From the NCBI GenBank assembly GCA_964405655.1, contig CAYOOO010000004.1, positions 9,013 through 73,012 on the forward strand: a stretch of DNA of 64,000 nt, written 5' to 3'. The notes under the pieces were generated by a model. That model searched no databases and was not told the origin of the DNA. It was given only the letters and a program-made list of their open reading frames with translations. The position numbers were made by a program, and so were the translations under genes. This document shows, piece after piece, positions 1-64,000 of the stretch (within the stretch, counting starts at the first letter, position 1; each line of letters starts with the position of its first letter). The DNA is from an uncultured Gammaproteobacteria bacterium (lineage in GTDB: Bacteria > Patescibacteriota > Microgenomatia > Daviesbacterales > UBA10151).

Positions 1-822
1 TTTCTACCTAATGGGAATATTGCCGTTATTGTTAGAGAGAAGACTCCTCCGGAGATAGCTACAAGAATCCAAGGCGGGGTATCTAATACAGAGTTTAAGG
101 GAGATATTTATTCTGATGCTATCTTAGAGCTTAATAGGCAAAATCAAGTGGTTTGGGAGTGGCATGCAGATGAGTATTTAGATCCTGATCTAGATAAACT
201 TGGTCCTCTAGATACCAGAGACCAATGGACTCATGCTAACTCAGTTGAGTATTTAGAGAAAGATCCTATTTCAGGCCAACAAGCTTATCTAATCAGCCTT
301 AGAGAGATAGATACAGTTATGATTATTGGAAAAAAGGATAAGCAGATCATTTGGAGGTCTCCTAAAGGTATGTTTTCTCATCAGCATGATCCAAGTCTTT
401 TGAAAAACGGTAACATTTTAGTTTTTGATAATGGTCTTTATAGTGAACCTAATCCTAAACCAAGACTTTTTAGTAGAGTTGTTGAGGTTGATCCTAAGAC
501 CAACCAGATAGTTTGGCAATTTGATGGCGGTACTGGAAATCAAAAGGTCTTATTTTTCTCTGCAGTAGCTGGTGGAGCTCAAAAACTACCTAGCGGTAAT
601 ATCCTGATTACAGAAAGCACTAAAGGAAGGTTGCTTGAGATTACTCCAGATAAAAAACTGGTATGGGATTTTATTAATCCTTATACAGCTATTTCTTATG
701 GTAGCGTTGAAAACAATTTGTTATTTAAAGCTAGAAGATACTCAGTTGATGAGATCAACTGGCCTGAAAAATTGAGCCCACCTATATCTACGAAAGCGAA
801 GTTCTGCGAATCTATCAGATGA
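1..822 (+). CDS. Arylsulfotransferase (ASST)-family beta-propeller protein, 3' part. Frame 1 is open from base 1, so the N-terminus lies upstream of the window.
   Basis: The in-frame translation from nt 1 has no stop (FLPNGNIAVIV...VVWEWHADEY). Motifs HDPSLLKNGNILVFDNG and THANSVEY are typical of ASST/PQQ-like propellers. The stop overlaps the next start (ATGA). Confidence 0.5.
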   Translation, partial: FLPNGNIAVIVREKTPPEIATRIQGGVSNTEFKGDIYSDAILELNRQNQVVWEWHADEYLDPDLDKLGPLDTRDQWTHANSVEYLEKDPISGQQAYLISLREIDTVMIIGKKDKQIIWRSPKGMFSHQHDPSLLKNGNILVFDNGLYSEPNPKPRLFSRVVEVDPKTNQIVWQFDGGTGNQKVLFFSAVAGGAQKLPSGNILITESTKGRLLEITPDKKLVWDFINPYTAISYGSVENNLLFKARRYSVDEINWPEKLSPPISTKAKFCESIR

Positions 823-2324
823 AGCGGCGATTTTCTTGGGAATTTTTAATCTTTATATTAGTATTTATCATTTACTCTCTTTCTAATATAGGTGGTTTAA
901 ACAGTGGAGATCAGGAAAACTATGCTCTAACTAAAGCTTTAGTTGAGAAACAAACTGTTTTTATTGATGATTTTAAACAGTTTACCTTCGACAGAGATTA
1001 TGCTGTTACACCCAGCGGTCACTTAGCAACTAATCGGGCTCCAGGCTTAAGTTTACTTGCCACTCCCTTTTATCTTATAGGAAAGTTACTGGAAAACTAT
1101 TCTTTTCTCCCCTACCTAGGTCTTAACCGAGGAATAAACCAAGAGAGTATTCTACAAACATGGACCTATACATCAGCGATCTTTTTTGTAGCCAGTAGTT
1201 TAAGTTTGTTATTTTTACTTCTTAAGAAATTATCAACTCCAAACTGGTTATCGATTATTACTGTATTTAGTCTAGCCTTTGCTACATTAAACTGGAAATA
1301 TTCAGTATCTTTTTACAGACATCCGCTCATTGGAATGAGTCTTTGTTTAGCAAATTTACTAATTTTATTTTTTTACTCATATAAAACTAAAAGAAATTTT
1401 TTTCTTGCTCTAGCGGCAGTTTTTTTAGGTATTAGTTTAATCGGTGACTACCTAAGTTTAATACCAATATCTTTAATAAGTATTTTATTAGTAACTCTTG
1501 AGCGGAAAGTTTCAACTTTAAAATTTTATTTCTTAGCTTTAATTCCATTTTTGGTTATTGCTATGTTTTATAATTCAGTTACTTTTGGCAAACCACTAGT
1601 TGATCCTCATCAATATTCAGGCTACTTTAGATTTGAAACTAAAATTGAGGACAACTTCAAAACCCCTCTTTTATGGGGAGTTTATTTAAACCTCTTTAGC
1701 TTTGGTCGGATTCCACCTCAAGCTATCAATTGGGCGCTTAATAATAAAGAAGTCTACAACAAATACAAAACTTATGAAGCAACTATAGTCCCATTTAAAG
1801 GAATTTTTGTTCAGACTCCGATACTTTTCTTCGCTGTTTGGGGATGGTTTGTTTTTTTTCAAAGCCAAAAAAAGAGGGGTTTGAAAAAAACCTACATTTT
1901 ATTTCCTTTACTTACCTTCCTAAGCTTATTTATTATATTTTCTACTTACACACTATTTTGGGCACCAACTATGTATGATACTAGACATCTTTTAGTCTTA
2001 GTTCCAATCTTACTGTTGGGGTTAATCTTCCTAAAAGATTCTTTAAATAATAGATATATAAGGCTACTATTTATCTTAGCTTTAGTTATTTCAGTTTATT
2101 TTGCGTTTGAGAGTCAAATTAGCAATTTTTCTCCTAACTATACTGGTCGCTATAGATATGATATTTCTCAACTGATAGAACACATCTCTCAAGGAAAAAT
2201 ATCTTTTGCTCTTTTAAATATATTCCCCAATATCTTTAATCTTCCTATGTTGCTTTTGGTTGGTTCTTTTCTTTACCTAGCCCTAGTTAGACCCTTGATA
2301 AATTTTTTAAACAGAAAAATTTAA
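819..2324 (+). CDS. Polytopic integral membrane protein, possible GT-C-fold glycosyltransferase
   Basis: 501 aa with more than 10 predicted hydrophobic helices and a loop after the first helix (DRDYAVTPSGHLATNRAPGLSLLATPFY). Start is ATGA-coupled to the upstream gene. Confidence 0.4.
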   Translation: MKRRFSWEFLIFILVFIIYSLSNIGGLNSGDQENYALTKALVEKQTVFIDDFKQFTFDRDYAVTPSGHLATNRAPGLSLLATPFYLIGKLLENYSFLPYLGLNRGINQESILQTWTYTSAIFFVASSLSLLFLLLKKLSTPNWLSIITVFSLAFATLNWKYSVSFYRHPLIGMSLCLANLLILFFYSYKTKRNFFLALAAVFLGISLIGDYLSLIPISLISILLVTLERKVSTLKFYFLALIPFLVIAMFYNSVTFGKPLVDPHQYSGYFRFETKIEDNFKTPLLWGVYLNLFSFGRIPPQAINWALNNKEVYNKYKTYEATIVPFKGIFVQTPILFFAVWGWFVFFQSQKKRGLKKTYILFPLLTFLSLFIIFSTYTLFWAPTMYDTRHLLVLVPILLLGLIFLKDSLNNRYIRLLFILALVISVYFAFESQISNFSPNYTGRYRYDISQLIEHISQGKISFALLNIFPNIFNLPMLLLVGSFLYLALVRPLINFLNRKI

Positions 2325-2371
2325 GCTGCGATTGACAAATAGTTAAATTTTCATTATCTTATCAAACCACT

Positions 2372-3736
2372 ATGTCTTTAGTTGAAGCACAAGCAATCAC
2401 AGAATCTTTACAAACCAGTCAACCAACCCATCTAAATAGAAGAGGATTCTTAAGACAAGCTTTATATGCCACAAAACTTTTAGGGCTGGGTACTTTAGCG
2501 GCTGCTTGCTCGCCGCTGGAAAGATTAACAGCACCTGCTCAGAAAACTCCCAGAGAATTAAAAATACTGATGACTACTGCTACAATTCCTGGAGTTAACG
2601 AATGGATTGAAATTTGGTCTAAAAGATGGGGTTTAGATAACAAGATTGTGGTAGATTTTGTCTGGATGGGTCCATCACAGATGCAAGATGGAATTAAAGT
2701 TGATGGAGTAAGAAAAGAATTTGACATAGTTACTCCAACCAGAGCAGGCTATGCTTATAGGTTCGGTGAACAATTTGCAGATTTAGATCAACTGGCAGAT
2801 GAGTTGGGAAATAAGTTTGGGGGATGGATAGACCAAGCACCAAATATCGCCCAGGTTAATGGCCGATGGAAGGTAATTCCTCTTTACTACTCTCCTTGGG
2901 CAGTACTTTTTAAAAAAGATTTGTTCGGCAAAGTAGGAGCTTCACCAGATACAACCTGGGAAAGTTTAATCAGTGCAGGTAAATTACTAAAAGATACGGG
3001 CCTGCCACAAGTTGGCATCCCAACCAGTGCCAATTCAAATGATGCTAATATCAGCTGGAATTCTTTTCTTCTTGCATATGGCGCAAGCTTTATCTCTCAG
3101 GACGGGAAAACCGTCACAATTAACTCCGAGCAAACCAGACAGGCCTTAACAGCAGGGATCGAGTTGATCGACTGCTTACCGTTTAATGCTTCGCTTTGGA
3201 ACGATGATGCCAACAATCTGCTCTTTGTTAAAGGAGATTTGGCCTGGATACATAACACTATTGGTTTATTTAGAGCTTTGCAAAAAAACACTCCTGAGGA
3301 AGCTAAGAAAATTGGTGTAGCTCTACCTCCTCAGGGACCAGCTGGCAGATTTACCTCAGCCTCAGCAATCCAATTTGCTGTAGAAAAGGCTGCTAAGCAA
3401 CCTGAAGCGGCCAGAGCCTTTATTAGAGATTTTACTTCGGGTTTTGGACCTATTTTTGAAGTCAGCCAAGGCAATATCTTACCATTTTTAAAAGGAATGT
3501 ATAATCAGCCTCTAGATTTTATTAGGTCAGACCCTGCTATTTCCTCTTTACTAGGCATAGAGCAATATTTGTTTTTCCCAGGCTATCCAGGGCCAACCAA
3601 TATTGCTGCAGCTGAAGTAGAAGGTTACTCAGTTATCCCCAAAATGTTCCAAACTGCTTATGAGACTCAAGATATTGAAAAAGCAATTGCAGCAGCTGAA
3701 AAAGAGTTAAGAGCTATTTATGCTAAAGTTAGATAA
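2372..3736 (+). CDS. Extracellular solute-binding protein (ABC-type, family 1-like) with Tat-type signal, possibly lipoprotein
   Basis: N-terminus NRRGFLRQALYATKLLGLGTLAAACSP is a twin-arginine motif plus h-region plus Cys. The size (454 aa) and mixed alpha/beta composition fit a substrate-binding protein. Confidence 0.45.
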   Translation: MSLVEAQAITESLQTSQPTHLNRRGFLRQALYATKLLGLGTLAAACSPLERLTAPAQKTPRELKILMTTATIPGVNEWIEIWSKRWGLDNKIVVDFVWMGPSQMQDGIKVDGVRKEFDIVTPTRAGYAYRFGEQFADLDQLADELGNKFGGWIDQAPNIAQVNGRWKVIPLYYSPWAVLFKKDLFGKVGASPDTTWESLISAGKLLKDTGLPQVGIPTSANSNDANISWNSFLLAYGASFISQDGKTVTINSEQTRQALTAGIELIDCLPFNASLWNDDANNLLFVKGDLAWIHNTIGLFRALQKNTPEEAKKIGVALPPQGPAGRFTSASAIQFAVEKAAKQPEAARAFIRDFTSGFGPIFEVSQGNILPFLKGMYNQPLDFIRSDPAISSLLGIEQYLFFPGYPGPTNIAAAEVEGYSVIPKMFQTAYETQDIEKAIAAAEKELRAIYAKVR

Positions 3737-3754
3737 AACTAGCAACAAACCTTT

Positions 3755-4735
3755 ATGAAGGTTTTAGTCACAGGTGGAAGAGGTAGGATTAGCAGTGGCA
3801 TAATCAAAAGACTGTCAGAAACTCGAAATTATCAGATCTATGCAACTTCCCGCCCTTCTTCTCCACCTCCTAACAAGCAGTGGAGTAAGTATGCCAGGTT
3901 TCTAAGGGTTGATTTAACAAATCAGATTCAGACTGAAAAGTTATTTAAGCTTAAGTTTGATGCAGTTGTTCATCTAGCAGGCTTGGTTAAAACAGTAGAT
4001 TATTTCCAAGACAAACCAGCAACAGTTCTTTTAAACAATCTTAAAATTGATACCAATGTTTTTAGTCAAATTCAAAAAGCTAAAGTAAAAAGGATTATCT
4101 TCCTATCTACTATTAATTTGTTTCACCCATTAAAGATTAAATATTTTAAAGGAGGAGAGATCAAAAAGATTCCAGTACCTGAAGATGGTTATGATTTTTC
4201 AAAACTGACTGGTGAAATCCTCTGTAAGACAGTTGCCAAAGAACTTGGAATAGAATATGTGATTTTGCGGCCAATGGGTCACCTGTATGGCCCTAGCTAT
4301 CCACCTGAAACTAAAAATCCCCCCATAGAAGAGATTAGGAAATCTCAGATAACTTATCTGATTCACCAGATGCTTAAAGGTAAGTCTCCTCTTGAGGCTA
4401 AGGGTAATCCTGACCAAAAAAGGACTTGGGTACATATTTATGATTTAGCAGATGCAGTTACTTTAGCTTTAGAGAAAAAATCTGCTAAAAATGGGGATTT
4501 TTACATTGGCTCAAATGAATCTGTTTCCCTAAGAGAGATTGCCAAGAAACTTTATAAGATTATTTTTCTAAATCAAAAGAGACAGGTTGAGTTTGGCAGA
4601 AGCACTTACTTTAGAACAGTTAATTTTAAAGTTGATTATTTATACACAAAAAGAGTTTTGGGCTGGGAGGCAAAATATAATGTTAAAAATTCACTTCCAG
4701 AGTTAGTTGAATGGATAAGAAAATATTTTATTTAA
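3755..4735 (+). CDS. NAD-dependent epimerase/dehydratase family (SDR) protein
   Basis: N-terminal Rossmann motif MKVLVTGGRGRISSGII. Length is 326 aa. A YxxxK-like motif (YDFSKLTGE) is present. Confidence 0.55.
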   Translation: MKVLVTGGRGRISSGIIKRLSETRNYQIYATSRPSSPPPNKQWSKYARFLRVDLTNQIQTEKLFKLKFDAVVHLAGLVKTVDYFQDKPATVLLNNLKIDTNVFSQIQKAKVKRIIFLSTINLFHPLKIKYFKGGEIKKIPVPEDGYDFSKLTGEILCKTVAKELGIEYVILRPMGHLYGPSYPPETKNPPIEEIRKSQITYLIHQMLKGKSPLEAKGNPDQKRTWVHIYDLADAVTLALEKKSAKNGDFYIGSNESVSLREIAKKLYKIIFLNQKRQVEFGRSTYFRTVNFKVDYLYTKRVLGWEAKYNVKNSLPELVEWIRKYFI

Positions 4736-5993
4736 TATGACTAATTATCAGGCTATCTTTACCTTCTGAAGCGATCAAATTTTTATCAACAAAACTGATT
4801 TTTAGTGGTAAAAAAATTCCCTCTTCCACTAGTTTTGATAAATTAACAGTTGGAGAAAGAAAGAGCGAATCTGAAACTATTTTTTGTATTTGTTTTTTTA
4901 GCACCTCTTTATCCTTTTTAGATAAAAATCTTACCTTGGAAATTAACTTAAGCTCAAGCAGTGGCAGGATTTTATTTTGATGGACAAGCTCAAAAACATG
5001 AAGTTGAAAGTCAGGCTCTATTAAACTCTTTAGCTTTAAAAGAGCTTGCTCGAGCAACTTCGGATGAATGACACCACCTGATAATTTAACAAAATCCCTG
5101 GCTATTCTTCCTAAAAACTCAAATATTAGATCCTGTCCGCAAGGACATCTTTCTAAAAAAAGAGTTGCCTGGCTGCCTGTTCTATATCTGATCAGAGGAA
5201 AGGCACTTTTTTTCAAAGTTGTCAAAACCAGTTCCCCCTCTACTACCTCTGGGTAAAAACTTGGGAAAAAATGATAATACCTGGCAGGTCTTTTTGAGAG
5301 AAACTTGCAGCGGTAACCAAATGTGTTGGTTTCGGCAGCTCCACAATAAAAATTAAAATAAGCATTTGGGAAATTTTTTTTAAAATAGGCTAATCTGAGC
5401 TCTGAAGTGTACTCGCCAGTCAGAGTTATAAAGCTAATTTTTGCTAGGTTATAACTAGATTTGAGATGTGGGGTAAAAAAATAAAGCAAGCTGGGAGATG
5501 TCTCAATCCCATCTATCTTAGCTACTGAAGCAATCCTAGCAGACAAACTTAAATTATTAATATCTCCAATGGTTTTTAGCGGTGGTTTTAAAATAGCCTC
5601 TTTATAAACATACCATCTCAGTTGAAGTTGGTAAGGATTTAGTAGATAAAGCAGATTTTTAATCTTGCTATATCTTAGAATATCTAGGTGAATCTTCCGG
5701 GTAATAGAATCAGCTTCATCAAGAAAAACTACTAAAGGGCTATTGGTAGTTGTACCTGAGCTAATTTTAACAATCTGGATTTTATCAGCTGGCACAAATA
5801 GCCTTTCAAAAGGGCTTGACTTATCAATTTCCTCTCTTAAAAGATATGGTAGCTGTCTGAACTCTTCTAATTTAAGCTTTGAAAGGTTTGATGGGAGTAT
5901 ATGTTTTTGGTATTTGAGTCTATAGAAGCTGGAGTATTTGTTATTTAAAGCAAATTCCAAAACACTTTTTAGCTTAGTGAGTTGGGTTATCAT
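4728..5993 (-). CDS. Adenylate-forming enzyme, PaaK/CapK (phenylacetate-CoA ligase-like) family
   Basis: P-loop-like motif KISSGTTTNSPLVVF and a C-terminal region with RCPCGQ. The size and motif order resemble CapK/F390-synthetase-like ligases, which are common in polysaccharide loci. Confidence 0.45.
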   Translation of the reverse strand: MITQLTKLKSVLEFALNNKYSSFYRLKYQKHILPSNLSKLKLEEFRQLPYLLREEIDKSSPFERLFVPADKIQIVKISSGTTTNSPLVVFLDEADSITRKIHLDILRYSKIKNLLYLLNPYQLQLRWYVYKEAILKPPLKTIGDINNLSLSARIASVAKIDGIETSPSLLYFFTPHLKSSYNLAKISFITLTGEYTSELRLAYFKKNFPNAYFNFYCGAAETNTFGYRCKFLSKRPARYYHFFPSFYPEVVEGELVLTTLKKSAFPLIRYRTGSQATLFLERCPCGQDLIFEFLGRIARDFVKLSGGVIHPKLLEQALLKLKSLIEPDFQLHVFELVHQNKILPLLELKLISKVRFLSKKDKEVLKKQIQKIVSDSLFLSPTVNLSKLVEEGIFLPLKISFVDKNLIASEGKDSLIISHIK

Positions 5994-7699
5994 AATTTTT
6001 TAAGATAAAGATCATAGATCATTAGTTCCTGTCTTGGATACCATGTTTTAATGTCGCTATCCGAATATTTATTTTTGGCCTGGCTGTATTCCATGTAGTT
6101 ACTCTCTTCAGATACAGCATTCTTAACCAGCCTTTTATCCATATATTCTGGTAGATTCTTCTCTTTCCAGACAAAAGGAGAAAAAGACAGATAAGTTAGG
6201 CTGTAAGCTGATCTTAATCCATAGATATAATAACTGTCATAGTGGTAATCACCAGTCACTCCCCTCAGTCCCATGCTTAGAAAGTCATGGTTTAAATTAT
6301 TCAAAAGAGAACTGAGATTGGTTATCTTTCCTTTTATTAGAAGATGCATCTTCAGAAACTTATCTGCTTGGTCTGCTAAATTAGTACCATAACTATTTAA
6401 AATTTTATAAGTAGCTAAGTAATAAGAGGTTAATGCTTCCAAATTGTCTTCGTTGGGATAGTTATAGAAGTTCTCTTCTACCTCTAGACCTTTATTGATT
6501 AACTCACTTAACTTCTGAGTCTTCTTAAAATCAAGATTTTTAAGCTGTTTAAATAGCATTGGTTTTTCCTTGACAACCCGATCAATAGTTGCCAGGATAG
6601 TTTGATAACTTAAATCAGGACACATATAAGTATTTGTTTCTGTTTGGTGTTGCCAAGATAGTCCTTGATCAATAAGCAGCTTATCAGCAGGAACTTGTAA
6701 ATTAAGTCTTCTATAAAAGCTTAAGTTAATTAGTTTAGGCTGTTCAGCTTCCTGAATTTTTTCAATCGGTAGTCTATTATTTAAATTTGTAATATACAAA
6801 AAATTCATCTTTTTGGAAAAGCTGTCTCCAAACCCCCAACAGGCTGACTTTACTCCATAAGGGCCTTTTAAGGTAAAAATTTTAAATTCAGGACCGAATA
6901 ATATATCTGGGGGTAAGGCTGTAGGTGGAGTAAGTTTTGAAAGTCTTAGATCAGCCACTGAACCAAATTGCTTGGAAGGGACTCTACAGCCTCTTTTACC
7001 TTTTAGACAATCCTCTCTTCTGTTTATCTCCTGACTTAAAGCTTGGACATTTTTTTTGATGGTCTCTAAATCTTTCTTGACAGTTTGAGGAGTTAGAGCA
7101 ATATTTATAAAAACATAAGGTCTTTCTAAATATTTTTCTTTAGGAGCTTGGTCTATTGACTCTGATAGTTTGTCGATTGATTGTTGGTATTTTAAAATGG
7201 TTTTTTTATAATAATCTACTAGATCCTTAGCTGATTGATCTGATGGATTTTCTAAAAAAAGATTGGTCTGACGGCCTACATTAACAACTTCGAGTAAAAA
7301 ATCTGTAGGAAAAACTTTTTCCCTTAATAGATTTTCTTTTAGGACAAAATTTTGAGTCTGATCTAAAGAGCGGATAGATTCTTCAAGTTTTTTCAGTTCA
7401 TTGTCATCAATGGTTGGAATAAAAAGCGGGTCTTCTTTTATTAAGATATAAAATGAAGCTAAATTTATGACTTTAAGGTAGTTTTTGTCAAAAGAGCTAA
7501 CCCGTCCTTTTTCCAAACTGTATTGCCTATCCCCAATTTTAAGTGAGCTAATATTTAAATCTCTCAGGCTGTAAAGGTTACTAAGAAAGTGTAACAGCAG
7601 AAGCGAGAAGATAACTAAGCCTAATATAAGGATCTTAACAATTATCTTCTTTATGCCAATTTGAGATAATTTGTCATTACTACTGGAAGTATTTTCCAT
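5990..7699 (-). CDS. N-terminally membrane-anchored hypothetical protein with a large extracytoplasmic domain
   Basis: 569 aa with a single N-terminal TM (IIVKILILGLVIFSLLLLHFL). Overlaps the downstream gene by 4 bp. No recognised catalytic motif. Confidence 0.35.
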   Translation of the reverse strand: MENTSSSNDKLSQIGIKKIIVKILILGLVIFSLLLLHFLSNLYSLRDLNISSLKIGDRQYSLEKGRVSSFDKNYLKVINLASFYILIKEDPLFIPTIDDNELKKLEESIRSLDQTQNFVLKENLLREKVFPTDFLLEVVNVGRQTNLFLENPSDQSAKDLVDYYKKTILKYQQSIDKLSESIDQAPKEKYLERPYVFINIALTPQTVKKDLETIKKNVQALSQEINRREDCLKGKRGCRVPSKQFGSVADLRLSKLTPPTALPPDILFGPEFKIFTLKGPYGVKSACWGFGDSFSKKMNFLYITNLNNRLPIEKIQEAEQPKLINLSFYRRLNLQVPADKLLIDQGLSWQHQTETNTYMCPDLSYQTILATIDRVVKEKPMLFKQLKNLDFKKTQKLSELINKGLEVEENFYNYPNEDNLEALTSYYLATYKILNSYGTNLADQADKFLKMHLLIKGKITNLSSLLNNLNHDFLSMGLRGVTGDYHYDSYYIYGLRSAYSLTYLSFSPFVWKEKNLPEYMDKRLVKNAVSEESNYMEYSQAKNKYSDSDIKTWYPRQELMIYDLYLKKL

Positions 7700-7711
7700 T
7701 AAAGCTGGTGA

Positions 7712-8005
7712 TCAGAAGATTACTGCACAACCAGCAAAAAGGCAAGAGTTCTCATTGTCTTCCTGCAAAGCAGAGGAAAGTAGCGAGCTATCTTTTTTAA
7801 CTTCTTTAGGAGTCAAGCTGCAGTCAATGGCTTCATCTGCGCTTTTACTGCTTTGGTCAGACAATTTTAGAGGATCACTAGATTTATTGATAGAATAGAA
7901 ACCTAACCAACCTATTAAGCCTAGCCAAAACAGGAAAAATAATTTTATCGCTATGGATTGATCTTTCATCCTACCCATTTTAAAATCACTAAAATTAAAT
8001 ATCAA
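7712..8005 (-). CDS. Small membrane protein, hypothetical
   Basis: 97 aa with one TM (IKLFFLFWLGLIGWLGFYS), sitting immediately upstream in the operon of the 569-aa gene. Confidence 0.3.
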   Translation of the reverse strand: MIFNFSDFKMGRMKDQSIAIKLFFLFWLGLIGWLGFYSINKSSDPLKLSDQSSKSADEAIDCSLTPKEVKKDSSLLSSALQEDNENSCLFAGCAVIF

Positions 8006-8026
8006 GTATATTATTCTGATAATTAG

Positions 8027-8097
8027 TGGACCTGCCGGGAATTGAACCCGGACCCCAGCAATGCGAATGCTGTGTTGTGCCGTTCAACTACAGGCCC
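8027..8097 (-). tRNA. tRNA-Ala (anticodon CGC)
   Basis: The reverse complement folds as a 71-nt cloverleaf: acceptor GGGCCTG/CAGGTCC with a G3:U70 pair, D-stem GTTG/CAAC, anticodon stem CAGCA/TGCTG with loop TTCGCAT, T-stem CCGGG/CCCGG with loop TTCAATT. No CCA is encoded. Confidence 0.8.
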
Positions 8098-8187
8098 ATC
8101 GCAGGAAACTTCAATACTGGTAGTTGCGTAGCAACCTATAAAGTTTCCGAGATCGCTTGCTCCGGCGAAGCCGGAGACAAGGGCAGA

Positions 8188-8736
8188 CTAACTGTTATTT
8201 TGATCTTTAGGTAAACTCTTTGTTTCTTGAGTTGAATCAATTTTTTCAGATTGCTGCTTAACCCCAACTACCATATCTACCACCTCTTCTACAATTACTG
8301 TCTCTAGCGCTTTTGATTGAAAAACTAAAGAGTTATTGTTTAGTCCTGATGGGGGTTCCAGCTTCAACTCTACCTCCTCAGCAGAAACCTTTTCAGCTTG
8401 GTTTATCTGATAACCCATGGCCAGATTCTCAGAAGCTTGCATACCAGCTATTTTTTGATCTGGGTAGAAGGCTTGAACTGTTTGAACTCTTTCAATTTGG
8501 TAACCATGGCCCCTATTTAAACCATGAGCTATATCCTGAGGATTCATCCCAGCTTTGTTGTAGGCTTCTAAAGTTACCTGAGTTTGACCAAAATCATGTT
8601 CAGCAATACCTCTAACTATCTTAATATCAACGATCCTATTAACCGGGCTTTGAGGCAAAGCGACATCTCCACCTTGAGCTTCCTCTAACAATTGAGTTGA
8701 ACTAGTAATTTGATTTGGTTGGTCATCATCAGACAT
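8188..8736 (-). CDS. Hypothetical acidic protein
   Basis: 182-aa ORF with coding-like composition, lying between the two tRNA-Ala genes. No motif recognised. Confidence 0.3.
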   Translation of the reverse strand: MSDDDQPNQITSSTQLLEEAQGGDVALPQSPVNRIVDIKIVRGIAEHDFGQTQVTLEAYNKAGMNPQDIAHGLNRGHGYQIERVQTVQAFYPDQKIAGMQASENLAMGYQINQAEKVSAEEVELKLEPPSGLNNNSLVFQSKALETVIVEEVVDMVVGVKQQSEKIDSTQETKSLPKDQNNS

Positions 8737-8744
8737 AGTCCCTC

Positions 8745-9356
8745 CTATTCTAGAAGAAGAATTTGTTTACCATTTGCTAATAGTCGTAAGTAGGAAGCAT
8801 TGGCAATTTTACCACCTTCTCTTTTAGAACCATAGTCTAGCTTACCAAGATGATAAAGCAAGTTATACATCAATCCTCCATGGCAGGAAACAAGTATATC
8901 CTGATTTAAGTACAAAGGTGCAGTCTGATTAATAAACTCCAAAAGTCTATTCAAGCTGTCTTCTTCACTTTCCATCTCTCCACTCTCTTCTTTAAATTTA
9001 AATTGTTCTTTAGGTGGAAGCTGATTAAAAAAATCATAGAAGGAGAGTTTATCGGTCCCCTGAAACCGACCAAAATGGCGCTCTCTCAAAAGTGGTGTAA
9101 GAGTAAGCGGAAGGACATCACTCTGACCTTCAAGAATTATCTCTGCTGTTTCTCTGGCTCTTTTTAAATCTGAAGAGAAGGCTGCCTTAAAGTCAACAGC
9201 TTGAAGAAGCTGTCCAGTTTTCTTGGCTTGCTCTCTACCTGATTCTGTTAAGGGAGAATCTAACTGACCAGCGATTAGACCGGCTAAGTTAAGTTCGCTT
9301 TCTCCATGTCTGACTATATAGAATCTGCAATAAGAAGCTACGTTTGATTCAACCAC
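8745..9356 (-). CDS. Histidine phosphatase family protein (phosphoglycerate mutase-like)
   Basis: RHGESELN catalytic motif near the N-terminus (FYIVRHGESELNLAG), then TESGREQA. Length is 203 aa. Confidence 0.7.
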   Translation of the reverse strand: MVESNVASYCRFYIVRHGESELNLAGLIAGQLDSPLTESGREQAKKTGQLLQAVDFKAAFSSDLKRARETAEIILEGQSDVLPLTLTPLLRERHFGRFQGTDKLSFYDFFNQLPPKEQFKFKEESGEMESEEDSLNRLLEFINQTAPLYLNQDILVSCHGGLMYNLLYHLGKLDYGSKREGGKIANASYLRLLANGKQILLLE

Positions 9357-9360
9357 TGTG

Positions 9361-9432
9361 TGGACCGGAAGAGATTCGAACTCTCAACCCCCTCCATGCC
9401 ATGGAGGTGCGCTACCGTTACGCTACCGGCCC
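9361..9432 (-). tRNA. tRNA-Ala (anticodon GGC)
   Basis: The reverse complement folds as a 72-nt cloverleaf: acceptor GGGCCGG/CCGGTCC with G3:U70, anticodon stem CCTCC/GGAGG with loop ATGGCAT, T-loop TTCGAAT. Confidence 0.8.
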
Positions 9433-9460
9433 ATTTTGAAGGTATTATACTAAAAGAAAG

Positions 9461-10396
9461 TTATCTTGTCTTAGAAAAGTAGTCAAAAACTTCCTTAGAA
9501 ATATCTGCTAAAAGCTCAACTGCCTCATCCTCATACTTAACATTACTACTCATAAGAACAATTAAATAAGGCTCATTATCCAAAAAAACAATCCCTGCAT
9601 CATGTCTCAGTTTAGATAGTTCAGCAGTTTTATGGGCAATTTTAATATCTTTGGGTAGTTTAGCGGGAATACGATTGTTAAGCCGAGAACTAGATAAAAG
9701 TTCTATTAATTTTTCAGAGGTTTTTTCTGAAACAATTTCTTTTTTGTATAACTTCTCAAAAAAGAGTGTAATATCTGAGGCGTTGGTTGAGATCGGGTCC
9801 TTGATAGTAGTTGACTCTGCGCCAATCATATTAGCCTGCTTTTGAATATTATCCCAGCCTACTTTTTCTGCCAGTAGAATAGACGCATAATTATCTGAAA
9901 GGGTTGCTACACGGGTTAAAGCATCTGATACTGAGTAACTAATTTCATCTCCTTCACTACTGTCATAACCAAACTCCTCAAAACCTAACACATCTTTAAG
10001 ATGGTTTATGGAGGAAGTTAAAACCTGATCCTCTCTAAGTTTTCCCTCTTCAACCTGTTTAAGTGTTGCTGCCATCAGAAAAAGCTTATAAAGCGAGCCT
10101 GAAGGTAGGACCTTTTTTTCATTTAGCGAGTAATGGAGCTTTGATCCTGAACTTAATCCTTTTACAACTATTGCATATTCCCCCACTTGACCATCTAGTT
10201 TTTGTCTGATAATTCTGGCGAGTTTTGGATCTTGAAAGTTAAAACTAAAGGATTTTGAGAAATCAAAAAAACCAACCAGCCCAAGTCTGCCTGCTGATTT
10301 AGGCAGCAGATTAAACTCTAAAAGCAGTTTTGAATAGATTACAAAGTTGATTACTAAAAGCACAGCAATAGTTGCAACTTGAGCAGAGTGTTTCAT
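9461..10396 (-). CDS. Class A beta-lactamase-like serine hydrolase
   Basis: SxxK (SLYK), SDN (TLSDNYAS) and KTx (HKTAE) motifs in canonical order and spacing. N-terminal signal/anchor. Confidence 0.5.
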   Translation of the reverse strand: MKHSAQVATIAVLLVINFVIYSKLLLEFNLLPKSAGRLGLVGFFDFSKSFSFNFQDPKLARIIRQKLDGQVGEYAIVVKGLSSGSKLHYSLNEKKVLPSGSLYKLFLMAATLKQVEEGKLREDQVLTSSINHLKDVLGFEEFGYDSSEGDEISYSVSDALTRVATLSDNYASILLAEKVGWDNIQKQANMIGAESTTIKDPISTNASDITLFFEKLYKKEIVSEKTSEKLIELLSSSRLNNRIPAKLPKDIKIAHKTAELSKLRHDAGIVFLDNEPYLIVLMSSNVKYEDEAVELLADISKEVFDYFSKTR

Positions 10397-10462
10397 CTTA
10401 AGCAGTCTTAATTATATTACTAGAATTACTTGAGAATGACCAAGGGGTTAACAGCAATGTCT

Positions 10463-11590
10463 TTACTTTAAGATTGCTAATGGATTTACAGCTATGTCCT
10501 TATAGTGAACTTCAAAGTGTAAATGAGTACCTGTAGAGCGGCCAGAGGAGCCCATTTGACCGATGGCTTGACCCTGGGAAACAGTTTGACCATTTGAAAC
10601 ATAGATATTTGATAAATGAGCATAAAGGGTTCTGTAACCATTGCCATGGTCGATGACTACCCTATTTCCATAACCATAGTTATCAGGCCAACCAGCCACT
10701 ACTACTGTTCCACTATCTGCTGCTACTATTGTTGGAGCAGACTTATTAGGAATATCTATCCCAGGATGATACCAGGAGAAATACTGCGAGAGACCCCCGC
10801 TGGTAGGCCAAATAAAACTGCCACCACCTGGGGCACTAAAGGCAGGTGAAGTTGGTCCTTGAGCTAAGTATTGAGGCTGGGGTCTTCTAGAGGGTGGGGC
10901 TTTGACTTCAGGAGGAACACCATCCGGAACAATTAAAACTTGACCTACTTTTAGTTTAAAATCATCAGGAATATCGTTAAATGGAAAATCTACAATTCCT
11001 TGAGATTCAGCAGAATATTTTTTGGCTACAGATTCTAAAGTATCACCTTCTTTCACTGTGTGAGCTACGCCTGATACAGGCAGAATCTTGAGTTTTTGCC
11101 CAGGTTTTATATTGTTAACTGACTGCAGGTTATTTGCCCATTTTAATGTTTCAATTGAGATATTAAATTTTTGAGCAATTTCAGAAGCTGTTTCACCGCT
11201 TTTTACTTCATATTCAATAATTTCAGAGCGGGGTTTTTGAGACACTAAGGTTTGTAAGTCTTGTAGAGAATTAACACTAACCCCTGATGCATAAGGATCA
11301 AAAGTTTGAATCAACCTTGGATCCTGTCCGCCAATCCCTGGAAAAGATGAGGAAAGAACCGATTCACCTCCAAATACCCCCGAGGTGAGTATTCCTATAG
11401 AGGCTAAGCCAACCATAGAAGTATGCCAGACGCTCTTTTGAAACTTACCTCGCTTCAACATCAAAAGCTCAACGGAAATGTTCTTAAACTGTTCAAACTT
11501 GTAGACAATTCTTTTTGTCTTACGGGAATGGTAGATAACTAAGAATTTAAAAAGAGACTTGAAGTCATCTGCGACGGAATTCACAACCAA
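10463..11590 (-). CDS. LysM-domain peptidase M23 (peptidoglycan endopeptidase)
   Basis: Two LysM-like segments (YEVKSGETASEIAQKF, HTVKEGDTLESVAKKY) and a C-terminal M23 signature HPGIDI...HLHFEV. Confidence 0.75.
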   Translation of the reverse strand: MVVNSVADDFKSLFKFLVIYHSRKTKRIVYKFEQFKNISVELLMLKRGKFQKSVWHTSMVGLASIGILTSGVFGGESVLSSSFPGIGGQDPRLIQTFDPYASGVSVNSLQDLQTLVSQKPRSEIIEYEVKSGETASEIAQKFNISIETLKWANNLQSVNNIKPGQKLKILPVSGVAHTVKEGDTLESVAKKYSAESQGIVDFPFNDIPDDFKLKVGQVLIVPDGVPPEVKAPPSRRPQPQYLAQGPTSPAFSAPGGGSFIWPTSGGLSQYFSWYHPGIDIPNKSAPTIVAADSGTVVVAGWPDNYGYGNRVVIDHGNGYRTLYAHLSNIYVSNGQTVSQGQAIGQMGSSGRSTGTHLHFEVHYKDIAVNPLAILK

Positions 11591-11671
11591 CTATTTTAAC
11601 AGATTAATTCCAGGGGCTGTCAAATTTTACTTCCCCGCCAATGGCGTGAGGCAAGGTTCTTTGAAAGGTCC

Positions 11672-12958
11672 TTACTTGACGTCTTTGAGCGAAGTTAAGA
11701 ACTCTAAATTATTATCAGTTTTAGAAAGTCTTTCTAAAAAGACCTCTGTTCTTTCTGAATCATTTAAGATACCGAGCATTCTTCTCATGATCACTATCTG
11801 TTTGTAAAGTTCCTCAGGGAAAAGCAACTGCTCTTGTCTGGTACTTGAGGCTTCTATATCAATTGCGGGATAGGTTCTTCTCTCAGCCAGACCCCTATCC
11901 AGATGAAGCTCCATATTGCCAGTACCTTTAAATTCCTCATAAATCAAATCATCCATTCTGGAACCAGTATCAACTAAAGCTGTACCAATAATAGTTAGCG
12001 ATCCACCTTCTTCACAGTTTCTGGCTGCCCCAAAAAAGTGCTTAGGAGGATATAAAGCAACAGGATCAAAACCACCTGAAAGTGTTCTGCCAGAGGGTGG
12101 AACTACTAAGTTATAAGCCCGGCCCAATCTGGTGATAGAATCCAGTAGGATAACTACATCTTTCCCCTCTTCTACCAGTCGTTTTGCCCTTTCTAGGGCT
12201 ATTTCTGCAGCTCTGGTCTGATTTTCTGCTGGTTCATCAAAGTTAGAGGCAATTACATCTCCTTTAATACTTCTTGAGATATCAGTTACCTCCTCAGGTC
12301 TTTCCCCTACTAAAACTGCCATTAAGATTACATCAGGGTGATTTTTAGCAATGCCTGAGGCAATATCTTTTAAGATAGTAGTTTTACCAGCCTTGGGAGG
12401 AGAAACTACTAAACCTCTTTGACCAAAACCAATTGGGGCTACTAGATCAATTACTCTTTGAGAGAGAGGGTGCTTACCAGTCTCCAATTTAATCTGTTTG
12501 TTAGGATAGATCGCTGTTAGATCTTCAAACTTAACCCTTTTAACCCTACCGCCGTTTTCAGAAACTAGCTTCTCAGCATCTTTACCATTAACAGTTTTTA
12601 CCTGAAGCAGACCAAAGTAACGCTCGTTTTCTTTAGGTTGCCTGGCTCCGCCTTCAATAAAATCTCCCTCTCTTAAGTTGAATCGTCTAATCTGGCTAGC
12701 TGAGATGTAAACATCTCTATCTGATGGGATAAATTTTGGTCTTAAGAACCCATGCCCTTCAGGCATAATATCCAAATAGCCTGCTACTTCCTCAGTCGGT
12801 ACATCTCTCATCTGCTCGGTTGGTCTCCTGTATCTAGGTACTTGATCTCCACTATCTTCTGATTCTGATCTTTGTCCCACTAGATCCTCAGCCTCCAAGG
12901 TTTTAGTGCTATCTGTATCTGAAGAAGTTTTAGGTTTAAACGAGCGTGTATTTGCCAT
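11672..12958 (-). CDS. rho: Transcription termination factor Rho
   Basis: Near-identical core to known Rho: PEGHGFLR, ASQIRRFNLREGD, Walker A GQRGLVVSPPKAGKTT, RPEEVT, GGSLTIIGTALVDTGSRMD, EFKGTGNMELHLDR. The N-terminal ~45 aa is a Ser/Asp/Glu-rich disordered segment instead of the usual helix bundle. Confidence 0.9.
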   Translation of the reverse strand: MANTRSFKPKTSSDTDSTKTLEAEDLVGQRSESEDSGDQVPRYRRPTEQMRDVPTEEVAGYLDIMPEGHGFLRPKFIPSDRDVYISASQIRRFNLREGDFIEGGARQPKENERYFGLLQVKTVNGKDAEKLVSENGGRVKRVKFEDLTAIYPNKQIKLETGKHPLSQRVIDLVAPIGFGQRGLVVSPPKAGKTTILKDIASGIAKNHPDVILMAVLVGERPEEVTDISRSIKGDVIASNFDEPAENQTRAAEIALERAKRLVEEGKDVVILLDSITRLGRAYNLVVPPSGRTLSGGFDPVALYPPKHFFGAARNCEEGGSLTIIGTALVDTGSRMDDLIYEEFKGTGNMELHLDRGLAERRTYPAIDIEASSTRQEQLLFPEELYKQIVIMRRMLGILNDSERTEVFLERLSKTDNNLEFLTSLKDVK

Positions 12959-13117
12959 AGTTTTGGAATATTAAAAAGTAAAGATTAAAAACATCTAGAA
13001 AATTTAACTATTTTTGAATTTTGTTCTGTCTATTTTGATTTTTGATATTTTACCTTTTGATCGTGATTTGGGAAAACGTTAGAGGTTTAACGTAGCCTAA
13101 TTGAACCATACCATCTC

Positions 13118-14314
13118 TTACCTGTCAAGAGCGAACTGTCTCTCTTCCCAAATGAAATTGGCAGTGAAAGAATCTTTGTCTAACCTACCAAATTTTCTTA
13201 ACCTCAAACCAAGAGGCAGTAATCCTCCAAGTAAGGCACCGGCAAAAGGTAAACCAGTTTTAGGAAGTTCTTGAACCTTAGTATCGCCAGCTGCCATGAC
13301 TACTCTTGGTTGAGCTTGAGTTGTCACTACTCTCTCTACAGGAACCTCTCTAACTGTTTCCCTGACAACAGGGATCTCTCTTATCACGGTTTCCGGTGAA
13401 GGCTGGGGGAAATTAATTGTTTGTTCTTGACGTTGGCTATTTCTTATATTATTGGTGACTGAAGCAGAACTTCTGCTTGAGCTCGAACTATTACTTGAGG
13501 AGCTAGCTCTTCCACCCTCTGCCCTGACATCAATATTGATAGGTTGTGACTGTGGAAAAGGACCACTACCAGCTCTCTCTGCTTGCTGAGGTCTTGATGG
13601 TTGAGTTGGCTGTGATGGTTGTCCTGGAAATGGACCTGAACCAGGCTGTGGGCCAGCTTGTGGTCTTGGTGGAACAGGTGAGGTCTGAGATGAACCCCTG
13701 CCTGGGAAATCAAAGTCGCCTCCAGCTGGACCAGAACCTCCTGGAAATGGACCTGAACCAGGCTGTGGGCCACCATCAGCTGTTTGATTCCACCAATCTG
13801 TAGTGGGTTCAGTTTGGCCTTGGAAAAAATCAGAGGCCTCATCACCTGCTGTTTGATTCCACCAATCTGTAGTTGGATTTTGCTCACCCTGGAAGAAATC
13901 AGAGGCTGTGTTTTCCCACTGATTATCTTGTGGGCCAGTATCTGCTCCTTGATAGTCTATTGGTGGTTGCCAATCCCAGGTTGAACCTGCCGGTTGGTCA
14001 CCATCAGCTGTTTGATTCCACCAATCTGTAGTGGGTCCTTGGGTTGACTGAGAAAAATCTGAACCTGTATTTTCCCATTGATTATCTTGCGGACCTGTAT
14101 CTGCTCCTGTATACCAGTTATTACCGCTGTTACTATCAGTTGGATTCCACCAATCATCTTCTTGGGCATGAGCTGAGGTAGGTCCTTTTTGAAGAAAACC
14201 CCCAATAAGAGCTTGCTGAGTTCCAAAAGTTAGCATTAGGATAGTTAAACCAACTAAAAAGTAGTTTTTGAATCTTTTCCAATATAGACTAGTAAGAAGA
14301 GTTCTGAAGTTCAT
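13118..14314 (-). CDS. Secreted repeat-containing surface protein with LPKTG-type C-terminal sorting signal
   Basis: N-terminal signal/TM, 4-5 repeats of TDWWNQTA(D/G), a Pro/Gly/Ser/Gln-rich linker, then VQELPKTG + hydrophobic LPFAGALLGGLLPLGL + RLRKFGR. Confidence 0.6.
   Translation of the reverse strand: MNFRTLLTSLYWKRFKNYFLVGLTILMLTFGTQQALIGGFLQKGPTSAHAQEDDWWNPTDSNSGNNWYTGADTGPQDNQWENTGSDFSQSTQGPTTDWWNQTADGDQPAGSTWDWQPPIDYQGADTGPQDNQWENTASDFFQGEQNPTTDWWNQTAGDEASDFFQGQTEPTTDWWNQTADGGPQPGSGPFPGGSGPAGGDFDFPGRGSSQTSPVPPRPQAGPQPGSGPFPGQPSQPTQPSRPQQAERAGSGPFPQSQPINIDVRAEGGRASSSSNSSSSSRSSASVTNNIRNSQRQEQTINFPQPSPETVIREIPVVRETVREVPVERVVTTQAQPRVVMAAGDTKVQELPKTGLPFAGALLGGLLPLGLRLRKFGRLDKDSFTANFIWEERQFALDR
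13620..14170. repeat. Intragenic tandem DNA repeats (coding repeats of the LPKTG protein)
   Basis: Near-identical blocks ggaaatggacctgaaccaggctgtgggcca (13626 and 13743) and ccatcagctgtttgattccaccaatctgtagtgggt (13772, about 13848, 14001). Confidence 0.7.
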
Positions 14315-14362
14315 ATGTTTTTAGCTCCTTTAAGTTAAGAGTTACCAATCGCGGTTTTTCTC

Positions 14363-15421
14363 TTAAGGGTAATAAGGAGGGGTAGCCCTTCTTCGTCTGA
14401 TAAAAGCCCAAACGGCTGCACCAGCCGCAGCAACGGCTGCTACACCAGCGGCAACCCAAGCCCAACCAGGAATTTCTGGACCTCTACCTGTACCTCCTCC
14501 TGGAGGAGTAACAGTTGGTGTTGGTCTGGCTGGCATACCCAGTTCTTGAGCGCGCTTATTAGCAGCGTCTCTTAGAGCCTGAGTAGCTGCAGAAGGTGTA
14601 GCCTCTGCTGGAGGATTTGATTTTAATGGGGTCATACCTTTAGGAGCTTGCTCAGGTTTAACAGGTTGATCCTTAGGATGAATAACCTCTGCTACATTGG
14701 TTTTCTTTGCACACTCCATAGGATTCAGCTTGGCGTTATAACCATTATCTAAAGACTCAACGCTAGCACCTTCTAAGTGTCGGCCGTCAGCACTATTAGC
14801 TTTGGCCATAACTTGAACTATTTCCCCTCCAGAGCTCATTTCCACTCCATGACCTTGTGGGTTACTGACAAAGGTCAATCCTCTGGTAGAGCCTACTTTT
14901 CTGTAAACTGTTTTTCCACCCTCTTGAGATTGTTTATAAACATCAACATCCATTGGGAAGCTGACAAATGCTCTTCTCCAATTACCATTAACTCTATATT
15001 CAAGCTGTAAAGGACATTGCTCTTTAAAATTTAATGGGGCTCTAGTGGGGGCTGCAGTTGGAGCAGCTGGTTGTTTAGCAGCTTGAGCTGAAACAGTATC
15101 AGGTGATCCTAAGAATAAAGCAGCTAGTCCTGCAGCAGCAACAGAAGTCCCTGCAACTCTGGCAAATCTGCCTCTGCTTTGTCTTCTTCTAATAGATATC
15201 GGAGTTGGTTCTGAGGCATGAGCAGCAACTATTACACTGCCTGATATAACATCATCTAATACTTGGGCAAATTTTTGTTCTGGGGTTAAAGCTTGATAAG
15301 CCCTTTCTGCAACACGGGCATCCCAAGGTTGTAGTTCTGTCTCTGTTATTGGTTGTGCGGCTGTTCTTTCGGTCATATGATTTTGACTGCAAATTATACT
15401 ATGAGATATCTTAAAAGTCAA
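14363..15421 (-). CDS. Hypothetical protein with C-terminal PEIPG + TM + RRRR anchor; compositionally GC-rich
   Basis: 352 aa. An internal RRRQSRGRFARVAGTSVAAAGLAALFLG segment is Tat- or TM-like. C-terminus GPEIPGWAWVAAGVAAVAAAGAAVWAFIRRRR. Ala/Pro-rich; the DNA is visibly GC-richer than its surroundings. Confidence 0.5.
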   Translation of the reverse strand: MTFKISHSIICSQNHMTERTAAQPITETELQPWDARVAERAYQALTPEQKFAQVLDDVISGSVIVAAHASEPTPISIRRRQSRGRFARVAGTSVAAAGLAALFLGSPDTVSAQAAKQPAAPTAAPTRAPLNFKEQCPLQLEYRVNGNWRRAFVSFPMDVDVYKQSQEGGKTVYRKVGSTRGLTFVSNPQGHGVEMSSGGEIVQVMAKANSADGRHLEGASVESLDNGYNAKLNPMECAKKTNVAEVIHPKDQPVKPEQAPKGMTPLKSNPPAEATPSAATQALRDAANKRAQELGMPARPTPTVTPPGGGTGRGPEIPGWAWVAAGVAAVAAAGAAVWAFIRRRRATPPYYP

Positions 15422-15608
15422 ATTAGAGCTATGTAAGAAAAATCTCTAATCTGATTTTCAATCAGTACAGTATTATAGGTCCTTTTTATATAATTGTCAA
15501 TGGTCTATTTTAGCTTCATTTTCTTCTATATATTATTATGCTATGAGAAATTTTCAACAATTACTATAGAAAAGCAAAATTACTAGAGGATATATATAAA
15601 TGTAGTTT

Positions 15609-15617
15609 TGTGGATAA
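15609..15617 (+). promoter_or_regulatory. Perfect DnaA-box consensus 9-mer TGTGGATAA (complement TTATCCACA)
   Basis: Exact match to the DnaA box consensus inside a ~900-bp AT-rich non-coding region. Part of a 12-mer TTTGTGGATAAC that is repeated at 16316. Confidence 0.4.
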
Positions 15618-15767
15618 CCTATCAGTAGTGGTGGAAAAGTAGCAAGATAAACCTCTTATACATAAAATCTAATGGGAAAGTATAAAGCTTAACCGGACTA
15701 TTTCGTAGAAAAACTTATTGTAAAAGACTGAAGTGATATCTGAATCTGTCCGAAAACTGATGACCAA

Positions 15768-15806
15768 CATTGGAGACTAGTCCCTGCCCTAGACTAGTCT
15801 CCAATG
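15768..15806. repeat. Perfect inverted repeat (14-bp arms, 11-nt spacer)
   Basis: cattggagactagt / ccctgccctag / actagtctccaatg. Confidence 0.8.
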
Positions 15807-15858
15807 TCAATCACCAATCCAAGCCACTAATTCCTCCAATAAAATTACCTCTTGACAA

Positions 15859-15883
15859 GATCTAGAATTTATGAAATTCTAGA
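15859..15883. promoter_or_regulatory. Perfect 11-3-11 palindrome (operator-like), 2 bp downstream of a TTGACA hexamer
   Basis: atctagaattt-atg-aaattctagat. TTGACA lies at 15851-15856. Confidence 0.5.
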
Positions 15884-15886
15884 TAG

Positions 15887-15924
15887 TGAAAATATGATTT
15901 TTTCTGCTCTAAAATCATATTTTC
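15887..15924. repeat. Perfect inverted repeat (14-bp AT-rich arms, 10-nt spacer)
   Basis: gaaaatatgatttt / tttctgctct / aaaatcatattttc. Confidence 0.7.
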
Positions 15925-15930
15925 GTAATT

Positions 15931-15985
15931 AATAAAAAGGGCATTGCTATTCGAGTCCGTCTGCGGTAGTAATGCTCTTTTTTGT
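15931..15985. terminator. Putative bidirectional intrinsic terminator
   Basis: Stem gcattgcta...tagtaatgc (8 of 9 bp paired) followed by tcttttttg on the + strand. On the - strand the same hairpin is followed by cctttttatt. It abuts the stop of the 15988..16197 ORF. Confidence 0.5.
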
Positions 15986-15987
15986 GC

Positions 15988-16197
15988 TTAATTTCTGACC
16001 ATCAATATTAATCTTTGATCAGCATTGGAAAAAATCTTCTTAACTTGAGCATCTGCATCAGTAGCTGAAGCTCTAGCTACTTTTCTGCTCTCTCGTCTTC
16101 TACTGTCTTTTTTAAGGTTTAAATTAATCATTTTTGGGTTCTCTGAAAACATAGCATAACAAAAACTATTTGTCAAGATTTTAAAAACCCATAGCAT
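15988..16197 (-). CDS. Possible small basic protein (69 aa), uncertain
   Basis: ORF ending exactly at the terminator hairpin. Basic, with no homology recognised; could be non-coding. Confidence 0.2.
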   Translation of the reverse strand: MLWVFKILTNSFCYAMFSENPKMINLNLKKDSRRRESRKVARASATDADAQVKKIFSNADQRLILMVRN

Positions 16198-16317
16198 AAA
16201 CTAACAGTTTTTTTCTATAACCTAGAGTATTATAAAGAGGATATCAGGCTCAATTTAGACTGCTACAACAATCTAAATACGAAGGATATTTTCGCTTTTG
16301 CACAAATAAAAAAGCTT

Positions 16318-16326
16318 TGTGGATAA
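16318..16326 (+). promoter_or_regulatory. Second perfect DnaA-box consensus 9-mer TGTGGATAA
   Basis: Exact 9-mer in the same orientation as the first, 2 bp from the end of the 16329..17156 gene. Confidence 0.4.
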
Positions 16327-16328
16327 CT

Positions 16329-17156
16329 TTAAAAAGGTTCTGCTGAGTTAAAAGCCATATAATTGGCAGCTTCTGGATCTAACTCTCTTAAGACCCTGTC
16401 TAGATTTTCATTATCTGGCCGAAATCTTTCTTCAAAGCTTGGTCTGTAGGCTGAAATGCTGGTTCGGCCATTCACCCAAGCCCAAGAAACAGGCTTAAAA
16501 ATATTTACTTCAAACTGACCAGTTGCGCGATTAAACCTACGAAGGCCTCCATACCAGTTGGGCGCGTATTGAACTACTATTCCTGCTCCAGCTGCCAAAT
16601 TTGCTGCTACTTGAGCACTGTTAGTATAGTAGTAAGGAAAATCTCCTGAATGTTTGAGTGCTAATATCCCTACCCTAACAGGAGTAAACCTAAAAGGAGC
16701 TGGTTCCGAAGCTGCAGCGTTACCAACTGGAGCACAATAACCTTCAGAGGCTACTCTCTGCGGATCACCACCATAAGTATTAATAATATAATTAGCAATA
16801 TAAGCAGCCTCTTCTTGCAAATGGGTTCTGCCTCCAGTCAGGCGGTCATGCCACCAGGCTGCTTGTCCATCAGCATGAAGTTGAGGTTGTCCCCCATAGC
16901 CAAAGTGAGAAAACCACCAAGGAGGAAGCCATAAGTCTCTTCCTACCACCATAGCTGATTGAGCTCGAACAACAACTGGTCTGGTAGCTTCCCTGCCTAA
17001 AGCTGCAGCTAAAGCTAGCGTACCTGCTACTCTAACTAATCTTTCAGCTGCCTGTCTTCTAGGGGTTTTATCTGAAGAAAATCCTTGGGCCAATTCAATT
17101 AACATAATTAATTTGGAAATTATAACACTATGGGTCTTTAGTGTCAAAGAGAACAC
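16329..17156 (-). CDS. Hypothetical exported protein (Tat-like signal), GC-rich composition
   Basis: 275 aa with a PRRQAAERLVRVAGTLALAAALG signal-like segment. Trp/Tyr/Gly-rich mature part. GC-richer codon usage than its neighbours. Confidence 0.45.
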   Translation of the reverse strand: MFSLTLKTHSVIISKLIMLIELAQGFSSDKTPRRQAAERLVRVAGTLALAAALGREATRPVVVRAQSAMVVGRDLWLPPWWFSHFGYGGQPQLHADGQAAWWHDRLTGGRTHLQEEAAYIANYIINTYGGDPQRVASEGYCAPVGNAAASEPAPFRFTPVRVGILALKHSGDFPYYYTNSAQVAANLAAGAGIVVQYAPNWYGGLRRFNRATGQFEVNIFKPVSWAWVNGRTSISAYRPSFEERFRPDNENLDRVLRELDPEAANYMAFNSAEPF

Positions 17157-17158
17157 CT

Positions 17159-17434
17159 TTACCCGTTACAAACAGGACACATTCCTTTATTAAACTTAAG
17201 AGAAAATATAGCTAAGAAAACTGAAAATACAGAGTTAACTAAGATTCCTGCGCTAATAATAAAAGTTGGGTAAGATAATATAATATTTTGGGTATTAGCG
17301 CCTGGCTTGTAAAACATCACTCCCAAAAGCGCTAAGAAAACACCAAGAGTTATCTTGACTATCCGATCCATAAGTGTCATAAGGATAGTTATTAAATAGT
17401 GATAAAGATCATGTTTTTTCCTAACAAAAGGCAT
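17159..17434 (-). CDS. Small membrane protein with C-terminal CPVCNG
   Basis: 91 aa with 2-3 TM helices, immediately upstream (2-bp gap) of the 275-aa gene. Confidence 0.3.
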   Translation of the reverse strand: MPFVRKKHDLYHYLITILMTLMDRIVKITLGVFLALLGVMFYKPGANTQNIILSYPTFIISAGILVNSVFSVFLAIFSLKFNKGMCPVCNG

Positions 17435-17476
17435 ATCTTTTAAAAGCAGTATTTATACTAATATACTAAACAGAAA

Positions 17477-18310
17477 TTGGGTTTAGAAAGAGATAGGTTC
17501 TTTCAGATGAGAAGTCCTTTAGTATCGGTCATTTTACCAGTCTATCAGCAGGAAAAAACAATTGCTTACGACTTACTTAAAGTTAAGCAGGTTTTGGATA
17601 AGTTGCGGTATCAAACTGAACTAATTTGTGTGGTGGATGGCCAAGTTGACCAAAGCTACTCTCGGGCTCAAAAGGTGGCTAAGAAATATAAAAATATTAA
17701 GGTAGTTGGCTATGACACCAACAAAGGTAAAGGCTATGCTGTTAGGTTTGGGATAGCCAAATCAAAAGGAGAGATCATCGGCTTTATTGATGCCGGGATG
17801 GATCTAAATCCCAATGGCTTATCTATGCTTTTGGAACATTTTGAGTGGTACAAAGCAGATATTATTATTGGATCAAAAAGACATCCAGTCTCTAAAGTTA
17901 AATACCCTTGGCAAAGAAGAGTACTCTCACTTGGCTATCAACTCCTAACCAGAATTCTGTTTGGTCTTAAGATTAGGGATACCCAAGTTGGGATGAAGTT
18001 TTTTAGAAGAGAGGTCTTGGAAAAAATCTTACCAAGACTACTGGTAAAAACATATGCCTTTGATATTGAAATTCTGGCTGTTTCCCATAGTCTAGGCTAT
18101 AAAAGGATCTTTGAAGCACCAGTTGAACTCAACTTTAGAAAAGCTACCTCTTCAATTACAACTCAGAAATATTTAAGGATTCTTTTTCATATGCTTTGGG
18201 ATACCCTAGCTGTTTTTTATAGATTAAAGATCCTGGGCTACTATTCCAATAAAAACCATAGACGCTGGAGATTTGACCCCGAGCTTAATTTTAGAGTTAA
18301 TACAGGTTAA
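17477..18310 (+). CDS. GT2 glycosyltransferase, polyprenol-phosphate sugar synthase (DPM1/GtrB-like)
   Basis: N-terminal VSVILPVYQQEKTI and DxD-containing (VVDGQVD, FIDAG) GT-A fold. The C-terminal hydrophobic tail is typical of GtrB-like enzymes. Confidence 0.65.
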   Translation: MGLERDRFFQMRSPLVSVILPVYQQEKTIAYDLLKVKQVLDKLRYQTELICVVDGQVDQSYSRAQKVAKKYKNIKVVGYDTNKGKGYAVRFGIAKSKGEIIGFIDAGMDLNPNGLSMLLEHFEWYKADIIIGSKRHPVSKVKYPWQRRVLSLGYQLLTRILFGLKIRDTQVGMKFFRREVLEKILPRLLVKTYAFDIEILAVSHSLGYKRIFEAPVELNFRKATSSITTQKYLRILFHMLWDTLAVFYRLKILGYYSNKNHRRWRFDPELNFRVNTG

Positions 18311-19445
18311 GACTTTTATGCGCATCCTAGTTTTATCATGGAAAGACACTAAACATCCTCTTTCAGGTGGCGCTGAACAAGTAATGCACCAACATATGAA
18401 AAGTTGGGCTCAGGCAGGACACCAAGTTTATCTTTTCTCTTCTAACTTCTATCAGGCAAAAAGATCAGAAAAAATTGAACACGTTCAAATAATCCGTCAA
18501 GGGTCGCAAGTCTTGGGTGTCCATTTAGCTGGAATACTTTATTATCTAAAGCATCGCAATCAGTTTGATTTAGTAGTAGATCAGTTTCACGGATTGCCAT
18601 TTTTTACACCATTATATGTAAAGAAACCAAAGCTGGCTATAATTCAGGAGACTGCTAGAGAGGTTTGGTTCTTAAATTTTTTACCTTGGCCTCTAAACTG
18701 GATAGTAGGACTGATTGGTTTTTTAACTGAACCTTTAATCTTTAAGCTCTACAGAAACGTGACCTTCATGACGGCCTCTGAATCAACCTATAATGATTTA
18801 ATCAAATTGGGTATATCTCCGAAAAAAATTATTATTGTGCCTCATGGTCTTAAGGGTATAAATAGACAGCTCAATCTTAAAAGACCTAAAACTCCAACTA
18901 TTAGCTACTTAGGAACACTCTCCAAAGATAAAGGCATTGAGGACGCATTAGATTGTTTTGAGATCTTAAATAAAACAGGTAATTTTAATTATTGGGTAAT
19001 TGGCAAGAGTGAAACAGCCTCATATACTAAAAGGATTGAAAAAATGGCACAAAAATTAGGGCTTATAAACAAAGTTAAATTTTGGGGTTATGTCTCAGAC
19101 AAGATGAAGTATAAATTGCTGTCTAAATCACATCTACTAATAAATCCCTCTGTTCGTGAGGGTTGGGGTTTGGTTAATCTAGAAGCAAACCTGGTAGGAA
19201 CCCCAGTGGTAGCCTACAACTCTCCTGGTTTAGTTGATTCCGTCAAAGATAATGTTACAGGGATAATTTGTCAAAAGAATACTCCTCAACAGCTTGCAGA
19301 AAAAGTCACAGAGATATTAAACAATAAAGCTAGATACTCTAAACTACAAAAAGGAGCATATCTTTGGGGTAAGAAACACTCCTCCTGGAATAAATCTCAA
19401 AAATCAAGCTTAAAATTAATAGAAAGAGTTGCTTATGCCCGCTAG
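18273..19445 (+). CDS. GT4 (group 1) glycosyltransferase
   Basis: EX7E-type motif REGWGLVNLEANLVGTPVVA in the C-terminal half. Length is 390 aa. Confidence 0.7.
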   Translation: MTPSLILELIQVKTFMRILVLSWKDTKHPLSGGAEQVMHQHMKSWAQAGHQVYLFSSNFYQAKRSEKIEHVQIIRQGSQVLGVHLAGILYYLKHRNQFDLVVDQFHGLPFFTPLYVKKPKLAIIQETAREVWFLNFLPWPLNWIVGLIGFLTEPLIFKLYRNVTFMTASESTYNDLIKLGISPKKIIIVPHGLKGINRQLNLKRPKTPTISYLGTLSKDKGIEDALDCFEILNKTGNFNYWVIGKSETASYTKRIEKMAQKLGLINKVKFWGYVSDKMKYKLLSKSHLLINPSVREGWGLVNLEANLVGTPVVAYNSPGLVDSVKDNVTGIICQKNTPQQLAEKVTEILNNKARYSKLQKGAYLWGKKHSSWNKSQKSSLKLIERVAYAR

Positions 19446-20244
19446 CCCTTCTTTATCTATCATCATACCGACTAGAAATGAGCAGAAAAACATTCTAAGG
19501 TGCTTGGCCTCAGTTAAAAGACAAAAGTATTCGGGAAGGATTGAAACTATTGTAGTTGACAGTAACTCTTCTGATCAAACAGCTAAAATTGCCCGCAGAT
19601 TGGCTACAAAAGTTATTTTAGGAGGATTTGAAAGGTCAGAACAGCGCAATATTGGCGCCAAGGCATCAGTGGGCCAGTACTTAGTTTTTATTGATGCTGA
19701 CATGAAACTAAGCACACCCGAGCTTTTAGCTGAGGCTACAAAAATTGCTAGTCAGGGTAAATTTATTATCGCTTTCCCTGAGCAATCTGTTGGATCAAAT
19801 TTTTGGGAAAAATCAATTGCCCTGGAAAGAAATCTCTACAAACATGAGCAAGTCATTACAGCAGCCAGGGTTTATCCTAGAAAACTATTTTTTGATCTGG
19901 GGGGGTTTGATGAAAAGTTAGTGGCTGGAGAGGATTGGGATTTATCAATCAATGCGCAAAAACTGGGCTACAAGCTCATCTATACCAAAAGAGAAATTTT
20001 GCACTATGAACATATTAGTTCTTTAGGCTCTTTTCTTAGGAAGAAAAACTATTATGTCCGAAATATCTCATTATTTAAAAATAAACATCCTGAAGAGTTT
20101 ACCTTGAAATCCAGCCTAAAAATAAGGTTAGGTATTTTTTTAAAAAACTGGACTTTATTTCTGAGGGATCCCCTACATTCCTTGGGCTTTCTTTTCTTAA
20201 AGACCCTTGTCTGGTACGATTGGAAAAAATCAGAAAACGCTTAA
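19429..20244 (+). CDS. GT2 glycosyltransferase
   Basis: LSIIIPTRNEQKNI N-terminus; DADM and ED motifs (FIDADMK). Confidence 0.7.
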   Translation: MLMPASPSLSIIIPTRNEQKNILRCLASVKRQKYSGRIETIVVDSNSSDQTAKIARRLATKVILGGFERSEQRNIGAKASVGQYLVFIDADMKLSTPELLAEATKIASQGKFIIAFPEQSVGSNFWEKSIALERNLYKHEQVITAARVYPRKLFFDLGGFDEKLVAGEDWDLSINAQKLGYKLIYTKREILHYEHISSLGSFLRKKNYYVRNISLFKNKHPEEFTLKSSLKIRLGIFLKNWTLFLRDPLHSLGFLFLKTLVWYDWKKSENA

Positions 20245-21167
20245 TGAAAACTAAGTTACCAACTGTTTCAATCATTATCCCGACAATGAATAGGAAAGAC
20301 TCACTGCTTAGGACTTTAAGATCTATTAGTTTCTTAAAGTACCCTCAAAAAAGATATGATGTAGTGATTATTAATAACGCCTCTTCTGACGGTACATCTA
20401 AGCTAGTAAGGAAAAATTATCCAAAATTTAAACTGATCGAAAACAGCCACAATGTTGGCTTTGCCCCAGCTTTAAACCAGGGGATAAAAAATAGTAAAGG
20501 GCAATTTGTCTTTATTACAAACGATGATGTAATCTTTCATAAAGATTGCCTAACTGAGCTAATAAATTTAATACAAACAGATAAAAAAATCGGTGTAGTT
20601 GGCGGAAAGATGTTTTTTCAGGATCAGCCTGAGATTATGGCTTTACCTGGCTTTAAGGTTAACTTATGGCTAGGTTATTTCCCCTATGATTATAGGGGAG
20701 CAGATCAGGTTAGAGAGACCGACATAACTACCGGCGGATGTACATTAATTAGACGGTCGATTCTAAATAAATCGGGAATGTATGATGATGGTTTCTTCTT
20801 CTGCGGCGAAGATTATGATTTTTGCTTTAGAGTCAGATTAGCTGGTTTTAAAATATTATATTGTCCTAAAGCTATTGTTTGGCATGGATTTTTAAGCTCA
20901 GCTAAAGCTACAGACAACTTTAATCAGCTTTTTGCCCATTATCGAGGCAAATTTAAATTTATGCTAATTCACGCTTCAATTTTACAAATATTAACCTTTT
21001 TACCTATCCAGTTATTTTTTGGACCATTTTTTAGTTATCTTCAATCTCGGAAAAAAACTTTACTGCCGATGATAAAAGCTCTAATCTGGAACATAGTAAA
21101 CTTGCCAGCCACTTTTAAGGCCAGAGGAAAGGTTAGTAAACTGCGCTTAGGTTATCCATATGTCTAA
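20220..21167 (+). CDS. GT2 glycosyltransferase with C-terminal TM tail
   Basis: VSIIIPTMNRKDSL...TNDDVIF. C-terminal ILQILTFLPIQLFFGPFF helix shared with the paralogs at 24077 and 26029. Confidence 0.7.
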   Translation: MEKIRKRLMKTKLPTVSIIIPTMNRKDSLLRTLRSISFLKYPQKRYDVVIINNASSDGTSKLVRKNYPKFKLIENSHNVGFAPALNQGIKNSKGQFVFITNDDVIFHKDCLTELINLIQTDKKIGVVGGKMFFQDQPEIMALPGFKVNLWLGYFPYDYRGADQVRETDITTGGCTLIRRSILNKSGMYDDGFFFCGEDYDFCFRVRLAGFKILYCPKAIVWHGFLSSAKATDNFNQLFAHYRGKFKFMLIHASILQILTFLPIQLFFGPFFSYLQSRKKTLLPMIKALIWNIVNLPATFKARGKVSKLRLGYPYV

Positions 21168-21927
21168 TTTATACGGTGAACGTTATGTTCCTGGTCAAAA
21201 AGACGACCCATTTTTTTTGGAGCATATCCAAAGATACCAATTCTCAAAACCATTTATCAAAAATAAAAAGGTTTTAGATTTAGGCTGTGGTACGGGTTAT
21301 GGCAGTTTTGAATTAATAAATTTAGGTGCAAAACAAGTTTATGCAGTTGATATTGACAAACAAGCTATCAGTTTTGCTAAACGTCATTTTCAAGCTAAGA
21401 ACCTCTTTTTTCAACAAGCTAGCGCTACCTCCCTACTTTTTCCAGATCAAAGCTTTGAGATAGTTGTTTCCTTTGAAGTAATTGAGCATATTAAAGATTA
21501 CCAAAGCTATTTAAAAGAAGTTTTTAGGGTCTTGAAATCTCAAGGTATCTTCATTTTTTCTACTCCTAATAAAGAGCAATATAGAAAAGGTACATCAGCT
21601 TACCACTTTAAGGAGTTCAGTGCTCAAGAGCTTAAGAAACTGCTGCCTAAGGCTGGCTTTAAAGTTAGACTCTTTGGGCAATTTTTTGGAAATAAAGAAT
21701 TTAGACAAGCGCAATCAACCTATTTCAAAAGATACCAAATCTTAACATTAGGAGGCAAAAAAACTTTGAAAAAAATGCTAAATCTATTTTCGCCTCAATT
21801 TAAGGCTTCAATTTATAAAGCTTTCTTCAAAGTTGCTCCTGCAATCAGCCCAGATCAGATATACATTAAGAAGGGTGGACTTGATCAAGCTCTAACTTTA
21901 ATTGGGGTTTGTCAAAAGATTAATTAA
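21160..21927 (+). CDS. Class I SAM-dependent methyltransferase
   Basis: Motif I VLDLGCGTGYGS, then the post-I acidic residue (AVDID) and motif II region (VVSFEVIEHI). Confidence 0.75.
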   Translation: MSNLYGERYVPGQKDDPFFLEHIQRYQFSKPFIKNKKVLDLGCGTGYGSFELINLGAKQVYAVDIDKQAISFAKRHFQAKNLFFQQASATSLLFPDQSFEIVVSFEVIEHIKDYQSYLKEVFRVLKSQGIFIFSTPNKEQYRKGTSAYHFKEFSAQELKKLLPKAGFKVRLFGQFFGNKEFRQAQSTYFKRYQILTLGGKKTLKKMLNLFSPQFKASIYKAFFKVAPAISPDQIYIKKGGLDQALTLIGVCQKIN

Positions 21928-23047
21928 GTCTTAGGACCTTAAGATAAACTGCTTTAAGCCTCTCACGAGCAATATTTACCTCAAAAAGCTTAAGAAACCT
22001 TTTCCTTGCTTCTTTCCCCATCTTTCTTCTGATATCTGATCTAGTAATTAAAATCTCCAAAGTTTTATAAAGCTGGCTAGTATTATTTGGTTTTATAACA
22101 AAACCAGTTTTTTGATCCTCCACTAGCTCAGACAAAGCATAAACTGAGCTTACAATGGTAGGAATACCAAAAGATTGAGCCTCAAGCACCACCAGTCCAA
22201 ACCCTTCTGCCTTGGGAGGCACTAAAACAAAGATATCAGCTTGAGGATAATATCTAGTTAGTAAAGTTTTATAATCAACATAATCTTGATGGGTTATCAA
22301 AGGATTTGAAATATCTAGGTAACTTGGCACAGGCCCAAGTATTGTTAACCTAAGATTTGTATATAACTTGATAAGTTTATTAAAGGCCTGAAGTAAAATA
22401 AGCCCTCCCTTTCGCTCAAACCAAACCCCAGCAAATAAAATATTAATATTTCTCTTCTTAGTCTTTTTTTGTTTGAACCTGGTTTTTGGTATTCCTGGAT
22501 AGATTACTTCTATTTTTTTAGGATCTGCACCCAATTTTTGATGTACATCTTTGGCAAACTTTGAAAAAACGAGTAGCTTTTGAGCATGTTTTATGTTTAA
22601 TTCCTGATCATAAATCCCAAATATTCTACTTATTAGACCCCTAATAAAGTAGTTGATTTTAATTCTCCAGTTTGGCCAACCCAAATAGTCTTTCAAAAAA
22701 AGTGAATTTGAAGAGCTATCACTTAAAATAACTGGTGGTTTAATTTTGCCATCTAGTTTCAGGCTGTAAGCATGGCTATGTATCAAATCGTATTTCCTCT
22801 TTAACTTAAGACAGATAAAACCTGCTCCAAGAGGCAAAATCCTCAGTTTCATTAGAATAGACAGTCTGGATTGCCAGGCTGTATATTCAATTTCCCCTTT
22901 TTCCAAAGCATCTTTAAAGTGAATATATTCAACACCTTGGGGCGGGTATTTTAATAAAATTTGGGTATAAGTATTTTCGCCTCCCATCAGATTTTTTAAA
23001 TCTCCTGGTACTCTAGGATCAATCGGGCTAATAAGAAGCACTCTCAT
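21920..23047 (-). CDS. GT4 (group 1) glycosyltransferase
   Basis: EGFGLVVLEAQSFGIPTIVS motif. Length is 375 aa. Confidence 0.7.
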   Translation of the reverse strand: MRVLLISPIDPRVPGDLKNLMGGENTYTQILLKYPPQGVEYIHFKDALEKGEIEYTAWQSRLSILMKLRILPLGAGFICLKLKRKYDLIHSHAYSLKLDGKIKPPVILSDSSSNSLFLKDYLGWPNWRIKINYFIRGLISRIFGIYDQELNIKHAQKLLVFSKFAKDVHQKLGADPKKIEVIYPGIPKTRFKQKKTKKRNINILFAGVWFERKGGLILLQAFNKLIKLYTNLRLTILGPVPSYLDISNPLITHQDYVDYKTLLTRYYPQADIFVLVPPKAEGFGLVVLEAQSFGIPTIVSSVYALSELVEDQKTGFVIKPNNTSQLYKTLEILITRSDIRRKMGKEARKRFLKLFEVNIARERLKAVYLKVLRLN

Positions 23048-23154
23048 ATTTTTTGTATACCTAATTTAATATTTTATGTTATATACTCGTCTGGCTCGAG
23101 TTTGCAACTTTAAAATTTACAAATTAGAGCATTTTAGGTATAAATTATTGCACC

Positions 23155-24087
23155 ATGGATCTTCAAACAAAACAAGCAAAAACTATCATGATGACAGGAG
23201 CAAGTTCGCTTCTAGGGAGAGGGATCATTAGATCTTTACCAGATAACTACCAGTTAGTTGCCTGTTATCGTAATCATAAAATCCCAGTCACTGCAAGGGT
23301 TAAAGCATACAAATTGGATATATCTAATAACTACCAGACGGAAAAAGCACTGGAGAAGATAAAACCAGATCTGTTGATTCATGCAGCAGCCCTAAGTAAC
23401 GTAGATTACTGTGAGTCACACCAGAACGAAGCTTGGATGACTAATGTTCAGAGTACTTTTAAGTTAGTTAGATTATGCGAGCAATCAGATATTCCAATCA
23501 TTTTTATTTCTACCAATGCTGTATTTGATGGTAAAAAAGAAGTCTACAAGGAAGATGACCAGGTTAGTCCTCTTAATTTTTATGGTCAAACAAAAGCTGA
23601 AGGTGAAAAAATTGTCCGTAAAAGTCAAGTACCATGGATTATTTTACGGCTGATTACTATGTATGGCTGGCAGCCAGAAAACGCCCGTCTAAATCCTGTG
23701 ACTTGGGTATTAAGTGAACTCGAAGCCAAACATTCTATTAAAGTAGTAGACGATGTTTGGCTAAATCCACTTTATTATCTTGACGGGGGTCAGGTCATCT
23801 GGAAGTTAATAGATAGCCAGGCTGAAGGAATTTGGCATGTAGCAGGTAGTGAAACTTTAAGCAGATACGACTGGGCTAAAAAAACTGCCCAAATTTTTCA
23901 ACTAGATTCAAGTTTAATCTCCCCCACCTCCAGTTCCTTTTTTTCAGGCAAAATAGCCCCAAGACCTCATAGAACTATTTATTCAACTTGGAAGTTGAAT
24001 AATAAGCTAGGTTATCAAACCAAAAATATTTCTGAAGGACTTATGGCAATGTTAATGGAAAAAAAACTACCTCACGATGTACCCTAA
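23155..24087 (+). CDS. RmlD-like (dTDP-4-dehydrorhamnose reductase family) SDR sugar-nucleotide reductase/epimerase
   Basis: IMMTGASSLLGRGI Rossmann motif, YGQTKAEGE (YxxxK). ~310 aa, with no extended C-terminus. Confidence 0.55.
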   Translation: MDLQTKQAKTIMMTGASSLLGRGIIRSLPDNYQLVACYRNHKIPVTARVKAYKLDISNNYQTEKALEKIKPDLLIHAAALSNVDYCESHQNEAWMTNVQSTFKLVRLCEQSDIPIIFISTNAVFDGKKEVYKEDDQVSPLNFYGQTKAEGEKIVRKSQVPWIILRLITMYGWQPENARLNPVTWVLSELEAKHSIKVVDDVWLNPLYYLDGGQVIWKLIDSQAEGIWHVAGSETLSRYDWAKKTAQIFQLDSSLISPTSSSFFSGKIAPRPHRTIYSTWKLNNKLGYQTKNISEGLMAMLMEKKLPHDVP

Positions 24088-24982
24088 AGTAGCGATTATT
24101 GCCATAAACTATAACGGTAAAGAGCTAATTAATGAATTTTTAAATTCTACCAAAAAGCTCAAATACCCAAAAAGTAAGATCCAAATAATTGTCATCGATA
24201 ATCACTCAACTGATGGGTCAAACACGTTAATTAATAAATATTATCCCAGTGTTAAATTAATCCGATTAGAAGATAACATCGGATATGGTCCGGCAGCAAA
24301 TATCGGGATCAAAAGGTCTTCAGGCAACTATCTATTTATAGCCAATAACGACCTGCTCTTTCATCCAAACAGCATAAAAATATTGGTTAAATACATCCAA
24401 AAACACCCGGAAATCGGGATTTTAGGCGGGAAAATAATCTCAAGCACAGATCATACAAAAATTGCCTCCGGTTACCAAACATTTAACTATTATACCGGCC
24501 AAATCGATATAGGTTCGAAAGATATAGCAAGAATCACCAAAGTCCAGTGGGTACAAGGCTGCGCAATGCTAATTCCCCGATCAGTTTTTAAGGAAGTGGG
24601 CTTGTTTGATGAGAATTTTTCTAAAATTTATTTTGAAGATTTGGACTTGTGTAAAAGGGTCCAGGAAGCGGGCTTTAAAACAGTAATCAACCCAAACTCT
24701 ATTTTTTACCATTACCAGTCATATACTATGGACAAGGTGGTAAACCTATCTACAAAATGGTTTTTTTGGCACAAGAATAAGATTCAGTACGTTATCAAGC
24801 ATGCTAACATACTTCAAATCTTGACTGTAATTATTCTCCAAGGATTTTTTAGCCTTTACTGGACTATAATCAAAAACCAACCTAGCTTAACTACTTTTGT
24901 CAAAGCATTAGATTGGAACATTCGGCATTTTTCTATCATCAGATATAGGAATAATACTGATTTTAAAGTAAAAAAATTATAA
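24077..24982 (+). CDS. GT2 glycosyltransferase with C-terminal TM tail
   Basis: VAIIAINYNGKELI...ANNDLLF...FEDLDLC. C-terminal ILQILTVIILQGFFSLYW tail. Confidence 0.7.
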   Translation: MYPKVAIIAINYNGKELINEFLNSTKKLKYPKSKIQIIVIDNHSTDGSNTLINKYYPSVKLIRLEDNIGYGPAANIGIKRSSGNYLFIANNDLLFHPNSIKILVKYIQKHPEIGILGGKIISSTDHTKIASGYQTFNYYTGQIDIGSKDIARITKVQWVQGCAMLIPRSVFKEVGLFDENFSKIYFEDLDLCKRVQEAGFKTVINPNSIFYHYQSYTMDKVVNLSTKWFFWHKNKIQYVIKHANILQILTVIILQGFFSLYWTIIKNQPSLTTFVKALDWNIRHFSIIRYRNNTDFKVKKL

Positions 24983-25000
24983 TCATTAAACCTAAACAAT

Positions 25001-26029
25001 ATGTACAAACAACCCCAGAAAGCTAAAATCGGTGAGATTCAATTCAGACAGAAACTCACTCTTCAACACCTTGGGGAAGCTACTTCCTTCAAAGGAGCAC
25101 CAAACGCTAGGCAGATACTACAACTGCTCAAAGAAAGAGTAAAAAACAGTACAAAAATATTTAATGAATTGATTAATAAAAAGATTACCCTCTCTCCCTT
25201 TTTGGAAATTGGGGCGGAAAAGGGTCAAAGGTCAGCTTTACTAGTCTCAAAATTTAATGCTCAAGGATTCGCTCTAGATCTGTCATTTGAAAGTTTGAGT
25301 GCAACAAAAATATTCGCTAAAAAGTTGCGGTTAATTAAACTGCCTATTTTAATCTGTGCAGATGCTGAAAATTTACCATTTGCAGATAGCTCAATACCAT
25401 TTGTCTTTGCTTTTGAAACTCTTCATCATTTTCCTAAACCAGATTTAGCAATTGCTGAGATGAAAAGGGTCTGTTCTCCAGGTGGGCATGTTTACTTCTC
25501 AGAGGAACCAATTAGCCAAAGGTTTAATCTGACAATTTGGCGAAGAGATTACAACTTAAATTTAGTAGAGAAATTACTGAAACTCCTATTAATCTTACCA
25601 TTTCTGTCTAGGCTTGGCGGCGTTGAGAATAAATACGGAGTCTTAGAAAATGACTTCCCTATTTCGACCTGGCAAAAAGCTCTAGCTATATTCGAGAAAC
25701 CAGATGTCACCGTTGAACCTGTTTTCTGGGGTCCAAAATCGACCTTTATCACCCGCAATCAGTCTTGGCCGATTAATCTACTGACCCGTATTTTAATTGA
25801 GCTTGAGGGGGGCGGAATCACTCTCCTTGCAAAAATGGAAGGTAATTTACCAAAATCTAAAAAAGATATATTCGTATCTTTACGATGCCCGGTATGCAAA
25901 AAATCCGGCTTAAATAAATTTAGCTCAAGCTTGGTATGCCAAAGGTGCAAAGTTAATTATCCGATTAAAGATGAAGTTTTAATATTGCTACCGCCCCCGG
26001 AGCGAAAAAAACTTTATCCTAAATTCTGA
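25001..26029 (+). CDS. SAM-dependent methyltransferase with C-terminal Trm112-like zinc-ribbon
   Basis: LEIGAEKGQRS (motif I-like), FAFETLHHFP, PGGHVYFSE. C-terminal CPVCKK...CQRCK CxxC pair. Confidence 0.5.
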   Translation: MYKQPQKAKIGEIQFRQKLTLQHLGEATSFKGAPNARQILQLLKERVKNSTKIFNELINKKITLSPFLEIGAEKGQRSALLVSKFNAQGFALDLSFESLSATKIFAKKLRLIKLPILICADAENLPFADSSIPFVFAFETLHHFPKPDLAIAEMKRVCSPGGHVYFSEEPISQRFNLTIWRRDYNLNLVEKLLKLLLILPFLSRLGGVENKYGVLENDFPISTWQKALAIFEKPDVTVEPVFWGPKSTFITRNQSWPINLLTRILIELEGGGITLLAKMEGNLPKSKKDIFVSLRCPVCKKSGLNKFSSSLVCQRCKVNYPIKDEVLILLPPPERKKLYPKF

Positions 26030-26874
26030 TGTGGCCAAAACTTACCATTATATTTCCAACCTATAACAATTGGCAGCTAACGCTTAGAACCCTAAAATCC
26101 GTTGGACAAATTAATTATCCAAAAAGTCAGCTTGAGATTATTATCATAGATAATAACTCCAAAGATAATACTGCTAAAAATATTAAAAAGTTATTTCCTA
26201 ACATAATACTTCTCTCTCAAAAATCAAACCTGGGTTTTGCTAAAGCGATTAATATTGCCTCCAAGGCAGCTACTGGGGAATACTTATTTATTACCAACAA
26301 TGATGTTTCCTTCAAAAAAACATATCTAGCTAGATTACTTAGTTTTGCCATTAATACCCCAAAACTGGGTGTTTGCGGAGGCAAGATTGTCACAGAATCT
26401 CTGAACGGAAAATATTTTGATGGAGCAGTCAATGTCTCCCATTCGACTTCAGGACTAAAAAGACTTGAAAACTATCACAAAACTCAGGAGGTTGATTATA
26501 TAAGCGGAGCGGGAATGTTGGTAAAAAAGGATATTTTTGAAAAAGTTAAAGGATTTGATACAAAGTTCCAGTTTTATTTTGAGGATTTGGATTTTTGCTT
26601 TAGGGTTAAAAAACTGGGCTATCAGATTATCTATTTTCCTCAAGCGACTATGTATCATAAACAATCTTCTACAGCCTCAACTATGCCACTAAAGTGGCAG
26701 AATGATGTTTGGATTCAAGGAAAGATGCTTGTCATTAAAAAACATTTTAGGTTTTGGGTGATACCATTTATTATTTTGCTTAAAAGCTTATTTTACTTGT
26801 ACATTTTAGTAAAAAGGCGTCAGAATCGCTTTGGTTCTTTACTTCGAGCCATTACTAAAGTATTTTTAGCCTAA
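26029..26874 (+). CDS. GT2 glycosyltransferase with C-terminal TM tail
   Basis: LTIIFPTYNNWQLT...TNNDVSF...FEDLDFC. Paralog of the GT2s at 20220 and 24077. Confidence 0.7.
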   Translation: MWPKLTIIFPTYNNWQLTLRTLKSVGQINYPKSQLEIIIIDNNSKDNTAKNIKKLFPNIILLSQKSNLGFAKAINIASKAATGEYLFITNNDVSFKKTYLARLLSFAINTPKLGVCGGKIVTESLNGKYFDGAVNVSHSTSGLKRLENYHKTQEVDYISGAGMLVKKDIFEKVKGFDTKFQFYFEDLDFCFRVKKLGYQIIYFPQATMYHKQSSTASTMPLKWQNDVWIQGKMLVIKKHFRFWVIPFIILLKSLFYLYILVKRRQNRFGSLLRAITKVFLA

Positions 26875-26876
26875 AT

Positions 26877-28313
26877 ATGCTCAGGCTTCCTACACTAATT
26901 GTTGTTTTTGCCTTTACTATCAGGATTTTATATGCGCTTTATTCACATGATTTTTGGTTAGACGAAGCCTTTAATTTCTTTATCTCTCAAAATGAACCCA
27001 AAACTATTATTTATGCTTTATCTTTTGATAACTGGCCACCTCTTTATTCACTCTTTATGCACTACTGGCAAAAGATTTCAGAAAATTACTTCTGGCTGAG
27101 ACTACCCTCGGTTATATTCGGATCTCTGCTGTTAATAATTATCTATCAAACTTCTAAAAAGTTATTTAATGTTAGTATTGCCTTAGCTGCAATCCTTCTT
27201 GCCTCAGTCTCACCTGCTCTTGTCTACTTTTCAGCTGAAAACCGACCGTATTCACTATTTACACTCCTTACCAGTTTGACAGTTTTACTGTTCTTAAGGT
27301 TAAGAGATAAAGAGTCATTTATAAACTATTTGCTTTTTGTCATCTCTGCAATTTTGACAATTTATACCCACTACTTTGGTCTTTTATTGATTTTGGCACT
27401 AATTGCCTCCTCGAAATTTACCTCTTTTTTAAAGCTAAAGTTCGAGAATATTTTTTCTGCCTTAGCAATAATTATTTTAGCCTCAAGTCCATGGTGGTTT
27501 TATAGTTACTTAAAACCTCATCCAGAGTGTCTTTGTTTACCACCGTTACCGGCGATACTGGCTACTTTCGGTTTTTTTGCAATTGGAGGTAGCGGATTGA
27601 TTAATTTAAAGCATTTTTTCCAAGTTCAAACTCCACTCTTTATTAAGTTGTTTTTAGGTGTATTTATTGCGATATCCACTTTTCTTTTTTTTAGAGGGCT
27701 AAAAAAATTATCAAATAGAAAAGTCCTGTGGCTTTACTTAATTATCTTTTCTTCAATATTATTGATCTTAGTTTTATCTCTCTTTTTTAATATTTTTTCA
27801 GTCAGAAGCTTGATTTTTCTTATTCCGATCTACTTAATTGTAATCGCCATAGCTCTTGACAAGATGGGTAAATTTATTTATCTAAACTTAAGATTTAGAT
27901 TATTATCAATATACTTTGTTACTTTACTAATCATCTTGATAATAACTGTCCAAAGACCATTTTTTAACTTAGAGCCACTTAAGCAGATGTCTGACAAATT
28001 ATCCCAGCTAGACCGACCTCAAACTGCTATCATCCATGCAAATATCTACACCTATTTGCCTGCAAAGTACTACTACCCTACCTCTCGCCAGTCTGTTTTA
28101 AAACCATCTCTGCCTGAGCAATTGTCACATTCACTTAATATCCAAATTCTTGATCAAAAAGTATTGAAAGAAAGCTCACAAATAGTCTTGGTATATGCAA
28201 ATGACCGTTATGATAAACAAAGCTTTGATAATCTTAGAACTATCCTAGTAAATATTAAACATAAATCCGCGAAACATTCTTTGGGAAAGATAAACCTAGA
28301 AATATTTGAATAA
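26877..28313 (+). CDS. GT-C fold membrane glycosyltransferase (ArnT/PMT_2-like)
   Basis: First loop has FWLDEAFNF (a DE motif after TM1). More than 10 TM helices over 478 aa. Confidence 0.55.
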   Translation: MLRLPTLIVVFAFTIRILYALYSHDFWLDEAFNFFISQNEPKTIIYALSFDNWPPLYSLFMHYWQKISENYFWLRLPSVIFGSLLLIIIYQTSKKLFNVSIALAAILLASVSPALVYFSAENRPYSLFTLLTSLTVLLFLRLRDKESFINYLLFVISAILTIYTHYFGLLLILALIASSKFTSFLKLKFENIFSALAIIILASSPWWFYSYLKPHPECLCLPPLPAILATFGFFAIGGSGLINLKHFFQVQTPLFIKLFLGVFIAISTFLFFRGLKKLSNRKVLWLYLIIFSSILLILVLSLFFNIFSVRSLIFLIPIYLIVIAIALDKMGKFIYLNLRFRLLSIYFVTLLIILIITVQRPFFNLEPLKQMSDKLSQLDRPQTAIIHANIYTYLPAKYYYPTSRQSVLKPSLPEQLSHSLNIQILDQKVLKESSQIVLVYANDRYDKQSFDNLRTILVNIKHKSAKHSLGKINLEIFE

Positions 28314-30655
28314 TGAATAAGCGTAATAAAAAAATTGCAATTTTAATAGACCAATTTGTGCTTGGAGGAGTCCAAAAAGCTGCTTTCTTTGAGGCTTTTC
28401 TTTTAAATAAAATTGGTACTAAAGCTAAAATATTAATTTTGATGAGAAGCGGTTTTCAGACAAAGTTCACCGATTACTTCCCTAAAACAAAGTTCAAGTT
28501 TTTATCTGATCATTACCCTAAAATATTTAAAAAATCCATTAAATTTCCGATCTTCTCATTCTTTTCAACGCTCCATTTGCTGGGACCCTTTCTTGCTCCG
28601 CAGGTCGTCAAACCAAAAGATTTCAATATAATCATTGCTCACGGAACCACCACTTGTTTAACAGCTCTGGCGCTCTGGAAGAAACACCGTATTCCATACA
28701 TTGCAGTTATTCATGATCCGATGGAGTACATCTTAAAAAAAGTCTATTTTAATACTCCTCTTAGGTACTTTTTTTGGTTAATATCCCCGATACTTTTTTA
28801 CCTTGAAAAGCAAATTATTAAAAATGCAAAGACCGTAATTGTTGACTCAGAAAAACACTCATCATTTATTCAAAAAAATTATGGAATCAACCCAGAAGTA
28901 TTAACTCTTGGTGCACAACCACTTCTTAGATTGCCAAAGGTCAGAAAAAACTATTTAGTCGCCTCCTCCAGATGGGAATTAGGCAAAAATCCTCAGCTAC
29001 TTTTAGAAATAATGAAATTTTTACCAAATAATAAGCTTTTAATCGTTGGTAACTGGACAAACCCTTCTGATTTATCAGAGTTTAAGCAAAAAATAAAAGA
29101 AAGTAGCTTGGAAAAAAGAGTAATTATCAAAAAAGATGTACCACCAAAACAACTTACCAGAATATACTCTGAAGCCTTGGTCTGGATTCACCCTAATGTT
29201 GAGGCATTTGGGTTGGGAGGATTTGAAGCAGCCTCATGCGGATGTCCGGTAATTATGCCAAAAGGAAGTGGCCTCAATCAAATCTTGAAAAATGGGGTTG
29301 ACGGCTTTTTCCCGGATCAGGTAACTATCGAAGACTTTTTAAAACCTGTTAAATATCTCATATCACATCCTGATATTGCTAAAACCATGGGTTTGCACGC
29401 CTGGAATACTATCAAAAACGGCTTATCTTGGCAAAATCATGTCAAGCAGCTTGAAGGACTAATCAGCTTCTCATTAAATAAAGTAGAGGTGGTTGCTTTG
29501 GAAACTGGACATGCTCAAGGAACTGTTATCTCAGGAGGAGACAAGCTGCTTGAAGAAATGTCTGTCTATTTTTCGCATAATATTGATCTAACTGTAATCA
29601 TCCCAAAAATTGCTGCTTGGCATTGGAGAAGGAGACAAGCTCACATTATTACTCTAAAAGAGACTATTTTTGATAATAACCCTTCCCCTTTTCCAGTTTT
29701 TACAACTTATATTATTCGCATTCTGTCAACCATTAAATTATTAATCAAATTGCAGCCAAAACAAATTCTTTATTCCTCAACAAATGTTTTTCCAGATGTT
29801 ATTCCAGCCTATCTTTTTAAACTGATGAACCCAAAAGTTCGTTGGTTCGCTAGAATTCATCATCTGACACCTCCTCCTCACAAAAGACCTGGAAATTTTT
29901 TAATTAATACCGCTTCTTACTTGCTACAAGAAATATCCCTGGTTGCTCTAAAATATAAGGCAGATCTAGTTGCAGCTCTAAACCCTATGCTAAGAGTTGA
30001 TTTATTGAAAATCGGCTTTAGAAAGGAAAAATTGGTTGTAGTCACTGCCGGAATAAAAAGCAGAAATTTTAAGAAATCCTCCAAACTAGTCTCAAAACCC
30101 TATGATGGAGTATTTTTAGGTAGAATGCACCCTTCTAAAGGAATTCTAGATTTAATTCCAATTTGGAGCTCTGTTTGTAAAATATTACCAGAGGCTAAAT
30201 TGGTAATTATCGGACAGTCAAATCCGGCTATAACCCAATCCTTATATAAACAAGCAAGTGAATATAATTTCCTAAAGAAAAATGTTCAAATTCTTGGACC
30301 CCTGTCAGATAATAAGGTTCAAGAATATTTAACCCGTTCAAAACTTTTTTACTTCACTGATCATGAAGCTGGATTTGGACTTGCTGGACTGGAGGCTATG
30401 TCACTTGGGCTACCTGTCATCGGTTGGGACATCGGAATCTTAGGAAATGTCTTTAAAAAAGGTTTTATCAAAATTAAGCCCTTTGATTACAACCAGTTTG
30501 CCTTAAAAACAGTTGAACTTCTGCAAAATAACTCTAAGCTAGGATATTTATCAAAACAAGCAATCATCGAAAGCAAAGAACACGACTGGAAAAAAGTAGC
30601 TGTTGGATTTGAATCTCTGTTGTATAAGCTAGCGTCAAATAGTGTGCATAAATGA
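28313..30655 (+). CDS. Fused double GT4 glycosyltransferase (two group-1 GT domains)
   Basis: Two separate EX7E-like motifs: EAFGLGGFEAASCGCPVIM at about residue 300 and AGFGLAGLEAMSLGLPVIGWD at about residue 690. Total length 780 aa. Confidence 0.6.
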   Translation: MNKRNKKIAILIDQFVLGGVQKAAFFEAFLLNKIGTKAKILILMRSGFQTKFTDYFPKTKFKFLSDHYPKIFKKSIKFPIFSFFSTLHLLGPFLAPQVVKPKDFNIIIAHGTTTCLTALALWKKHRIPYIAVIHDPMEYILKKVYFNTPLRYFFWLISPILFYLEKQIIKNAKTVIVDSEKHSSFIQKNYGINPEVLTLGAQPLLRLPKVRKNYLVASSRWELGKNPQLLLEIMKFLPNNKLLIVGNWTNPSDLSEFKQKIKESSLEKRVIIKKDVPPKQLTRIYSEALVWIHPNVEAFGLGGFEAASCGCPVIMPKGSGLNQILKNGVDGFFPDQVTIEDFLKPVKYLISHPDIAKTMGLHAWNTIKNGLSWQNHVKQLEGLISFSLNKVEVVALETGHAQGTVISGGDKLLEEMSVYFSHNIDLTVIIPKIAAWHWRRRQAHIITLKETIFDNNPSPFPVFTTYIIRILSTIKLLIKLQPKQILYSSTNVFPDVIPAYLFKLMNPKVRWFARIHHLTPPPHKRPGNFLINTASYLLQEISLVALKYKADLVAALNPMLRVDLLKIGFRKEKLVVVTAGIKSRNFKKSSKLVSKPYDGVFLGRMHPSKGILDLIPIWSSVCKILPEAKLVIIGQSNPAITQSLYKQASEYNFLKKNVQILGPLSDNKVQEYLTRSKLFYFTDHEAGFGLAGLEAMSLGLPVIGWDIGILGNVFKKGFIKIKPFDYNQFALKTVELLQNNSKLGYLSKQAIIESKEHDWKKVAVGFESLLYKLASNSVHK

Positions 30656-31815
30656 ACAGGGGAAAAAAAATATCAATTGCTATCTTAACTGAAGTTTTAA
30701 ACACTCATTCAGGCTCAAGAGCTCCAATTGAACTATCTCTTGCCCTAAACAAACTAAACTCTAAAAAAATCGAGCTTTATCTAGTGTGTTTCAGTTACAA
30801 ACTAGATAAGAAGCTTAAGAAAAAATTAGAGTCTCAGAATATAAAAATATTTATTTTAAGAGTTAATAACTTATCTTTTCTATCAAAACTCAAAGCCAGC
30901 CTTAAGCTTTTTGAAATATTTAAAAAAAATTCAATTGATACTATCTTATTCCATGGTTCACTACCGATGTTTTTGATTGCCAGAGTGTTTAAAAAGCCGA
31001 TTATTACTACTTACTATGGAACACAATTTAATGCTTTTGAGGAAAAGTTCTTACCTAACGAAAAGATCTCTCTTTTCCAGAAATTAATAAATCAGTTAGG
31101 AAACTTAGCAATATATGTCTTTCAAGCAGTACCAGTACTTTTATCCAACAAGGTGGTAACCATGACTAAATATGGTAGCGATGAATGCTATAAATTATTT
31201 AGAAGGAAAGTCGGTTTTATATATCAGGGTGCTGATTCAGATAGTTTAAGATCATTAAAATCAAAAGTCGTCAATAAAAATTCTCAAATTACCTTTATCT
31301 CAGTCAGCCGTATTACACCATACAAGGGTTTCCATATTTTAATCAAAGCATTTAATGGTCTACAGCCAAATAAAATAAAAAGAAGACTTATTATTGTTGG
31401 TTCGTCTGTACGCAAAAGATATTTAGATTATTTAAAAGCGTTAGGAGATAAAAATGTTTATTTTTTTACTGATATATCTGATAAAAAATTAATAACTCTT
31501 TATTCCAAATCAAATATTTACATAGGTGCTGACAGATATCTTTTTTTTGGTCTACCACCCTTAGAGGCTGCGAAGTTTGGAATTCCATCAATTCTGATGG
31601 ACTACTGTTCAGCAAGAGAGATAGTAGAAAATAACGAGACTGGATTTGTTGTAAATTCTGATTCAGAGTTACGAAATAGAATGACAGAACTAGCAACAAA
31701 TGTAAAACTTAGACTAAGCATGGGTTTTGCTGCAAAAGAACGCACACAAAAATTATTCAGGTGGGAAGAAACAGCCAAAAAATACTACAGCCTGATTAAA
31801 AATCTTAATTCTTAA
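30652..31815 (+). CDS. GT4 (group 1) glycosyltransferase
   Basis: FFGLPPLEAAKFGIPSILMD motif. Length is 387 aa. Confidence 0.65.
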   Translation: MNRGKKISIAILTEVLNTHSGSRAPIELSLALNKLNSKKIELYLVCFSYKLDKKLKKKLESQNIKIFILRVNNLSFLSKLKASLKLFEIFKKNSIDTILFHGSLPMFLIARVFKKPIITTYYGTQFNAFEEKFLPNEKISLFQKLINQLGNLAIYVFQAVPVLLSNKVVTMTKYGSDECYKLFRRKVGFIYQGADSDSLRSLKSKVVNKNSQITFISVSRITPYKGFHILIKAFNGLQPNKIKRRLIIVGSSVRKRYLDYLKALGDKNVYFFTDISDKKLITLYSKSNIYIGADRYLFFGLPPLEAAKFGIPSILMDYCSAREIVENNETGFVVNSDSELRNRMTELATNVKLRLSMGFAAKERTQKLFRWEETAKKYYSLIKNLNS

Positions 31816-32494
31816 ATCCCACTATAAATAAAGTCCCACAAAATTGTAAAATTGGGCAGAAGATAGGCTTAATTGTACTTCTAATACCAACCTTACTTAA
31901 AAGGTTCCTTAATCTTGGTGATGGAGGGAAACCAAAGGAAAAACATCCTTGAATCCTGATATCTTTAAACCCAACTCTTTGAAATGATTCTTTCCAAAAT
32001 TTTGCGCCCTTAACATTTATGTGGGTCGGATCATATGGTAATAATACTTTCCCTAGTATAGTACCCTCTAGATCCCCATTAGGGGTTGAGGCTAAGAATA
32101 TCCCTCCCTTATTTAATACCCTAAAAGCCTCAGCAATTACAAAATCTGAGTTCTGAGTATGTTCTAGCAGGTCAAAAGCAGTTACTGCATCCAATAAACT
32201 ACCTTTAAATGGCCACCTATCCTTAGACACATCTACAATTTTGACAGTAGCTTTGGTTCTCTTTCTTGCCTGAGATACAGCATAATCAGAAATTTCCAGA
32301 CCGAAGGTTTCGATATTTGCCTGGTCACAGAAACTTAAAAACTCACCAAGCGCGCAACCAACGTCCAGAATACTGCCTATCTGTTTTTTTCTTGATAACA
32401 GAAACTTGAGATGATATTTTAAGATCTGCTCTCGCTCATTGCTTTCTAACTTATAAAAGTCATCAAAATACTTTTTTCCGTAGCTATTCCCCAT
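31805..32494 (-). CDS. Class I SAM-dependent methyltransferase
   Basis: ILDVGCALGEF motif I and LASTPNGD (motif post-II). Length is 229 aa. Confidence 0.7.
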   Translation of the reverse strand: MGNSYGKKYFDDFYKLESNEREQILKYHLKFLLSRKKQIGSILDVGCALGEFLSFCDQANIETFGLEISDYAVSQARKRTKATVKIVDVSKDRWPFKGSLLDAVTAFDLLEHTQNSDFVIAEAFRVLNKGGIFLASTPNGDLEGTILGKVLLPYDPTHINVKGAKFWKESFQRVGFKDIRIQGCFSFGFPPSPRLRNLLSKVGIRSTIKPIFCPILQFCGTLFIVGFKN

Positions 32495-35400
32495 CTTCTT
32501 TTTGCCACCAAGTTGAGGCTTTTTTATGAATTAACCTTAATCCCTTCTTTGATAATCGAACAATCAGAAATCCCCTAAACAAGATTAAGTCAATTAGAAT
32601 TAAAATCGTTGCCAAAGAGATCAAATGATATATTTTCCATCTGATACCACCAACAAATTCAAATTTGACTTCTTTAGGTTTAACATCTTGAGAGAAAGGA
32701 ACATACATATAACCCGGGTAAGTAGGTCCAGCTTTGTATAGAGTCAAGCTCTTGCCACTCTCAGATTTTGCTTTCCAGCTGTCATAAAGCTCTTCTTTAA
32801 ATAGCACTCCTCTACTTCCTGCTGAATCTACTTCTCTTTTCTCAGGAGATATGAATCTATAGTTGAAATTACCAATTTTCTTTTCTGAAATATCGACTCC
32901 GGAAAAAAGCATATTAATCAAAAATTTAGTTTCTTCCTCGTTATAATCCCGGATTGCATGATATGGTAAATTAAACCCGGTCCAAATTAGATTACCTGAT
33001 CCGATATCGATTGAAGCAGCCACAACCTTGCCGTTGTTTTTTAAGATAACTTTTGCTTCTGATTGAACAGCGCTATCGCTATCTGGGTGTGAAACATTCC
33101 AAGGTTTTCCGTCAAAATCTAAAGGAGAAAACTTGTCAAAAGATATCCCTTTAGTTAGATTACTATCTGCAGTTTCGACTTTCCAATCTCGCCCAATATT
33201 ATTTCTGATAGTATGTTTAATTGGTAAGATATCGGGTAAATTACTGCTGGCAGCTTCTTTTCCTTCAGGTCCGGTATCAATGTAGATCCGCCCGCCTTTC
33301 TCTAGATACTTTGACAGTGTCCCCCAGGCTTTTGATTTATTTTTATAATCATAGCGGTACAGTATCACCTTATCAAACTTCCTTAGCTCGCCCAGGCTAT
33401 AATCATCGATAAAATTTGATTTTGTAGCAATTACAATCTTTTGGCTATTTAAATTGCGCATGCCGATAAAACGGTAGATTGTGTCATAAGCGACTGCATC
33501 CCCAATTAGTAATATCGGACTAGCATTATTGGGTGCCAGTATTGGCGAAACCAATTCAGGTTTAACACGGTAATATTTTAGTGTCTGGGTTAAATCAGGA
33601 AAGAACTTTCCTATTTCTTCTGGTTTCGGACCATAACGCCTAATTACTCCTAATGATTTTACCTCTTCCTCTTCTGCTACATAATCTTTGGTTGTGACAT
33701 GTTCTGCCAATACTGAGGGCGAGCTGCTGGCATAATTTCCTAAATAGTAATATACGGAATTCCAATCAAGAAGAAATTTGGTATTTTCATAAGCCACGTT
33801 TTCAGGAGTTTTCCAGTCAATAATCAGTGAGGCTTTGGCATCCTTGCCTGATGGCCCCATCAAAGAGTCTAGCCAGAATAGTCCCCATCTTTGAAGGGTG
33901 TTAACCGGAGGGTCTACATAGCCTCTTGCCAAAGGCATATCATATAGCATTGGCCACCATAAATTAACCGTGGCATCAACTGTATAAAGTCTTTTATTCT
34001 TGTCGTTTGGATCTATAAACTTAGGGGTCAATTTTTGAGCTATTTCCTTCATTTCAGCATCGGAAGTTTTAACATTCAAAATATCAGGATATGGACTAGA
34101 TGCTGTGGATAATAAATCTATCCGGGCGATTAAAGCCTTGGTTAAACCCGGTGTAAAATATAAATATCCAAAAACTATAAAAAATACATTTGCCACAACT
34201 AGAGTTGTCCAGGAAGTTATCTTGAAAAATTTAACCTCACTAAACCTGTTAAAAGCTAGCGATATTTGTCCCCAAAATACTGCTGCTAAAGAAGCAGCAG
34301 CCACCGGTATAGGCCAAAAGGCTTTGTACCAACCAGTAATGAATAGATCTATGCCTCTTGAAAACAAAAATATCGTGATAAACTGATAAATCAAAAAAAT
34401 TGCAAAAGGCAAGACACACAATATACTTCTTAAACGATGCTTGCGGAATATGATTGTGACAACAAAGCAAAGAGCAAATATCCCTACCAAATACCAAATT
34501 AACTGCTGCGTATCATTTAATACATAATTGAATTGGTCATGGCTCCATTTAATAATATTGGCGGCAGTTGATCCTTCTACCGGACCGCTTTCTAATGTAT
34601 GGCGATTTATTAACGAATTAGAAAATATTGAACCAACCTTTCCTAGATAGGAAAAAAGTGTGGCAGGTAGTGTGCTGCTAAAATTTGATAAAACTCCAGG
34701 CAGACCAACTAAAAACCAAAGTACAACAAAGACAATCAAATTTTTGATTCTTTGACCGAATTTTAATCCTTCCCTACCGCTGTAAAAGAGTAAAATCAGG
34801 ATGCTTAAAGGAATAATAACGTTTAAAAAAGCTTGCGGGTGTCCCAATAACCCGAGTCCAGCTGCAATACTGGCCAAATATAACCATCTCTTTTTATATG
34901 TATTCAAAAATCTGATTAGTAAGAAACCAACTAACGGGTAGAAGGCTTGGGTAGACCAGAAAGGAATACCGCCAGCCCAAACTAAGGCCCGATACAAATT
35001 TACAGATAAAATAGTCGCAATAGTTAAAACCAAAGACAAACCAGCGTTAAAAGAAAGCTCCTTGTAGAAAAAATAGCAAGAGATGGCAAAGATCAGTAAA
35101 AAGAACACAGCAAAATGCATCACTCCTTGAATTAGTCCAAACTTTTCTATAAAGGGAATCATCCCTAAAAAATACAACGATGGATAATCTAAAGAGAATG
35201 GTTGTCCTCCAAACCAAAAATGTTTCCAGGCAAAGGGCCTTAAGAAATCATGCCACTTGATCATGTAACTGGTATAAGTTGCAGATAAAAATAAATCTAT
35301 TCCTCTGACTGGATTTTTTGTTAGATACCAGCTGATAACAGGTTCTAAAGTTTTATAAACTATTCCCGCTGCAGCAATATTTATCAGTCCGCTGACTGAG

Positions 35401-35561
35401 AATAAAATCCATCTGAGTATTCTTATATGGATTTTTTCTTCTTTTTTAACTAGCTTCAAAACGTCACCAGATAGTTTCTCAACATCTTCCTGAATTTTTG
35501 CTTCATTTAGTTTTAGAGAGTCAGTAGTATTACTCATCTTCTTTCTGCCACCATTTACCAA
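32484..35561 (-). CDS. Giant polytopic membrane protein (GT-C-like N-terminal TM domain + large extracytoplasmic domain + C-terminal TM)
   Basis: 1025 aa. About 13 TM helices in the first ~450 aa, then a soluble domain with WWPMLYDMPLARGY, and a final TM (LISLATILILIDLILF). Paralog of the adjacent 973-aa gene. Confidence 0.5.
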   Translation of the reverse strand: MVNGGRKKMSNTTDSLKLNEAKIQEDVEKLSGDVLKLVKKEEKIHIRILRWILFSVSGLINIAAAGIVYKTLEPVISWYLTKNPVRGIDLFLSATYTSYMIKWHDFLRPFAWKHFWFGGQPFSLDYPSLYFLGMIPFIEKFGLIQGVMHFAVFFLLIFAISCYFFYKELSFNAGLSLVLTIATILSVNLYRALVWAGGIPFWSTQAFYPLVGFLLIRFLNTYKKRWLYLASIAAGLGLLGHPQAFLNVIIPLSILILLFYSGREGLKFGQRIKNLIVFVVLWFLVGLPGVLSNFSSTLPATLFSYLGKVGSIFSNSLINRHTLESGPVEGSTAANIIKWSHDQFNYVLNDTQQLIWYLVGIFALCFVVTIIFRKHRLRSILCVLPFAIFLIYQFITIFLFSRGIDLFITGWYKAFWPIPVAAASLAAVFWGQISLAFNRFSEVKFFKITSWTTLVVANVFFIVFGYLYFTPGLTKALIARIDLLSTASSPYPDILNVKTSDAEMKEIAQKLTPKFIDPNDKNKRLYTVDATVNLWWPMLYDMPLARGYVDPPVNTLQRWGLFWLDSLMGPSGKDAKASLIIDWKTPENVAYENTKFLLDWNSVYYYLGNYASSSPSVLAEHVTTKDYVAEEEEVKSLGVIRRYGPKPEEIGKFFPDLTQTLKYYRVKPELVSPILAPNNASPILLIGDAVAYDTIYRFIGMRNLNSQKIVIATKSNFIDDYSLGELRKFDKVILYRYDYKNKSKAWGTLSKYLEKGGRIYIDTGPEGKEAASSNLPDILPIKHTIRNNIGRDWKVETADSNLTKGISFDKFSPLDFDGKPWNVSHPDSDSAVQSEAKVILKNNGKVVAASIDIGSGNLIWTGFNLPYHAIRDYNEEETKFLINMLFSGVDISEKKIGNFNYRFISPEKREVDSAGSRGVLFKEELYDSWKAKSESGKSLTLYKAGPTYPGYMYVPFSQDVKPKEVKFEFVGGIRWKIYHLISLATILILIDLILFRGFLIVRLSKKGLRLIHKKASTWWQKEDGE

Positions 35562-38451
35562 TATTAAAGCTAAGCTTATTTAGCTTCTTAAAGAATACTA
35601 ACCTCATAATCCTGCCTCCTAATAAGTAATCTAATATCAGAATTAAGATTACTGATGTTAAGATTGAATAAAGCAGCGTAAAGGTATCTCCTTTGTAGTT
35701 GAATTCAACCTCAACTGGTTTATCTCGAAGCTGTGTCGGAATCGGAACGTACATAAATCCTGGACCCGTTGGGCCCGCAGCTAGGATTTTTTGACTTTGA
35801 CCATTAATCTTAGCGGTCCAGACTGGCCAAAATTCTTGCCTTAACAGCACTGCTTTGGCATTTTGTGTTTTGATCTTAATCTTGCGGTTGCTGATAAATT
35901 GGGCTTGCGAGGGCGGAGGATCATTTTTTTCCAGCGGAACTAACTGAGCGATTAATGACCTGACAAATTCTCCTTCCTTGATTGATTTATAGACATTGGC
36001 ATGATAGAACAGGTTCATTCCACTCCAAATTACTTTGCCACCCTCAAAAGATCCACTAACAATCAAGGGTGTATTACCGGTTTTTAGTATAACCTCAGTA
36101 TTATTCTTTAAATTCGTTGGTAGTGAAAAGTTCCACTCTTTACCATCTATAACTGGTGGTCCAAAATCTTTTAAATCCCAGCTTGTCCCCAACTCCTCCC
36201 TCTTTGTGCCTTCTATTGGGAAAAAATTCGGCAGGTGAGTATTTTTAGTTTGGAAAACATCACTGCCTGTTTCTACAAAAACTTTGCCACCTTTTTTGAG
36301 ATACTTTTCTATTTTACCCCACCCTGAATTATTATCTCCATCTTTATATCCGTATAATATGACAGCATCCAAATTAAGATTTTCTAAATTAGGAATTTTT
36401 GCAAGTGAGGGGGAAAGCCAGACTGTAACAAGTTTCTGTGAGTTTGTATTAGTTATGGCTAAGCTTCTGTTAAAAGTTTCAAAGCTACTAAACGAGCCGA
36501 TCATGCCAACAACCGAGGCGTTGGTAGCTGATGCAACTGGTGAAGCCAAACCCTCTTTGAATTTATAAAATTTCAGCGCATCGCTATCATCATTAATCCA
36601 TTCCATTTTGCCATCTTTGGTATCGTAAACCTTAACTCTTCCGGCGATAGGAGTTTGCTCTTCTTTTTCAAAAATATTTTTATCCTCGAGTAAGAAGCTG
36701 GATGGCGGGTTGAAAGAGTCACTCCTCTCGTGACCACCTTCGAAAAAGCCTATTGAGAACCAATCAATTAAATATAGCGCGTTGTTTTTAGCAATATCTT
36801 TGGGGTACTTGAAATCATCAACAATCGGATCCCTGCCCTGATTTGAAGCTAAAGCAATATCAGTCCAAAAAAATGACCCTGCCATACCTGAGCCAATTGG
36901 AGAATCGGTATAACCTCTAAACAGTGGCATCTCATAAAAAGTCGGCCACCAAATATTGACTTTCTGGTCAGCGCTATACAGACGGTATTGGTAATCTCGT
37001 ACTGGAAGCCAGGCTGGAACTAGTTTTTGGCTTAATCCTTCAAATTCCTTGCGGTCCTTAAACGGCTTACTAAGTAAGCCAGGGTAAACTCCAGATTTTT
37101 CCCTGAACCTGACAGTATCTAACTGTCTATCAGTAAAATCTTCCAGGGGTTGCTGTTTACTCCAATAAAAATATCCTGATGCCAAAATTACAGCTGTGAA
37201 TGCTATTGCCAGAATACTTTTTGCAGCTAAACTATCAAGGAGGCCGGTCCGCTCTATTAAAGAAGCCCAAAACATCCGGTATCCATAAGCAACACATGCT
37301 CCAAATGCCAAAGGCATTGCCCAAAAAGCTCGATACCATCCTCCCTGAAAGAAAGGTATTCCTATAGAAAGTCCGTAAATTGACAAAAAGGCAAACCCCA
37401 AAAACATTAAAAAAGGGAGCGCACCCAATACTCTAAATCTTTTCTTTGCTATAACTAAACCAATAACCATTAAAGCAATTGCTACTGCAAAAAACGCAAA
37501 AAATATTTCATTTACTTCAACTAAAAACCTCCAAAACTCTTGTCTGTTATAGGCTGCGATTGCTTTAATGGTTTCAATCGGAGTAGTACTGGTAACTGCG
37601 GAACCATAATCAGGATTACTGACAGATCCTGAAAATCTAGTTAGGACAGCATTAATTTGATTTAGAATAAATTTGGGTAATAACAGAATATTCTGTCCAA
37701 AAAATTGTTGTAGCTGAACATAGGATGTTAGGACAACTAAGCCAAGAAAAATTCCTAGGTCTAAAAGCCTTCTTTTAATTGTCGCCTTAATTTTTTCAAA
37801 GTAGCCAAAAGCAATAATTAGAAAAGCAAATAATAAGATGTGTGAAATCAATATCTGCGGGTGAGCCAATGTAGAAAGTCCTGCGACCGCAGCAGAAAGC
37901 ACTAAAAATTTTCTGGTAGTGCTTTGAGTATACAAAACTAAAAAAGCAATCGAAAGCGGTAAAAATGTCATTGTTCCAACATATTGCAAGTTACCTCCCC
38001 AAATAATCGGACCCCAACTGGCTCTGGAATATATACTAAAAAGCGCCAAAACCAAAGATAATGCTTTATTTCTGGAAATGACCCAGAATAAAAAGTAACT
38101 GCTTAGACCAAAAGAAAATAGAGATAGCACAGAATATATTAGAGTTGCTTGTTGAACACCAAAATATGGTACTAATAAAGCATTCAGGTAAAAATGGAGG
38201 GACGGGTAATCGTATGCATACGGATACCCAGCCCAATTAATTGGTTTATAACCTAAGTAACGAGCATCGAAATGACGGGAATAATATGCTACGTTAGATA
38301 CCATGTTATAAAAGTCGACTCCGAGAATAACAGGATGATTGATGTACCAATTAGAAATAGGTAAAAATAGAAATACAAGTAGTGCAATAGCAGATACATG
38401 AGTTGTCAAATGAAATAGAACGCTTGCTACTACTTGTGATAATCTTTTCAT
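35530..38451 (-). CDS. Giant polytopic membrane protein, tandem paralog of 32484..35561
   Basis: 973 aa with the same architecture. Shared motifs: WWPTFYEMPLFRGY, GFMYVP, C-terminal KWWQKEDE (versus WWQKEDGE in the paralog). Confidence 0.5.
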   Translation of the reverse strand: MKRLSQVVASVLFHLTTHVSAIALLVFLFLPISNWYINHPVILGVDFYNMVSNVAYYSRHFDARYLGYKPINWAGYPYAYDYPSLHFYLNALLVPYFGVQQATLIYSVLSLFSFGLSSYFLFWVISRNKALSLVLALFSIYSRASWGPIIWGGNLQYVGTMTFLPLSIAFLVLYTQSTTRKFLVLSAAVAGLSTLAHPQILISHILLFAFLIIAFGYFEKIKATIKRRLLDLGIFLGLVVLTSYVQLQQFFGQNILLLPKFILNQINAVLTRFSGSVSNPDYGSAVTSTTPIETIKAIAAYNRQEFWRFLVEVNEIFFAFFAVAIALMVIGLVIAKKRFRVLGALPFLMFLGFAFLSIYGLSIGIPFFQGGWYRAFWAMPLAFGACVAYGYRMFWASLIERTGLLDSLAAKSILAIAFTAVILASGYFYWSKQQPLEDFTDRQLDTVRFREKSGVYPGLLSKPFKDRKEFEGLSQKLVPAWLPVRDYQYRLYSADQKVNIWWPTFYEMPLFRGYTDSPIGSGMAGSFFWTDIALASNQGRDPIVDDFKYPKDIAKNNALYLIDWFSIGFFEGGHERSDSFNPPSSFLLEDKNIFEKEEQTPIAGRVKVYDTKDGKMEWINDDSDALKFYKFKEGLASPVASATNASVVGMIGSFSSFETFNRSLAITNTNSQKLVTVWLSPSLAKIPNLENLNLDAVILYGYKDGDNNSGWGKIEKYLKKGGKVFVETGSDVFQTKNTHLPNFFPIEGTKREELGTSWDLKDFGPPVIDGKEWNFSLPTNLKNNTEVILKTGNTPLIVSGSFEGGKVIWSGMNLFYHANVYKSIKEGEFVRSLIAQLVPLEKNDPPPSQAQFISNRKIKIKTQNAKAVLLRQEFWPVWTAKINGQSQKILAAGPTGPGFMYVPIPTQLRDKPVEVEFNYKGDTFTLLYSILTSVILILILDYLLGGRIMRLVFFKKLNKLSFNIGKWWQKEDE

Positions 38452-38557
38452 CAGACAGAATTAATTAAATAATTGTTTTGATAGATTTTCCTCTTCAGTT
38501 GTTATACCATAACAAGATCAAATCTTAAGAGTCAAGTTATATTAATCAGGCTATAGA

Positions 38558-39256
38558 ATGAAGCTTTCTATAATAATTCCGGTTTATAACGAAGAACAAA
38601 CCGTTGGTCAGGTCATATCGAAAATCAGCAAGTTAGAGTTAGGTAAAATTACTAAAGAAATTATTGTTGTTGACGATGCTTCTACAGACAAAAGTAAAAG
38701 CATAATTAATGAACAAAAAAAATTAAATCCCAATACACTTAAGGTCTATATCTCTATAATTAACCTGGGAAAAGGAGCGGCAGTTCGCTTTGGTTTAAAG
38801 TATGCAACTGGGGATATAATCATTATTCAGGATGCGGATTTAGAATTAAATCCAGCGGAATATCCCAAATTGATATCACCAATTATTGAAAATCAAGCTG
38901 ATGTAGTTTATGGCAGCAGGTTTAAGGGTTTTAAAAATGAAAATATTCCTCTTAGAACAATCCTGGCAAATAAATTTCTGGTCATTTTAACTAATATTTT
39001 GTTTAAGGGTCATTTAACAGATATGGAAACCGCTTATAAAGTTTTTAAAAGCTCTATAATAAAAGATGTCAACTTACGCTGTGTCGAATTCGATTTCGAA
39101 GCAGAAGTCACAGCCAAAATTCTTAAGGGTGGGTATAAAATAGTCGAAATTCCGATTGAATATAAACCACGAACTCCGAAAGAGGGTAAGAAAATGACTT
39201 GGCGGCATGGCATTGAGGCGATTTATACATTATTTAAATATCGTTTTTTTGATTAG
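38558..39256 (+). CDS. GT2 polyprenol-phosphate glycosyltransferase (DPM1/ArnC-like)
   Basis: LSIIIPVYNEEQTV...VVDDASTD...IIIQDADLE (DxD). Short (232 aa) soluble GT-A typical of Und-P/Dol-P sugar synthases. Confidence 0.7.
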   Translation: MKLSIIIPVYNEEQTVGQVISKISKLELGKITKEIIVVDDASTDKSKSIINEQKKLNPNTLKVYISIINLGKGAAVRFGLKYATGDIIIIQDADLELNPAEYPKLISPIIENQADVVYGSRFKGFKNENIPLRTILANKFLVILTNILFKGHLTDMETAYKVFKSSIIKDVNLRCVEFDFEAEVTAKILKGGYKIVEIPIEYKPRTPKEGKKMTWRHGIEAIYTLFKYRFFD

Positions 39257-40495
39257 TAAATTATTTATTATCAAAAGATAGATCGATGTAGCTGCAAAAA
39301 ATAAGCTTCTAGCTAGATTTTGAAGATCTATACCAGGCTTCTGCTGGGGATTTATCATATAAGATGGTGTAAAAGTTTGAGTTACTTGAGGTGTAACATT
39401 CTGGAACAAACCTAAGGTCTTAAGGGGAATAAATAAACCAACTGAAAGATCCGCTGAGGAAAACATGAGAATTATCAACCAGCAGCCAAATAAAATAGCT
39501 GGCAAATAAAAGTTCTTCAACTTACTTAAAACCAGCTCAATAACTATAAATGGAGTAACCCACAAAAACCACTGAACATGGATCTTAATTAGGCTAAACA
39601 AAATCAGTAATGTGCTTAAATAACCTTGCCAAAGCTTAACTGTTTGAGCCTTAAAAAAGAAGAACAGGTAATACATTAGAAGAATAGTAATTACAGGAAA
39701 GATCACAAAGTCTTCAGCAAGAAAAATCTTACTTTCTAAAATTCTTAAATTATAAGGAGAAAATAGGACCATCTGCTCAAAACCAGCAGAATTTAAAAAA
39801 GGCCAAATAGTGAATACTATTGGGGCTAAACCTAAAAATAGATAATAAATTTTATTCCAATTATTTTTAACTGGGATTAGAAGCATTAAAGGCAAAAAGA
39901 GCAAACCAAAAAATTTATATGCTCCGCCTACCCCAATTGCCAAACAGGCAAGCGCCAATCTTTTTCTACTGGCAAGATATAGTCCTAAAACTGCAAAAAA
40001 AGTGGGGATTAAGTCCAAATTCCCCAAGGCCAAAAGATAATAAGATAATGGGTTGAACAGCCAAAGAAGTAAAGCAAGTCTCTTTTGAACAAGGCTCTTA
40101 AAATATTTCCAAATTAAATATCCTGTTCCTAAATCAAAAAATAAATATATGAGCTTGTACCAGAATATATGCCAGATAACGTCCGTTCGATTATAAATTC
40201 CAAATAGGTTATTAGTCATACTGTCCAAAAAGCTTTGACTTGTAAATGGACTAATTATCTTTGTCCAGATTGCAAAAGTATATAAAGTTAACGGCGGATA
40301 TGGGAAAAAGGAAGTGGTAAAACTTTTAACTAAATTATGATCTTTAGGCAGTGATAAGTAAAAATCATAGATATTAAATATTCCCTTATCTGCAAATAAG
40401 TGGGAGGCGATGACTATATCCCATAAATCTGAATGAGCTGTAATAGACAGCAAAATAACTTTTAAAACTATTGCAAATATAATTGCTTTTTTCAT
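39230..40495 (-). CDS. Polytopic membrane protein, GT-C-like (possible mannosyltransferase-type)
   Basis: 421 aa, with more than 10 TM helices. Confidence 0.4.
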   Translation of the reverse strand: MKKAIIFAIVLKVILLSITAHSDLWDIVIASHLFADKGIFNIYDFYLSLPKDHNLVKSFTTSFFPYPPLTLYTFAIWTKIISPFTSQSFLDSMTNNLFGIYNRTDVIWHIFWYKLIYLFFDLGTGYLIWKYFKSLVQKRLALLLWLFNPLSYYLLALGNLDLIPTFFAVLGLYLASRKRLALACLAIGVGGAYKFFGLLFLPLMLLIPVKNNWNKIYYLFLGLAPIVFTIWPFLNSAGFEQMVLFSPYNLRILESKIFLAEDFVIFPVITILLMYYLFFFFKAQTVKLWQGYLSTLLILFSLIKIHVQWFLWVTPFIVIELVLSKLKNFYLPAILFGCWLIILMFSSADLSVGLFIPLKTLGLFQNVTPQVTQTFTPSYMINPQQKPGIDLQNLARSLFFAATSIYLLIINNLLIKKTIFK

Positions 40496-40496
40496 C

Positions 40497-41366
40497 TTAT
40501 GAATTCCTGGCTATGAGCCCAATACTTCCGACTGGGAATGGAATTTTAAAATCAAGCCAGTTTGGAAACCTTAAGTATCTTAAATAGGCAAATTTTCTAC
40601 CACCATAAGCGATAGTCAAGGTAATCAGTTGTTTAAGCGAATACCAGCGAATATCATCAGAATAAAAATCTATATCCTTGAAGTTAGACTTTAACAGAGC
40701 AATTTTAAGAGCCTTTTCGTTCCAGAAGGTTAAATGCTCCTGATGTTTATAAGAAAACCAGTTATTCTTTAATAATTTTTTCCACAAGCTTTCTGAGTTT
40801 GGGGTAGTTATTAACACTATCCCATTTGGTCTTAAAATTCTAGATAAATTTTTAAGAAAAGTTATTGGATATTTTATATGTTCAATTGTTTGGAATAAGA
40901 CAACAGCATCATAGTTTTTCTCTTTAAGAGAAACATCTCCGACCTCCCCAATTAATACTTTTACTTGATATCTTTTCCAAGCCATTTTTTTTGCTGATTT
41001 ATTTATATCTATGCCCAAAACTTGGTAATTATTTTTCCGAGCCAAATGTAAAAATACGCCTATACCACAACCCACTTCTATTAGTCTCCCCCTATTGGGA
41101 AGATATTTATTTAATCTTCTTAATTGGTCACTAAAATAAACTTCAAAGGAGCTTAGAAACAAATCATAATCTGGGTAACCTTTAGTCAGGCTTTCTTTTT
41201 GACTAAAGTAATCTCTTGTATAGATTTTCTTAATCTGCTGATCACTAGGAAGAGAATCTCTCCACTCTAAATGGCAGTTTTGACAGACTTTAATTTTCTC
41301 TTTATTAGTAAGATTTTTTGTCAAAATCTTACTCCCCTCACAAACAATACACTGACTATTCTTCAC
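40497..41366 (-). CDS. SAM-dependent methyltransferase with N-terminal zinc-ribbon
   Basis: CIVCEGSKI...CQNCHLEW, then LIEVGCGIGVF motif I and FQTIEHI. Confidence 0.7.
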   Translation of the reverse strand: MKNSQCIVCEGSKILTKNLTNKEKIKVCQNCHLEWRDSLPSDQQIKKIYTRDYFSQKESLTKGYPDYDLFLSSFEVYFSDQLRRLNKYLPNRGRLIEVGCGIGVFLHLARKNNYQVLGIDINKSAKKMAWKRYQVKVLIGEVGDVSLKEKNYDAVVLFQTIEHIKYPITFLKNLSRILRPNGIVLITTPNSESLWKKLLKNNWFSYKHQEHLTFWNEKALKIALLKSNFKDIDFYSDDIRWYSLKQLITLTIAYGGRKFAYLRYLRFPNWLDFKIPFPVGSIGLIARNS

Positions 41367-43063
41367 TTCTCCTCCTGCTTTAGCTGATAAATACTGATAA
41401 CTGGCCCAAATTGAATATCTTTTAAAAACTTAACTTTATCTAAAGCTTGATAGTCAACTCTCCATCCATGAGGATCATTATCAAAAACAAATGTCGGAGT
41501 AAACTGATTAACTAAAAGGTAATTTTTATTAAGTGAGCTCAAAAAAGTTTTATCAAAGCCTTGATTATCTCTATGAGCCCAGCTTGAGACTATTAAATAT
41601 TCTACCCCTTGAACTTGATAAGAGTCTGTATCAACAATTTTTTGATTGCTGGTTTGGTCCAAAGTTGGCACTCCTATCAGATCATAACCAACCTTATCCT
41701 GACTTACTTCTAGTGTTGCCAGTAAATTTTGGGCAGGTAAGCCTAAACTTTGAGCTTGATTGTAAAGCGCTAAAAGTCTGAACTTACTTAAAACTAGTGG
41801 CGGGCCTTCAAAAGATGGAACGCTATCCCCGACCGCTCCCTCAACTACTATTTTGGAATTTGCAGGTATATTTTTTTCAATCCAGTTCTTTGAAATAGTC
41901 CTGGTATCTGGTTGGGAGATCAAAAAGTCAAACTTTAAGGTTCTTATTAAGTTATTACTGCTTATTAGAATAATTATTATGAGTATTAGATAAAAGTTTT
42001 TAACGATTCGCCAAAGAAAGACTGCTGAAGTTAAAGATAAAAAGGGTATCATCGCCACAGCCCATCTGGGAAAATTACCTCCAGCTAAAATAATTCCCAA
42101 GAAAATAGTTAAAACTGAAAATGAAGCTATAAACGCTTTTTTCCCTAGTTTACCTGAGATACTAGTGATTAAAGCTAACAGGTAAATAAATGAACTACTC
42201 AAACCAAAGGCTGGGAAAAGCTGATCTTTAATATAGCCAAACCAGACCGGCTGATAATTTAGGCTTGGCCCAATCATTCTATGCTTCAAAACTAAGTCAA
42301 TGTTAGATTGTATGAATCTTTGGCTGTCTAAAATAATATAGGGATTAGTAGCTATATAAGCTAGAATAGACAAAACCAGTACGCCAATTAACTCTTTTAT
42401 GTTTATTTTTTTAAAAAAATACAGTAATAGAACAATCAAACTAATGGGAAAGTAGATAATTTTAGTTGAGACAGCCAAACCTAAAGATATTCCTAAAAAA
42501 ATTAATGAACGTTTCCTTTCTTTGACTGTTTCAAAGACTTTTAGAACAAAATAAAAAGTTACCAGCAAGAATAATGAAGATAGTGTCTCTTCTTTTATAT
42601 AATGAGATTCTTTAGTAAATAAAAAACTGGAAGATAACAAAAACAGGGCTGTTAAAGCAGTCTTTTGGCCGAAAAAACGGTTTCCAATCACTAGAACCAG
42701 ACTGGCACAACCTAAGCTTACTAAAAGTGAAAAAATCCTTCCCAGGATTATAAAAATGGTTGGGTCTGAAAGATAAGCCACATAGAAACTAAAAGGAGAG
42801 TGATAAATCCCCAAGATCAAGCCTAAAATATATTGAATAAAAAAAACGGGAATTAGAAGGTATGAAAGTAAGATCGGGTGAAGGTAGGTATCAGGCTTAA
42901 GAAAGTTGGAAGCTGCATAAAAGGCTGAATAGATTAGCTTGCCCTCATCAGGGTGATAGATAAAAGGCAAACCAAAATTAATCCCCCATATTCTGGAGAT
43001 TAAAAACCAAAAAAATATGGCCAATATAACTTTGTTAATTTTGAACCTGTGTAATTTGACCAT
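41363..43063 (-). CDS. GT-C fold glycosyltransferase, PMT_2/ArnT (family 39-like)
   Basis: GLPFIYHPDEGKLIY first-loop motif (YHPDE), characteristic of the dolichyl-/undecaprenyl-phosphate-sugar-dependent GT-C family. Length is 566 aa. Confidence 0.55.
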   Translation of the reverse strand: MVKLHRFKINKVILAIFFWFLISRIWGINFGLPFIYHPDEGKLIYSAFYAASNFLKPDTYLHPILLSYLLIPVFFIQYILGLILGIYHSPFSFYVAYLSDPTIFIILGRIFSLLVSLGCASLVLVIGNRFFGQKTALTALFLLSSSFLFTKESHYIKEETLSSLFLLVTFYFVLKVFETVKERKRSLIFLGISLGLAVSTKIIYFPISLIVLLLYFFKKINIKELIGVLVLSILAYIATNPYIILDSQRFIQSNIDLVLKHRMIGPSLNYQPVWFGYIKDQLFPAFGLSSSFIYLLALITSISGKLGKKAFIASFSVLTIFLGIILAGGNFPRWAVAMIPFLSLTSAVFLWRIVKNFYLILIIIILISSNNLIRTLKFDFLISQPDTRTISKNWIEKNIPANSKIVVEGAVGDSVPSFEGPPLVLSKFRLLALYNQAQSLGLPAQNLLATLEVSQDKVGYDLIGVPTLDQTSNQKIVDTDSYQVQGVEYLIVSSWAHRDNQGFDKTFLSSLNKNYLLVNQFTPTFVFDNDPHGWRVDYQALDKVKFLKDIQFGPVISIYQLKQEEK

Positions 43064-44576
43064 TTTTATAAATTAAAATCAGATCTTTTGAGGAAACAAA
43101 ATCTGATAGAAAATCCACTGTTAGAGTATTTTTGTCTAAAAGTCTGGCTGTAAAATATTCATTACTAACCACTGCTTGTCCATTTGAGTTGATCTGAGGA
43201 TGAAAGAGTACAAAACCAGATTCGCTTTCTAAGCTTAAACTGCGAGCATTCAAAAAACTGTAACTTGAGCTTACTCCAACTGGACTTGGTGTTAAGATAA
43301 TCTGGCTTAAAAGTTCTTGTCCTACCATAAACTCGACTGCTTCCTTAAGGTGAGTCCTGTAGATAATGGCCCCGTTAATACTATCTGGAATGTTAATCAG
43401 AAAAACTCTATCTATAGTCCTTGGCATATCTTTTAAAAGTAATAATAGTTGGTCAGCTATCTGCTTGGAATAAAGACCAGCTATTTTCCAGTTGTAATTC
43501 TGATTGTAAATATAGAAGGAACTTAATAATACATAGCAAGAAATAGCCATCCAAAAAAATACACGCAATGTTTTCTTGTATTTTTGTAGATGGAAACTAG
43601 CTAATTTTATTATTAAAAAAGAAAGCATGATGGAAATAAACACGCCTGGTAGATAAAGTTGTCGAAGTTGTGTTGGTGTATTGGCTGTCGGCAAAAAAGA
43701 AATCCCGATGAGGAGATAAAGCAATAAAGATATTGATTTGAGTGAGAATTTTCCTAAAAACAACAGTCCAAGAAACCCAACTAAATAAATTACAAATACA
43801 TTGGAAAGAGCAATAATTTTCAGATGAGGTGCAAGCGAGTAAGGATTTAAAGTGCCTAAGGCTAAAAATCTTAAAAGGAAGTAAAAGAGAAATACTAATA
43901 TCAAGCTTAAAAAGATATGTCTGTATTTCAAAAGTAACTTACTTATTACTTTCTTTTTGTCTAAAATTAAGACTATAACCAGAGAAGCTACGGGAAAAGT
44001 AACAGCAGATTCCTTGCTAAATAAAGCCAGAAGAAAAAGGATCCAGGTAACTAAAAGCCACAACTTTTTCTTCGATTCGACGTACTGTATTAGAGTAATT
44101 AAAGCAGCTAGATAAAAAGTAGTAACTAGCAAATCATATCTGCCTCCGACGCTCCAGGCTATTGCTTCAGTCTGGAAAGGAAAGATGGTAAAAAGTAAGC
44201 TTGAAGTAGCAGCCAAAAAAACATTTTTTTTAAATAGTAAATATACAAATAAGCTAACTAAGGCTATGTTAATAAGATGAAAAATTAAACTTGTTAAATG
44301 AAAAATTACAGGTGTCATTCCTAACAAAACAGTATCTAGCCAAACCGTCCAACCTACCATGGGTCTAAAGTAAGGCGGTAAAGAGATGCCTGCAAGATCT
44401 GGAGGTAGAAATAAGCGAAAAGAGTTGATTAAATCCAAACCTCTTACCCTAGTCCACCATTCATAGTCTTCTCCTACAAAATAAGCATCTAAAATTCGCT
44501 GGTATAAAAATACTGCCACTAAACAAGATGCAACGACACATAAGAGTAGGTTTCTTTTTTTAGCTGAATCCACCAT
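43035..44576 (-). CDS. Polytopic membrane protein, GT-C-like
   Basis: 513 aa with more than 10 TM helices and an acidic first loop (FVGEDYEWW). Confidence 0.4.
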   Translation of the reverse strand: MVDSAKKRNLLLCVVASCLVAVFLYQRILDAYFVGEDYEWWTRVRGLDLINSFRLFLPPDLAGISLPPYFRPMVGWTVWLDTVLLGMTPVIFHLTSLIFHLINIALVSLFVYLLFKKNVFLAATSSLLFTIFPFQTEAIAWSVGGRYDLLVTTFYLAALITLIQYVESKKKLWLLVTWILFLLALFSKESAVTFPVASLVIVLILDKKKVISKLLLKYRHIFLSLILVFLFYFLLRFLALGTLNPYSLAPHLKIIALSNVFVIYLVGFLGLLFLGKFSLKSISLLLYLLIGISFLPTANTPTQLRQLYLPGVFISIMLSFLIIKLASFHLQKYKKTLRVFFWMAISCYVLLSSFYIYNQNYNWKIAGLYSKQIADQLLLLLKDMPRTIDRVFLINIPDSINGAIIYRTHLKEAVEFMVGQELLSQIILTPSPVGVSSSYSFLNARSLSLESESGFVLFHPQINSNGQAVVSNEYFTARLLDKNTLTVDFLSDFVSSKDLILIYKNGQITQVQN

Positions 44577-45444
44577 CCCAGATATATTTGTCAGTAGAAG
44601 AGTTTGGTGACTTAGGACTTACTTTAAAAAAACCTCTAATAATCTTATATATTTGAATAGGCAAAAATAAGACCGGATTTAGGATTGGATGTTTAAATAG
44701 AAGTCTGTTAAACCAGTAGCGCCAGAGAAAGCTTTTACTGGCATATTTTTTTAATAATTCAAAAGTTTCTTCGCTGATCTCTTTTGATTTAGTAAATATT
44801 ATATTGTTATTGTGTAATCTGGCATAAAAAAGTTTAATTCGGCAAAATCTGACTACACAGTGACTGGCGATACATAAAGCTAGAAAAGAAGTATCCGAAA
44901 TCCAAGTAAGCGGTAACAAGCCTACTCTGGCTAAAATGCTTTTTCTAAAAATCATACCGATGCCAGCTCCACCATAGTTAAATAGATCTTCAACCTTGCT
45001 TCCATAATTTGTCCCAATCGGAGGATATAAAATTATTCTACTTTTGTTATCTAAATTATAAAAAACGCCTCCACAGACTAATACATCCACTTCTGGATGA
45101 CTTTCTAAAATATCAATTGCTTTCTCTAAACTTTTAGGGTAGATAAGGTCATCATCAGATAAAGGCTTAATATATTTACCATGGGAGACTAGTATGGCTT
45201 TATTGGTAGCATGGGTTGGACTGATATCTGGTTCAGAAATAAATAAGTCTATGAAATCAGAATTATTTCTAATAATTTGCAGACTATTATCAGCTGATCC
45301 TCCATCAACTACAATAAGCTCGTCATTTTTCTTTTTATATTGTTTTATATTTTTAAGTGCTTGATTTAAGGCTTTTGCCCGATTTTTGGTGGCAAGAATA
45401 AATGTGACCCTCTTTTTGAGTTTGCCTTCAAAACTATAATCCAT
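44560..45444 (-). CDS. GT2 glycosyltransferase
   Basis: VTFILATKNRAKAL...VVDGGSADNS...SDDDLIY (DxD). Confidence 0.65.
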   Translation of the reverse strand: MDYSFEGKLKKRVTFILATKNRAKALNQALKNIKQYKKKNDELIVVDGGSADNSLQIIRNNSDFIDLFISEPDISPTHATNKAILVSHGKYIKPLSDDDLIYPKSLEKAIDILESHPEVDVLVCGGVFYNLDNKSRIILYPPIGTNYGSKVEDLFNYGGAGIGMIFRKSILARVGLLPLTWISDTSFLALCIASHCVVRFCRIKLFYARLHNNNIIFTKSKEISEETFELLKKYASKSFLWRYWFNRLLFKHPILNPVLFLPIQIYKIIRGFFKVSPKSPNSSTDKYIWDGGFS

Positions 45445-45446
45445 AC

Positions 45447-46598
45447 TTAAAATAACTGGCGATATAATTGTTCAATTTTACTCCCTATAATATTCGAATT
45501 GTATCTACTCCTAGATCTGATAAAGGCTTTTTTTGCCAGTTCGGATCTTAAAGATTTACTATCTATCAACTTACTCATTTTCTTGACTAAATCTTGACCA
45601 TTTCCCTCCTGAAAAAATAAACCACAACTGCCCACTACCTCTCGAGTAACTTCAGTATCAGAAACAATGATAGGTAGACCAGACGCCATTGCTTCAACCA
45701 AAACCATCCCATATTGCTCTTCCCAGTCTTCTTGGCGTTCACTTGCTAGTATAAAAATATCTGCCAAGTTATATACTTCTGGCATCTTAGAGTATGGCAA
45801 TAAACCTAAGAAGTGAACATGATCACCAAGACCTAGCCTATTAGCTAGCTCCTTGAGTCTATTTTCTATTGCACCCTGACCTGCTAAGATCAATTTAAAG
45901 TCTACCTTGTACTTGGGTAAAGCAGCAACTGCCTTTATTAAGGTTTTAAATCCCTTTGCTTCAACCATCCTACCAATAGATAAAAGGACGGTCTGATCAC
46001 TATTTATTTTAAGCCTTCTTCTTAGCTTAGGGATGCCATTTATATCGGGTTTAAAAAGGTTTAAATCTACTCCCATGGGAATTAATTTAACTTTACTAGG
46101 ATCAGCTCCCTCGGCTATTAAAGTATTTTTGGCTTTGGTTGTCGGAACAACAAAACAATCAACACCTCTTATTACTTTTGCTTTAATATTAATTTGCTGT
46201 CTATAACTTTCATGACTTTTGGGAATAGTCTCCCAGACTGTGGCGACAACTTTTTTTATCATCCCCTTCTCTTTAGCTTTGACTGCCTGCCAGCTATAAC
46301 CATTATAAACTTCTGCAACATGGGCTATATCAAAGCCTTTGATAGATTTTTCCAGATTTATCAGAAATAAAGGACTTCCCAAGATTTGATATAAAAACTC
46401 TATTCCCAAAGGTATTTTACTAGCTATCTCGCCTAAGCAATGTAGATACCTTATGGGAATTTTTAACTCATCAGTTGCTAAGCTAGATTTAACCCCTTTT
46501 GACCCAATTGCCAGGATCTTGTTTTTTGCTCCAAGAGATTGGTAATTTACCATTTCCCACTTATTTAAAGAAGGCCCTCTGATAATTGCAATTTTCAT
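45447..46598 (-). CDS. GT4 (group 1) glycosyltransferase
   Basis: EQYGMVLVEAMASGLPIIVSD motif. Confidence 0.7.
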   Translation of the reverse strand: MKIAIIRGPSLNKWEMVNYQSLGAKNKILAIGSKGVKSSLATDELKIPIRYLHCLGEIASKIPLGIEFLYQILGSPLFLINLEKSIKGFDIAHVAEVYNGYSWQAVKAKEKGMIKKVVATVWETIPKSHESYRQQINIKAKVIRGVDCFVVPTTKAKNTLIAEGADPSKVKLIPMGVDLNLFKPDINGIPKLRRRLKINSDQTVLLSIGRMVEAKGFKTLIKAVAALPKYKVDFKLILAGQGAIENRLKELANRLGLGDHVHFLGLLPYSKMPEVYNLADIFILASERQEDWEEQYGMVLVEAMASGLPIIVSDTEVTREVVGSCGLFFQEGNGQDLVKKMSKLIDSKSLRSELAKKAFIRSRSRYNSNIIGSKIEQLYRQLF

Positions 46599-46603
46599 AT
46601 CTT

Positions 46604-48166
46604 TTAACTGCCCTTTTTAGAAAAAATCTTATTTGATAAGTAATTTAGGGTGATGCTTCTAACCAAAACTAAATCTTTAATTATCTCTTTTTTCATGAAA
46701 ATATATATCAGTAGAGTGTATAAAAATAATCCAAATAGTAGAAAAGCTAACAAACTGATAAGGTTGTCTACTTTATATAAACTTTTCAAGACCAAGATGC
46801 TCAAACCAGTTAAAATAGACAGAATAAGTGGTGGAATAAAGATTCTCAAATAACTAAATGTAAAATATCTGTAAACTCTAGATAGAGTGACAAAAGTGCT
46901 TATGGATACGATCACCATTGCCAAATTAACACCCCAAAATCCAAATATCATCACCAGAGGAACTGTTAAAATCCATTGTAATATCGAGACAATCAAGTAG
47001 AAGTTACGATAATATTTAACTTCTCCCAGTGCTAAGAGTGTATTGACAACTAAAGCATTAATGGCTGTCAAACTGGTTTGGATAATGGCTAAATTTAAAG
47101 ATGTCAAACCATCTAACCAGCGTTGACCATAGATAAATCTTGTTACTTCAGAGGATAATACTAATACTAATGATGAAAGTCCAAACGTAGATATTAAAAT
47201 AATCTGCATAAATTTGCTAAATATCTTCTCTGCTAATTTAAGATTATGTTGCAACCTTGACATCAGAGGAAAAACTATTTGGTCAATAATAGATGCCAAG
47301 ATTGACGGAACTGCAGCTACTCCCCCAGCCCAGGTAATAAGTCCAACTGCTTCTGCTCCACTTAAGTGACCTGGTCCTGGAAATCGGCCAATAAAAACTG
47401 CGATAATTGCACCATTGAATAGTCCAACAATTGTGGTGAGTTGAAAAGAAAGTCCAAGTTTGAAAATTGACTTAAGCTTATTAAAATTAAAGCTAAATCC
47501 GAAAGGCCATGGGTAAAGAAGATAGTAAACTAATAATTGAACGATCTTGCTTAAAGTATAGGCATAGACAAAGCTCGCTGTTCCTAATCCCCAAATTGCA
47601 AATAGAATCGTTGAATACTGAGTGGTGAATAAACCTGTAACCTCACCAATAACACTTCTTCTGTATAGGAGGTGTCTCTCTAGTAGGTTGGGTGAGATAG
47701 AATTTAAATTGCCAATTATATTGGCAAAGACTAAAATCCTTAACCATCCTACTGCTTGCTTTTCTAACTCTCCCCCATAGAAAGATAAGATCAAAGGACT
47801 TAAACTCCAGATAAGCGCTCCAATAAGCAAAGCTAAGAATAAATGAATCCACCAAATGCTTCGCAGAAGAACCTTGTCAGGCTCTTCTTTCATTTGGATA
47901 ATTACTCTCCCTAACCCTAAATCTGCAAAAACCCAAAAAAAGGTTAAAGTAAATTGAATTATGGCAAACATTCCAAAATCTTGAGGAAAAAGTATTCTAA
48001 CTAGAATTAGGTTAGAAAGAGTTATTATTGCTTGATTAACAAATTTTTTAAAAACCAGCCAGCTAAGACTGGTTAGAATTAATTTTTTTACCTTCTTTTT
48101 AGAGTCAAAGTTCCAGATTAATACTAAATTATTCTCTTCTAATTGACCCTGAGAGTTATTTGCCAT
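46604..48166 (-). CDS. wzx: Wzx-type oligosaccharide flippase (MOP/polysaccharide biosynthesis protein family)
   Basis: 520 aa with about 14 TM helices. The N-terminal segment SWLVFKKFVNQAIITLSNLILVRILFPQDFGMFAI is typical of Wzx/RfbX. Confidence 0.55.
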   Translation of the reverse strand: MANNSQGQLEENNLVLIWNFDSKKKVKKLILTSLSWLVFKKFVNQAIITLSNLILVRILFPQDFGMFAIIQFTLTFFWVFADLGLGRVIIQMKEEPDKVLLRSIWWIHLFLALLIGALIWSLSPLILSFYGGELEKQAVGWLRILVFANIIGNLNSISPNLLERHLLYRRSVIGEVTGLFTTQYSTILFAIWGLGTASFVYAYTLSKIVQLLVYYLLYPWPFGFSFNFNKLKSIFKLGLSFQLTTIVGLFNGAIIAVFIGRFPGPGHLSGAEAVGLITWAGGVAAVPSILASIIDQIVFPLMSRLQHNLKLAEKIFSKFMQIILISTFGLSSLVLVLSSEVTRFIYGQRWLDGLTSLNLAIIQTSLTAINALVVNTLLALGEVKYYRNFYLIVSILQWILTVPLVMIFGFWGVNLAMVIVSISTFVTLSRVYRYFTFSYLRIFIPPLILSILTGLSILVLKSLYKVDNLISLLAFLLFGLFLYTLLIYIFMKKEIIKDLVLVRSITLNYLSNKIFSKKGS

Positions 48167-48212
48167 ATCTTTTTCCTTTACAAACTAGTCTGTCTATGTA
48201 AAATTAGCTTAG

Positions 48213-48995
48213 ATGAATAGACCTAATAACATTCCATCAATTTCAGCTGTTATTATAACTAAAAACGAGCAAGAGGTAATTGAGGATTGTTTAAAAAGTA
48301 TTGCTTGGGTGGATGAAATCATTTTGGTTGATGACTTTAGCAGTGATGATACTGTCAAAATCGCCAAAAAATATACTAGAAATGTATTTCTCCACAAGCT
48401 TCAAACACTGGGAAAACAAAAACAATTTGCCTTAGATAAAGCCAGGGGTGATTGGATCATAATGCTTGATGCTGATGAGAGAATTGCTGAGAGTTTAAAA
48501 AAAGAGGTAATTGAGGCAGTTAGCAAGGGTAACTTTGATGCCTATAATGTTTATTTTCATCAATTTTTTTTAGGTCAACCTTTAGTTCCTACTCTTTCAG
48601 GAGGTCATCCCAGGATTTTTAAAAGGGGTCTTGGGAAAATCATTCCTGATGCAATCCACGAAAAGATAGTCATAAATGGGAGTATTGGCCAACTAAAAAC
48701 GCCCATTATCCATCTCTCCCACCGGAGCCTTTCTCAGCTAATCAGTAAGTTTAACCACTTTACAGATAAGGAGGCTAAAATTATGTTTGAACACGGTTCA
48801 AGAGTAGGTAAACTTACAATAATCAGTTCTTTAATTCATAATTTCTGGATCCGCCAAAAAGTCTACCAAGATTACAAATCAGGAATCAGAGGCCTGGTTT
48901 TGACGTCTCTTTTTTTAATTTATCATTTTCTAAAGTGGATCAAGATCTGGGAGTTACAAACTCTGGTAAAAGATGGAAAAAAGAGAAATCACTAA
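48213..48995 (+). CDS. GT2 glycosyltransferase
   Basis: ISAVIITKNEQEVIEDCL...ILVDDFSSDDT...MLDADE. Confidence 0.7.
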   Translation: MNRPNNIPSISAVIITKNEQEVIEDCLKSIAWVDEIILVDDFSSDDTVKIAKKYTRNVFLHKLQTLGKQKQFALDKARGDWIIMLDADERIAESLKKEVIEAVSKGNFDAYNVYFHQFFLGQPLVPTLSGGHPRIFKRGLGKIIPDAIHEKIVINGSIGQLKTPIIHLSHRSLSQLISKFNHFTDKEAKIMFEHGSRVGKLTIISSLIHNFWIRQKVYQDYKSGIRGLVLTSLFLIYHFLKWIKIWELQTLVKDGKKRNH

Positions 48996-49678
48996 GCGGT
49001 TTTTTGGCAAACAAATAAAAACTGGAAAGCTAACCCTTCAGGCCAAAGGCCAGAGATATGATATTCTAACTTTTTAAACCAATTAAATTCTCCTATAAGG
49101 GGATGAATCACCTTCATAAATAAAGGCAGTTGCGTAAAACCACCTGTATAATCGAACTTCACAACCTTTAGTCCTCCCTTCTTTATTAAATCCAGGGCTG
49201 TTTGTTTGGTGAAAAATCTGAGGTGAGTTTTGTCCATAATCCCCCAGTCAGTATACTCAAAGCGTCCCAGTAAATGGGATAACCTATTTGTCAGAAAAGC
49301 TATATTGGGAACAGAGATAATAATTTTTCCTCTCTTATCTAAGAGATTTGACAGATTAAGCAAAGTATCCTCTGGGTTTTTAAAATGTTCCAGGACATCT
49401 GCTAGCAGAATCCTGTTAAATCTTAGTTTTTTTATTTTTCTAAAAATAATTTTACTTTCTATATCGCCAACATAAACTTTCTGGCAGTATCTTAAGGCTT
49501 TTTTTGCTTCTGATGGATCGATTTCAACTGCAGTAACAATATTTCCTTTCTTTTGAAGCTTTTTAGATATGTAGCCGCTGGCGCAACCAACTTCGAGAAT
49601 TTTTTGGTTAGAGCCAATCTCAGCTAGAATTTTAGAGTGAATTCCATACTGGTCAGAGTTAAACCTATATTTACTCAT
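48992..49678 (-). CDS. Class I SAM-dependent methyltransferase
   Basis: ILEVGCASGYIS motif I, ADVLEHF, ISVPN. Confidence 0.7.
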   Translation of the reverse strand: MSKYRFNSDQYGIHSKILAEIGSNQKILEVGCASGYISKKLQKKGNIVTAVEIDPSEAKKALRYCQKVYVGDIESKIIFRKIKKLRFNRILLADVLEHFKNPEDTLLNLSNLLDKRGKIIISVPNIAFLTNRLSHLLGRFEYTDWGIMDKTHLRFFTKQTALDLIKKGGLKVVKFDYTGGFTQLPLFMKVIHPLIGEFNWFKKLEYHISGLWPEGLAFQFLFVCQKTA

Positions 49679-49729
49679 GAATATTTTTCTTGAATTATGA
49701 ATTTAGATTTTGTTATATAGTTAATTTTA

Positions 49730-51103
49730 ATGGGAAACCGGACTGCTAAATTTTTGCGCATCCTCGGGCTTATTCTATCACTTGTTAGTATAGGGACTTT
49801 TATTTGGTTTTTTAATATAAGCAGAGCGACTAACCCAGAAATTAAACTACTCATTTTATCTTTAGGAATTATAATCAACTTTGCTACCATAATCTGTCTT
49901 CTAAAACTAAGTTTGCTTAAGCGTTTTCAATCGATTCTTTTTATTTACCTCTTCATAGTCACCTTTTATCTTATTGTTGAAACTCCATTATCATGGATTA
50001 GCTGGGTGGCTGGATGGGATAGTAGCTGCTGGCTTTTTGAGGATTCAGGTAAAACAATCAGATTCGATCCAATATTCGGTTACAGATTAGAAAAACAGCC
50101 TTCAAGATATGCCAGGATCACCAAACATTACTTAGAGTATGTCGGAATTCAAAAAGGAAATAACTTAGGTTTTCCGGATGATAGTCAATTTGAACCAAGA
50201 AAAGATCGGGTTGGCTTAAAAAGAATTGTCGTATTTGGTGACTCGTTTACTTCAGCCCAATATATTGCTGAAAATTGGCCTCAGCATAGTGAAATTTTAC
50301 TTCAAAACCAAGGATATCAGGTTGAGCTGATGAATTTTTCTCAGGAAGGTATTGGTCTTGCTAACTGGTGGAGAACATTAACTGAGGTTATAGAAAAAGA
50401 CAACTACGAAATCGACGGTATTATCTTTGCTGTTTTCAGAGGGGATCTAAAGAGAAAATTTGTTTTTGCCACCCATCAAAATAATCCTCATCCTTTATCA
50501 GGTCACTTAGATAGATGGCTACCAACCTACTACCCAGCTACTTTAGCAGAGGCAAAAAAGGCTATGAAACCTCTCAGCGAAGCAGTCATTGTCGATTCTA
50601 GTGTTTTTGATAAGGCAATTGGGACTACTCATTGTCCTTTTCAGGTTTCTCAAAAATTCAAACCTTATCTTATGGAAAAAGTGAATATTCAACTTGACCT
50701 AATGCTTCATAATTTTAATAAGGCCAGCGTCAATACTGTTAATAGTAATTTAAGCTACCAGGAAGCTTCAGATCGGCAGAGAATCATCGCCTCAATCAAA
50801 GACTTTCTTACCAAAAAAGGTCTGTCAAGTTTAGTTGTATATATACCTTCAAGAGAAGAAGAGACAAATAAGGCCAGCTCCTACTCGCCTGCTGAATTTG
50901 ACGATACTAAAAAATTTAGTCAAATTCTCGGCTCCTCATTTATAGATGGTAGGGAGCTTTATGCTAAAATGTCAAAAAAAGAGATTAAAAATAGCTTTTT
51001 CCCCTATGATGGTCACTGGAATCAGCTTGGATCAAACCATTTTGCAGATTACATAAGCAGACAGATACCTAATGTTTTCTCTTTAACCAAAGAGTCTAAA
51101 TAG
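49730..51103 (+). CDS. Membrane-anchored SGNH/GDSL-family hydrolase (probable glycan O-acyl esterase/transferase)
   Basis: N-terminal TMs, GDS block IVVFGDSFTSAQY, and a C-terminal DGHWN (DxxH catalytic dyad). Confidence 0.55.
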   Translation: MGNRTAKFLRILGLILSLVSIGTFIWFFNISRATNPEIKLLILSLGIIINFATIICLLKLSLLKRFQSILFIYLFIVTFYLIVETPLSWISWVAGWDSSCWLFEDSGKTIRFDPIFGYRLEKQPSRYARITKHYLEYVGIQKGNNLGFPDDSQFEPRKDRVGLKRIVVFGDSFTSAQYIAENWPQHSEILLQNQGYQVELMNFSQEGIGLANWWRTLTEVIEKDNYEIDGIIFAVFRGDLKRKFVFATHQNNPHPLSGHLDRWLPTYYPATLAEAKKAMKPLSEAVIVDSSVFDKAIGTTHCPFQVSQKFKPYLMEKVNIQLDLMLHNFNKASVNTVNSNLSYQEASDRQRIIASIKDFLTKKGLSSLVVYIPSREEETNKASSYSPAEFDDTKKFSQILGSSFIDGRELYAKMSKKEIKNSFFPYDGHWNQLGSNHFADYISRQIPNVFSLTKESK

Positions 51104-51111
51104 AAAAGCTT

Positions 51112-51297
51112 ATGCTAAAAAACATTGGTCAAGTAGCGGGATTTTTATCTGGTATATTTTTTATGTCTACTGTTTGGTTTCTAATCTTAAGATTATCTGG
51201 ACGCATCCCTCAAGACTTTGGATACTTTCAAGTTTTGATAATTGTAATTTTGGTGGTAATCTCTGGATTAACTTTAACAAAATATCTAAATGGTTAA
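51112..51297 (+). CDS. Small two-TM membrane protein
   Basis: 61 aa, hydrophobic. Overlaps the next small gene by 8 bp. Confidence 0.3.
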   Translation: MLKNIGQVAGFLSGIFFMSTVWFLILRLSGRIPQDFGYFQVLIIVILVVISGLTLTKYLNG

Positions 51298-51541
51298 ACT
51301 AAAGCTTTTTTTTCAAGGATTTAAATTAGGATTATTAGAATTTAGTCAGTCATTAAATGTAATTTTAAATTCAGCTTTACTGTTTGTAGTTTATTTTGCA
51401 GTCATAGGTACAACAGCAATTATTGCTAAGATTTTGGGTAAACATTTCTTGCAGCTAAAATTCTCCAAAAAAACAAAAAGCTATTGGATTGATTTAGATT
51501 TGGATAAAAAACCTTTAGATCAATATCTCAAGCAATTTTAG
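51290..51541 (+). CDS. SxtJ-like small membrane protein (carbamoyltransferase-associated)
   Basis: 83 aa with one central TM. Small SxtJ-like proteins are commonly encoded directly upstream of NodU/CmcH carbamoyltransferases. Confidence 0.4.
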   Translation: MVKLKLFFQGFKLGLLEFSQSLNVILNSALLFVVYFAVIGTTAIIAKILGKHFLQLKFSKKTKSYWIDLDLDKKPLDQYLKQF

Positions 51542-51549
51542 CATACTAA

Positions 51550-53307
51550 ATGTATATTTTAGGAATCTCCTGTTTTTATCACGACTCGTCAGCAGCTTTG
51601 CTTAAAGACAGTGTGATTATTGCTGCAGCAGCACAAGAGAGGTTCTCACGGATCAAACACGATACATCTTTTCCCACCGATGCTATCAATTTTTGTCTTA
51701 AGCAGGCTGGAATTACCATCGAGGAAATAAATTATATCGGTTTTTACGAGAAACCTCTTTTAAAATTAGAAAGAATACTATATCAACATCTCGAAATGTT
51801 TCCTCTGAGTTTAAAAACTTTTTTGTCATCTATGCCCTCTATTTTAAGCCAAAAATTGGCAGTAGTCAGTCTGATAAAAAAAAGGCTGGGATTTAAAAAA
51901 GCTGTCTTTTTTATTGAACATCATCTAGCTCATGCTGCCAGCTCATACCTACCCTCCTCTTTCAACAAAGCAGCTATAGTTACTTGTGATGGTGTGGGAG
52001 AATCGACAACCACCAGTTTTGGGATAGGGTCTGGAAATGACATTAAACTACTTAAACAAATAACCTTTCCTCACTCATTAGGTCTTTTGTATTCAACTAT
52101 TACTGCTTATTTAGGTTTTAGTGTCAATAATTCGGAATATAAGGTTATGGGACTTTCCGCTTATGGGGATAATAACTCAAAAACTAATAAATACTACAAA
52201 AAACTTAAACAAATAATTGATATAAAAAGTGATGGTAGTTACCACTTAGATATGGATTATTTGAATTATCACTTCAGTGACAAAATGCCTTCAAAAAAAC
52301 TTTGTCAATTGCTTGGCGGACCTGTTAGGAAGCCACTTGACCAAATAACTAACCGTCACCAAGATATTGCTGCAGCTGCCCAATTAATGCTTGAAGAGGT
52401 TTTAACAAAAATTTTCCAGTTTGTCCAAAAAACTACAGGTGAGGAGAATGTGGTTTTTGCAGGAGGAGTAGCATTAAATAGCGTCTTCAATAGCAAGATT
52501 CTGAGTAAAACCAAGTTTAAAAATATTTGGATTAGCCCTGATCCTGGAGACGGAGGAGGTAGCGTTGGAGTATGTTGTTATATCTACAATACCATTTTAG
52601 GCAAAAAAAGAATTACTCTTGATAGTGCTTATCTAGGCCCTAAATTTTCTTCAAAAGAGATAGAAAGATTTTTACTTAAAAACAAAATAGTGTTTAAAAA
52701 ATTTAGAAACAAAAAGCAGCTGATAGAAAGATGCGCAAGACTTATATTTGAAGATAAAATCCTTGGCTGGTTTCAGGGTCAGATGGAATGGGGCCCTAGA
52801 GCACTTGGAGCGAGGAGTATTTTATCAAATCCTTGTAATCCAAATATAAAAGAAATACTAAACACAAAAGTTAAGCATCGGGAAAAATTCAGACCATTTG
52901 CACCAGTTGTTTGTCAAGATGACACTAAGCTATACTTTGAAACTGGCTCAGATACTTCAAAGCTGAGCGATTTTATGTTGACGGTTTATCCGATTAAGAA
53001 AATTTGGCGCAAAAAAGTTCCAGGCGTAACCCATATTGATGGTAGTGGCAGGCTACAAACTATTAAAAGAGCTCAAAATCCCCTTTTTTATGACCTGATA
53101 AAAAGATTCGGTCAGCTTTCAGGGGTCTCTATGCTAATAAATACCTCATTTAATATTCGTGGTGAACCAATAGTTTGTACACCTTTGGATGCTTACAAAT
53201 GCTTGATGGGAACAGGGATTGATTATTTAATTATGGGTGAGTTTTTGGTAAAAAGAGATGATAACTCAAAAGATTTTTGGGATAGTGAAAAATATGCAAA
53301 GGACTAA
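51550..53307 (+). CDS. Carbamoyltransferase, NodU/NolO/CmcH family
   Basis: N-terminus MYILGISCFYHDSSAALLKDSVIIAAAAQERFSRIKHD is the conserved Kae1/YgjD-like fold of carbamoyltransferases. Length is 585 aa. The C-terminal domain has GGVALNS and GPRALGARS. Confidence 0.85.
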   Translation: MYILGISCFYHDSSAALLKDSVIIAAAAQERFSRIKHDTSFPTDAINFCLKQAGITIEEINYIGFYEKPLLKLERILYQHLEMFPLSLKTFLSSMPSILSQKLAVVSLIKKRLGFKKAVFFIEHHLAHAASSYLPSSFNKAAIVTCDGVGESTTTSFGIGSGNDIKLLKQITFPHSLGLLYSTITAYLGFSVNNSEYKVMGLSAYGDNNSKTNKYYKKLKQIIDIKSDGSYHLDMDYLNYHFSDKMPSKKLCQLLGGPVRKPLDQITNRHQDIAAAAQLMLEEVLTKIFQFVQKTTGEENVVFAGGVALNSVFNSKILSKTKFKNIWISPDPGDGGGSVGVCCYIYNTILGKKRITLDSAYLGPKFSSKEIERFLLKNKIVFKKFRNKKQLIERCARLIFEDKILGWFQGQMEWGPRALGARSILSNPCNPNIKEILNTKVKHREKFRPFAPVVCQDDTKLYFETGSDTSKLSDFMLTVYPIKKIWRKKVPGVTHIDGSGRLQTIKRAQNPLFYDLIKRFGQLSGVSMLINTSFNIRGEPIVCTPLDAYKCLMGTGIDYLIMGEFLVKRDDNSKDFWDSEKYAKD

Positions 53308-53464
53308 CAACAGACCAATTTTACTAGAAATCTTTGCTTTTCTAAGGGAAAGGAGGTCAGTGTGGCTTATTCCGGCAATTATCTTCTTAATATTAGCAGC
53401 TGTTCTTATTATAGTAGGATCTAGCACAGCTACAGTTTCTCCATTTCTTTATCCAATTTTCTAA
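53294..53464 (+). CDS. DUF5989-like small membrane protein (SxtK-like; start at internal Met)
   Basis: MQRTNNRPILLEIFAFLRERRSVWLIPAIIFLILAAVLIIV matches the conserved pattern of the small protein that follows carbamoyltransferases. Confidence 0.5.
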   Translation: MQRTNNRPILLEIFAFLRERRSVWLIPAIIFLILAAVLIIVGSSTATVSPFLYPIF

Positions 53465-53523
53465 ATCTTAAATAACAGATAGCGTATTATTAGATGCTTT
53501 GATATATTTTGATATTCAAAGTA

Positions 53524-55650
53524 TTATTTATTATGTAAGCTGTTCTGTTTTAATTTAGAAATAATCTTATTACCAAACAAAGGATATGAGAGGAAAAGAC
53601 CTAGGGTTAAAAAGCTTATTAAGTAGCCCAACCAAACCTGCCAGGTAGTTGAGTGCTTAAGAATAATGTCTATTTGGCCAAACTTTTTAGGTTCAAGAAG
53701 GATAAAACCTAACGGGTCCTTGGAAACCCTAGCTGAAACTTTATTGGCTTTATCATAAGCGCTCCAGCCTGAGTCAGCTGTCATCTGGACGAGGATCCCT
53801 TCCCTGTTATCAATCTTGCCTGTAATCTGGTAAGTGCTGTTGTTAATGACTTTAAAATCTAATTGATTTGGGCTGGAATTTTCCAGCCAATTAATATACC
53901 TTAAAATTCTTTCCTTATCGTCAGCCTTAACAGGAACCTTAATATTCTTAATTTGATCTAGATTGATTGATTTAGATAGGGATTCCTTTTTTAAGGGAAT
54001 CTGATAAATAATATCTGCACCCAGCTTGTCTTTGACAGGATAATTCTCAAAGCGTTCAAAGTTTTTAGTATCATGGTAAAGCTCAGTCGAGCCTGGAGTA
54101 GTTATAACAGCATATTTGGCATTGATTATTCTTAGCCAAGCATCAGCGATTTCTGGGCTTTTACCATTGGTTAACTGATAATAGATATGGTCTGGCCATC
54201 TATTAGTTGAGGCCTGATAAAGACCACCTCTTAACTGCCAGATATTACTAAACCAGTTTAAATAAAATCCATAGTTTCCAGATATAAAAACTCTCTCCCC
54301 TTTTGATAGGTCAACATCTTCTTTCAAGGCTTGGGCTACTTTAAATTCAGAAGTTTTTTCTAAATCAACCACTTCTGAGGCTGCTTGATTTGCGGTTTTA
54401 ACAAAGGGTTTGATATAAGTTGAAGAGAAGACTAAAAATACTATTACCAAAGCCCAAGTAAAAATATTAGCCATCTTCCATTTCCTCTCTAAAAGTCTAG
54501 AAATCATTCCTACAAATATACCAATCAAGAGGGCCATACTAAGATCAACCTCAGCGTTATACCTTAAAGCCTGAGGCAAAAGTTCTATTCTATAAGCAGA
54601 CTCATCTGGAGGAGCTGACAAGTAATAGGTTGCCACAACAGTAAACATCAGCAAAAACCAGACTAGGCTGGAGGCTAAACCAAAGTCTTTGATAAAGCGG
54701 CGGATTAGTATAAAAGCTATGAAAATAGCCACAAAGCCTGCTATCCATCCCCAAGGAAACGAAGAGATTAAGATATTACTTGTACCTCCACCTTCTCTAA
54801 AAAAGGTTGATAAAAAAGTTAAGTTATACCAAAAAGAGATTAGGCCTAAAGAAGCAACTCCGGCCAGAATAAAAAGTAGTAAGTTTTTGCTGCGGTTTGT
54901 ATCTGACTGACAAAATTTAACAAAAGCCATCGAAGCCATCAAAAGAATCGTGGCAAATAGACCAATCGCATTCGTTAGACCAACCAAACCAACAAAGATG
55001 GCTGTTAAAAACAGATTAACTCTTTTGGGCTTTTCTAAAAATCTGGCAAAAAAGAGTCCAGCTATTGGAATAAAAATTAGCGAAAACAGGTGAGGTCCTT
55101 CTCCCCATCGAACCAGAATAGTAAATCTTCTGGGATCCCAGAAATCTGCTGAAAACCTATCTTGAGCGACTTCTCCACTTTCTAGAATAAAGTAGAAGAT
55201 AGTTGGCAAGACTGAATATAAAACACCTGCTACTACTCCTCCAATTAGTCTTTTTGATAGCTGCCAAGCCAAAAAAAAGAGCGAAACTGGGCCAACAATA
55301 TAGGCAAAGCCAGTTAAGTTGCGGTAAGCCTCCCAAAGCTCGAAGCCCCAAAATTTATGCAGCATTGCCTCAAGAACTGGCAAAAGCGGCGTATAAAAAA
55401 CATGGAAAGGAAATCCTAGATACCAAAAAGGAGCCCAGGATGATCCACCAACTGGCAGACCAAAATCCACCAAAAATCTGCCCATTGAGACATAGGAAAC
55501 CTCGATTGAGCCTATATTAGCTGGTCCATTTTTTCCCAGCCAGCCTGAGATCATCTGGTAATTTAACCAATAGAGAAAAATCACAACTAAGATCGCAGAG
55601 ACAAAAGTTATGAGGACGCTTAAAACCTTCTTTTTAGAAAATTGTGGCAT
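53524..55650 (-). CDS. Polytopic membrane protein with C-terminal extracytoplasmic domain (same family as the giant paralogs)
   Basis: 708 aa. N-terminal ~12 TM, then NWFSNIWQLRGGLY, the counterpart of the W..PL.RGY motif of 32484/35530. C-terminal TM. Confidence 0.45.
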   Translation of the reverse strand: MPQFSKKKVLSVLITFVSAILVVIFLYWLNYQMISGWLGKNGPANIGSIEVSYVSMGRFLVDFGLPVGGSSWAPFWYLGFPFHVFYTPLLPVLEAMLHKFWGFELWEAYRNLTGFAYIVGPVSLFFLAWQLSKRLIGGVVAGVLYSVLPTIFYFILESGEVAQDRFSADFWDPRRFTILVRWGEGPHLFSLIFIPIAGLFFARFLEKPKRVNLFLTAIFVGLVGLTNAIGLFATILLMASMAFVKFCQSDTNRSKNLLLFILAGVASLGLISFWYNLTFLSTFFREGGGTSNILISSFPWGWIAGFVAIFIAFILIRRFIKDFGLASSLVWFLLMFTVVATYYLSAPPDESAYRIELLPQALRYNAEVDLSMALLIGIFVGMISRLLERKWKMANIFTWALVIVFLVFSSTYIKPFVKTANQAASEVVDLEKTSEFKVAQALKEDVDLSKGERVFISGNYGFYLNWFSNIWQLRGGLYQASTNRWPDHIYYQLTNGKSPEIADAWLRIINAKYAVITTPGSTELYHDTKNFERFENYPVKDKLGADIIYQIPLKKESLSKSINLDQIKNIKVPVKADDKERILRYINWLENSSPNQLDFKVINNSTYQITGKIDNREGILVQMTADSGWSAYDKANKVSARVSKDPLGFILLEPKKFGQIDIILKHSTTWQVWLGYLISFLTLGLFLSYPLFGNKIISKLKQNSLHNK

Positions 55651-56100
55651 TCAGCTAAGTATCTTCTCATCAATCATAGCAAATAACATAAAAGAAATAA
55701 TCAGCGTAATCACCAACCCAAATGGGTCAAATAACCCAATATAGTTTCGCATTGGGACAAAAAAACTTTTAAAGACAAAAACGGATAGCAGCGTGGCTAT
55801 AAAGATTAGTAAGGCCAACAACACTTTTAAGAAAAAGTCAACCTTTTCTGAGTTGGTTTTTTTAAGAGCGTAACCCTGATTTATGAGATAGCTTTTGAGA
55901 ATCTGTCCCGCTGGTCCTTTTTCCTTAAGAAGATAGGAACAAGCAACGCACTTTTCAGTAGAAGTTAACTGATGCTCAATCTGTTTGACATGACTAGTAT
56001 CCTCAGACTTTAAAGCTTCAAACAGATCTATTAAATGGCTTTGACAGATATATAAACCCTTACCAGACGGGCTCTTCACTTCTTTTTCTTTTCTGCTCAT
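55651..56100 (-). CDS. Small membrane protein with N-terminal Cys/His cluster
   Basis: 149 aa. N-terminus has CQSH...CVAC, followed by two TM helices. Confidence 0.3.
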   Translation of the reverse strand: MSRKEKEVKSPSGKGLYICQSHLIDLFEALKSEDTSHVKQIEHQLTSTEKCVACSYLLKEKGPAGQILKSYLINQGYALKKTNSEKVDFFLKVLLALLIFIATLLSVFVFKSFFVPMRNYIGLFDPFGLVITLIISFMLFAMIDEKILS

Positions 56101-56137
56101 AACGTTTTATGTAATTAAAAATTGGGAAGAACTAAAG

Positions 56138-57598
56138 CTAGCTTACCCTCTCCTCAGGCTGTTTGATATTGGCAATCCTGGGAAACAGGAAGATAATTAT
56201 CAAAAAATAGATCAGGGTGGCTAAAGATAGGCTTTGAGCTACAGTAACAAAGGTCCTATCAGGACTTTGTGGTCTGGCTATACCACCAACTCCTAAAGCT
56301 TTTTGAACTAAAATTGGTGCCTCACTGACTTCTTTTTGGGCAGCCTTAACACTAAAGTAGCTACTCATTCCCAGCATTACAATCAGAGCAGTTGAGATTA
56401 GGATCAGGAATGAGAAGATAACTGTACTTTTGAGCCTAATCAAATAGTTTTTAATCAGAAACTGAGAAAGAGGAGTAAATAAGACTGCTACTGCAAAAGA
56501 GGTAGCTACAGAAAGTTCGATTAGATATCTTTCAGCAGTAAAAATCCCAGTCACTCTAAGGTTTTTACTAATCCAATAGAGGCCAAGATAGATCGATAGC
56601 ATGACAATTCCTAGGAAAAATGGCTGGAGTTTAACCCGGCGGTCAAAAATTAGATACAGAAGCGTTCCGACAACTGGAACCAGTGGTATAGTTATTGGCA
56701 AAGAACGAAGCAAACCATTTATTGCGAATTCAACATGTTTTAAGCTCATAATAGTCTGTAAGTTTGAGGGTAGATACCAAAAAAGAGAAAGCCCAAAGGC
56801 TGAAGCTACGACAAAGATTAGCCTGATAATTTTAACTTTTAAGTTTCCTTGAAAAATGCCAGCCACTGTCAGTATCAAATAAAGTATCATCAAGTTAAAT
56901 GTAGCAAAGGGGGAGATAATTGCTATTGCAGCAGTTCCTAAGGCTGTAGCAATACCAGCTGTAGATAAACCAGAGGATAAGAAAGACTGTAAACCTATTA
57001 AAAGCAGCGGAATAAAGGAGAAAGCTAAGGCATGAGCACCGTCGCCATTTAAGATTGCCCCAATCAAAGGTAATCCTTGTTTTAAAAAAGGATTTGGCAG
57101 GACAAATAGCAAAGTCGCCAAAAAAGCAATTGAATCATGTTTTAAAACATTTCTTCGAACAAACAGATAGAAGCTTAAAGGGGCTGTAGATAAAGCTAAG
57201 ACCGTCAGGACTAAGAAAAATTGGTACCTTGTCAATATATTCAACCCTTCAAGAAAATTAGATACCATCATCAAAGCTTGAGATGAGGCGAAAGCTGGAG
57301 TTAAGTTAAGCTGAAAAATGGGCATAACGAAAAAGAGATTAAGTACATAAATAGTTACTAAGAAGACCAGGCTGACTATGTTTAGATCTCCTCCCTCACT
57401 CCAAAGAAAGTTTTTCTCAATATTATTGGCAAAACTGGTATTACCAAGTCTATTGGAAAAACGAATACCTCTTTTTAGATCAGTTGTTAGATCTGGTTCT
57501 AAATTTTCAGGATTTGAACTATTATTTTGTTCAATCAGCTTAGGATCAGATACAGTTTGATCTTCCTTGACAGGAAGCGTTTTGGGCAGTTTTTTCAT
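56138..57598 (-). CDS. Polytopic integral membrane protein, hypothetical
   Basis: 486 aa with more than 10 TM helices and an N-terminal polar region. Confidence 0.35.
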   Translation of the reverse strand: MKKLPKTLPVKEDQTVSDPKLIEQNNSSNPENLEPDLTTDLKRGIRFSNRLGNTSFANNIEKNFLWSEGGDLNIVSLVFLVTIYVLNLFFVMPIFQLNLTPAFASSQALMMVSNFLEGLNILTRYQFFLVLTVLALSTAPLSFYLFVRRNVLKHDSIAFLATLLFVLPNPFLKQGLPLIGAILNGDGAHALAFSFIPLLLIGLQSFLSSGLSTAGIATALGTAAIAIISPFATFNLMILYLILTVAGIFQGNLKVKIIRLIFVVASAFGLSLFWYLPSNLQTIMSLKHVEFAINGLLRSLPITIPLVPVVGTLLYLIFDRRVKLQPFFLGIVMLSIYLGLYWISKNLRVTGIFTAERYLIELSVATSFAVAVLFTPLSQFLIKNYLIRLKSTVIFSFLILISTALIVMLGMSSYFSVKAAQKEVSEAPILVQKALGVGGIARPQSPDRTFVTVAQSLSLATLIYFLIIIFLFPRIANIKQPEERVS

Positions 57599-57658
57599 AA
57601 ATTTGAAGCTTACAACTAATCTTAGTCATATATTTTAGGAAATATCAATAGGTTATTT

Positions 57659-59491
57659 TCAATAGTCTTCTGTATCAACAGAGCTCTTTCTTAAAATTTT
57701 TGTTAACAAAGGATAGAAATAATCATAAAAAACAAATACAACAAACAATATCAAAAACAAAAACATGAGTGGTATTAACCAACTAACTCTAAAAAGCTGA
57801 AATTTTAATAAATAGTTTTGTTTTCCAGTTTGCTTGGGAATCAAAACCATATTACCAAGGCTATCTGAAGTAAGCTTGCCTTGACCAGATACAATATCCC
57901 AACCTGGATGGTAGGTTATAGCTAGAGAAATAATCTTACTTTTATCCAAATCTGCCTCAATCTCAATCTGGTTTGGTCTAAGAACTACCTGGTGCAAATT
58001 ATCTTTCAATTTTGATACATACTGATTTACCCTAATATTATCTGATCCATCTTTAGGAGGCTTTAAATTTAATAAACTTTTATCAGCAATCCTGACTAAG
58101 TTACCAGAGTCTAACTTAAATATAAAATCTCCTTGCTTATTACCAATAGTTTGCCAGTTTTTAAACTTATCAATAAATCTAAAATCTTTAAAATATTCCC
58201 TAGATTCTTCTTGATTAACCAAGATAAAATTTGTTCCTAAGGCTTCGAGCCACTTTTTAGATAGATCTCCATCTGCTTCTTCCCTGATTTGATAGGCAGC
58301 ATGACGCCAAAAAGGATGAACTGAAGCCTCATCCACTCCCCCTCTGAGCTGCATTAGATTTAATTTAGAATTTAGCCAAAATACAGCTGAACCTGAAGTA
58401 AATATCCGCTGATTAGCAGGCACATCTTTCAATAAACCCAGGATATCTTTCTGATAGGTTAAGTTTTTTGAATCTGTCCAAGTTTTAAATATTTGAAAAT
58501 AGATTAAAACTGACAGCCCAAAAACTAAAACCAAAGCTAATAAGCCCCATTTTTTAACTCTGTCCTTAGCAAAAAAACTAGATAAAATTAGTGCTAACCC
58601 AAACTGGATCTCGCTTGTAAAACTAATCCAATCTATCAAAAAATCAGGATCAGAAATAAATCTAAATAGGCTTAAGAACCCGAAAGCAGTTAGAAAGAAA
58701 AGACTAAATTTTGATAGAAAAGAAAGCTTGATCTTTTTTAGCTTGACTACCCACAAGGCAATTATTATTGGTAATAGGTTAAAAAGGAATGAAAAAATCA
58801 GTTTGATTAAAGAAAAAAGTGGCTTCCCACTCAAGGAAGGATTTTTTAAGATAGCCCACCAAACCTCGCTAGTATACCAAAAAGAGATAGTAACTAAGGC
58901 TAAACAAATTAGTAAAATTATTTTAAAAATTAGATATACTCTTAGGGATTTTTTAACTTCTATAGTTAGAAAAAGGCAGATTAAACCTATCAAAATAGTC
59001 AATAATGACGAAATATTAATTAATACAGCAAATACTACTAAAATATATAAATATAGATCATTTTTTAAGTTATTTTTAGTTAAAAAGTTACAAAATTGAT
59101 AAAAAATCCAGATAGAAACTGATAAAGCTATCATTTGCAAACCACTAGAAAAACTAAGCAAAAAGTAGCTTAAAGGAAGGGTTAAAAACAACACTTGTGC
59201 TAGTATTGATTGTCTTTTTTCTGCTCCTAACCTTTTTGTTAACTTGTATACTCCCAAACTTCCAAAGATTACAGCCAAAAACATCAAAATAAAATAGCCT
59301 GTGGTTGTATCAAGTCTTAATAAGCTTTTAAAAATCCATAAACTAATTGGTATAACTGGTCCAATTAAAAAGTTAAAGGGATTGCCAAGGTACCAGTTGG
59401 GATACCAGCTGAAGTCGGGAAAATTTTTAATAAAGAAGTCTGATAAAGCAATTACCGAGGGTATTAAGGATGTTTGGGGAATATTAAGCAT
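57659..59491 (-). CDS. Polytopic membrane protein, paralog of 53524..55650
   Basis: 610 aa. FWLNSKLNLMQLRGGVDEAS motif. C-terminal TM LIPLMFLFLILFVVFVF. Confidence 0.45.
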   Translation of the reverse strand: MLNIPQTSLIPSVIALSDFFIKNFPDFSWYPNWYLGNPFNFLIGPVIPISLWIFKSLLRLDTTTGYFILMFLAVIFGSLGVYKLTKRLGAEKRQSILAQVLFLTLPLSYFLLSFSSGLQMIALSVSIWIFYQFCNFLTKNNLKNDLYLYILVVFAVLINISSLLTILIGLICLFLTIEVKKSLRVYLIFKIILLICLALVTISFWYTSEVWWAILKNPSLSGKPLFSLIKLIFSFLFNLLPIIIALWVVKLKKIKLSFLSKFSLFFLTAFGFLSLFRFISDPDFLIDWISFTSEIQFGLALILSSFFAKDRVKKWGLLALVLVFGLSVLIYFQIFKTWTDSKNLTYQKDILGLLKDVPANQRIFTSGSAVFWLNSKLNLMQLRGGVDEASVHPFWRHAAYQIREEADGDLSKKWLEALGTNFILVNQEESREYFKDFRFIDKFKNWQTIGNKQGDFIFKLDSGNLVRIADKSLLNLKPPKDGSDNIRVNQYVSKLKDNLHQVVLRPNQIEIEADLDKSKIISLAITYHPGWDIVSGQGKLTSDSLGNMVLIPKQTGKQNYLLKFQLFRVSWLIPLMFLFLILFVVFVFYDYFYPLLTKILRKSSVDTEDY

Positions 59492-60089
59492 TGAACTTCG
59501 CCTCTTCTAAGTTTTTCTTCTCTTCCAGAACAAATGAGTAGCTGAACCACCAAAATAGGAACAACCAACCTACTATAGCCAGCGTTGACCCCCAATCATG
59601 AAAGATAATCCCAACTCTTTGTCCGAAAAAATAGGCTATTAGTACTACAACTACTATTCTTATAAGATTAATAAGAAAGGTGCCTAAAAGCCCAATCAGC
59701 CAGGCCTTGACCTTAGAAATATTAGTGTATTTTTCGCCTTGAAAACCTATCCAGCCTGTCATGATAAAAAACAGCAGCGACTGCCAGCCAATACAGTTCC
59801 AAGCCAGCTCAATTAGAAAAGGACTTTTACCTGAGTTAATCGCTAAATACTCCCCGACTACCTCAGGTTTAAAACCAAGCGGGTAAAGTATCACGCCAAC
59901 CATTCTGATCTCCCAGGGAACAACAATGTTTTGAATAACTTTATAGTAATCAAGCCTAATAACCATTCTGGTTAAAAGATCATTAAATGTATTCATAAAA
60001 GGCAAAATAACCAGCATCAAAACCAGGATTAAAAAGATATAGAGGAAAGTCTGTTTTTGATTATTAGCTTTTACTAGTCTTTTTTCCAT
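59484..60089 (-). CDS. Exosortase/archaeosortase-family-like intramembrane protein (candidate sorting transpeptidase)
   Basis: 201 aa with about 6 TM helices. Membrane-embedded AWNCIGWQSL (a C-x-G-x-x-S-L block like the catalytic Cys block) and, 45 residues later, FLINLIRIVVV (N-x-x-R-I, like the conserved Asn/Arg block). Confidence 0.4.
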   Translation of the reverse strand: MEKRLVKANNQKQTFLYIFLILVLMLVILPFMNTFNDLLTRMVIRLDYYKVIQNIVVPWEIRMVGVILYPLGFKPEVVGEYLAINSGKSPFLIELAWNCIGWQSLLFFIMTGWIGFQGEKYTNISKVKAWLIGLLGTFLINLIRIVVVVLIAYFFGQRVGIIFHDWGSTLAIVGWLFLFWWFSYSFVLEEKKNLEEAKFNA

Positions 60090-60092
60090 ATT

Positions 60093-60953
60093 TTAAGGTT
60101 TTGAAAGAGTTAGATCTTCGATTGGACCAATAAAAATACTGTTATTTTTTCTGGTGGCAATTCGCTCAGGATTCGTCTCAACCTTTAAAACTCCGTTAAT
60201 AAAGATCTTCTTGACCCTCTTCTCACCTGTAAAATCCCAGGTCAGGGTAACCTCGAATGTTTTACCCTGATAATCTGATCCTAAATCTGCATCCGGTTCC
60301 GGATCATCTGATCCTGAATGACCGTTATTATCATAGGTATCAAAAACTAAAAGTCTCCCTGAACCTGCAATAATAAATGCACCCCTGTTATCAGAGTTAT
60401 TATAGCTTGCCAAAACCAAGGTTCTATCTTTATCCCCTCCCTCAATAGGCCAATCAGCTTTAACGCTAAATTTAATAGTGCCTTGTTTAATATTAAACAT
60501 TTCATTCCCGCTGTAGGCTTTCAAATTACCAATATCCTTAATACCAAATAACTGAATCTGCTCCCGACGAGGCTGGAAATCATCCGGGACTGTAAAGTTA
60601 TTAGCTAGGCTTTGGGATAGTTCAGATTGCTCTTCTTTTTTAACGCCACCTTGATTGTTTTGGACAGAAGAAGATGGTCTAGGGGTTGATTTTGCTGATG
60701 AATCGGTTGCACTCTTGGCTGAGGAGGTACTGTTTGGTAGATTTTGACCCTTATCTAATAATTGACTGTCTAAGAATTCTCTTGGGACTGACGGGTTTTT
60801 AATTCCTAATAAAACTCCAACAAAAACTATTATTGCCATTATATCAATCACCATCAAAAGTCTCTTAATTTTTTTGGAAGTCAAAAAGTTAGCTTTTTGA
60901 TAGTTTAAATTAGGTTTTTGATGTTTAAAATGTTTTTGGCTAAAATTTGTCAT
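60093..60953 (-). CDS. N-terminally anchored extracytoplasmic protein with Ser/Thr-rich linker
   Basis: 286 aa. TM MVIDIMAIIVFVGVLLGI, then a low-complexity STSSAKSATDSSAKSTPRPSSS linker and a beta-rich domain. Confidence 0.35.
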   Translation of the reverse strand: MTNFSQKHFKHQKPNLNYQKANFLTSKKIKRLLMVIDIMAIIVFVGVLLGIKNPSVPREFLDSQLLDKGQNLPNSTSSAKSATDSSAKSTPRPSSSVQNNQGGVKKEEQSELSQSLANNFTVPDDFQPRREQIQLFGIKDIGNLKAYSGNEMFNIKQGTIKFSVKADWPIEGGDKDRTLVLASYNNSDNRGAFIIAGSGRLLVFDTYDNNGHSGSDDPEPDADLGSDYQGKTFEVTLTWDFTGEKRVKKIFINGVLKVETNPERIATRKNNSIFIGPIEDLTLSKP

Positions 60954-63900
60954 AATCTTTTACTCTCCCTTAATTTCTTTAGTAAGCCTGGTAAAAACGG
61001 CACCAGAAGCACCAAAACCAAGGTTTTTTCTGGCAAAGTACCAAACTCAAAGTTAGACCCCTGCCTAAGTACCACACCGATCTGGCTAGTCCCGTAGCCA
61101 GACAGAGGCCCTGAGATATTACCTAAATCTCCGGCCGTAAATTTATAAGAGTATGTTGATCCCCAAGAGATTGAGCTGGCAGCGCTGTCAATAAAATAGG
61201 CCTGCTCACTGGTATCCATAATTCCATGGGCATAGATCCTGGTATTTTGAGAATCATAAGTTAGGGAAACCTGGGTTAGGTTAGTCTGGCTGGTAAAAGG
61301 GGCTGTTAAACTGGTAACTGAAGGGAAGGCATTGGTGGTTGTGACATCGGCAAATTGAACAGTTGGTACTCCGGCGCTATCTGTATCGTAATAAGCAAAT
61401 TTACAATCTGTACTGCTTGGACAATAGACTGCTCCTTTAAATCTGGGGCCGGGCATGGCTTGAACTGATCCAGAAGAACAGCCGGCATTATCGCAATCTA
61501 CAAAATTAAGTCCGTAGTCATTGATATCTGAAATATAGGTTAATTTGCAATCAGTGGCAGACGAACAATACATCGAGACAGAGGGGTAATTATTGACATC
61601 TTGCTTAGCACTATTTGGCCCATCATCAATATCTCCAGCCGTACTATCAATCGTTGTAACAGAATCAGTTGCAGAACAAGTAGTCGTGCTGGTAGAGCAA
61701 TCTATAAAGAAAACATCGCTAGTACTGGGATCATTATAGACAATTTTGCAGTCAGAGGAAGCAAAACACTTGATTGACATAGCCACTGAGTTATCTACCC
61801 CTCCAACAGACGCATCCAAGGTTGTGCTTGTGCCTGTTGAGCAGCCAGCATTACCGCAGTCCCTAAAAATTAAATCCGAACTAGCCTGAGTGTGCCAGAC
61901 TAATTTGCAGTCAGTTACTCCCAAGTTACAATCCATCGAGACAAAAACTCTAGCAGCGCCGGCGTTCCCATCAACGTCAGTTGTGGCATTAGGCACGCTG
62001 CAAGATCCATCATTGCAATCAAGGAAGGTGACATCATTTGTGACAGGATCATTATATAAAACCCGGCAATCTGTACTTCCGCCTGTACAATCAACATCAC
62101 TATGGGAAGTATCAGCCGCCCCTCCTAAATCACTATCAAGCGTGCTGGTAGCGTCTGTAGTCGAACAAGCTGAATTTGAACAATCAATCATTTTTAGTAA
62201 AGGGGTGGCTGTATCCATGTCATCACCATAGACAACTTTGCAGTCTGTGCTTGAGACGCACCAGATTGAGGGATTGGCAGCATCAGAAGAATCACCAATA
62301 TCAGAATCTAGCGTTGTGGTAGTGCCTGTTGAACAAGTTGCATCATCACAATCCCTAAAAATCAGCTTAGGGGCGGTTGTGTCCAAATCATCTGTATAAA
62401 CAAACTTACAGTCAGTAGCTGACACGCAGTACATATCAATATCTGATAAACCATCATAACCAATTGCTCCTGTATCGCTGTCGATTGAGGTCTCGGTAAA
62501 ATCAGTTGTGCAGCATTTATAAAAATTGGTCGAGGTTGTGCCTGAGACTGATAAAACCCAGACAGTTGTTCCATCGGTGGTGACAGAGTAAACATTATCT
62601 GTCACTGAGGCGATGGTTAGATTGTTAGTTGTCCAATCAACTGTTCTGGCATTTAACTCAGAGTAAGATAGATCTCCGTCCTGAAAAACCATCCCAACTC
62701 TGGAAGCACCATCAATGTTTATTACCACTGGCCGATCACTGGCTGTTAGACCATTACCAAAGGTAATCAGAGAGGTGGTGACAGCAGTAGAAGTACAAGT
62801 TCCGTCAAGTCCAGTCACATAATTGACTCCAACAGAGGTTCCTGTTGAGGTATCAGAGTAAGCCATCACTGCAGTCCTCCCATCCACAGCTACCACACTA
62901 GGCATATAGGTTGTGCCCAGCGAGGATGCGACAATAGTACATTTTGTACCTAAGGCATCTGAAGCAGCTAAATCAATTATCTTGCCCTCAATACCAGTAG
63001 TGGTTGTCGAGTCCTGCCAAACAGCAACTATGCTTGAAGCGTTATAGGAGACCGAAATGTTATTATTATCTGCATCTGCTGAATCAATATCAACAGCTGC
63101 TGCCCAGCTCGAGCCACCATTAGTAGATTTTTTATAAGAAACGCTTTGACCGTCAGCATAAAAGGCATACCAGTTAATTGTCCCTGAAAGATCTGTGTAA
63201 TAAATCTTCATCGAGATATAGTCAACAGAGGCGGTATTTGTTCCCTTAGTCCCTGAGGTATCTCGATAGGAAAATCCAATTCCAAAATTGGCATTAGTCA
63301 CATCTGATCTGCTCAAACTCACCCCCCAAAGCTGTTTGTTGCCTCCATAGGTGATAGTAGCCTCAGTTGTAGGTATAGCTGCGTTAGTACTTTTATCATC
63401 GCCAACTAACCTTCCCGCCTTGTATAGCCTGATAGAATTCTCCTGTAAACCAGCTGCAGCTGCTTTCCTCTCGACATTGACCTCGATACCATCAATTACC
63501 GCAGTCGATGGTATAGTGGAGAAATCAAAGTTAGTCACCTTAAGATAGCCTGATGTGTATTGACCGGCAGTAGTGACCACGGCTGTTGCATAAGTATTAT
63601 TACTAGATATAGCGTTAGAGGGATTGGTCCAAGAGACGTACCCGATAGTTCGATCGCTCTCAAAACTAGCTCCGGCAATATGTCCAACTGTACCTGTAGA
63701 AGAAGAGACTGCTACCACCTTCCTTTGCATGCTGCCATAGCTAGTTTCCCCCTCAGTAATTCCGCCTGAAACTATGACTGTTGGGTCAATCACGATTGGA
63801 AATTCTCTCTTGCTTTCTTTTAACCATTCTAAGGCTTTCCTATTGATATGCTTTGTTAGCTTATAACCAAGCTGCTGTTTTTCCATAGTGATAGAAAGAT

Positions 63901-64000
63901 CATTATTTTTAACTTGTTTGGCATCTTGGGCAAAAGGAGCGGCATATTTGAAAATCTCTTGACCATCTTCGGTAAAGATCCCGAAGGTATCAGGCCTATC
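60950..64000 (-). CDS. Large surface protein with tandem four-cysteine repeats and a C-terminal LPEKT-TM-basic sorting-signal-like tail (5' end outside window)
   Basis: The reading frame stays open upstream of the first ATG (63886) to the window edge. There are about 7 repeats of C-x4-DCK-x15-18-DC-x4-C. C-terminus is TLPEKTLVLVLLVPFLPGLLKKLRESKRL. Confidence 0.6.
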   Translation of the reverse strand, partial: DRPDTFGIFTEDGQEIFKYAAPFAQDAKQVKNNDLSITMEKQQLGYKLTKHINRKALEWLKESKREFPIVIDPTVIVSGGITEGETSYGSMQRKVVAVSSSTGTVGHIAGASFESDRTIGYVSWTNPSNAISSNNTYATAVVTTAGQYTSGYLKVTNFDFSTIPSTAVIDGIEVNVERKAAAAGLQENSIRLYKAGRLVGDDKSTNAAIPTTEATITYGGNKQLWGVSLSRSDVTNANFGIGFSYRDTSGTKGTNTASVDYISMKIYYTDLSGTINWYAFYADGQSVSYKKSTNGGSSWAAAVDIDSADADNNNISVSYNASSIVAVWQDSTTTTGIEGKIIDLAASDALGTKCTIVASSLGTTYMPSVVAVDGRTAVMAYSDTSTGTSVGVNYVTGLDGTCTSTAVTTSLITFGNGLTASDRPVVINIDGASRVGMVFQDGDLSYSELNARTVDWTTNNLTIASVTDNVYSVTTDGTTVWVLSVSGTTSTNFYKCCTTDFTETSIDSDTGAIGYDGLSDIDMYCVSATDCKFVYTDDLDTTAPKLIFRDCDDATCSTGTTTTLDSDIGDSSDAANPSIWCVSSTDCKVVYGDDMDTATPLLKMIDCSNSACSTTDATSTLDSDLGGAADTSHSDVDCTGGSTDCRVLYNDPVTNDVTFLDCNDGSCSVPNATTDVDGNAGAARVFVSMDCNLGVTDCKLVWHTQASSDLIFRDCGNAGCSTGTSTTLDASVGGVDNSVAMSIKCFASSDCKIVYNDPSTSDVFFIDCSTSTTTCSATDSVTTIDSTAGDIDDGPNSAKQDVNNYPSVSMYCSSATDCKLTYISDINDYGLNFVDCDNAGCSSGSVQAMPGPRFKGAVYCPSSTDCKFAYYDTDSAGVPTVQFADVTTTNAFPSVTSLTAPFTSQTNLTQVSLTYDSQNTRIYAHGIMDTSEQAYFIDSAASSISWGSTYSYKFTAGDLGNISGPLSGYGTSQIGVVLRQGSNFEFGTLPEKTLVLVLLVPFLPGLLKKLRESKRL

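Follow-up and report, generated by a model that had tools for sequence, protein, structure and literature searches.

Paralogous membrane proteins of predicted GT-C fold beside an exosortase-family gene and a giant HTH-GT2 fusion in Microgenomates

YfhO is described as the GT-C enzyme of a three-component teichoic-acid glycosylation system of Firmicutes, CsbB/GtcA/YfhO (PMC5836110, PMC8035078). It has the same layout as the 708-aa protein studied here (paralog A), that is, a GT-C transmembrane (TM) domain followed by an outside domain and one more TM helix at the C-terminus, and by analogy the same logic would be expected, with a lipid-linked donor used outside the cell. Unlike YfhO systems, however, the operon analysed here lacks the CsbB and GtcA partners and has three paralogs in a row. 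PF10131 (PTPS_related, function unknown) is a member of the GT-C clan CL0111 (PMC7801869); like the present family it combines several TM segments at the N-terminus with an outside domain behind them, which distinguishes it from paralog C, where the outside domain is absent. The best structural matches to A are the oligosaccharyltransferases STT3, AglB and PglB (E=2e-8 to 1e-7, TM 0.38-0.47), and the C-terminal globular domain of AglB (3vu0) resembles the C-terminal domain of A (TM 0.56), but sequence identity is only 11-14% and A has an extra C-terminal TM helix. The C-mannosyltransferase DPY19 gives the best TM-scores to A (0.47-0.52), and the mycobacterial AftD and AftA rank high among its structural matches, AftD also matching the larger paralog G1; for DPY19, AftD and AftA sequence similarity is not detectable, and organisms and acceptors differ. 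Paralogous GT-C proteins can be encoded together and work as hetero-oligomers, as do Pmt1-Pmt2 and EmbA-EmbB. The C-A gene pair and the A-A and A-giant fusions reported below parallel that arrangement, although the complex is here a prediction by analogy and its partner C has no outside domain.

Exosortase and archaeosortase systems tied to glycan synthesis include PEP-CTERM/EpsH, the XrtG- and XrtP-associated GT2 enzymes (TIGR03111, NF053846) and ArtC/PEF-CTERM. The window, by which we mean the whole 64-kb stretch of DNA analysed, shares with them a Cys-Arg-His sortase-like enzyme beside a GT2 synthase and a signal composed of P-E-x, a hydrophobic stretch and a basic tail. It differs from them in that the enzyme, at only 201 aa, is recognised by none of the subtype models, and in that the synthase fusion is the protein that bears the signal. 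It also occurs in Patescibacteria, for which a literature search on such exosortase/archaeosortase-glycan systems found nothing. Paralogs A, B and C belong to a single family of membrane proteins with a predicted GT-C glycosyltransferase fold, which is common among Microgenomates (class Microgenomatia) and distantly related to PF10131 and YfhO. Our best explanation, a tentative one that we place a little below an even call, is that this trio works as a hetero-oligomer that decorates, at the outer face of the membrane, a glycan of the neighbouring HTH-GT2/sortase module.

A gene string with three of five paralogs

Seven co-directional genes on the minus strand run from 63886 down to 53524, with successive gaps of -4, 3, -8, 60, 37 and 0 bp. 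They are listed below in that order, followed by three genes from elsewhere in the window.

60950..64000, minus strand: C-terminal half of a 2067-aa fusion, truncated where the window stops
60093..60953, minus strand: p286, a single-pass membrane protein
59484..60089, minus strand: exosortase/archaeosortase-family gene, 201 aa, with a TIGR04178 match
57659..59491, minus strand: paralog B, 610 aa, related to A by BLASTP and hhalign
56138..57598, minus strand: paralog C, 486 aa, related through hhalign of the C-family profile
55651..56100, minus strand: s149, a small protein of 149 aa with a Cys-containing N-terminal part, then two TM helices
53524..55650, minus strand: paralog A, 708 aa, supported by its open reading frame, AF2 model and Foldseek PDB matches
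35530..38451, minus strand: giant paralog G2, 973 aa, related to G1 by BLASTP
32484..35561, minus strand: giant paralog G1, 1025 aa, with a PF10131 match, an AF2 model and hhalign matches to A and B
38558..39256, plus strand: short GT2, 232 aa, Pfam Glycos_transf_2 E=2e-33, divergent from G2

The open reading frames of A (708 aa) and B (610 aa) were found exactly where the earlier note had placed them. Its assignment of both to one operon with the sorting-like gene agrees with the co-directional string and with the 8-bp overlap between that gene and B (59484..60089 versus 57659..59491), where the start codon ATG of B (59491-59489) and the stop codon TAA (59486-59484) lie within the string ATGCTTAA. 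The stop codon of s149 abuts the start codon of A, and s149 homologs lie between C and A in other loci (L001, L002, L003, L008, L022, L029); p286 homologs likewise separate the sortase-like gene from the giant in L012, L041, L056 and L065. Neither s149 nor p286 gave a family match, s149 having been searched against Pfam and NCBIfam profiles.

A and B are clear paralogs, at values that chance does not explain: BLASTP aligns them at E=5e-29 (23% identity across 625 columns), and hhalign profile-profile comparison at a probability of 100% and E=5.8e-61 across 562 columns, over the full length. The earlier note had counted four family members in the window; there are five, since the 486-aa open reading frame of C (56138-57598) also belongs. 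In hhalign the C-family profile matches A (99.8%, E=1.9e-29) and B (99.0%, E=7e-18), and the single C sequence matches A at 93.8%. G1 and G2 align with each other along their full length (BLASTP E=3e-122, 29% identity). The kinship of A and B to this giant pair is real, weaker than that between A and B, and rests on the TM domain and the fold. By pairwise BLASTP it is near noise (A versus G1 E=0.006; B versus G1 E=0.89), and by hhalign it reaches 97.2% and E=4.2e-11 for A, in the TM region only, and 94.9% and E=4.4e-8 for B, with QLRGGVD paired with PLARGYVD; in control comparisons of the A profile with the window's flippase and with a PMT_2-type GT-C protein the probability was 0.2-0.3%. Profiles and fold thus uphold a common superfamily with the giants, which the earlier note had proposed on the basis of a post-TM W..PL.RGY block, and the profile-profile comparison that it called for is significant for A with B and, through the TM region, for the giants. 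The block itself does not carry the relationship: when post-TM regions were compared alone, it was the top alignment for B yet not significant (probability 1.9%, E=0.026), and for A versus the giant it was not recovered at all.

Described as uncharacterised in the earlier note, the family belongs to the GT-C clan, next to Pfam PF10131 and YfhO. G1 passes the PF10131 cutoff (33.8 versus 26.4 bits) and G2 fails it; most homologs of the giants reach it, as do 3 of 14 members of the B family, whereas neither A nor B of the window gave a match, nor did any of 35 tested members of the A family. For YfhO (PF09586) the window proteins gave no match, and distant relatives of A scored 19.8-28.1 bits, below the 28.5 cutoff and at the model's C-terminal end only, with weak PF10131 matches alongside. 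Neither A nor B of the window was recognised in the Pfam search. The A family comprises 1749 clusters. The family of A, B and C has no Pfam model.

Fold and conserved residues

Paralog A has TM1 and a first outside loop with a conserved GSIE motif (E50). About 12 further helices follow, then a domain on the outside that combines alpha/beta and beta-sandwich parts (residues ~425-669), and one last TM helix at the C-terminus; the first loop is predicted to lie outside from the N-terminal KKK and TM1. In a search of the PDB with Foldseek, the best 23 matches to its AlphaFold (AF2) model (pLDDT 90.6, pTM 0.89) were all GT-C enzymes, at a probability of 1.00, and included STT3 (2e-8), AglB (4e-8), PglB, DPY19, AftD and AftA. 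The G1 model (pLDDT 79.8) has a GT-C TM domain that matches STT3 (8e-5) and AftD, with extra outside domains resembling non-catalytic domains of GH42/GH164 enzymes. Both models predict the multi-helix GT-C fold, which fits the membrane-embedded modification, for example glycosylation, that the earlier note had envisaged; B and C would share the fold through their homology to A.

Conservation in A was measured across 109 distant relatives, no two of which exceed 50% identity. Position 50 holds E in 88% of these and D in 4%, G183-E184-G-P186-H187 is kept in 82-96%, and R363, Q472 and G475 in 98%, 95% and 99%, respectively. The conserved polar residues occupy positions typical of GT-C active sites. 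With E50, A has the conserved acidic residue that is expected of GT-C enzymes in the outside loop behind TM1; B and C lack it. The layout of B is that of A, but without TM1, the E50 equivalent and the GEGPH loop; B retains the C-terminal TM helix as well as the QLRGG block and has an invariant acidic cluster of its own (R277, D281, D283, D287). C is TM-only, without the outside C-terminal domain and most of the first outside loop, including the part that holds E50, and it keeps GDGAH (the equivalent of GEGPH in A) and an R-Y-x-x-E segment. The giants have Gly at the position of E184.

Since B has lost TM1 and neither B nor C has an E50 equivalent, these two may be inactive. More broadly, some or all paralogs, B and C especially, could be non-catalytic proteins of GT-C fold that serve as scaffolds, polymer-export or ligase-like helpers, or pseudo-enzymes, a reading to which the missing GEGPH loop of B, the reduced first loop of C and the Gly of the giants also point. 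We consider it very unlikely: B has its invariant cluster and QLRGG block, C its GDGAH and R-Y-x-x-E motifs, and A the full set of conserved residues. Because A alone keeps E50, the GEGPH loop, R363 and the Q472/G475 block together, we propose it as the catalytic subunit of a hetero-oligomer, with B and C as its partners or as specialised copies. The resemblance of the A model to oligosaccharyltransferases is structural only and does not make these proteins members of that group: none of the five paralogs contains a WWD of the WWDYG motif, which in those enzymes comes after the catalytic domain's last TM helix, and neither the window proteins nor the A-family members match the STT3 Pfam family PF02516.

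The sortase-like gene, its giant neighbour and their neighbourhood

The sortase-like gene (59484-60089) scores 36.8 bits against TIGR04178 (cutoff 23) and 22.6 against Pfam Exosortase_EpsH, slightly below the cutoff of 25.7, and a set of 9 homologs with 35-60% identity shows no variation at its C99, R144 and H164. Archaeosortase C (TIGR03762, ArtC) was rejected at 27 bits against a cutoff of 100. The 2067-aa giant, seen at full length in L117 and with its frame open to base 64000 in the window, comprises a pair of HTH domains, TM helices, a GT2 domain of the processive type (QRMRW), further TM helices, an ectodomain and a C-terminal signal. Its GT2 domain scores 46.6 bits, versus the 520 needed for the XrtP-associated family. 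The ectodomain is rich in Ser, Thr and Asp and in Cys repeats, with 25% Ser+Thr and 7 N-X-S/T sites, and is followed by a PEK-type signal, TLPEKT-hydrophobic-KKLRESKRL. The pattern [VIL]PE[KNRQS], a hydrophobic stretch (PxLP) and a basic tail recurs on the adjacent giant in the window and many other loci; the sortase-like gene has in it a cognate, putatively cleaved C-terminal signal on a neighbouring protein. The architecture of the giant recurs with the signal next to the sortase-like gene in other loci, whereas its ectodomain varies by lineage (Kelch repeats in L010) and the GT-C proteins stay conserved.

The exosortase-like identity that the earlier note gave to the gene is borne out by its TIGR04178 assignment; the idea of surface-protein sorting needs revision as to the sorted protein, which is not a plain surface protein. 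Given that this protein is a fusion with a processive GT2 polysaccharide synthase, a glycan acceptor is at least as likely as a protein. The earlier version, in which the GT-C paralogs put O- or N-linked sugars on the Ser/Thr-rich ectodomain of the PEK-CTERM giant, we regard as unlikely. It would have a parallel in AglB, which glycosylates archaeosortase substrates in archaea, and it fits the Ser/Thr content and N-X-S/T sites, the common operon and recurrent neighbours, the AglB-like C-terminal domain of A and the closest solved structures (STT3, AglB, PglB and DPY19), which modify proteins, not glycans. However, the PDB matches include no YfhO structure, and the top rank of oligosaccharyltransferases may reflect which structures have been solved; the weak sequence links lead solely to YfhO and PF10131, the WWD(YG) motif and STT3 Pfam match are missing, and the presumed target varies across lineages in which the GT-C proteins do not.

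C lies directly upstream of A in approximately 30 of 31 informative related loci, and natural tandem A-A fusions and A-giant fusions occur. The co-occurrence with the sortase-like gene that the earlier note had proposed to test recurs across lineages and is well above chance: of 36 A-anchored loci, 9 have the gene within 10 kb of A, where 0.5-2.4 would be expected, and a GT-C paralog accompanies it in 18 of 80 loci when the search is reversed (14 of 31 where the locus spans at least 10 kb). This amounts to a 4- to 20-fold enrichment over random placement in both directions, with the proviso that the loci are phylogenetically non-independent and partly duplicates, so that Poisson figures overstate significance. 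Where at least 5 kb is available on both sides, 6 of 9 loci contain the sortase-like gene, the GT2 giant or both. Different GT-C paralogs directly adjoin or overlap the sortase-like gene in at least seven distinct loci, and the paralog is directly downstream of it in L052, L053, L058, L077, L094 and L099.

Against a specific tie, B, C and A might be housekeeping wall-polymer glycosyltransferases or polymerases that merely cluster with other envelope genes in small genomes. The entire 64-kb window, with a MOP flippase and many other glycosylation genes, is a glycosylation island; several well-covered loci with 10 kb of flank (L001, L004, L006) have C-A and neither the sortase-like gene nor the GT2 giant nearby, which makes the link a non-obligatory one; and no GT-C paralog lies close to the more distant sortase homologs (~41% identity, L080-L098). 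Nevertheless, we judge the housekeeping account distinctly unlikely in view of the enrichment in both directions, the repeated adjacency involving different paralogs, and a neighbourhood that outlasts rearrangement and strand inversion as gene orders change between lineages (L012 and L026 versus the window). The recurrence of GT-C family, sortase-like enzyme and giant synthase as neighbours points to a shared cell-surface glycan machine.

Proposed reaction and donor supply

In the glycan-decoration reading that we prefer, the reaction would take place at the outer face of the membrane, where a sugar would pass from a polyprenyl-phosphate-sugar donor to a cell-envelope acceptor. The favoured acceptor would be the glycan made and extruded by the neighbouring HTH-GT2 giant, or a glycan on its ectodomain, in a logic that by analogy resembles YfhO-type decoration of teichoic acids. 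The same giant would also be the substrate of the archaeosortase-like enzyme, which would process its PEK-type C-terminal signal. Taken further, these parts may constitute a previously undescribed envelope machine of Microgenomates, in which a minimal archaeosortase-like enzyme processes the membrane-embedded HTH-GT2-ectodomain fusion with its own PEK-type signal, and a dedicated B/C/A hetero-oligomer builds or decorates the glycan or glycoprotein which that enzyme attaches. We rate this larger proposal as rather unlikely; if true, it would couple exosortase-type sorting directly and physically to polysaccharide synthesis.

The B-C-A operon itself contains no polyprenyl-phosphate-sugar synthase, though the MOP flippase and the other glycosylation genes of the window offer a context for donor supply. 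A possible lipid-linked donor maker elsewhere in the window is the short GT2, which from its sequence resembles such synthases; its best NCBIfam resemblances are to AglJ, PgfS, PpgS and ArnC, all under the cutoffs.

The leftward gene string and its paralogs

Seven ORFs follow one another in the same direction on the minus strand between 63886 and 53524, with intergenic gaps of -4, 3, -8, 60, 37 and 0 bp from the giant-protein fragment to the 708-aa paralog A.

ORFs of the leftward string
60950-63886, minus strand, giant-protein fragment, cut by the window end (60950-64000)
60093-60953, minus strand, p286, a 286-aa single-pass membrane protein
59484-60089, minus strand, exosortase-like gene, 201 aa
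57659-59491, minus strand, paralog B, 610 aa
56138-57598, minus strand, paralog C, 486 aa
55651-56100, minus strand, s149, 149 aa
53524-55650, minus strand, paralog A, 708 aa

The 8-bp overlap between B and the exosortase-like gene is confirmed (ATGCTTAA), and together with the shared direction and short gaps it bears out the earlier note, which had placed A and B in one leftward transcription unit with that gene. The operon reading rests on spacing and overlap because the consensus scans were uninformative: promoter-like sites occurred at the frequency expected from shuffling, and the gaps between the operon genes contain no terminator-like site. The record is Candidatus Daviesbacteria (HYS93_01355, HYS93_01340). 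The small protein s149, for which no family match was found, has an N-terminal part containing Cys and a pair of TM helices. The start codon of A follows directly on the s149 stop codon, and in several loci of Daviesbacteria type (L001, L002, L003, L008, L022 and L029) s149 homologs are likewise placed between C and A. In L012, L041, L056 and L065, homologs of p286 again separate the giant-protein gene from the sortase-like one, and a faint match to the PGF-pre-PGF domain (E=0.069) is the sole hint to its nature.

BLASTP aligns A with B along the full length (E=5e-29, 23% identity), and profiles built from 35 and 14 homologs, respectively, match each other with 100% probability (E=5.8e-61). 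G1 and G2, the giant pair at 32484-35561 and 35530-38451, are likewise paralogs (E=3e-122). Between the small pair and the giants the link is invisible or marginal by BLASTP (E=0.006 and 0.89), too near noise to serve as a basis for kinship, and profiles are needed. At that level the A family matches the giant family with 97.2% probability (E=4.2e-11, 279 columns of the TM domain) and the B family does so with 94.9% (E=4.4e-8, 423 columns). False similarity driven by the composition of TM proteins was ruled out with the window's MOP flippase and one PMT_2-type GT-C protein as controls, against which the A profile reached 0.2-0.3% probability.

The earlier note had derived this kinship from a post-TM block, QLRGG in A and B against W..PL.RGY in the giants. 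The B-giant profile alignment does pair NLMQLRGGVD with DMPLARGYVD, and the same pairing is the best alignment when the post-TM regions of B and the giants are compared alone, although it is then not significant (probability 1.9%, E=0.026); with the post-TM regions of A the pairing was not recovered. We therefore do not base homology on the block, but it serves as a family signature, since Q472 and G475 show 95-99% conservation across the A family. The conclusion that A, B and the giant pair form one superfamily is nevertheless right, though drawn from a block unable to carry it: the profile-profile matches are significant for both small proteins and the fold agrees. The count of four members has to be raised to five, since C, the ORF between B and A, matches the A profile as a single sequence (93.8%, E=1.7e-7), and a C-family profile of 21 sequences from the fetched loci matches A (99.8%, E=1.9e-29) and B (99.0%, E=7e-18). 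C is thus a TM-only paralog.

Fold, conserved residues and pairing of the GT-C family

Neither A nor B matched Pfam, NCBIfam gave no family placement (the lone match, TraQ, was far under its cutoff), and a Pfam search of 35 A-family members found no real match in any. Profile searches of PDB sequences with A and the giants returned nothing meaningful. PF10131 (PTPS_related), a member of the GT-C glycosyltransferase clan whose function is not known (PMC7801869), is matched by G1, by most homologs of the giants and by some of B. Distant A-family members show weak matches to both PF10131 and YfhO, the latter described in two papers as a GT-C enzyme with lipoteichoic and wall teichoic acids as its glycosylation targets (PMC5836110, PMC8035078).

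AlphaFold2 models A with confidence (pLDDT 90.6, pTM 0.89). The modelled chain starts with TM1 (residues 6-34) and an outside loop with short helices, continues with about 12 further helices to about residue 424, and ends in an alpha/beta and beta-sandwich domain followed by a last TM helix (residues 670-707). All 23 significant Foldseek matches in the PDB are GT-C enzymes, among them human and yeast OST STT3 (2e-8), AglB (4e-8), PglB, the C-mannosyltransferase DPY19 (TM-score 0.47-0.52), AftD and AftA; AglB is matched through its isolated C-terminal globular domain as well (TM 0.56). In the G1 model (pLDDT 79.8) the TM part matches STT3 and AftD, and an extra outside region matches non-catalytic domains of GH164/GH42 enzymes. 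These matches identify the small proteins and the giants as GT-C proteins independently of sequence, and on the models a GT-C fold is almost certain. Membership of the OST family was rejected: WWD(YG) is absent from all the paralogs, identity to OSTs amounts to 11-14%, and no STT3 match was obtained at the sequence level.

An exhaustive search with the A profile retrieved 1749 clusters at E<=1e-3 and 571 at E<=1e-30, counted as representatives at 50% identity. All named members are Microgenomates (Daviesbacteria, Levybacteria, Woesebacteria, Chisholmbacteria, Curtissbacteria and Gottesmanbacteria), a group of uncultured bacteria with small genomes and a poorly understood cell envelope. This large Microgenomates GT-C family without any model is new, the fold itself being already known. 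As neither Pfam nor NCBIfam recognises the A family, the GT-C assignment gives a function class to conserved Microgenomates 'hypothetical proteins'.

Over 109 distant full-length relatives, the best-kept polar residues of A include S48 and E50 (GSIE) in the first outside loop, with position 50 being 88% E and 4% D, as well as R363 (98%), E367, E435 and R453. Also among the best-kept are G183-E184-G-P186-H187, just ahead of TM4, and Q472 (95%) and G475 (99%) of the QLRGG block. What we take, from PglB and AglB, to be the expected GT-C active-site pattern consists of an acidic residue in the first outside loop, an acidic/His site in the next and an Arg near the late TM helices. B is without TM1, has Ile at the E50 position and misses the whole GEGPH loop; C has TM1 and GDGAH and misses the loop part bearing E50. 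Among the three, only A holds the full conserved set. A is probably a genuine glycosyltransferase.

The A profile was used to fetch 36 loci from species-representative genomes. Wherever enough upstream DNA is present, A is directly preceded by a C-type gene in essentially all of them, save for L016, in which B occupies this position. Upstream of C there is often a B gene, and giants adjoin in L001, L014, L016 and L032. The representatives also include tandem A-A fusions (P0167, P0168, P0178, P0182, P0183 and P0193), A-giant fusions (P0188, P0215 and P0239) and fusions of A to a C-terminal SAM methyltransferase (P0199, P0204 and P0282). The C-A pairing, adjacent paralogs and natural fusions argue for physical or stepwise cooperation, and the invariance of the pairing together with the fusions predicts a heteromeric GT-C enzyme. 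GT-C heterodimers have precedents in Pmt1-Pmt2 and EmbA-EmbB; the fixed C-A(-B) arrangement and the natural fusions are new.

The sortase-like gene, its GT2 partner and their linkage to the GT-C genes

On TIGR04178, the exosortase/archaeosortase signature model, the 201-aa protein scores 36.8 bits and so clears the cutoff of 23, and it fails all subtype models (ArtC, 27 against 100). Its Cys99, Arg144 and His164 are invariant in nine homologs. The giant protein upstream ends in TLPEKT-LVLVLLVPFLPGLL-KKLRESKRL, and its homologs elsewhere carry a C-terminal [VIL]PE[KNRQS] followed by a hydrophobic stretch and a basic tail. Another assembly with an identical sortase-like gene holds the full 2067-aa protein (L117:200-6403), whose architecture is unusual: two transposase-like HTH domains, TM helices, a processive GT2 domain with QRMRW, more TM helices, an ectodomain of about 1100 aa that is Ser/Thr/Asp-rich and has four-Cys repeats of about 55 aa, and a PEK-type C-terminal sorting signal. 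The GT2 domain best resembles PgaC/IcaA, CelA, an XrtP-associated GT and NodC. Of 47 sortase-anchored metagenome loci that span 6 kb or more, 30 have the same protein architecture beside the sortase-like gene. Hence, the apparent substrate of the sortase-like enzyme is itself a polysaccharide-synthase fusion.

Two sortase-like genes lie close or in tandem in metagenome loci L039, L042, L060/L061, L075, L079 and L102, sometimes each with its own HTH-GT2 giant, which suggests that the sortase/GT2 module has duplicated.

The earlier note had proposed a functional link with the exosortase-like gene, to be checked by co-occurrence across genomes. A sortase-like gene lies within the fetched flanks of 9 of the 36 A-anchored loci, against 0.5-2.4 expected if 1-5 copies per Mb were placed at random, these and the following counts being from phylogenetically related loci with some duplicates. 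Counting the sortase-like gene and/or the GT2 giant, the figure is 12/36, or 6 of the 9 loci whose flanks reach 5 kb or more on each side. Conversely, 18 of 80 sortase-anchored loci contain an A, B, C or giant-type gene (14/31 at >=10 kb; 1.3-5.2 expected). A GT-C paralog directly follows the sortase-like gene in the window and in L052 (C), L053 (A), L058 (B), L077 (B), L094 (C-A) and L099 (A). Gene order varies from giant, p286, sortase, B, C, s149, A in the window to C, A, then giant and sortase in Curtissbacteria, and L012 and L026 carry the sortase module on the other strand. The well-covered Daviesbacteria loci L001, L004 and L006 have no sortase module nearby, and the more distant sortase homologs (L080-L098) no GT-C neighbour. 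The co-occurrence thus stands as an excess over chance in both directions but not as a rule: the link is frequent, tolerant of rearrangement and not obligatory. On balance we lean towards a functional coupling of the GT-C proteins to the sortase/GT2 module.

An association of exosortase systems with glycan-synthesis genes is already known, and NCBIfam holds XrtG- and XrtP-associated GT2 families. What is new is the recurrent coupling to a minimal archaeosortase-like enzyme with a signal-bearing HTH/GT2-synthase partner; literature searches gave nothing relevant on archaeosortases or exosortases in Patescibacteria/CPR. The module offers a compact system for the old question of what exosortase-type enzymes attach their substrates to, and bears on why they travel with glycan-synthesis genes.

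In L010 (Chisholmbacteria), a 2311-aa Kelch-repeat protein (L010:1-6933) rather than a GT2 fusion lies directly upstream of C-A; it bears an IPER-type C-terminal signal, VIPERLWLLFGAAPFLPLLLKRRRK, and no sortase-like gene was found within 10 kb.

Candidate acceptor and the rest of the window

We propose that A and C, often with B, would form a GT-C glycosyltransferase that works on the outward-facing side of the membrane and uses a polyprenyl-phosphate-sugar donor. Lipid-linked sugar chemistry is clearly present, given that besides a MOP flippase and a short AglJ/PpgS/ArnC-like GT2 the window codes for three PMT_2-type GT-C proteins, an AlgX-like SGNH protein and a carbamoyltransferase, as well as for GT4s and methyltransferases. 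The earlier note had suggested that the paralogs glycosylate the sorted protein itself, a live alternative with which the structural matches to OST and DPY19 and the Ser/Thr-rich ectodomain agree. That ectodomain, however, varies among lineages whereas the GT-C proteins do not, the GT2 synthase is the constant element of the neighbouring module, and YfhO, the sole sequence-level relative with a known role, decorates glycopolymers. For these reasons we favour, as a tentative choice, a glycan over a protein acceptor; it may be the polymer of the adjacent GT2 synthase or a glycan on its ectodomain.

Nearly the whole stretch at 23155-53307 is a glycosylation island, in which the flippase, carbamoyltransferase and SGNH protein are accompanied by several GT2 and GT4 genes, four methyltransferases and the PMT_2-type and GT87-like genes listed below. 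Several stand-alone methyltransferases lie near GT-C genes.

Further features of the window
26877-28313, PMT_2-type GT-C protein
41363-43063, PMT_2-type GT-C protein
43035-44576, PMT_2-type GT-C protein
39230-40495, weak GT87-like protein
14363-15421, minus strand, 352-aa ORF, no family match

Many public MAG records with this Microgenomates-type locus are titled 'uncultured Gammaproteobacteria bacterium' (L003, L005, L006, L008, L012 and others), and one fragment (L034) is filed under Nanoarchaeota; these records are probably mislabelled or mis-binned. The 352-aa ORF lies where the GC content of the window is highest (40-43% vs about 34%), and its C-terminus consists of an Ala/Gly-rich TM segment, RRRR and a Pro/Tyr tail (…PEIPGWAWVAAGVAAVAAAGAAVWAFIRRRRATPPYYP).

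Follow-up and report, generated by a model that had tools for sequence, protein, structure and literature searches.

A candidate one-enzyme, one-substrate exosortase system built around a polysaccharide synthase in Patescibacteria

Described sorting systems and the locus under study

Patescibacteria are ultra-small, uncultured bacteria whose surfaces mediate host attachment. To our knowledge, the chemistry of exosortases, that is, what is cleaved and what is attached, is still unknown, and several subfamilies (e.g., XrtF) are without a known target. A literature search returned no publication on an exosortase in Patescibacteria or on an archaeosortase in the candidate phyla radiation, and a looser search with CPR and Chloroflexi taxon names listed nothing that mentions an exosortase. 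Here, we describe an exosortase locus in a stretch of 64,000 nucleotides (the window) and compare it with related loci.

The closest known analogue of the system in the window is XrtG/Firmicu-CTERM (TIGR03110) from Firmicutes. Both are found in bacteria that lack an outer membrane, and in both the ratio of enzyme to target is apparently one to one. The XrtG system of L. plantarum combines a single protein with a C-terminal tag, a small exosortase, and glycosyltransferases in a compact operon (PMC12854382), as does the system in the window. However, the window enzyme scores 12.8 bits against the XrtG cutoff of 102.75, and tails of the window type match neither the Firmicu-CTERM model nor other signal models. 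In addition, the tagged protein of the window itself contains the family-2 glycosyltransferase (GT2), and the additional enzymes have a predicted GT-C fold, unlike in the XrtG system.

The XrtA (EpsH)/PEP-CTERM system of Gram-negative bacteria shares with the window a tripartite signal, with Pro-Glu at the start of the helix, basic residues after it and often Val or Ile before it, and an enzyme encoded within an exopolysaccharide locus. It differs in that the second Pro of P-E-P is replaced in the window class by Lys, Asn, Arg, or Tyr, although our detection pattern permitted Pro at this position (+4), and in that the window-class helix carries PxxP. Moreover, the window system has a single adjacent substrate rather than dozens, and its enzyme, at ∼200 aa, matches no Xrt subfamily. 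In archaeosortase ArtA/PGF-CTERM, the enzyme is polytopic and its Cys and Arg are conserved, as are the putatively equivalent residues of the window enzyme. Its substrate is a large glycosylated surface protein, as is predicted for the window, and processing by ArtA is coupled to lipid attachment (PMC9263693). The top subfamily match of the window enzyme is ArtC/PEF-CTERM, a partial match of 27 bits that is far under the cutoff of 100. Unlike the archaeosortase systems, that of the window is bacterial, its signal is VPE rather than PGF or PEF, and its third conserved residue is His164 where ArtA has Arg253.

The exosortase-family protein and its neighbors

The preliminary description of this DNA had pointed to three co-oriented, tightly spaced genes, and ORF translation of the window places all three, encoding the LPEKT protein, a 286-aa protein, and the exosortase-like protein, on the minus strand (Table 1). 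The 286-aa ORF overlaps the stop of the large ORF by 4 nt and is separated by 3 nt from the start of the 201-aa exosortase gene, which overlaps the next gene, for a 610-aa protein, by 8 nt. The block is surrounded by a glycan-biosynthesis island (GT2, GT4, a Wzx-type flippase, PMT_2, GT87, and a carbamoyltransferase). A scan of 53-64 kb found promoter-like sites at chance level only and terminator-like sites that lie inside coding regions.

Table 1. Positions of the features in the window
Feature	Position	Strand	Basis
Large tagged protein, C-terminal 1016 aa (residues 1052-2067 of 2067)	60950..64000	minus	frame open to window edge
Tripartite C-terminal sorting signal (predicted)	60953..61036	minus	translation and matrix score
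Seven tandem 4-Cys repeats in ectodomain	61403..62428	minus	translation
286-aa protein, N-terminal TM anchor	60093..60953	minus	ORF, homologues in related loci
Exosortase/archaeosortase-family protein, 201 aa, polytopic	59484..60089	minus	TIGR04178, NCBI name
Codon of Cys99	59793..59795		
Codon of Arg144	59658..59660		
Codon of His164	59598..59600		
610-aa multi-TM protein, paralogue of 708-aa protein	57659..59491	minus	hhalign
486-aa multi-TM protein	56138..57598	minus	hhalign, distant kin of the same family's membrane part
149-aa small protein	55651..56100	minus	ORF
708-aa protein, predicted GT-C fold, last gene of co-oriented block	53524..55650	minus	AF2 and Foldseek
LPKTG-hydrophobic-RLRK protein	13118..14314		tail seen in translation
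PEIPGW-hydrophobic-RRRR protein	14363..15421		tail seen in translation

The profile-HMM search proposed for the 201-aa protein gave a match: the NCBIfam signature model TIGR04178 scores 36.8 bits against a cutoff of 23, with model positions 2-91 of 97 covered. Pfam PF09721 falls just under its gathering score (22.6 versus 25.7), is precomputed on most homologues of the protein, and reaches 35 bits on fused relatives. Judged by these matches, the protein is a member of the exosortase/archaeosortase family. The operon had been presented as a candidate uncharacterized one; the gene itself is already annotated, as NCBI names it "exosortase/archaeosortase family protein" in a Candidatus Daviesbacteria MAG. 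It fits no named Xrt or Art subfamily, as every NCBIfam subfamily score is far under its cutoff; besides the ArtC and XrtG scores given above, these are ArtE (15.5 versus 95), ArtF (14.5 versus 150), and XrtM (11.3 versus 125), and no other NCBIfam subfamily model matches at an E of 1 or better. The AF2 model of the protein (pLDDT 83.5) is mostly helical with one short beta-hairpin, and a sequence search against the PDB gave no significant match.

The protein contains the motifs WNC99IGWQS and N141-L-I-R144-I. Among 45 divergent relatives (representatives at 23-46% identity), Cys99, Arg144, and His164 are each conserved in 44. Asn141, which had been put forward along with Cys99 and Arg144, is retained more weakly (40/45). 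ArtA requires Cys173 and Arg214, which are 41 residues apart (PMC9263693). Based on the TIGR04178 match and the similar spacing of 45 residues in the window enzyme, we infer that Cys99 and Arg144 are equivalent to this pair, with Cys99 as the putative nucleophile.

The 286-aa protein was correctly described as N-anchored. Its TM segment, LLMVIDIMAIIVFVGVLLGI, is joined by a linker rich in Ser, Thr, and Pro to a conserved domain of ∼150 aa at the C-terminus. Homologues occur in four of 80 related loci (L002, L018, L019, and L023), where the gene invariably separates those for the tagged protein and the exosortase, and we regard it as accessory. There is no significant Pfam or NCBIfam match, and neither the single sequence nor a profile found one in the PDB; a LamG-like assignment was dropped, as no search confirmed the likeness.

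Comparisons of the genes that follow the exosortase support an extension of the operon into genes for GT-C-type membrane proteins; GT-C enzymes usually draw on lipid-linked sugars at the outer side of the membrane. The 708-aa protein models as a GT-C glycosyltransferase fold (AF2, pLDDT 90.5, pTM 0.90), with a 13-helix-type membrane domain and an outward-facing C-terminal domain of alpha/beta and beta-sandwich structure. The top Foldseek matches of the model in the PDB are AglB, PglB, STT3, AftD, and DPY19 (E 2.5e-8 to 1e-6, probability 1.0), with TM-scores of only 0.36-0.46. Glu50, in the sequence SIEVSY, is invariant in 34 homologues and is a candidate for the catalytic acidic residue (Asp/Glu) that GT-C enzymes have in the first outer loop. 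All homologues are named "hypothetical" and are without a Pfam domain, and the 708-aa sequence has no significant match in the PDB. The 610-aa protein aligns with the 708-aa family at an hhalign probability of 99.9 (E 3.4e-35) and has homologues in 35 related loci, in many of which the gene directly follows that of the exosortase. The 486-aa protein, with homologues in 14 loci, aligns with the membrane part of the same family (probability 93.5, E 2.3e-7). The 149-aa protein, which has Cys pairs near its N-terminus and two C-terminal TM segments, has no homologue in the related loci. For these four proteins, as well as for the LPKTG and PEIPG proteins, there were no real Pfam or NCBIfam matches.

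The tagged synthase and its VPE-type signal

The large ORF carries the tail and the Cys repeats that had been reported for it. Its description as a Cys-repeat surface protein of >1000 aa holds for the repeats and is otherwise incomplete, as this part is the ectodomain of a 2067-aa fusion with an HTH-GT2 synthase. The synthase half was missed because the window edge cuts the gene, leaving the C-terminal half inside. The same locus is found on contig L081 (seven mismatches over 4962 overlapping bases), where the full gene spans L081:200-6403. The encoded protein consists of HTH_28, HTH_23, TM helices, a GT2 domain (residues 419-728), a signal-anchor (852-882), the ectodomain (883-2039), and the VPE-type signal. 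Three GT2-type Pfam models score above their cutoffs (PF13641, 84 bits; PF00535, 80.5; PF13632, 61.5), and HTH_28 scores 50.7 bits. The QxxRW motif is present as RQRMRW (residues 645-650), and TM segments lie on both sides of the domain. The top NCBIfam match, PgaC_IcaA, does not reach equivalog level (97.7 bits versus a cutoff of 422). Taken together, the domain content shows a processive GT2 domain of the PgaC/BcsA/NodC type that is embedded in the membrane, along with cytoplasmic HTH domains.

The ectodomain, ∼1150 aa from the internal signal-anchor to the C-terminal signal, is rich in Thr, Ser, and Asp. It contains seven Cys-repeat units of 48-67 aa with four Cys apiece (pattern C-x5-DC[KR]xVY...F-x-DC-x4-C), which are too diverged to be visible to a DNA-level tandem-repeat finder. 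No Pfam family or PDB sequence matched the repeats or the ectodomain. Because the repeat block is present in nine of 53 related signal-bearing proteins, it is a variable module.

The protein ends in LPEKT, followed by LVLVLLVPFLPGLL and KKLRESKRL. From 54 signals, this tail included, the consensus of the class is [VIL]-P-E-x, a short helix with Pro at +13 and +16, and then Lys/Arg. The Glu is invariant, and the [VIL]-[P/S/D]-E motif lies exactly at the boundary between ectodomain and helix. On a position matrix trained on 52 signals from other loci, which themselves range from 36.5 to 65 bits, the window tail scores 59.9 bits. It matches no NCBIfam sorting-signal model, and the PEP-CTERM model TIGR02595 gave no match at E up to 10. 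Of 10 tails tested with the PEP_CTERM model, one distant tail (L072) reaches the cutoff (16.2 bits versus 16) and nine, including that of the window, miss it. These observations support the LPEKT tail as a probable dedicated tripartite signal of the PEP-CTERM type, VPE class, that is conserved in orthologues. The VPE tag is previously uncatalogued, and the system around it varies a known type of protein sorting rather than founding another.

The signal was followed through 80 related loci, which come from Patescibacteria and Chloroflexota and contain 3550 ORFs of 50 aa or longer; 78 of the loci have upstream DNA. In 53 of these 78, an ORF with a VPE tail lies upstream on the strand of the exosortase gene and ends no more than 3.5 kb away from it. 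The tail is kept in orthologues and shows genetic linkage to the enzyme. Elsewhere among the 3550 ORFs there are eight matches to the signal, seven of them spurious. The pairing of signal and exosortase gene is far beyond chance. GT2 and VPE tail are in one ORF in 30 of the 53 loci, and most of the others are cut by contig ends. In about one-third of the loci no signal could be detected, and many of those loci are short contigs or carry the GT2 gene on the downstream side.

Fusions of signal and enzyme exist in both orders. In P0316 and P0330, a single chain contains GT2, ectodomain, EVPEN, TM, a basic linker, and the exosortase domain, and in P0280, P0297, P0304, P0305, P0308, and P0353, exosortase and TM are followed by an ectodomain and a PG[IM]VV[PSD]E-TM-basic tail. 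A 677-aa "exosortase fusion" in L062 was discarded as a wrong-frame ORF in high-GC DNA. Over the 80 loci, the signal is found essentially once per exosortase gene, adjacent or fused, and in both two-paralogue genomes seen (L002/L032 and L008/L033) a giant GT2 protein adjoins each exosortase copy. The apparent pattern is one enzyme with one adjacent or fused substrate rather than many substrates.

Readings of the enzyme-signal pair

We consider it probable that the locus encodes a dedicated one-enzyme, one-substrate exosortase system built around a polysaccharide synthase, in which processing is predicted by analogy to ArtA/PGF-CTERM and XrtA/PEP-CTERM. The exosortase would recognize the VPE motif where the last helix reaches the outer side and cleave it through Cys99; the C-terminal end of the ectodomain would then be set free or passed on to an acceptor, for example a glycan or the head group of a lipid. 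The GT-C-type enzymes encoded downstream could add sugars to the ectodomain or lengthen the polymer. We would expect the outcome to be a surface module that has been processed, is probably glycosylated, and is either attached to the exopolymer of its own protein or associated with it. Several observations sit less easily with this model. The synthase helices already anchor the substrate in the membrane, which leaves no obvious need for sorting in the usual sense; the third critical residue of ArtA is Arg and the third conserved residue here is His; just 26 of 68 loci have a member of the 708-aa GT-C family no more than 3.5 kb downstream of the exosortase; and, as noted, about one-third of loci lack a detectable signal and PF09721 stays under its gathering score.

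The clade is an unusually clean case, with one enzyme, one adjacent substrate, and a sharply defined motif, and the natural single-chain fusions could be expressed and assayed directly. An exosortase that is physically tied to a processive polysaccharide synthase and to GT-C enzymes provides a concrete model for coupling exopolymer synthesis with surface-protein processing, which is relevant to how Patescibacteria build their cell envelope. The enzyme subfamily, the VPE-type signal, and the GT-C-like family, which has no name as yet, each merit a new annotation model.

A bolder version, which we regard as unlikely, is that the exosortase is a transpeptidase and covalently couples the C-terminal end of the ectodomain, at the VPE Glu or close to it, to the glycan made by the GT2 domain of the ectodomain's own chain, to that of the GT-C partners, or to a lipid-linked glycan. 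If so, candidate phyla radiation bacteria and Chloroflexota would possess a self-assembled, proteoglycan-like surface coat, the enzyme-substrate fusions would be self-processing modules, and exosortase chemistry could be worked out in vitro.

It is rather unlikely that the tail is a C-terminal membrane anchor that is never cleaved, with the exosortase homologue docking on the helix as a partner or scaffold of the synthase and having no proteolytic role. The substrate is already polytopic, the conserved PxxP pattern could be a helix-helix docking surface, and the occurrence of enzyme and helix in one chain also fits a permanent complex. However, near-invariance of Cys99, Arg144, and His164 is as expected of an active cysteine transpeptidase or protease, and the Glu and [VIL]-[P/S/D]-E motif at the ectodomain-helix boundary resembles other exosortase signals.

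The preliminary description had favored a dedicated enzyme with several substrates, including the LPKTG and PEIPG proteins. Both tails are present, each a hydrophobic stretch followed by Arg/Lys, and classical PEP-CTERM systems have many substrates (PMC12188702). On the signal matrix, however, the two proteins score 22.1 and -0.4 bits, respectively, whereas the adjacent protein reaches 59.9 and no training signal falls below 36.5. Several substrates are not supported because these proteins lack the VPE signal. LPKTG is the canonical sortase A-type motif, and the once-per-gene distribution of the signal, paralogues included, likewise makes this proposal very improbable.

That LPEKT is a degenerate LPXTG signal for a classical sortase encoded elsewhere, with the exosortase gene a bystander, is hardly credible: the motif does start with LP and has Thr at position 5, and the LPKTG protein in the window implies a sortase in the genome, but orthologues conserve [VIL]-P-E with a variable position 5 and no Gly next, the TLxTC sortase motif is absent from all window ORFs, and both the fusions and the neighboring gene positions link the signal with the exosortase.

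An exosortase-family enzyme and its operon

The preliminary description had likened the 201-aa protein to exosortases from the spacing of two residue blocks. Translation of the window recovered both blocks (WNC99IGWQS and N141LIR144I), together with the N-terminal anchor claimed for the 286-aa protein and the LPEKT-LVLVLLVPFLPGLL-KKLRESKRL tail claimed for the large ORF. A profile search established family membership: the 201-aa protein matches TIGR04178, the NCBIfam exosortase/archaeosortase signature, with 36.8 bits (cutoff 23, E 3.5e-9) over positions 2-91 of the 97 in the model, and the NCBI entry with the identical sequence is named 'exosortase/archaeosortase family protein [Candidatus Daviesbacteria bacterium]'. 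No named NCBIfam subfamily was reached, the best being ArtC (27 bits versus 100) and XrtG (12.8 versus 102.75), and the match to Pfam PF09721 is marginal (22.6 bits versus 25.7). Its 487 close relatives in NCBI come mainly from Microgenomates MAGs, and a species-level genome scan placed the enzyme in 266 genomes of Patescibacteria and Chloroflexota (Anaerolineae and Dehalococcoidia). The enzyme clade is compact and well apart from other exosortases, since a profile built from 26 relatives found only 492 clusters at E ≤1e-3 among 1.84 billion representative proteins.

Cys99, Asn141, and Arg144 had been put forward as the invariant positions. All three, along with His164, are invariant among close relatives. 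In 45 representatives at 23-46% identity, Cys99 and Arg144 held up (44/45 each), whereas Asn141 is less well kept (40/45); His164 is retained in 44/45. The Haloferax volcanii archaeosortase ArtA needs Cys173, Arg214, and Arg253, and its Cys-to-Arg spacing of 41 residues compares with 45 in the window enzyme (PMC9263693). The AF2 model of the enzyme is confident (pLDDT 83.5) and helical except for one short beta-hairpin; searches of the PDB returned no solved structure resembling it beyond generic helices.

The genes described here are all encoded on the minus strand, and the ORF listing of the window has only short plus-strand ORFs (≤123 aa) inside them. The listed start of the large ORF, an ATG at 63886 (978 aa), merely reflects where the window is cut, as no stop occurs in frame up to base 64000. 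The 286-aa gene was found in only four loci, each time flanked by the genes for the tagged protein and the enzyme, and family and PDB profile searches assigned its product to no recognisable family.

Coordinates of the operon, the tagged protein, and the surrounding features (nucleotides of the window, or residues of the 2067-aa protein)
Feature	Position	Strand	Remarks
Large ORF	60950..64000	-	C-terminal end at 60950, frame open to 64000; last 1016 codons in window
286-aa ORF	60093..60953	-	start overlapped 4 nt by large ORF
201-aa ORF (enzyme)	59484..60089	-	3 nt after 286-aa ORF
610-aa ORF	57659..59491	-	start overlapped 8 nt by stop of 201-aa ORF
486-, 149-, 708-aa ORFs	down to 53524	-	gaps of 60, 37, 0 nt in that order
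149-aa ORF	55651..56100	-
Two transposase-type HTH domains	residues 9-49, 141-180
TM helices	residues ~297-367
Family-2 glycosyltransferase domain	residues 419-728		RQRMRW; PF13641 84, PF00535 80.5, PF13632 61.5 bits
Further TM helices	residues 687-740
Internal signal-anchor-like segment	residues 852-882		RKK before, AEA-NQ after
Ectodomain	1157 residues		Ser+Thr 23.5%, Asp 9.6%; BNR-like STNGGSSW motif, seven Cys repeats
VPE tail	C-terminal end
Glycan-biosynthesis island	17000..53300		several GT4 and GT2 enzymes, SAM methyltransferases
Wzx-type flippase	46604..48166
Three PMT_2 proteins	26877..28313, 41363..43063, 43035..44576
GT87 match	39230..40495		weak, sub-threshold (20.2 bits, cutoff 25)
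AlgX-like SGNH protein	49730..51103
NodU/CmcH-type carbamoyltransferase	51550..53307
PTPS_related membrane protein	32484..35561	-	1025 aa; PF10131, 33.8 bits
LPKTG protein	13118..14314	-	398 aa, secreted
PEIPG protein	14363..15421

Some genomes carry two diverged exosortase paralogues, with ~42-47% versus 71% identity to the window enzyme. Among the related loci (L handles), such pairs are L002/L032 on one Woesebacteria contig and L008/L033 in one Daviesbacteria genome. Beside each paralogue lies a separate giant GT2 protein with a signal variant of its own ('LQVPENLLIFLPLVLFIP' and 'LQIPENLLGFLPLGLLLP', for instance), a pattern that points to duplication of enzyme-substrate pairs and to their joint evolution.

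Many CPR-like copies of the locus, with enzymes 55-67% identical to that of the window (L006, L007, L009, L013, L017, L018, L022, L037, L070, and others), come from MAG records under the name 'uncultured Gammaproteobacteria bacterium' or 'Bathyarchaeia archaeon'. Such taxonomies are probably placeholders or the product of mis-binning, and the apparent archaeal presence should not be trusted unchecked.

A glycosyltransferase bearing a VPE signal

Contig L081 carries the same locus (7 mismatches in 4962 shared bases) and supplied the complete gene for the tagged protein, which encodes 2067 aa. The protein had been described as a Cys-repeat surface protein. The repeats are indeed present in its ectodomain, as seven four-Cys units, each 48-67 aa long, but the whole is a GT2 synthase with an ectodomain and a C-terminal tail of the [VIL]PE-helix-Lys/Arg class (VPE signal). 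In NCBIfam, the GT2 domain best resembles PgaC/IcaA, with cellulose synthase and NodC next.

Of all parts of the tagged protein, the GT2 domain varies least from one related locus to the next. It shares one ORF with the tail in 30/53 cases, and most of the others are cut by contig ends; six cases with the GT2 domain in an adjacent upstream ORF may be either frameshifts or true splits. The stretch of ectodomain that separates GT2 from the tail is variable, with Cys repeats in only 9/53 loci. Because the GT2 domain is constant and the ectodomain and its repeats vary, the invariant partnership appears to be that of the exosortase with a GT2 synthase bearing a VPE-tagged outer extension.

The N-terminal domains of the synthase are cytoplasmic and of a regulatory type. 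In Microgenomates, the N-terminal HTH pair is HTH_28 plus HTH_23, IS481/IS3-like (L081:200-1070, past the window edge). Its attachment to a membrane synthase is odd. As read from the sequences, the upstream ORFs of the Chloroflexota loci L039, L055, and L065 have exchanged the HTH for a sequence resembling a CheY-type receiver domain, and this version adjoins a histidine kinase and a LuxR-type regulator.

Linkage of signal and enzyme

The signal class was established by translating 80 loci, of which 78 have upstream DNA, and inspecting the region upstream of the exosortase homologue. A same-strand ORF ending ≤3.5 kb upstream and carrying the pattern ([VIL]-[P/D]-E, hydrophobic stretch, Lys/Arg cluster) was found in 53/78 loci, and the proposed tail is conserved in relatives; a looser pattern gained few further loci. 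Elsewhere, only 8 matches occurred among the 3550 ORFs of these loci, seven of them chance LDE/ADE/LPE and one a true signal on a GT2 protein downstream of the enzyme. Aligned on the Glu, the consensus is [VIL]-P-E-[KNRY]-x-[LW]-x-[LF]-L-x3-P-[FL]-[LI]-P, with the K/R cluster starting 15-23 residues past the Glu. The window tail scores 59.9 bits on a position matrix built from 52 loci with the window left out (training range 36.5-65). None of the NCBIfam sorting-signal models recognises these tails, save for one distant example just touching the PEP_CTERM cutoff.

The strongest evidence for the tie, as read from protein sequences returned by the profile search (P handles), is gene fusion. P0316 (946 aa) and P0330 (1227 aa) combine in a single chain the GT2 domain, ectodomain, 'EVPEN', helix, basic linker, and exosortase domain, and P0322 and P0287 are fragments of this type. 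In P0280, P0297, P0304, P0305, P0308, and P0353, the exosortase domain is followed by a helix, an ectodomain, and a C-terminal 'PG[IM]VV[PSD]E'-helix-basic signal. The fusions also imply that both termini of the enzyme would face the cytoplasm.

By analogy with ArtA and XrtA, the internal anchor and the VPE helix would hold the ectodomain at its two ends, and the exosortase would attack through Cys99 at the VPE boundary. The tail might then be hydrolysed, or the new C-terminus passed to an acceptor, and GT-C enzymes may glycosylate the ectodomain or extend a polymer from lipid-linked donors. More speculatively, segment 852-882 with its AEA-NQ could be a signal-peptidase site that splits the ectodomain from the synthase. 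The main rival, in which the enzyme serves a non-catalytic docking role, is disfavoured by the near-invariance of the Cys, Arg, and His in the enzyme's relatives and of the boundary Glu in the signal.

That the system is real is well supported. It functions in the manner of the Firmicutes XrtG/Firmicu-CTERM operon, in which a tagged protein is encoded with XrtG and two glycosyltransferases, and of PEP-CTERM/XrtA in exopolysaccharide loci, yet it misses the membership cutoffs of all named enzyme subfamilies and signal models. What sets it apart is the VPE-x...PxxP signal, one apparent substrate, itself a processive synthase, the natural enzyme-substrate fusions, and an unnamed GT-C-like partner family. 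We found no paper that connects exosortases with Patescibacteria or with the candidate phyla radiation, though an earlier mention may exist.

Partner genes and genomic surroundings

Sequence searches of Pfam, NCBIfam, and the PDB gave no match for the 708-aa protein, whose homologues are all 'hypothetical'. Its AF2 model is excellent (pLDDT 90.5, pTM 0.90) and points to a probable GT-C fold: in fold comparison with the PDB it matched best the oligosaccharyltransferases AglB, PglB, and STT3, followed by AftD and DPY19 (E 2.5e-8 to 1e-6, TM-scores 0.36-0.46). The 610-aa protein is clearly paralogous to it (hhalign E 3.4e-35), and the 486-aa protein is distantly related to the membrane part of the family (E 2.3e-7). 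A family member lies ≤3.5 kb downstream of the exosortase in 26/68 loci, Chloroflexota included, which suggests a frequent, not obligatory, partner. The 149-aa ORF encodes N-terminal Cys pairs (C-x2-H ... C-x2-C), zinc-ribbon-like, followed by two TM segments at the C-terminal end; homologues are absent from the 80 related loci, and it matched no known family.

The operon is set in a glycan-biosynthesis island that includes a PTPS_related protein, a family associated with XrtG loci in Firmicutes.

The LPKTG and PEIPG proteins had been suggested as further substrates. This was not borne out: they score 22.1 and -0.4 bits on the VPE matrix, below every true signal, and by this measure do not belong to the exosortase system. 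The LPKTG protein, which repeats the motifs 'TDWWNQTA' and 'GPQDNQWENT' and has stretches rich in Pro, Gln, and Ser, ends in ELPKTG-LPFAGALLGGLLPLGL-RLRK and 24 further residues, an unusually long extension. Its LPKTG reads as a canonical LPXTG sortase motif and therefore implies a putative classical sortase encoded elsewhere in the genome; no sortase TLxTC motif is encoded within the window. The PEIPG protein ends in GPEIPGW, an Ala/Val/Gly-rich helix, and RRRR-ATPPYYP. Both proteins are Ala/Pro/Gly-rich and atypical of the window, and positions 12000..16000 have a GC content of 0.40-0.43 versus ~0.33-0.36 for most of the window, which may reflect acquired DNA or the compositional bias of secreted low-complexity proteins.

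Follow-up and report, generated by a model that had tools for sequence, protein, structure and literature searches.

Extracellular beta-propellers stabilized by disulfides within their blades are known from the ectodomain of CRINKLY4 (ACR4/PpCR4), which represents a seven-bladed propeller with one stabilizing, conserved disulfide per blade, and these bonds were taken to adapt the ectodomain to its extracellular milieu (10.1101/2020.08.10.245050). For Saccharibacteria, the minor pilin PilX2 was described to feature a heptabladed propeller resembling the lectin CV39L, and deletion of pilX2 significantly reduced binding to the host, by approximately half (10.1101/2024.11.25.624915). Among the exosortase systems, the XrtG system comprises a CTERM protein, XrtG and two glycosyltransferases (PMC12854382). 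Carriers of the propeller described here are surface proteins of the ultrasmall CPR/Patescibacteria. The gene analyzed in this study is located within a window of 64,000 nucleotides, a term denoting the whole stretch of DNA that was analyzed.

The gene and its full-length product

The repeat is encoded by an ORF at 60950..63886 on the minus strand (978 aa), the frame of which stays open up to base 64000. Accordingly, only part of the gene is present in the window:

60950..64000, minus strand, last 1016 codons of a giant gene continuing past the window edge

The full product of 2067 aa was taken from the near-identical contig L001, in which 976 of the 978 residues match the window ORF; the N-terminal part, including the GT2 domain, is located beyond the window edge and was supplied by this contig. 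From N- to C-terminus, the protein consists of two HTH domains (aa 9-49 and 141-180), TM helices, a GT2 synthase domain (aa 419-728; both domain types assigned by Pfam), one further TM helix, an extracellular region and, at its end, a PE-type tail. Pfam GT2 models scored above their cutoffs, and the catalytic domain has TM helices on either side. Further matches were of the PgaC/CelA type; the PgaC_IcaA model matched the full protein with an E-value of 6e-29 and 101 bits, compared to an equivalog cutoff of 422. The N-terminal half is predicted to be a PgaC/cellulose-synthase-like family-2 glycosyltransferase, with which the protein would represent a membrane synthase fusion. The description as a large surface protein that had been proposed for this ORF was incomplete, since the ORF represents the C-terminal half of the fusion.

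In the TM map of the full protein, the Cys array is located between the TM helix at aa 860-878 and the C-terminal TM anchor. Furthermore, 30 of the 33 Cys residues are located after the last N-side TM helix. Both the TM map and this Cys distribution support the predicted extracytoplasmic location of the array, in agreement with the original prediction. A plus-strand ORF of 113 aa (61890-62231) was treated as a shadow ORF, as it runs antisense within the well-supported minus-strand gene.

Composition of the Cys repeat array

The array was placed at 61340-62533 on the minus strand; the interval given earlier (61350-62520, corresponding to aa 456-846) was essentially right. Units are listed below as the blades which they form in the structural model described in the next section, with aa positions referring to the 978-aa ORF and bit scores to an HMM made from orthologue units only, the window's own units being left out:

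62459..62533, minus strand, pre-unit segment (aa 452-476) with adjacent Cys458-Cys459 and the strand ETSIDS, aligning with the repeat-unit tail
62273..62440, minus strand, blade 1 (aa 483-538), Cys 487/493/513/518, 65.9 bits, four strands in the array-only model
62102..62272, minus strand, blade 2 (aa 539-595), Cys 543/549/569/574, 61.5 bits
61943..62101, minus strand, blade 3 (aa 596-648), Cys 600/607/624/629, 50.8 bits
61781..61942, minus strand, blade 4 (aa 649-702), Cys 653/660/677/682, 47.2 bits
61580..61780, minus strand, blade 5 (aa 703-769), Cys 707/713/730/737, 46.2 bits
61436..61579, minus strand, blade 6 (aa 770-817), Cys 774/780/798/803, 47.5 bits
61340..61435, minus strand, blade 7 (aa 818-849), three strands, Cys 822/828 only, 26.3 bits

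The tandem Cys-repeat array claimed from the sequence was clearly recovered, its seven units scoring 26-66 bits, whereas the top score among 500 composition-preserving shuffles was 9.7 bits. The first Cys (C1) of the seven units is located at aa 487, 543, 600, 653, 707, 774 and 822, respectively. The array had been described as about seven four-Cys units; six of these stand as such, following the pattern C-x5/6-C ... D-C-x4/6-C, whereas the seventh retains the C1/C2 pair only, with Val at the C3 and Ala at the C4 position. In nearly all of 11 orthologues compared, C3 and C4 of this blade are Cys, P0011 being the exception. The array is thus not made up of seven equal units, but of six full four-Cys units, one three-strand unit and the N-terminal strand 'KCC..ETSIDSDTG'. 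Compared in pairs, the six full units are 27-50% identical. Tandem Repeats Finder detected no array at the DNA level in 61300-62550, and the repeat is visible in the protein only, which indicates that the repeats are old and diverged and do not result from recent duplication.

Predicted fold of the array

Structure prediction and fold search had been suggested as checks on the array. Since the full-length Foldseek query is multi-domain and returned only generic double-propeller matches of low TM-score, the array was modeled alone. The resulting AF2 model (pLDDT 83.9, pTM 0.88) contains 28 strands, corresponding to 7 x 4, each unit of approximately 50 aa forming one four-stranded blade. The hairpin of strands A and B is bordered by C1 and C2, and that of strands C and D by C3 and C4. 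A long loop of low confidence follows the Cys residues of blade 5 (aa 752-765). Blade 7 possesses three strands of its own, and the N-terminal strand at model residues 15-20 (ETSIDS) is its fourth, outer strand; the model thus shows the ring closed in velcro fashion, with ETSIDS completing blade 7.

Best TM-scores of the array-only model in the Foldseek search were obtained for PLL4 (0.61/0.73) and PHL (0.60/0.70). Further structural matches were CylK, the glycoside hydrolase BACINT_00347, L-rhamnose-alpha-1,4-D-glucuronate lyase, virginiamycin B lyase, sialidases and many WD40 proteins. Among the four-Cys relatives recovered, 49 proteins possess seven units and 12 possess 14; eight and 13 units were each counted in one protein, and 2-5 units in 15 proteins. 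Sequences with counts other than 7 or 14 are mostly short or visibly truncated. The predominance of 7 or 14 units argues that the ring is closed and that the array is not an open one. Hence, four-stranded repeats of ~40-60 aa, toroidal closure and a fixed blade number, the hallmarks of seven-bladed beta-propellers, were all found, and the array is shown by modeling to be one closed seven-bladed beta-propeller, each unit supplying a blade.

These results do not agree with the rigid stalk originally envisaged. An array acting as a passive, rigid spacer of independent two-disulfide modules, by which a distal part is kept off the membrane, would fit the many disulfides, the Ser/Thr/Asp-rich composition and the extracellular location. 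However, the open stalk was rejected, given that the units are blades of a closed propeller in the model and number 7 or 14 in relatives, and such a role is now regarded as very improbable.

Conservation and probable pairing of the Cys residues

Conservation of the Cys positions across orthologues had been named as a test of the repeat, and the four Cys were found to be invariant in 63 units from 12 proteins. In the same set, conservation of at least 90% was also seen for the Lys following C2, for the Tyr three residues further on and for the Asp preceding C3. Within a larger set of 1276 units, the Cys patterns CCCC (574 units), --CC (687) and CC-- (7) were observed, and single losses are almost absent. 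Of 62 proteins, 61 have an even total of Cys in the array, additional Cys arriving in pairs; likewise, C3 and C4 of window blade 7 were lost together. Because Cys residues are kept or lost pairwise, sequence comparison indicates that C1-C2 and C3-C4 form two hairpin disulfides per blade, as expected from the four Cys per unit. This would correspond to two staples in each four-Cys blade and 13 in this copy.

That the four Cys instead bind metal as a Zn(Cys)4 knuckle pair is scarcely credible: the CX5C...CX4C two-knuckle pattern and weak sub-threshold zinc-family Pfam matches in relatives would be compatible with it, but every such match is below cutoff, the pairs are independent of each other, as the two-Cys class described below keeps only C3/C4 and window blade 7 only C1/C2, the domain is extracytoplasmic, and C1 on the innermost and C4 on the outermost strand would, according to the strand map of the model, be too distant for one site.

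Repeat family and its distribution

Searches of the whole protein against Pfam, NCBIfam and PDB sequences, the latter also with the unit profile, yielded no credible match, in line with the expectation that no known Cys-repeat family is involved. For the window protein, Pfam reported no family at E<=1, and no curated model of the known Cys-rich repeat families (EGF, TNFR, chitin-binding, dockerin, zinc ribbons) matched. The best PDB match of the unit profile was an eggshell Cys-rich protein (E 0.026, over 12 residues). Relatives gave only sub-threshold zinc-finger matches in Pfam (zf_CopZ, Ogr_Delta, PyrI_C). The repeat had been called novel, which applies to the uncatalogued sequence family but not to the fold; the fold is well known, and novelty is confined to the sequence family.

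In total, the unit profile found 2583 representative proteins (clusters at 50% identity), four-Cys and two-Cys classes taken together. The two-Cys repeats, 'ISYYD-x-TNGDLK-x-A-x-C-x4-C-S', an uncurated metagenomic family found in this study, are homologous to the window units: they fit unit-profile positions 13-45, with whole-protein E-values down to ~1e-94, and share the C3/C4 pair, Y-x-D and the T-x-D strand. They mostly occur as 6-7 or 12-14 units. In contrast to the window units, they do not possess the C1/C2 hairpin pair and carry 'G-x-DG-x-P' instead; they also occur in other protein contexts and have no Pfam family.

The carriers of the propeller, which are surface proteins of CPR/Patescibacteria, comprise fusions to synthases, fusions to pilins and giant secreted proteins. 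Fusions of the four-Cys propeller to type IV pilin-like N-termini were found in P0066, P0165, P0033 and P0035, and Curtissbacteria proteins are among such fusions. The repeat represents a sizeable protein family for which neither a Pfam nor an NCBIfam model exists. A curated repeat model would annotate thousands of metagenomic proteins now termed "hypothetical" and flag candidate adhesins or glycan binders.

Flanking regions and the outer propeller

On the two sides of the array, the following regions were distinguished:

63191..63709, minus strand, beta-rich domain (aa 60-232) similar to the N-terminal domain of DUF6701/MshQ-like proteins, model confidence low
62534..63184, minus strand, N-terminal blades of the outer (host) propeller (aa 235-451), all-beta with four-strand periodicity
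61037..61339, minus strand, C-terminal blades of the outer propeller (aa 850-950), strands in the model

The N-terminal part of the outer propeller carries the pair Cys316/Cys364. A propeller-like character with a BNR flavor had been noted for this region; its four-strand periodicity bears out the former, and one degenerate Asp-box is present, STNGGSSW at aa 253-260. The BNR Pfam model did not match the window protein. Orthologues have the canonical forms STDNGATW or SSDGVTW at the place of this box. In the Foldseek search, the full-length model matched sialidases and GH74 double propellers, with low TM-scores. Three relatives devoid of the Cys array (P0012-P0014) keep both flanks, which are joined directly ('TNFYEYSGGSW..TAPWTGQTNL'). 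Retention of both flanks without the array shows that a second, putatively sialidase/BNR-like propeller accommodates the Cys propeller between its blades, resulting in a propeller-in-propeller arrangement.

C-terminal tail, exosortase and gene neighborhood

Downstream of the outer propeller, the protein ends in a tail resembling a sorting signal, which is followed by a conserved gene cluster:

60953..61036, minus strand, C-terminal sorting-signal-like tail LPEK-TLVLVLLVPFLPGLL-KKLRESKRL, including the TM segment at aa 2040-2058 of the full protein
60093..60953, minus strand, 286-aa membrane-anchored conserved protein encoded after the giant gene and before the exosortase gene, with synteny in L006, L007 and L010
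59484..60089, minus strand, exosortase/archaeosortase-family protein of 201 aa, TIGR04178 with 36.8 bits compared to a cutoff of 23
57659..59491, minus strand, 610-aa polytopic membrane protein of the same cluster, syntenic in L006, L008, L009, L011, L012 and L017

A tail composed of [VLI]PE[KRYNF], helix and basic residues is common to most relatives. The window tail shows the PEP-CTERM-type layout, in which a TM helix and a basic cluster follow a short motif, and an exosortase co-occurs. Searches of four isolated tails against the curated CTERM models of NCBIfam (PEP-, PEF-, Firmicu-CTERM and others) gave no match at E<=10. The 201-aa exosortase scored below the cutoffs of the named subfamilies ArtC (27 compared to 100 bits), XrtG (12.8 compared to 102.75 bits) and XrtM. 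In L005-L011 and L017, the fusion gene has an orthologue of this exosortase (54-61% identity) downstream, and a more diverged copy (34%) is present in L012. Gene order is kept in 8-9 loci of Curtissbacteria, Levybacteria and related MAGs.

Neither the 286-aa nor the 610-aa protein matched a family in Pfam or NCBIfam. The latter was also considered as an XrtG-type, PTPS-related partner, which is unsupported, as BLASTP against the PTPS_related protein of the window revealed no similarity. The gene is surrounded by a glycan-biosynthesis island. A literature search on exosortase systems in CPR/Patescibacteria retrieved no paper.

Proposed function of the propeller

Based on the domain architecture and the predicted fold, the array is interpreted as a closed, disulfide-stapled propeller within a second propeller, mounted on a GT2 synthase fusion and serving as a surface binding head, most likely for glycan; as a whole, this reading is held to be probable by a modest measure. 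The disulfide-stiffened propeller is accordingly regarded as a candidate surface-exposed head that would bind a ligand, for which a glycan is the most likely choice. The polymer produced by the synthase half of the same protein may be held or organized by this head, or else the head may mediate attachment to a partner cell; the exosortase would process the C-terminal anchor. A role in binding is suggested by the occurrence of the same propeller on pilin-like N-termini and in secreted giant proteins, as well as by analogy with the CPR pilin propeller PilX2 and the extracellular propeller of CRINKLY4. No ligand site was identified in the array. Highly conserved non-Cys positions (K, Y, D, F) recur in every blade, and their conservation may for this reason be purely structural.

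Alternatively, the propeller could be an extracellular enzyme (glycoside hydrolase, lyase or transferase) that trims or modifies the polysaccharide synthesized by the fused GT2 domain. Cellulases or lyases accompany other synthase systems, and the synthase fusion together with the surrounding glycan-biosynthesis genes would suit such a function, as would the fact that several top structural matches are enzymes (CylK, BACINT_00347, lyases, sialidases). However, all blades are equally conserved and none displays a blade-specific conserved catalytic constellation, while the more sialidase-like part of the protein is the outer BNR-like propeller and not the Cys array. Moreover, the presence of the module on pilin N-termini and in giant adhesin-like proteins suits binding better than catalysis, and an enzymatic role is therefore deemed unlikely.

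Propellers are also often protein scaffolds, and the many WD40 proteins among the structural matches, along with the conserved neighboring genes, would be in line with a docking platform for proteins such as the 286-aa neighbor, the exosortase or an S-layer-like lattice instead of a glycan binder. This explanation is considered quite unlikely, since the module is also found without these neighbors in pilin fusions and secreted giant proteins, and the highest TM-scores were obtained for lectins.

Returning to the glycan-binding head, a more far-reaching version can be formulated for the entire cluster, which might constitute a CPR-specific, self-contained 'synthase-adhesin' machine: a processive GT2 synthase would carry, by covalent fusion, a propeller-in-propeller lectin head outside the cell, and the exosortase would cut the PE-type anchor and transfer the head onto the polysaccharide made by the same protein or onto the wall, thereby providing a glycan-tethered, disulfide-hardened adhesin by which ultrasmall episymbionts hold their partner cells. 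This version is speculative and distinctly unlikely in its full extent. If it were true, the four-Cys propeller would be the first representative of a large and so far uncatalogued family of binding modules outside the cell, CPR-wide and possibly present in DPANN archaea.

Comparison with known systems

Lectins of the PLL family (PLL, PLL3-5, PHL, BP39L, CV39L) share the seven-bladed fold with the modeled window array. In contrast, sequence identity to the array is 8-11%, and the four-Cys pattern is found only in the window family. The model for PLL-type lectins, NF052350 (CV39L family), did not match the window protein at E<=1, and the two-Cys relative P0095 reached 24 bits compared to its cutoff of 350. 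Likewise, no match to lectin sequences of the PDB was obtained with the window protein, the unit profile or the two-Cys relatives P0163 and P0095.

PilX2 resembles the system described here in being a CPR surface protein with a seven-bladed propeller on a type IV pilin, as the four-Cys propeller likewise occurs on pilin-like N-termini. It differs in that its RCC1 repeats belong to another sequence family, for which no Cys pattern was reported (10.1101/2024.11.25.624915).

With the exosortase systems PEP-CTERM/EpsH, PEF-CTERM/ArtC and Firmicu-CTERM/XrtG, the window tail shares the motif, the TM helix and the basic cluster, and an exosortase-family gene is located alongside. The glycosyltransferase link of the window cluster parallels the XrtG system. 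Differences from these systems are the [VLI]PE[KRYNF] motif and the fusion of the presumed substrate to the glycosyltransferase itself.

The likeness to CRINKLY4 consists in an extracellular propeller with disulfide-stabilized blades, and the two disulfides predicted per blade would represent an unusual hardening of a beta-propeller for extracellular life. As the fold and the principle of an extracellular, disulfide-stabilized propeller were already known, the four-Cys family represents an extension of these systems rather than a new principle.

A Conserved Array of Four-Cysteine Repeats

The repeats are encoded by the following open reading frame (ORF), taken from the ORF listing; residue numbers refer to its product unless stated otherwise:

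60950-63886, minus strand: repeat-bearing ORF, 978 aa

The product contains 30 cysteines, 26 of which are located between aa 487 and 828 with the spacing C-x5/6-C, ~17-20 residues, D-C-x4/6-C, ~20-35 residues. MAFFT alignment resolved six units with the full set of four Cys (from aa 483, 539, 596, 649, 703 and 770), a seventh unit from aa 818 featuring the first Cys pair only, and a segment ahead of the array, FYKCCTTDFTETSIDSDTG, matching the tail of a unit. Scored with a profile built from orthologues only, the seven units reached 26-66 bits, while 500 shuffles of the region all remained at or below 9.7 bits. Identity between units amounts to 27-50%, and Tandem Repeats Finder detected no array at the DNA level. 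Taken together, these sequence data indicate that the repeat is genuine, of ancient origin and kept by selection. The original prediction, approximately seven repeats of ~50 aa at 61350-62520, had placed the array (61340-62533, minus strand) correctly to within a few codons.

Searching 5.8 billion proteins yielded 11 orthologues (38-49% identity) originating from Candidatus Curtissbacteria and other metagenomic sources, each featuring exactly seven units. The proposed Cys pattern is retained among them: all four positions (C1-C4) are invariant over 63 aligned units from 12 proteins, and conservation reaches at least 90% for the Lys following C2, the Tyr three residues further on and the Asp preceding C3. 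In the more distant relatives P0012-P0014, both array flanks are kept and joined directly ('...TNFYEYSGGSWSTKTAPWTGQTNL...'), which identifies the array, on alignment evidence, as a discrete inserted module.

Predicted Propeller Fold and Disulfide Pattern

AlphaFold2 modelling of the 978-aa ORF returned pLDDT values of 85-90 and four strands per unit for the array region. The array-only model (aa 450-865, 20-sequence alignment) reached a pLDDT of 83.9 and a pTM of 0.88. Its 28 strands fall into seven groups of four when unit 7, with three strands of its own, is completed by the N-terminal strand (aa 464-469), representing the modelled velcro closure. The array domain is a seven-bladed propeller of Cys-patterned blades. 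The original reading of the array as a rigid stalk is not supported by the models, which feature a closed seven-bladed propeller; a passive stalk is an unlikely alternative.

Foldseek assigned the top TM-scores of the array model to PLL/PHL fucose lectins (PLL4 0.61/0.73, PHL 0.60/0.70), and the full-length model resembled double-propeller proteins and sialidases. The latter matches, combined with the P0012-P0014 comparison, indicate that an outer BNR/sialidase-like propeller accommodates the Cys propeller as an insertion between its blades. This outer propeller carries a single degenerate Asp-box (STNGGSSW), present in canonical form in orthologues.

Two further features of the region were observed. 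The beta-rich domain at aa 60-232 (window 63191-63709), modelled with low AlphaFold2 confidence, shows similarity to the domain at the N-terminus of DUF6701/MshQ-like proteins (P0015-P0019, E 1e-17 to 7e-7). An adjacent Cys pair (KCC, aa 458-459, window 62510-62515) just ahead of the velcro strand is kept in eight of the 11 orthologues (missing in P0006, P0009 and P0011) and may be linked to each other as a vicinal disulfide or bond to another partner.

Among 1276 aligned units, the patterns CCCC (574), --CC (687) and CC-- (7) were recorded, and single losses were almost absent. Extra Cys in loop insertions likewise occur in pairs, and 61 of 62 proteins have an even number of Cys per array. 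In unit 7 of the window, C3 and C4 are both lost (Val, Ala); both are present in nearly all orthologues compared. Gain and loss in pairs speaks for two local disulfides per blade that are independent of each other, and against the four-ligand metal site that Zn-binding modules would need. C1-C2 is predicted to bridge the A/B hairpin and C3-C4 the C/D hairpin, and the two disulfides probably stiffen the domain for conditions outside the cell.

The Full-Length Synthase Fusion and Its Gene Neighbourhood

The reading frame stays open to the window edge and the gene continues beyond (window 63887-64000 onward). The whole gene was obtained from a near-identical contig (L001:200-6403); its 2067-aa product shares 976 of 978 residues with the window ORF and is organized as follows:

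Start: two HTH domains, then two TM segments
After the two TM segments: GT2 catalytic domain (Pfam)
After the GT2 domain: TM helices, the last at aa 860-878
C-terminal tail: LPEK, hydrophobic helix, KKLRESKRL

The extracytoplasmic part comprises ~1160 residues and 30 of the 33 Cys. Best NCBIfam matches of the GT2 domain were PgaC/IcaA, CelA, XrtP-associated GT and NodC, none of which reached its equivalog cutoff. Most relatives share the tail type [VLI]PE[KRYNF]-helix-basic; none of the curated CTERM models matched the tail. The HTH domains are transposase-like. At least 15 relatives share their fusion to the membrane GT2 synthase, suggesting that a polysaccharide synthase carries a tethered DNA-binding domain.

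The genes downstream encode the following products:

286-aa protein
201-aa exosortase/archaeosortase-family protein
610-aa membrane protein
486-aa protein

The 201-aa protein scored 36.8 bits against TIGR04178 (cutoff 23) and below the cutoffs of named subfamilies. Eight to nine loci of Curtissbacteria, Levybacteria and related MAGs preserve much of this gene order, and the exosortase gene invariably lies downstream of the synthase fusion. No publication dealing with exosortases in CPR/Patescibacteria was found. Several MAGs titled 'uncultured Gammaproteobacteria' (L006, L008, L009, L015, L017) carry this CPR-type locus with 40-60% identity to window genes and are probably mislabelled taxonomically.

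The remainder of the window represents a glycan-biosynthesis island; besides a methyltransferase, the stretch 26000-57600 encodes:

28313-30655: GT4/GT1
32484-35561: PTPS_related membrane protein
46604-48166: Polysacc_synt family protein, taken to be a flippase
48213-48995: GT2
49730-51103: AlgX-like SGNH protein
51550-53307: carbamoyltransferase

Several large island proteins, at 35530-38451, 53524-55650 and 56138-57598, had no family match.

Distribution of the Repeat Family

The 52-position unit profile, scored against 1.84 billion representative proteins, matched 2583 proteins at E<=1e-3 and 1084 at E<=1e-10. Among the sequences recovered, the four-Cys class comprised 49 proteins with seven units, 12 with 14, one each with eight and 13, and 15 with two to five units, mostly short or truncated. 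Fourteen units represent two tandem Cys propellers at the same insertion point, seen in some orthologous synthase fusions (L006:6025-8289; P0020-P0032).

A large related two-Cys class (P0095, P0115, P0135, P0156, P0163 and others; ISYYDxTNGDLKxAxCxxxxCS) matches profile positions 13-45 only, mostly with 6-7 or 12-14 units; its consensus, '..G.DG.P.ISYYD.TNGDLK.A.C....CS....T.D..G.VG', keeps C3 and C4 alone. One member weakly matched the CV39L lectin family model below cutoff (E 1.5e-5), a link that PDB sequence searches did not back. The P0095 N-terminus showed a sub-threshold match to the Bdellovibrio 'mosaic adhesive trimer' fibre (NF053851, E 6e-10). No Pfam or NCBIfam model covers either class, matches being sub-threshold zinc-finger-family noise. 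Neither database catalogues the sequence family, the pattern of two disulfides per blade or the combination of synthase, propeller and exosortase in CPR bacteria; the fold itself is classical.

Four-Cys propellers also follow GT2 synthases lacking the outer propeller, and occur in secreted giant proteins with LamG-like C-termini and behind type IV pilin-like N-termini (P0066, a Curtissbacteria protein annotated as type II secretion system protein; P0165, with an N_methyl motif; P0033 and P0035). The latter two weakly match archaeal-type pilin N-termini (Pilin_N, UpsB-like), which hints that the module is common to archaea too, possibly DPANN. A subset (P0009, P0036, P0042, P0057, P0025, P0021) lacks the PE-type tail and ends in the conserved 'QLMRHGxWFxGGxEQxFxF' (core 'MRHGxWFxGGxEQxF'), which may represent another sorting/anchoring signal.

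Proposed Function and Comparison with Known Systems

The architecture is that of a propeller within a second propeller, on the outward-facing half of a synthase fusion encoded beside an exosortase gene. For the Cys propeller, binding of a ligand, most likely a glycan, is tentatively proposed; candidates are the polymer produced by the GT2 half of the same protein and the surface of a partner cell. The exosortase may process the C-terminal anchor. Alternatively, the propeller could serve as a protein-docking platform, or as an enzyme module acting on the polymer; its portable, always extracellular occurrence is more in keeping with a binding head than with a catalytic core. The findings are worthwhile as a domain family and as a lead into CPR surface biology, and do not constitute a new principle.

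Analogies for a ligand-binding role are provided by the PLL-type lectins and by PilX2, a CPR pilin with a propeller (10.1101/2024.11.25.624915). Anchor processing would follow CTERM/exosortase systems, among which XrtG has associated glycosyltransferases (PMC12854382). Disulfide-rigidified blades have a parallel in the CRINKLY4 propeller, which features one disulfide per blade (10.1101/2020.08.10.245050).
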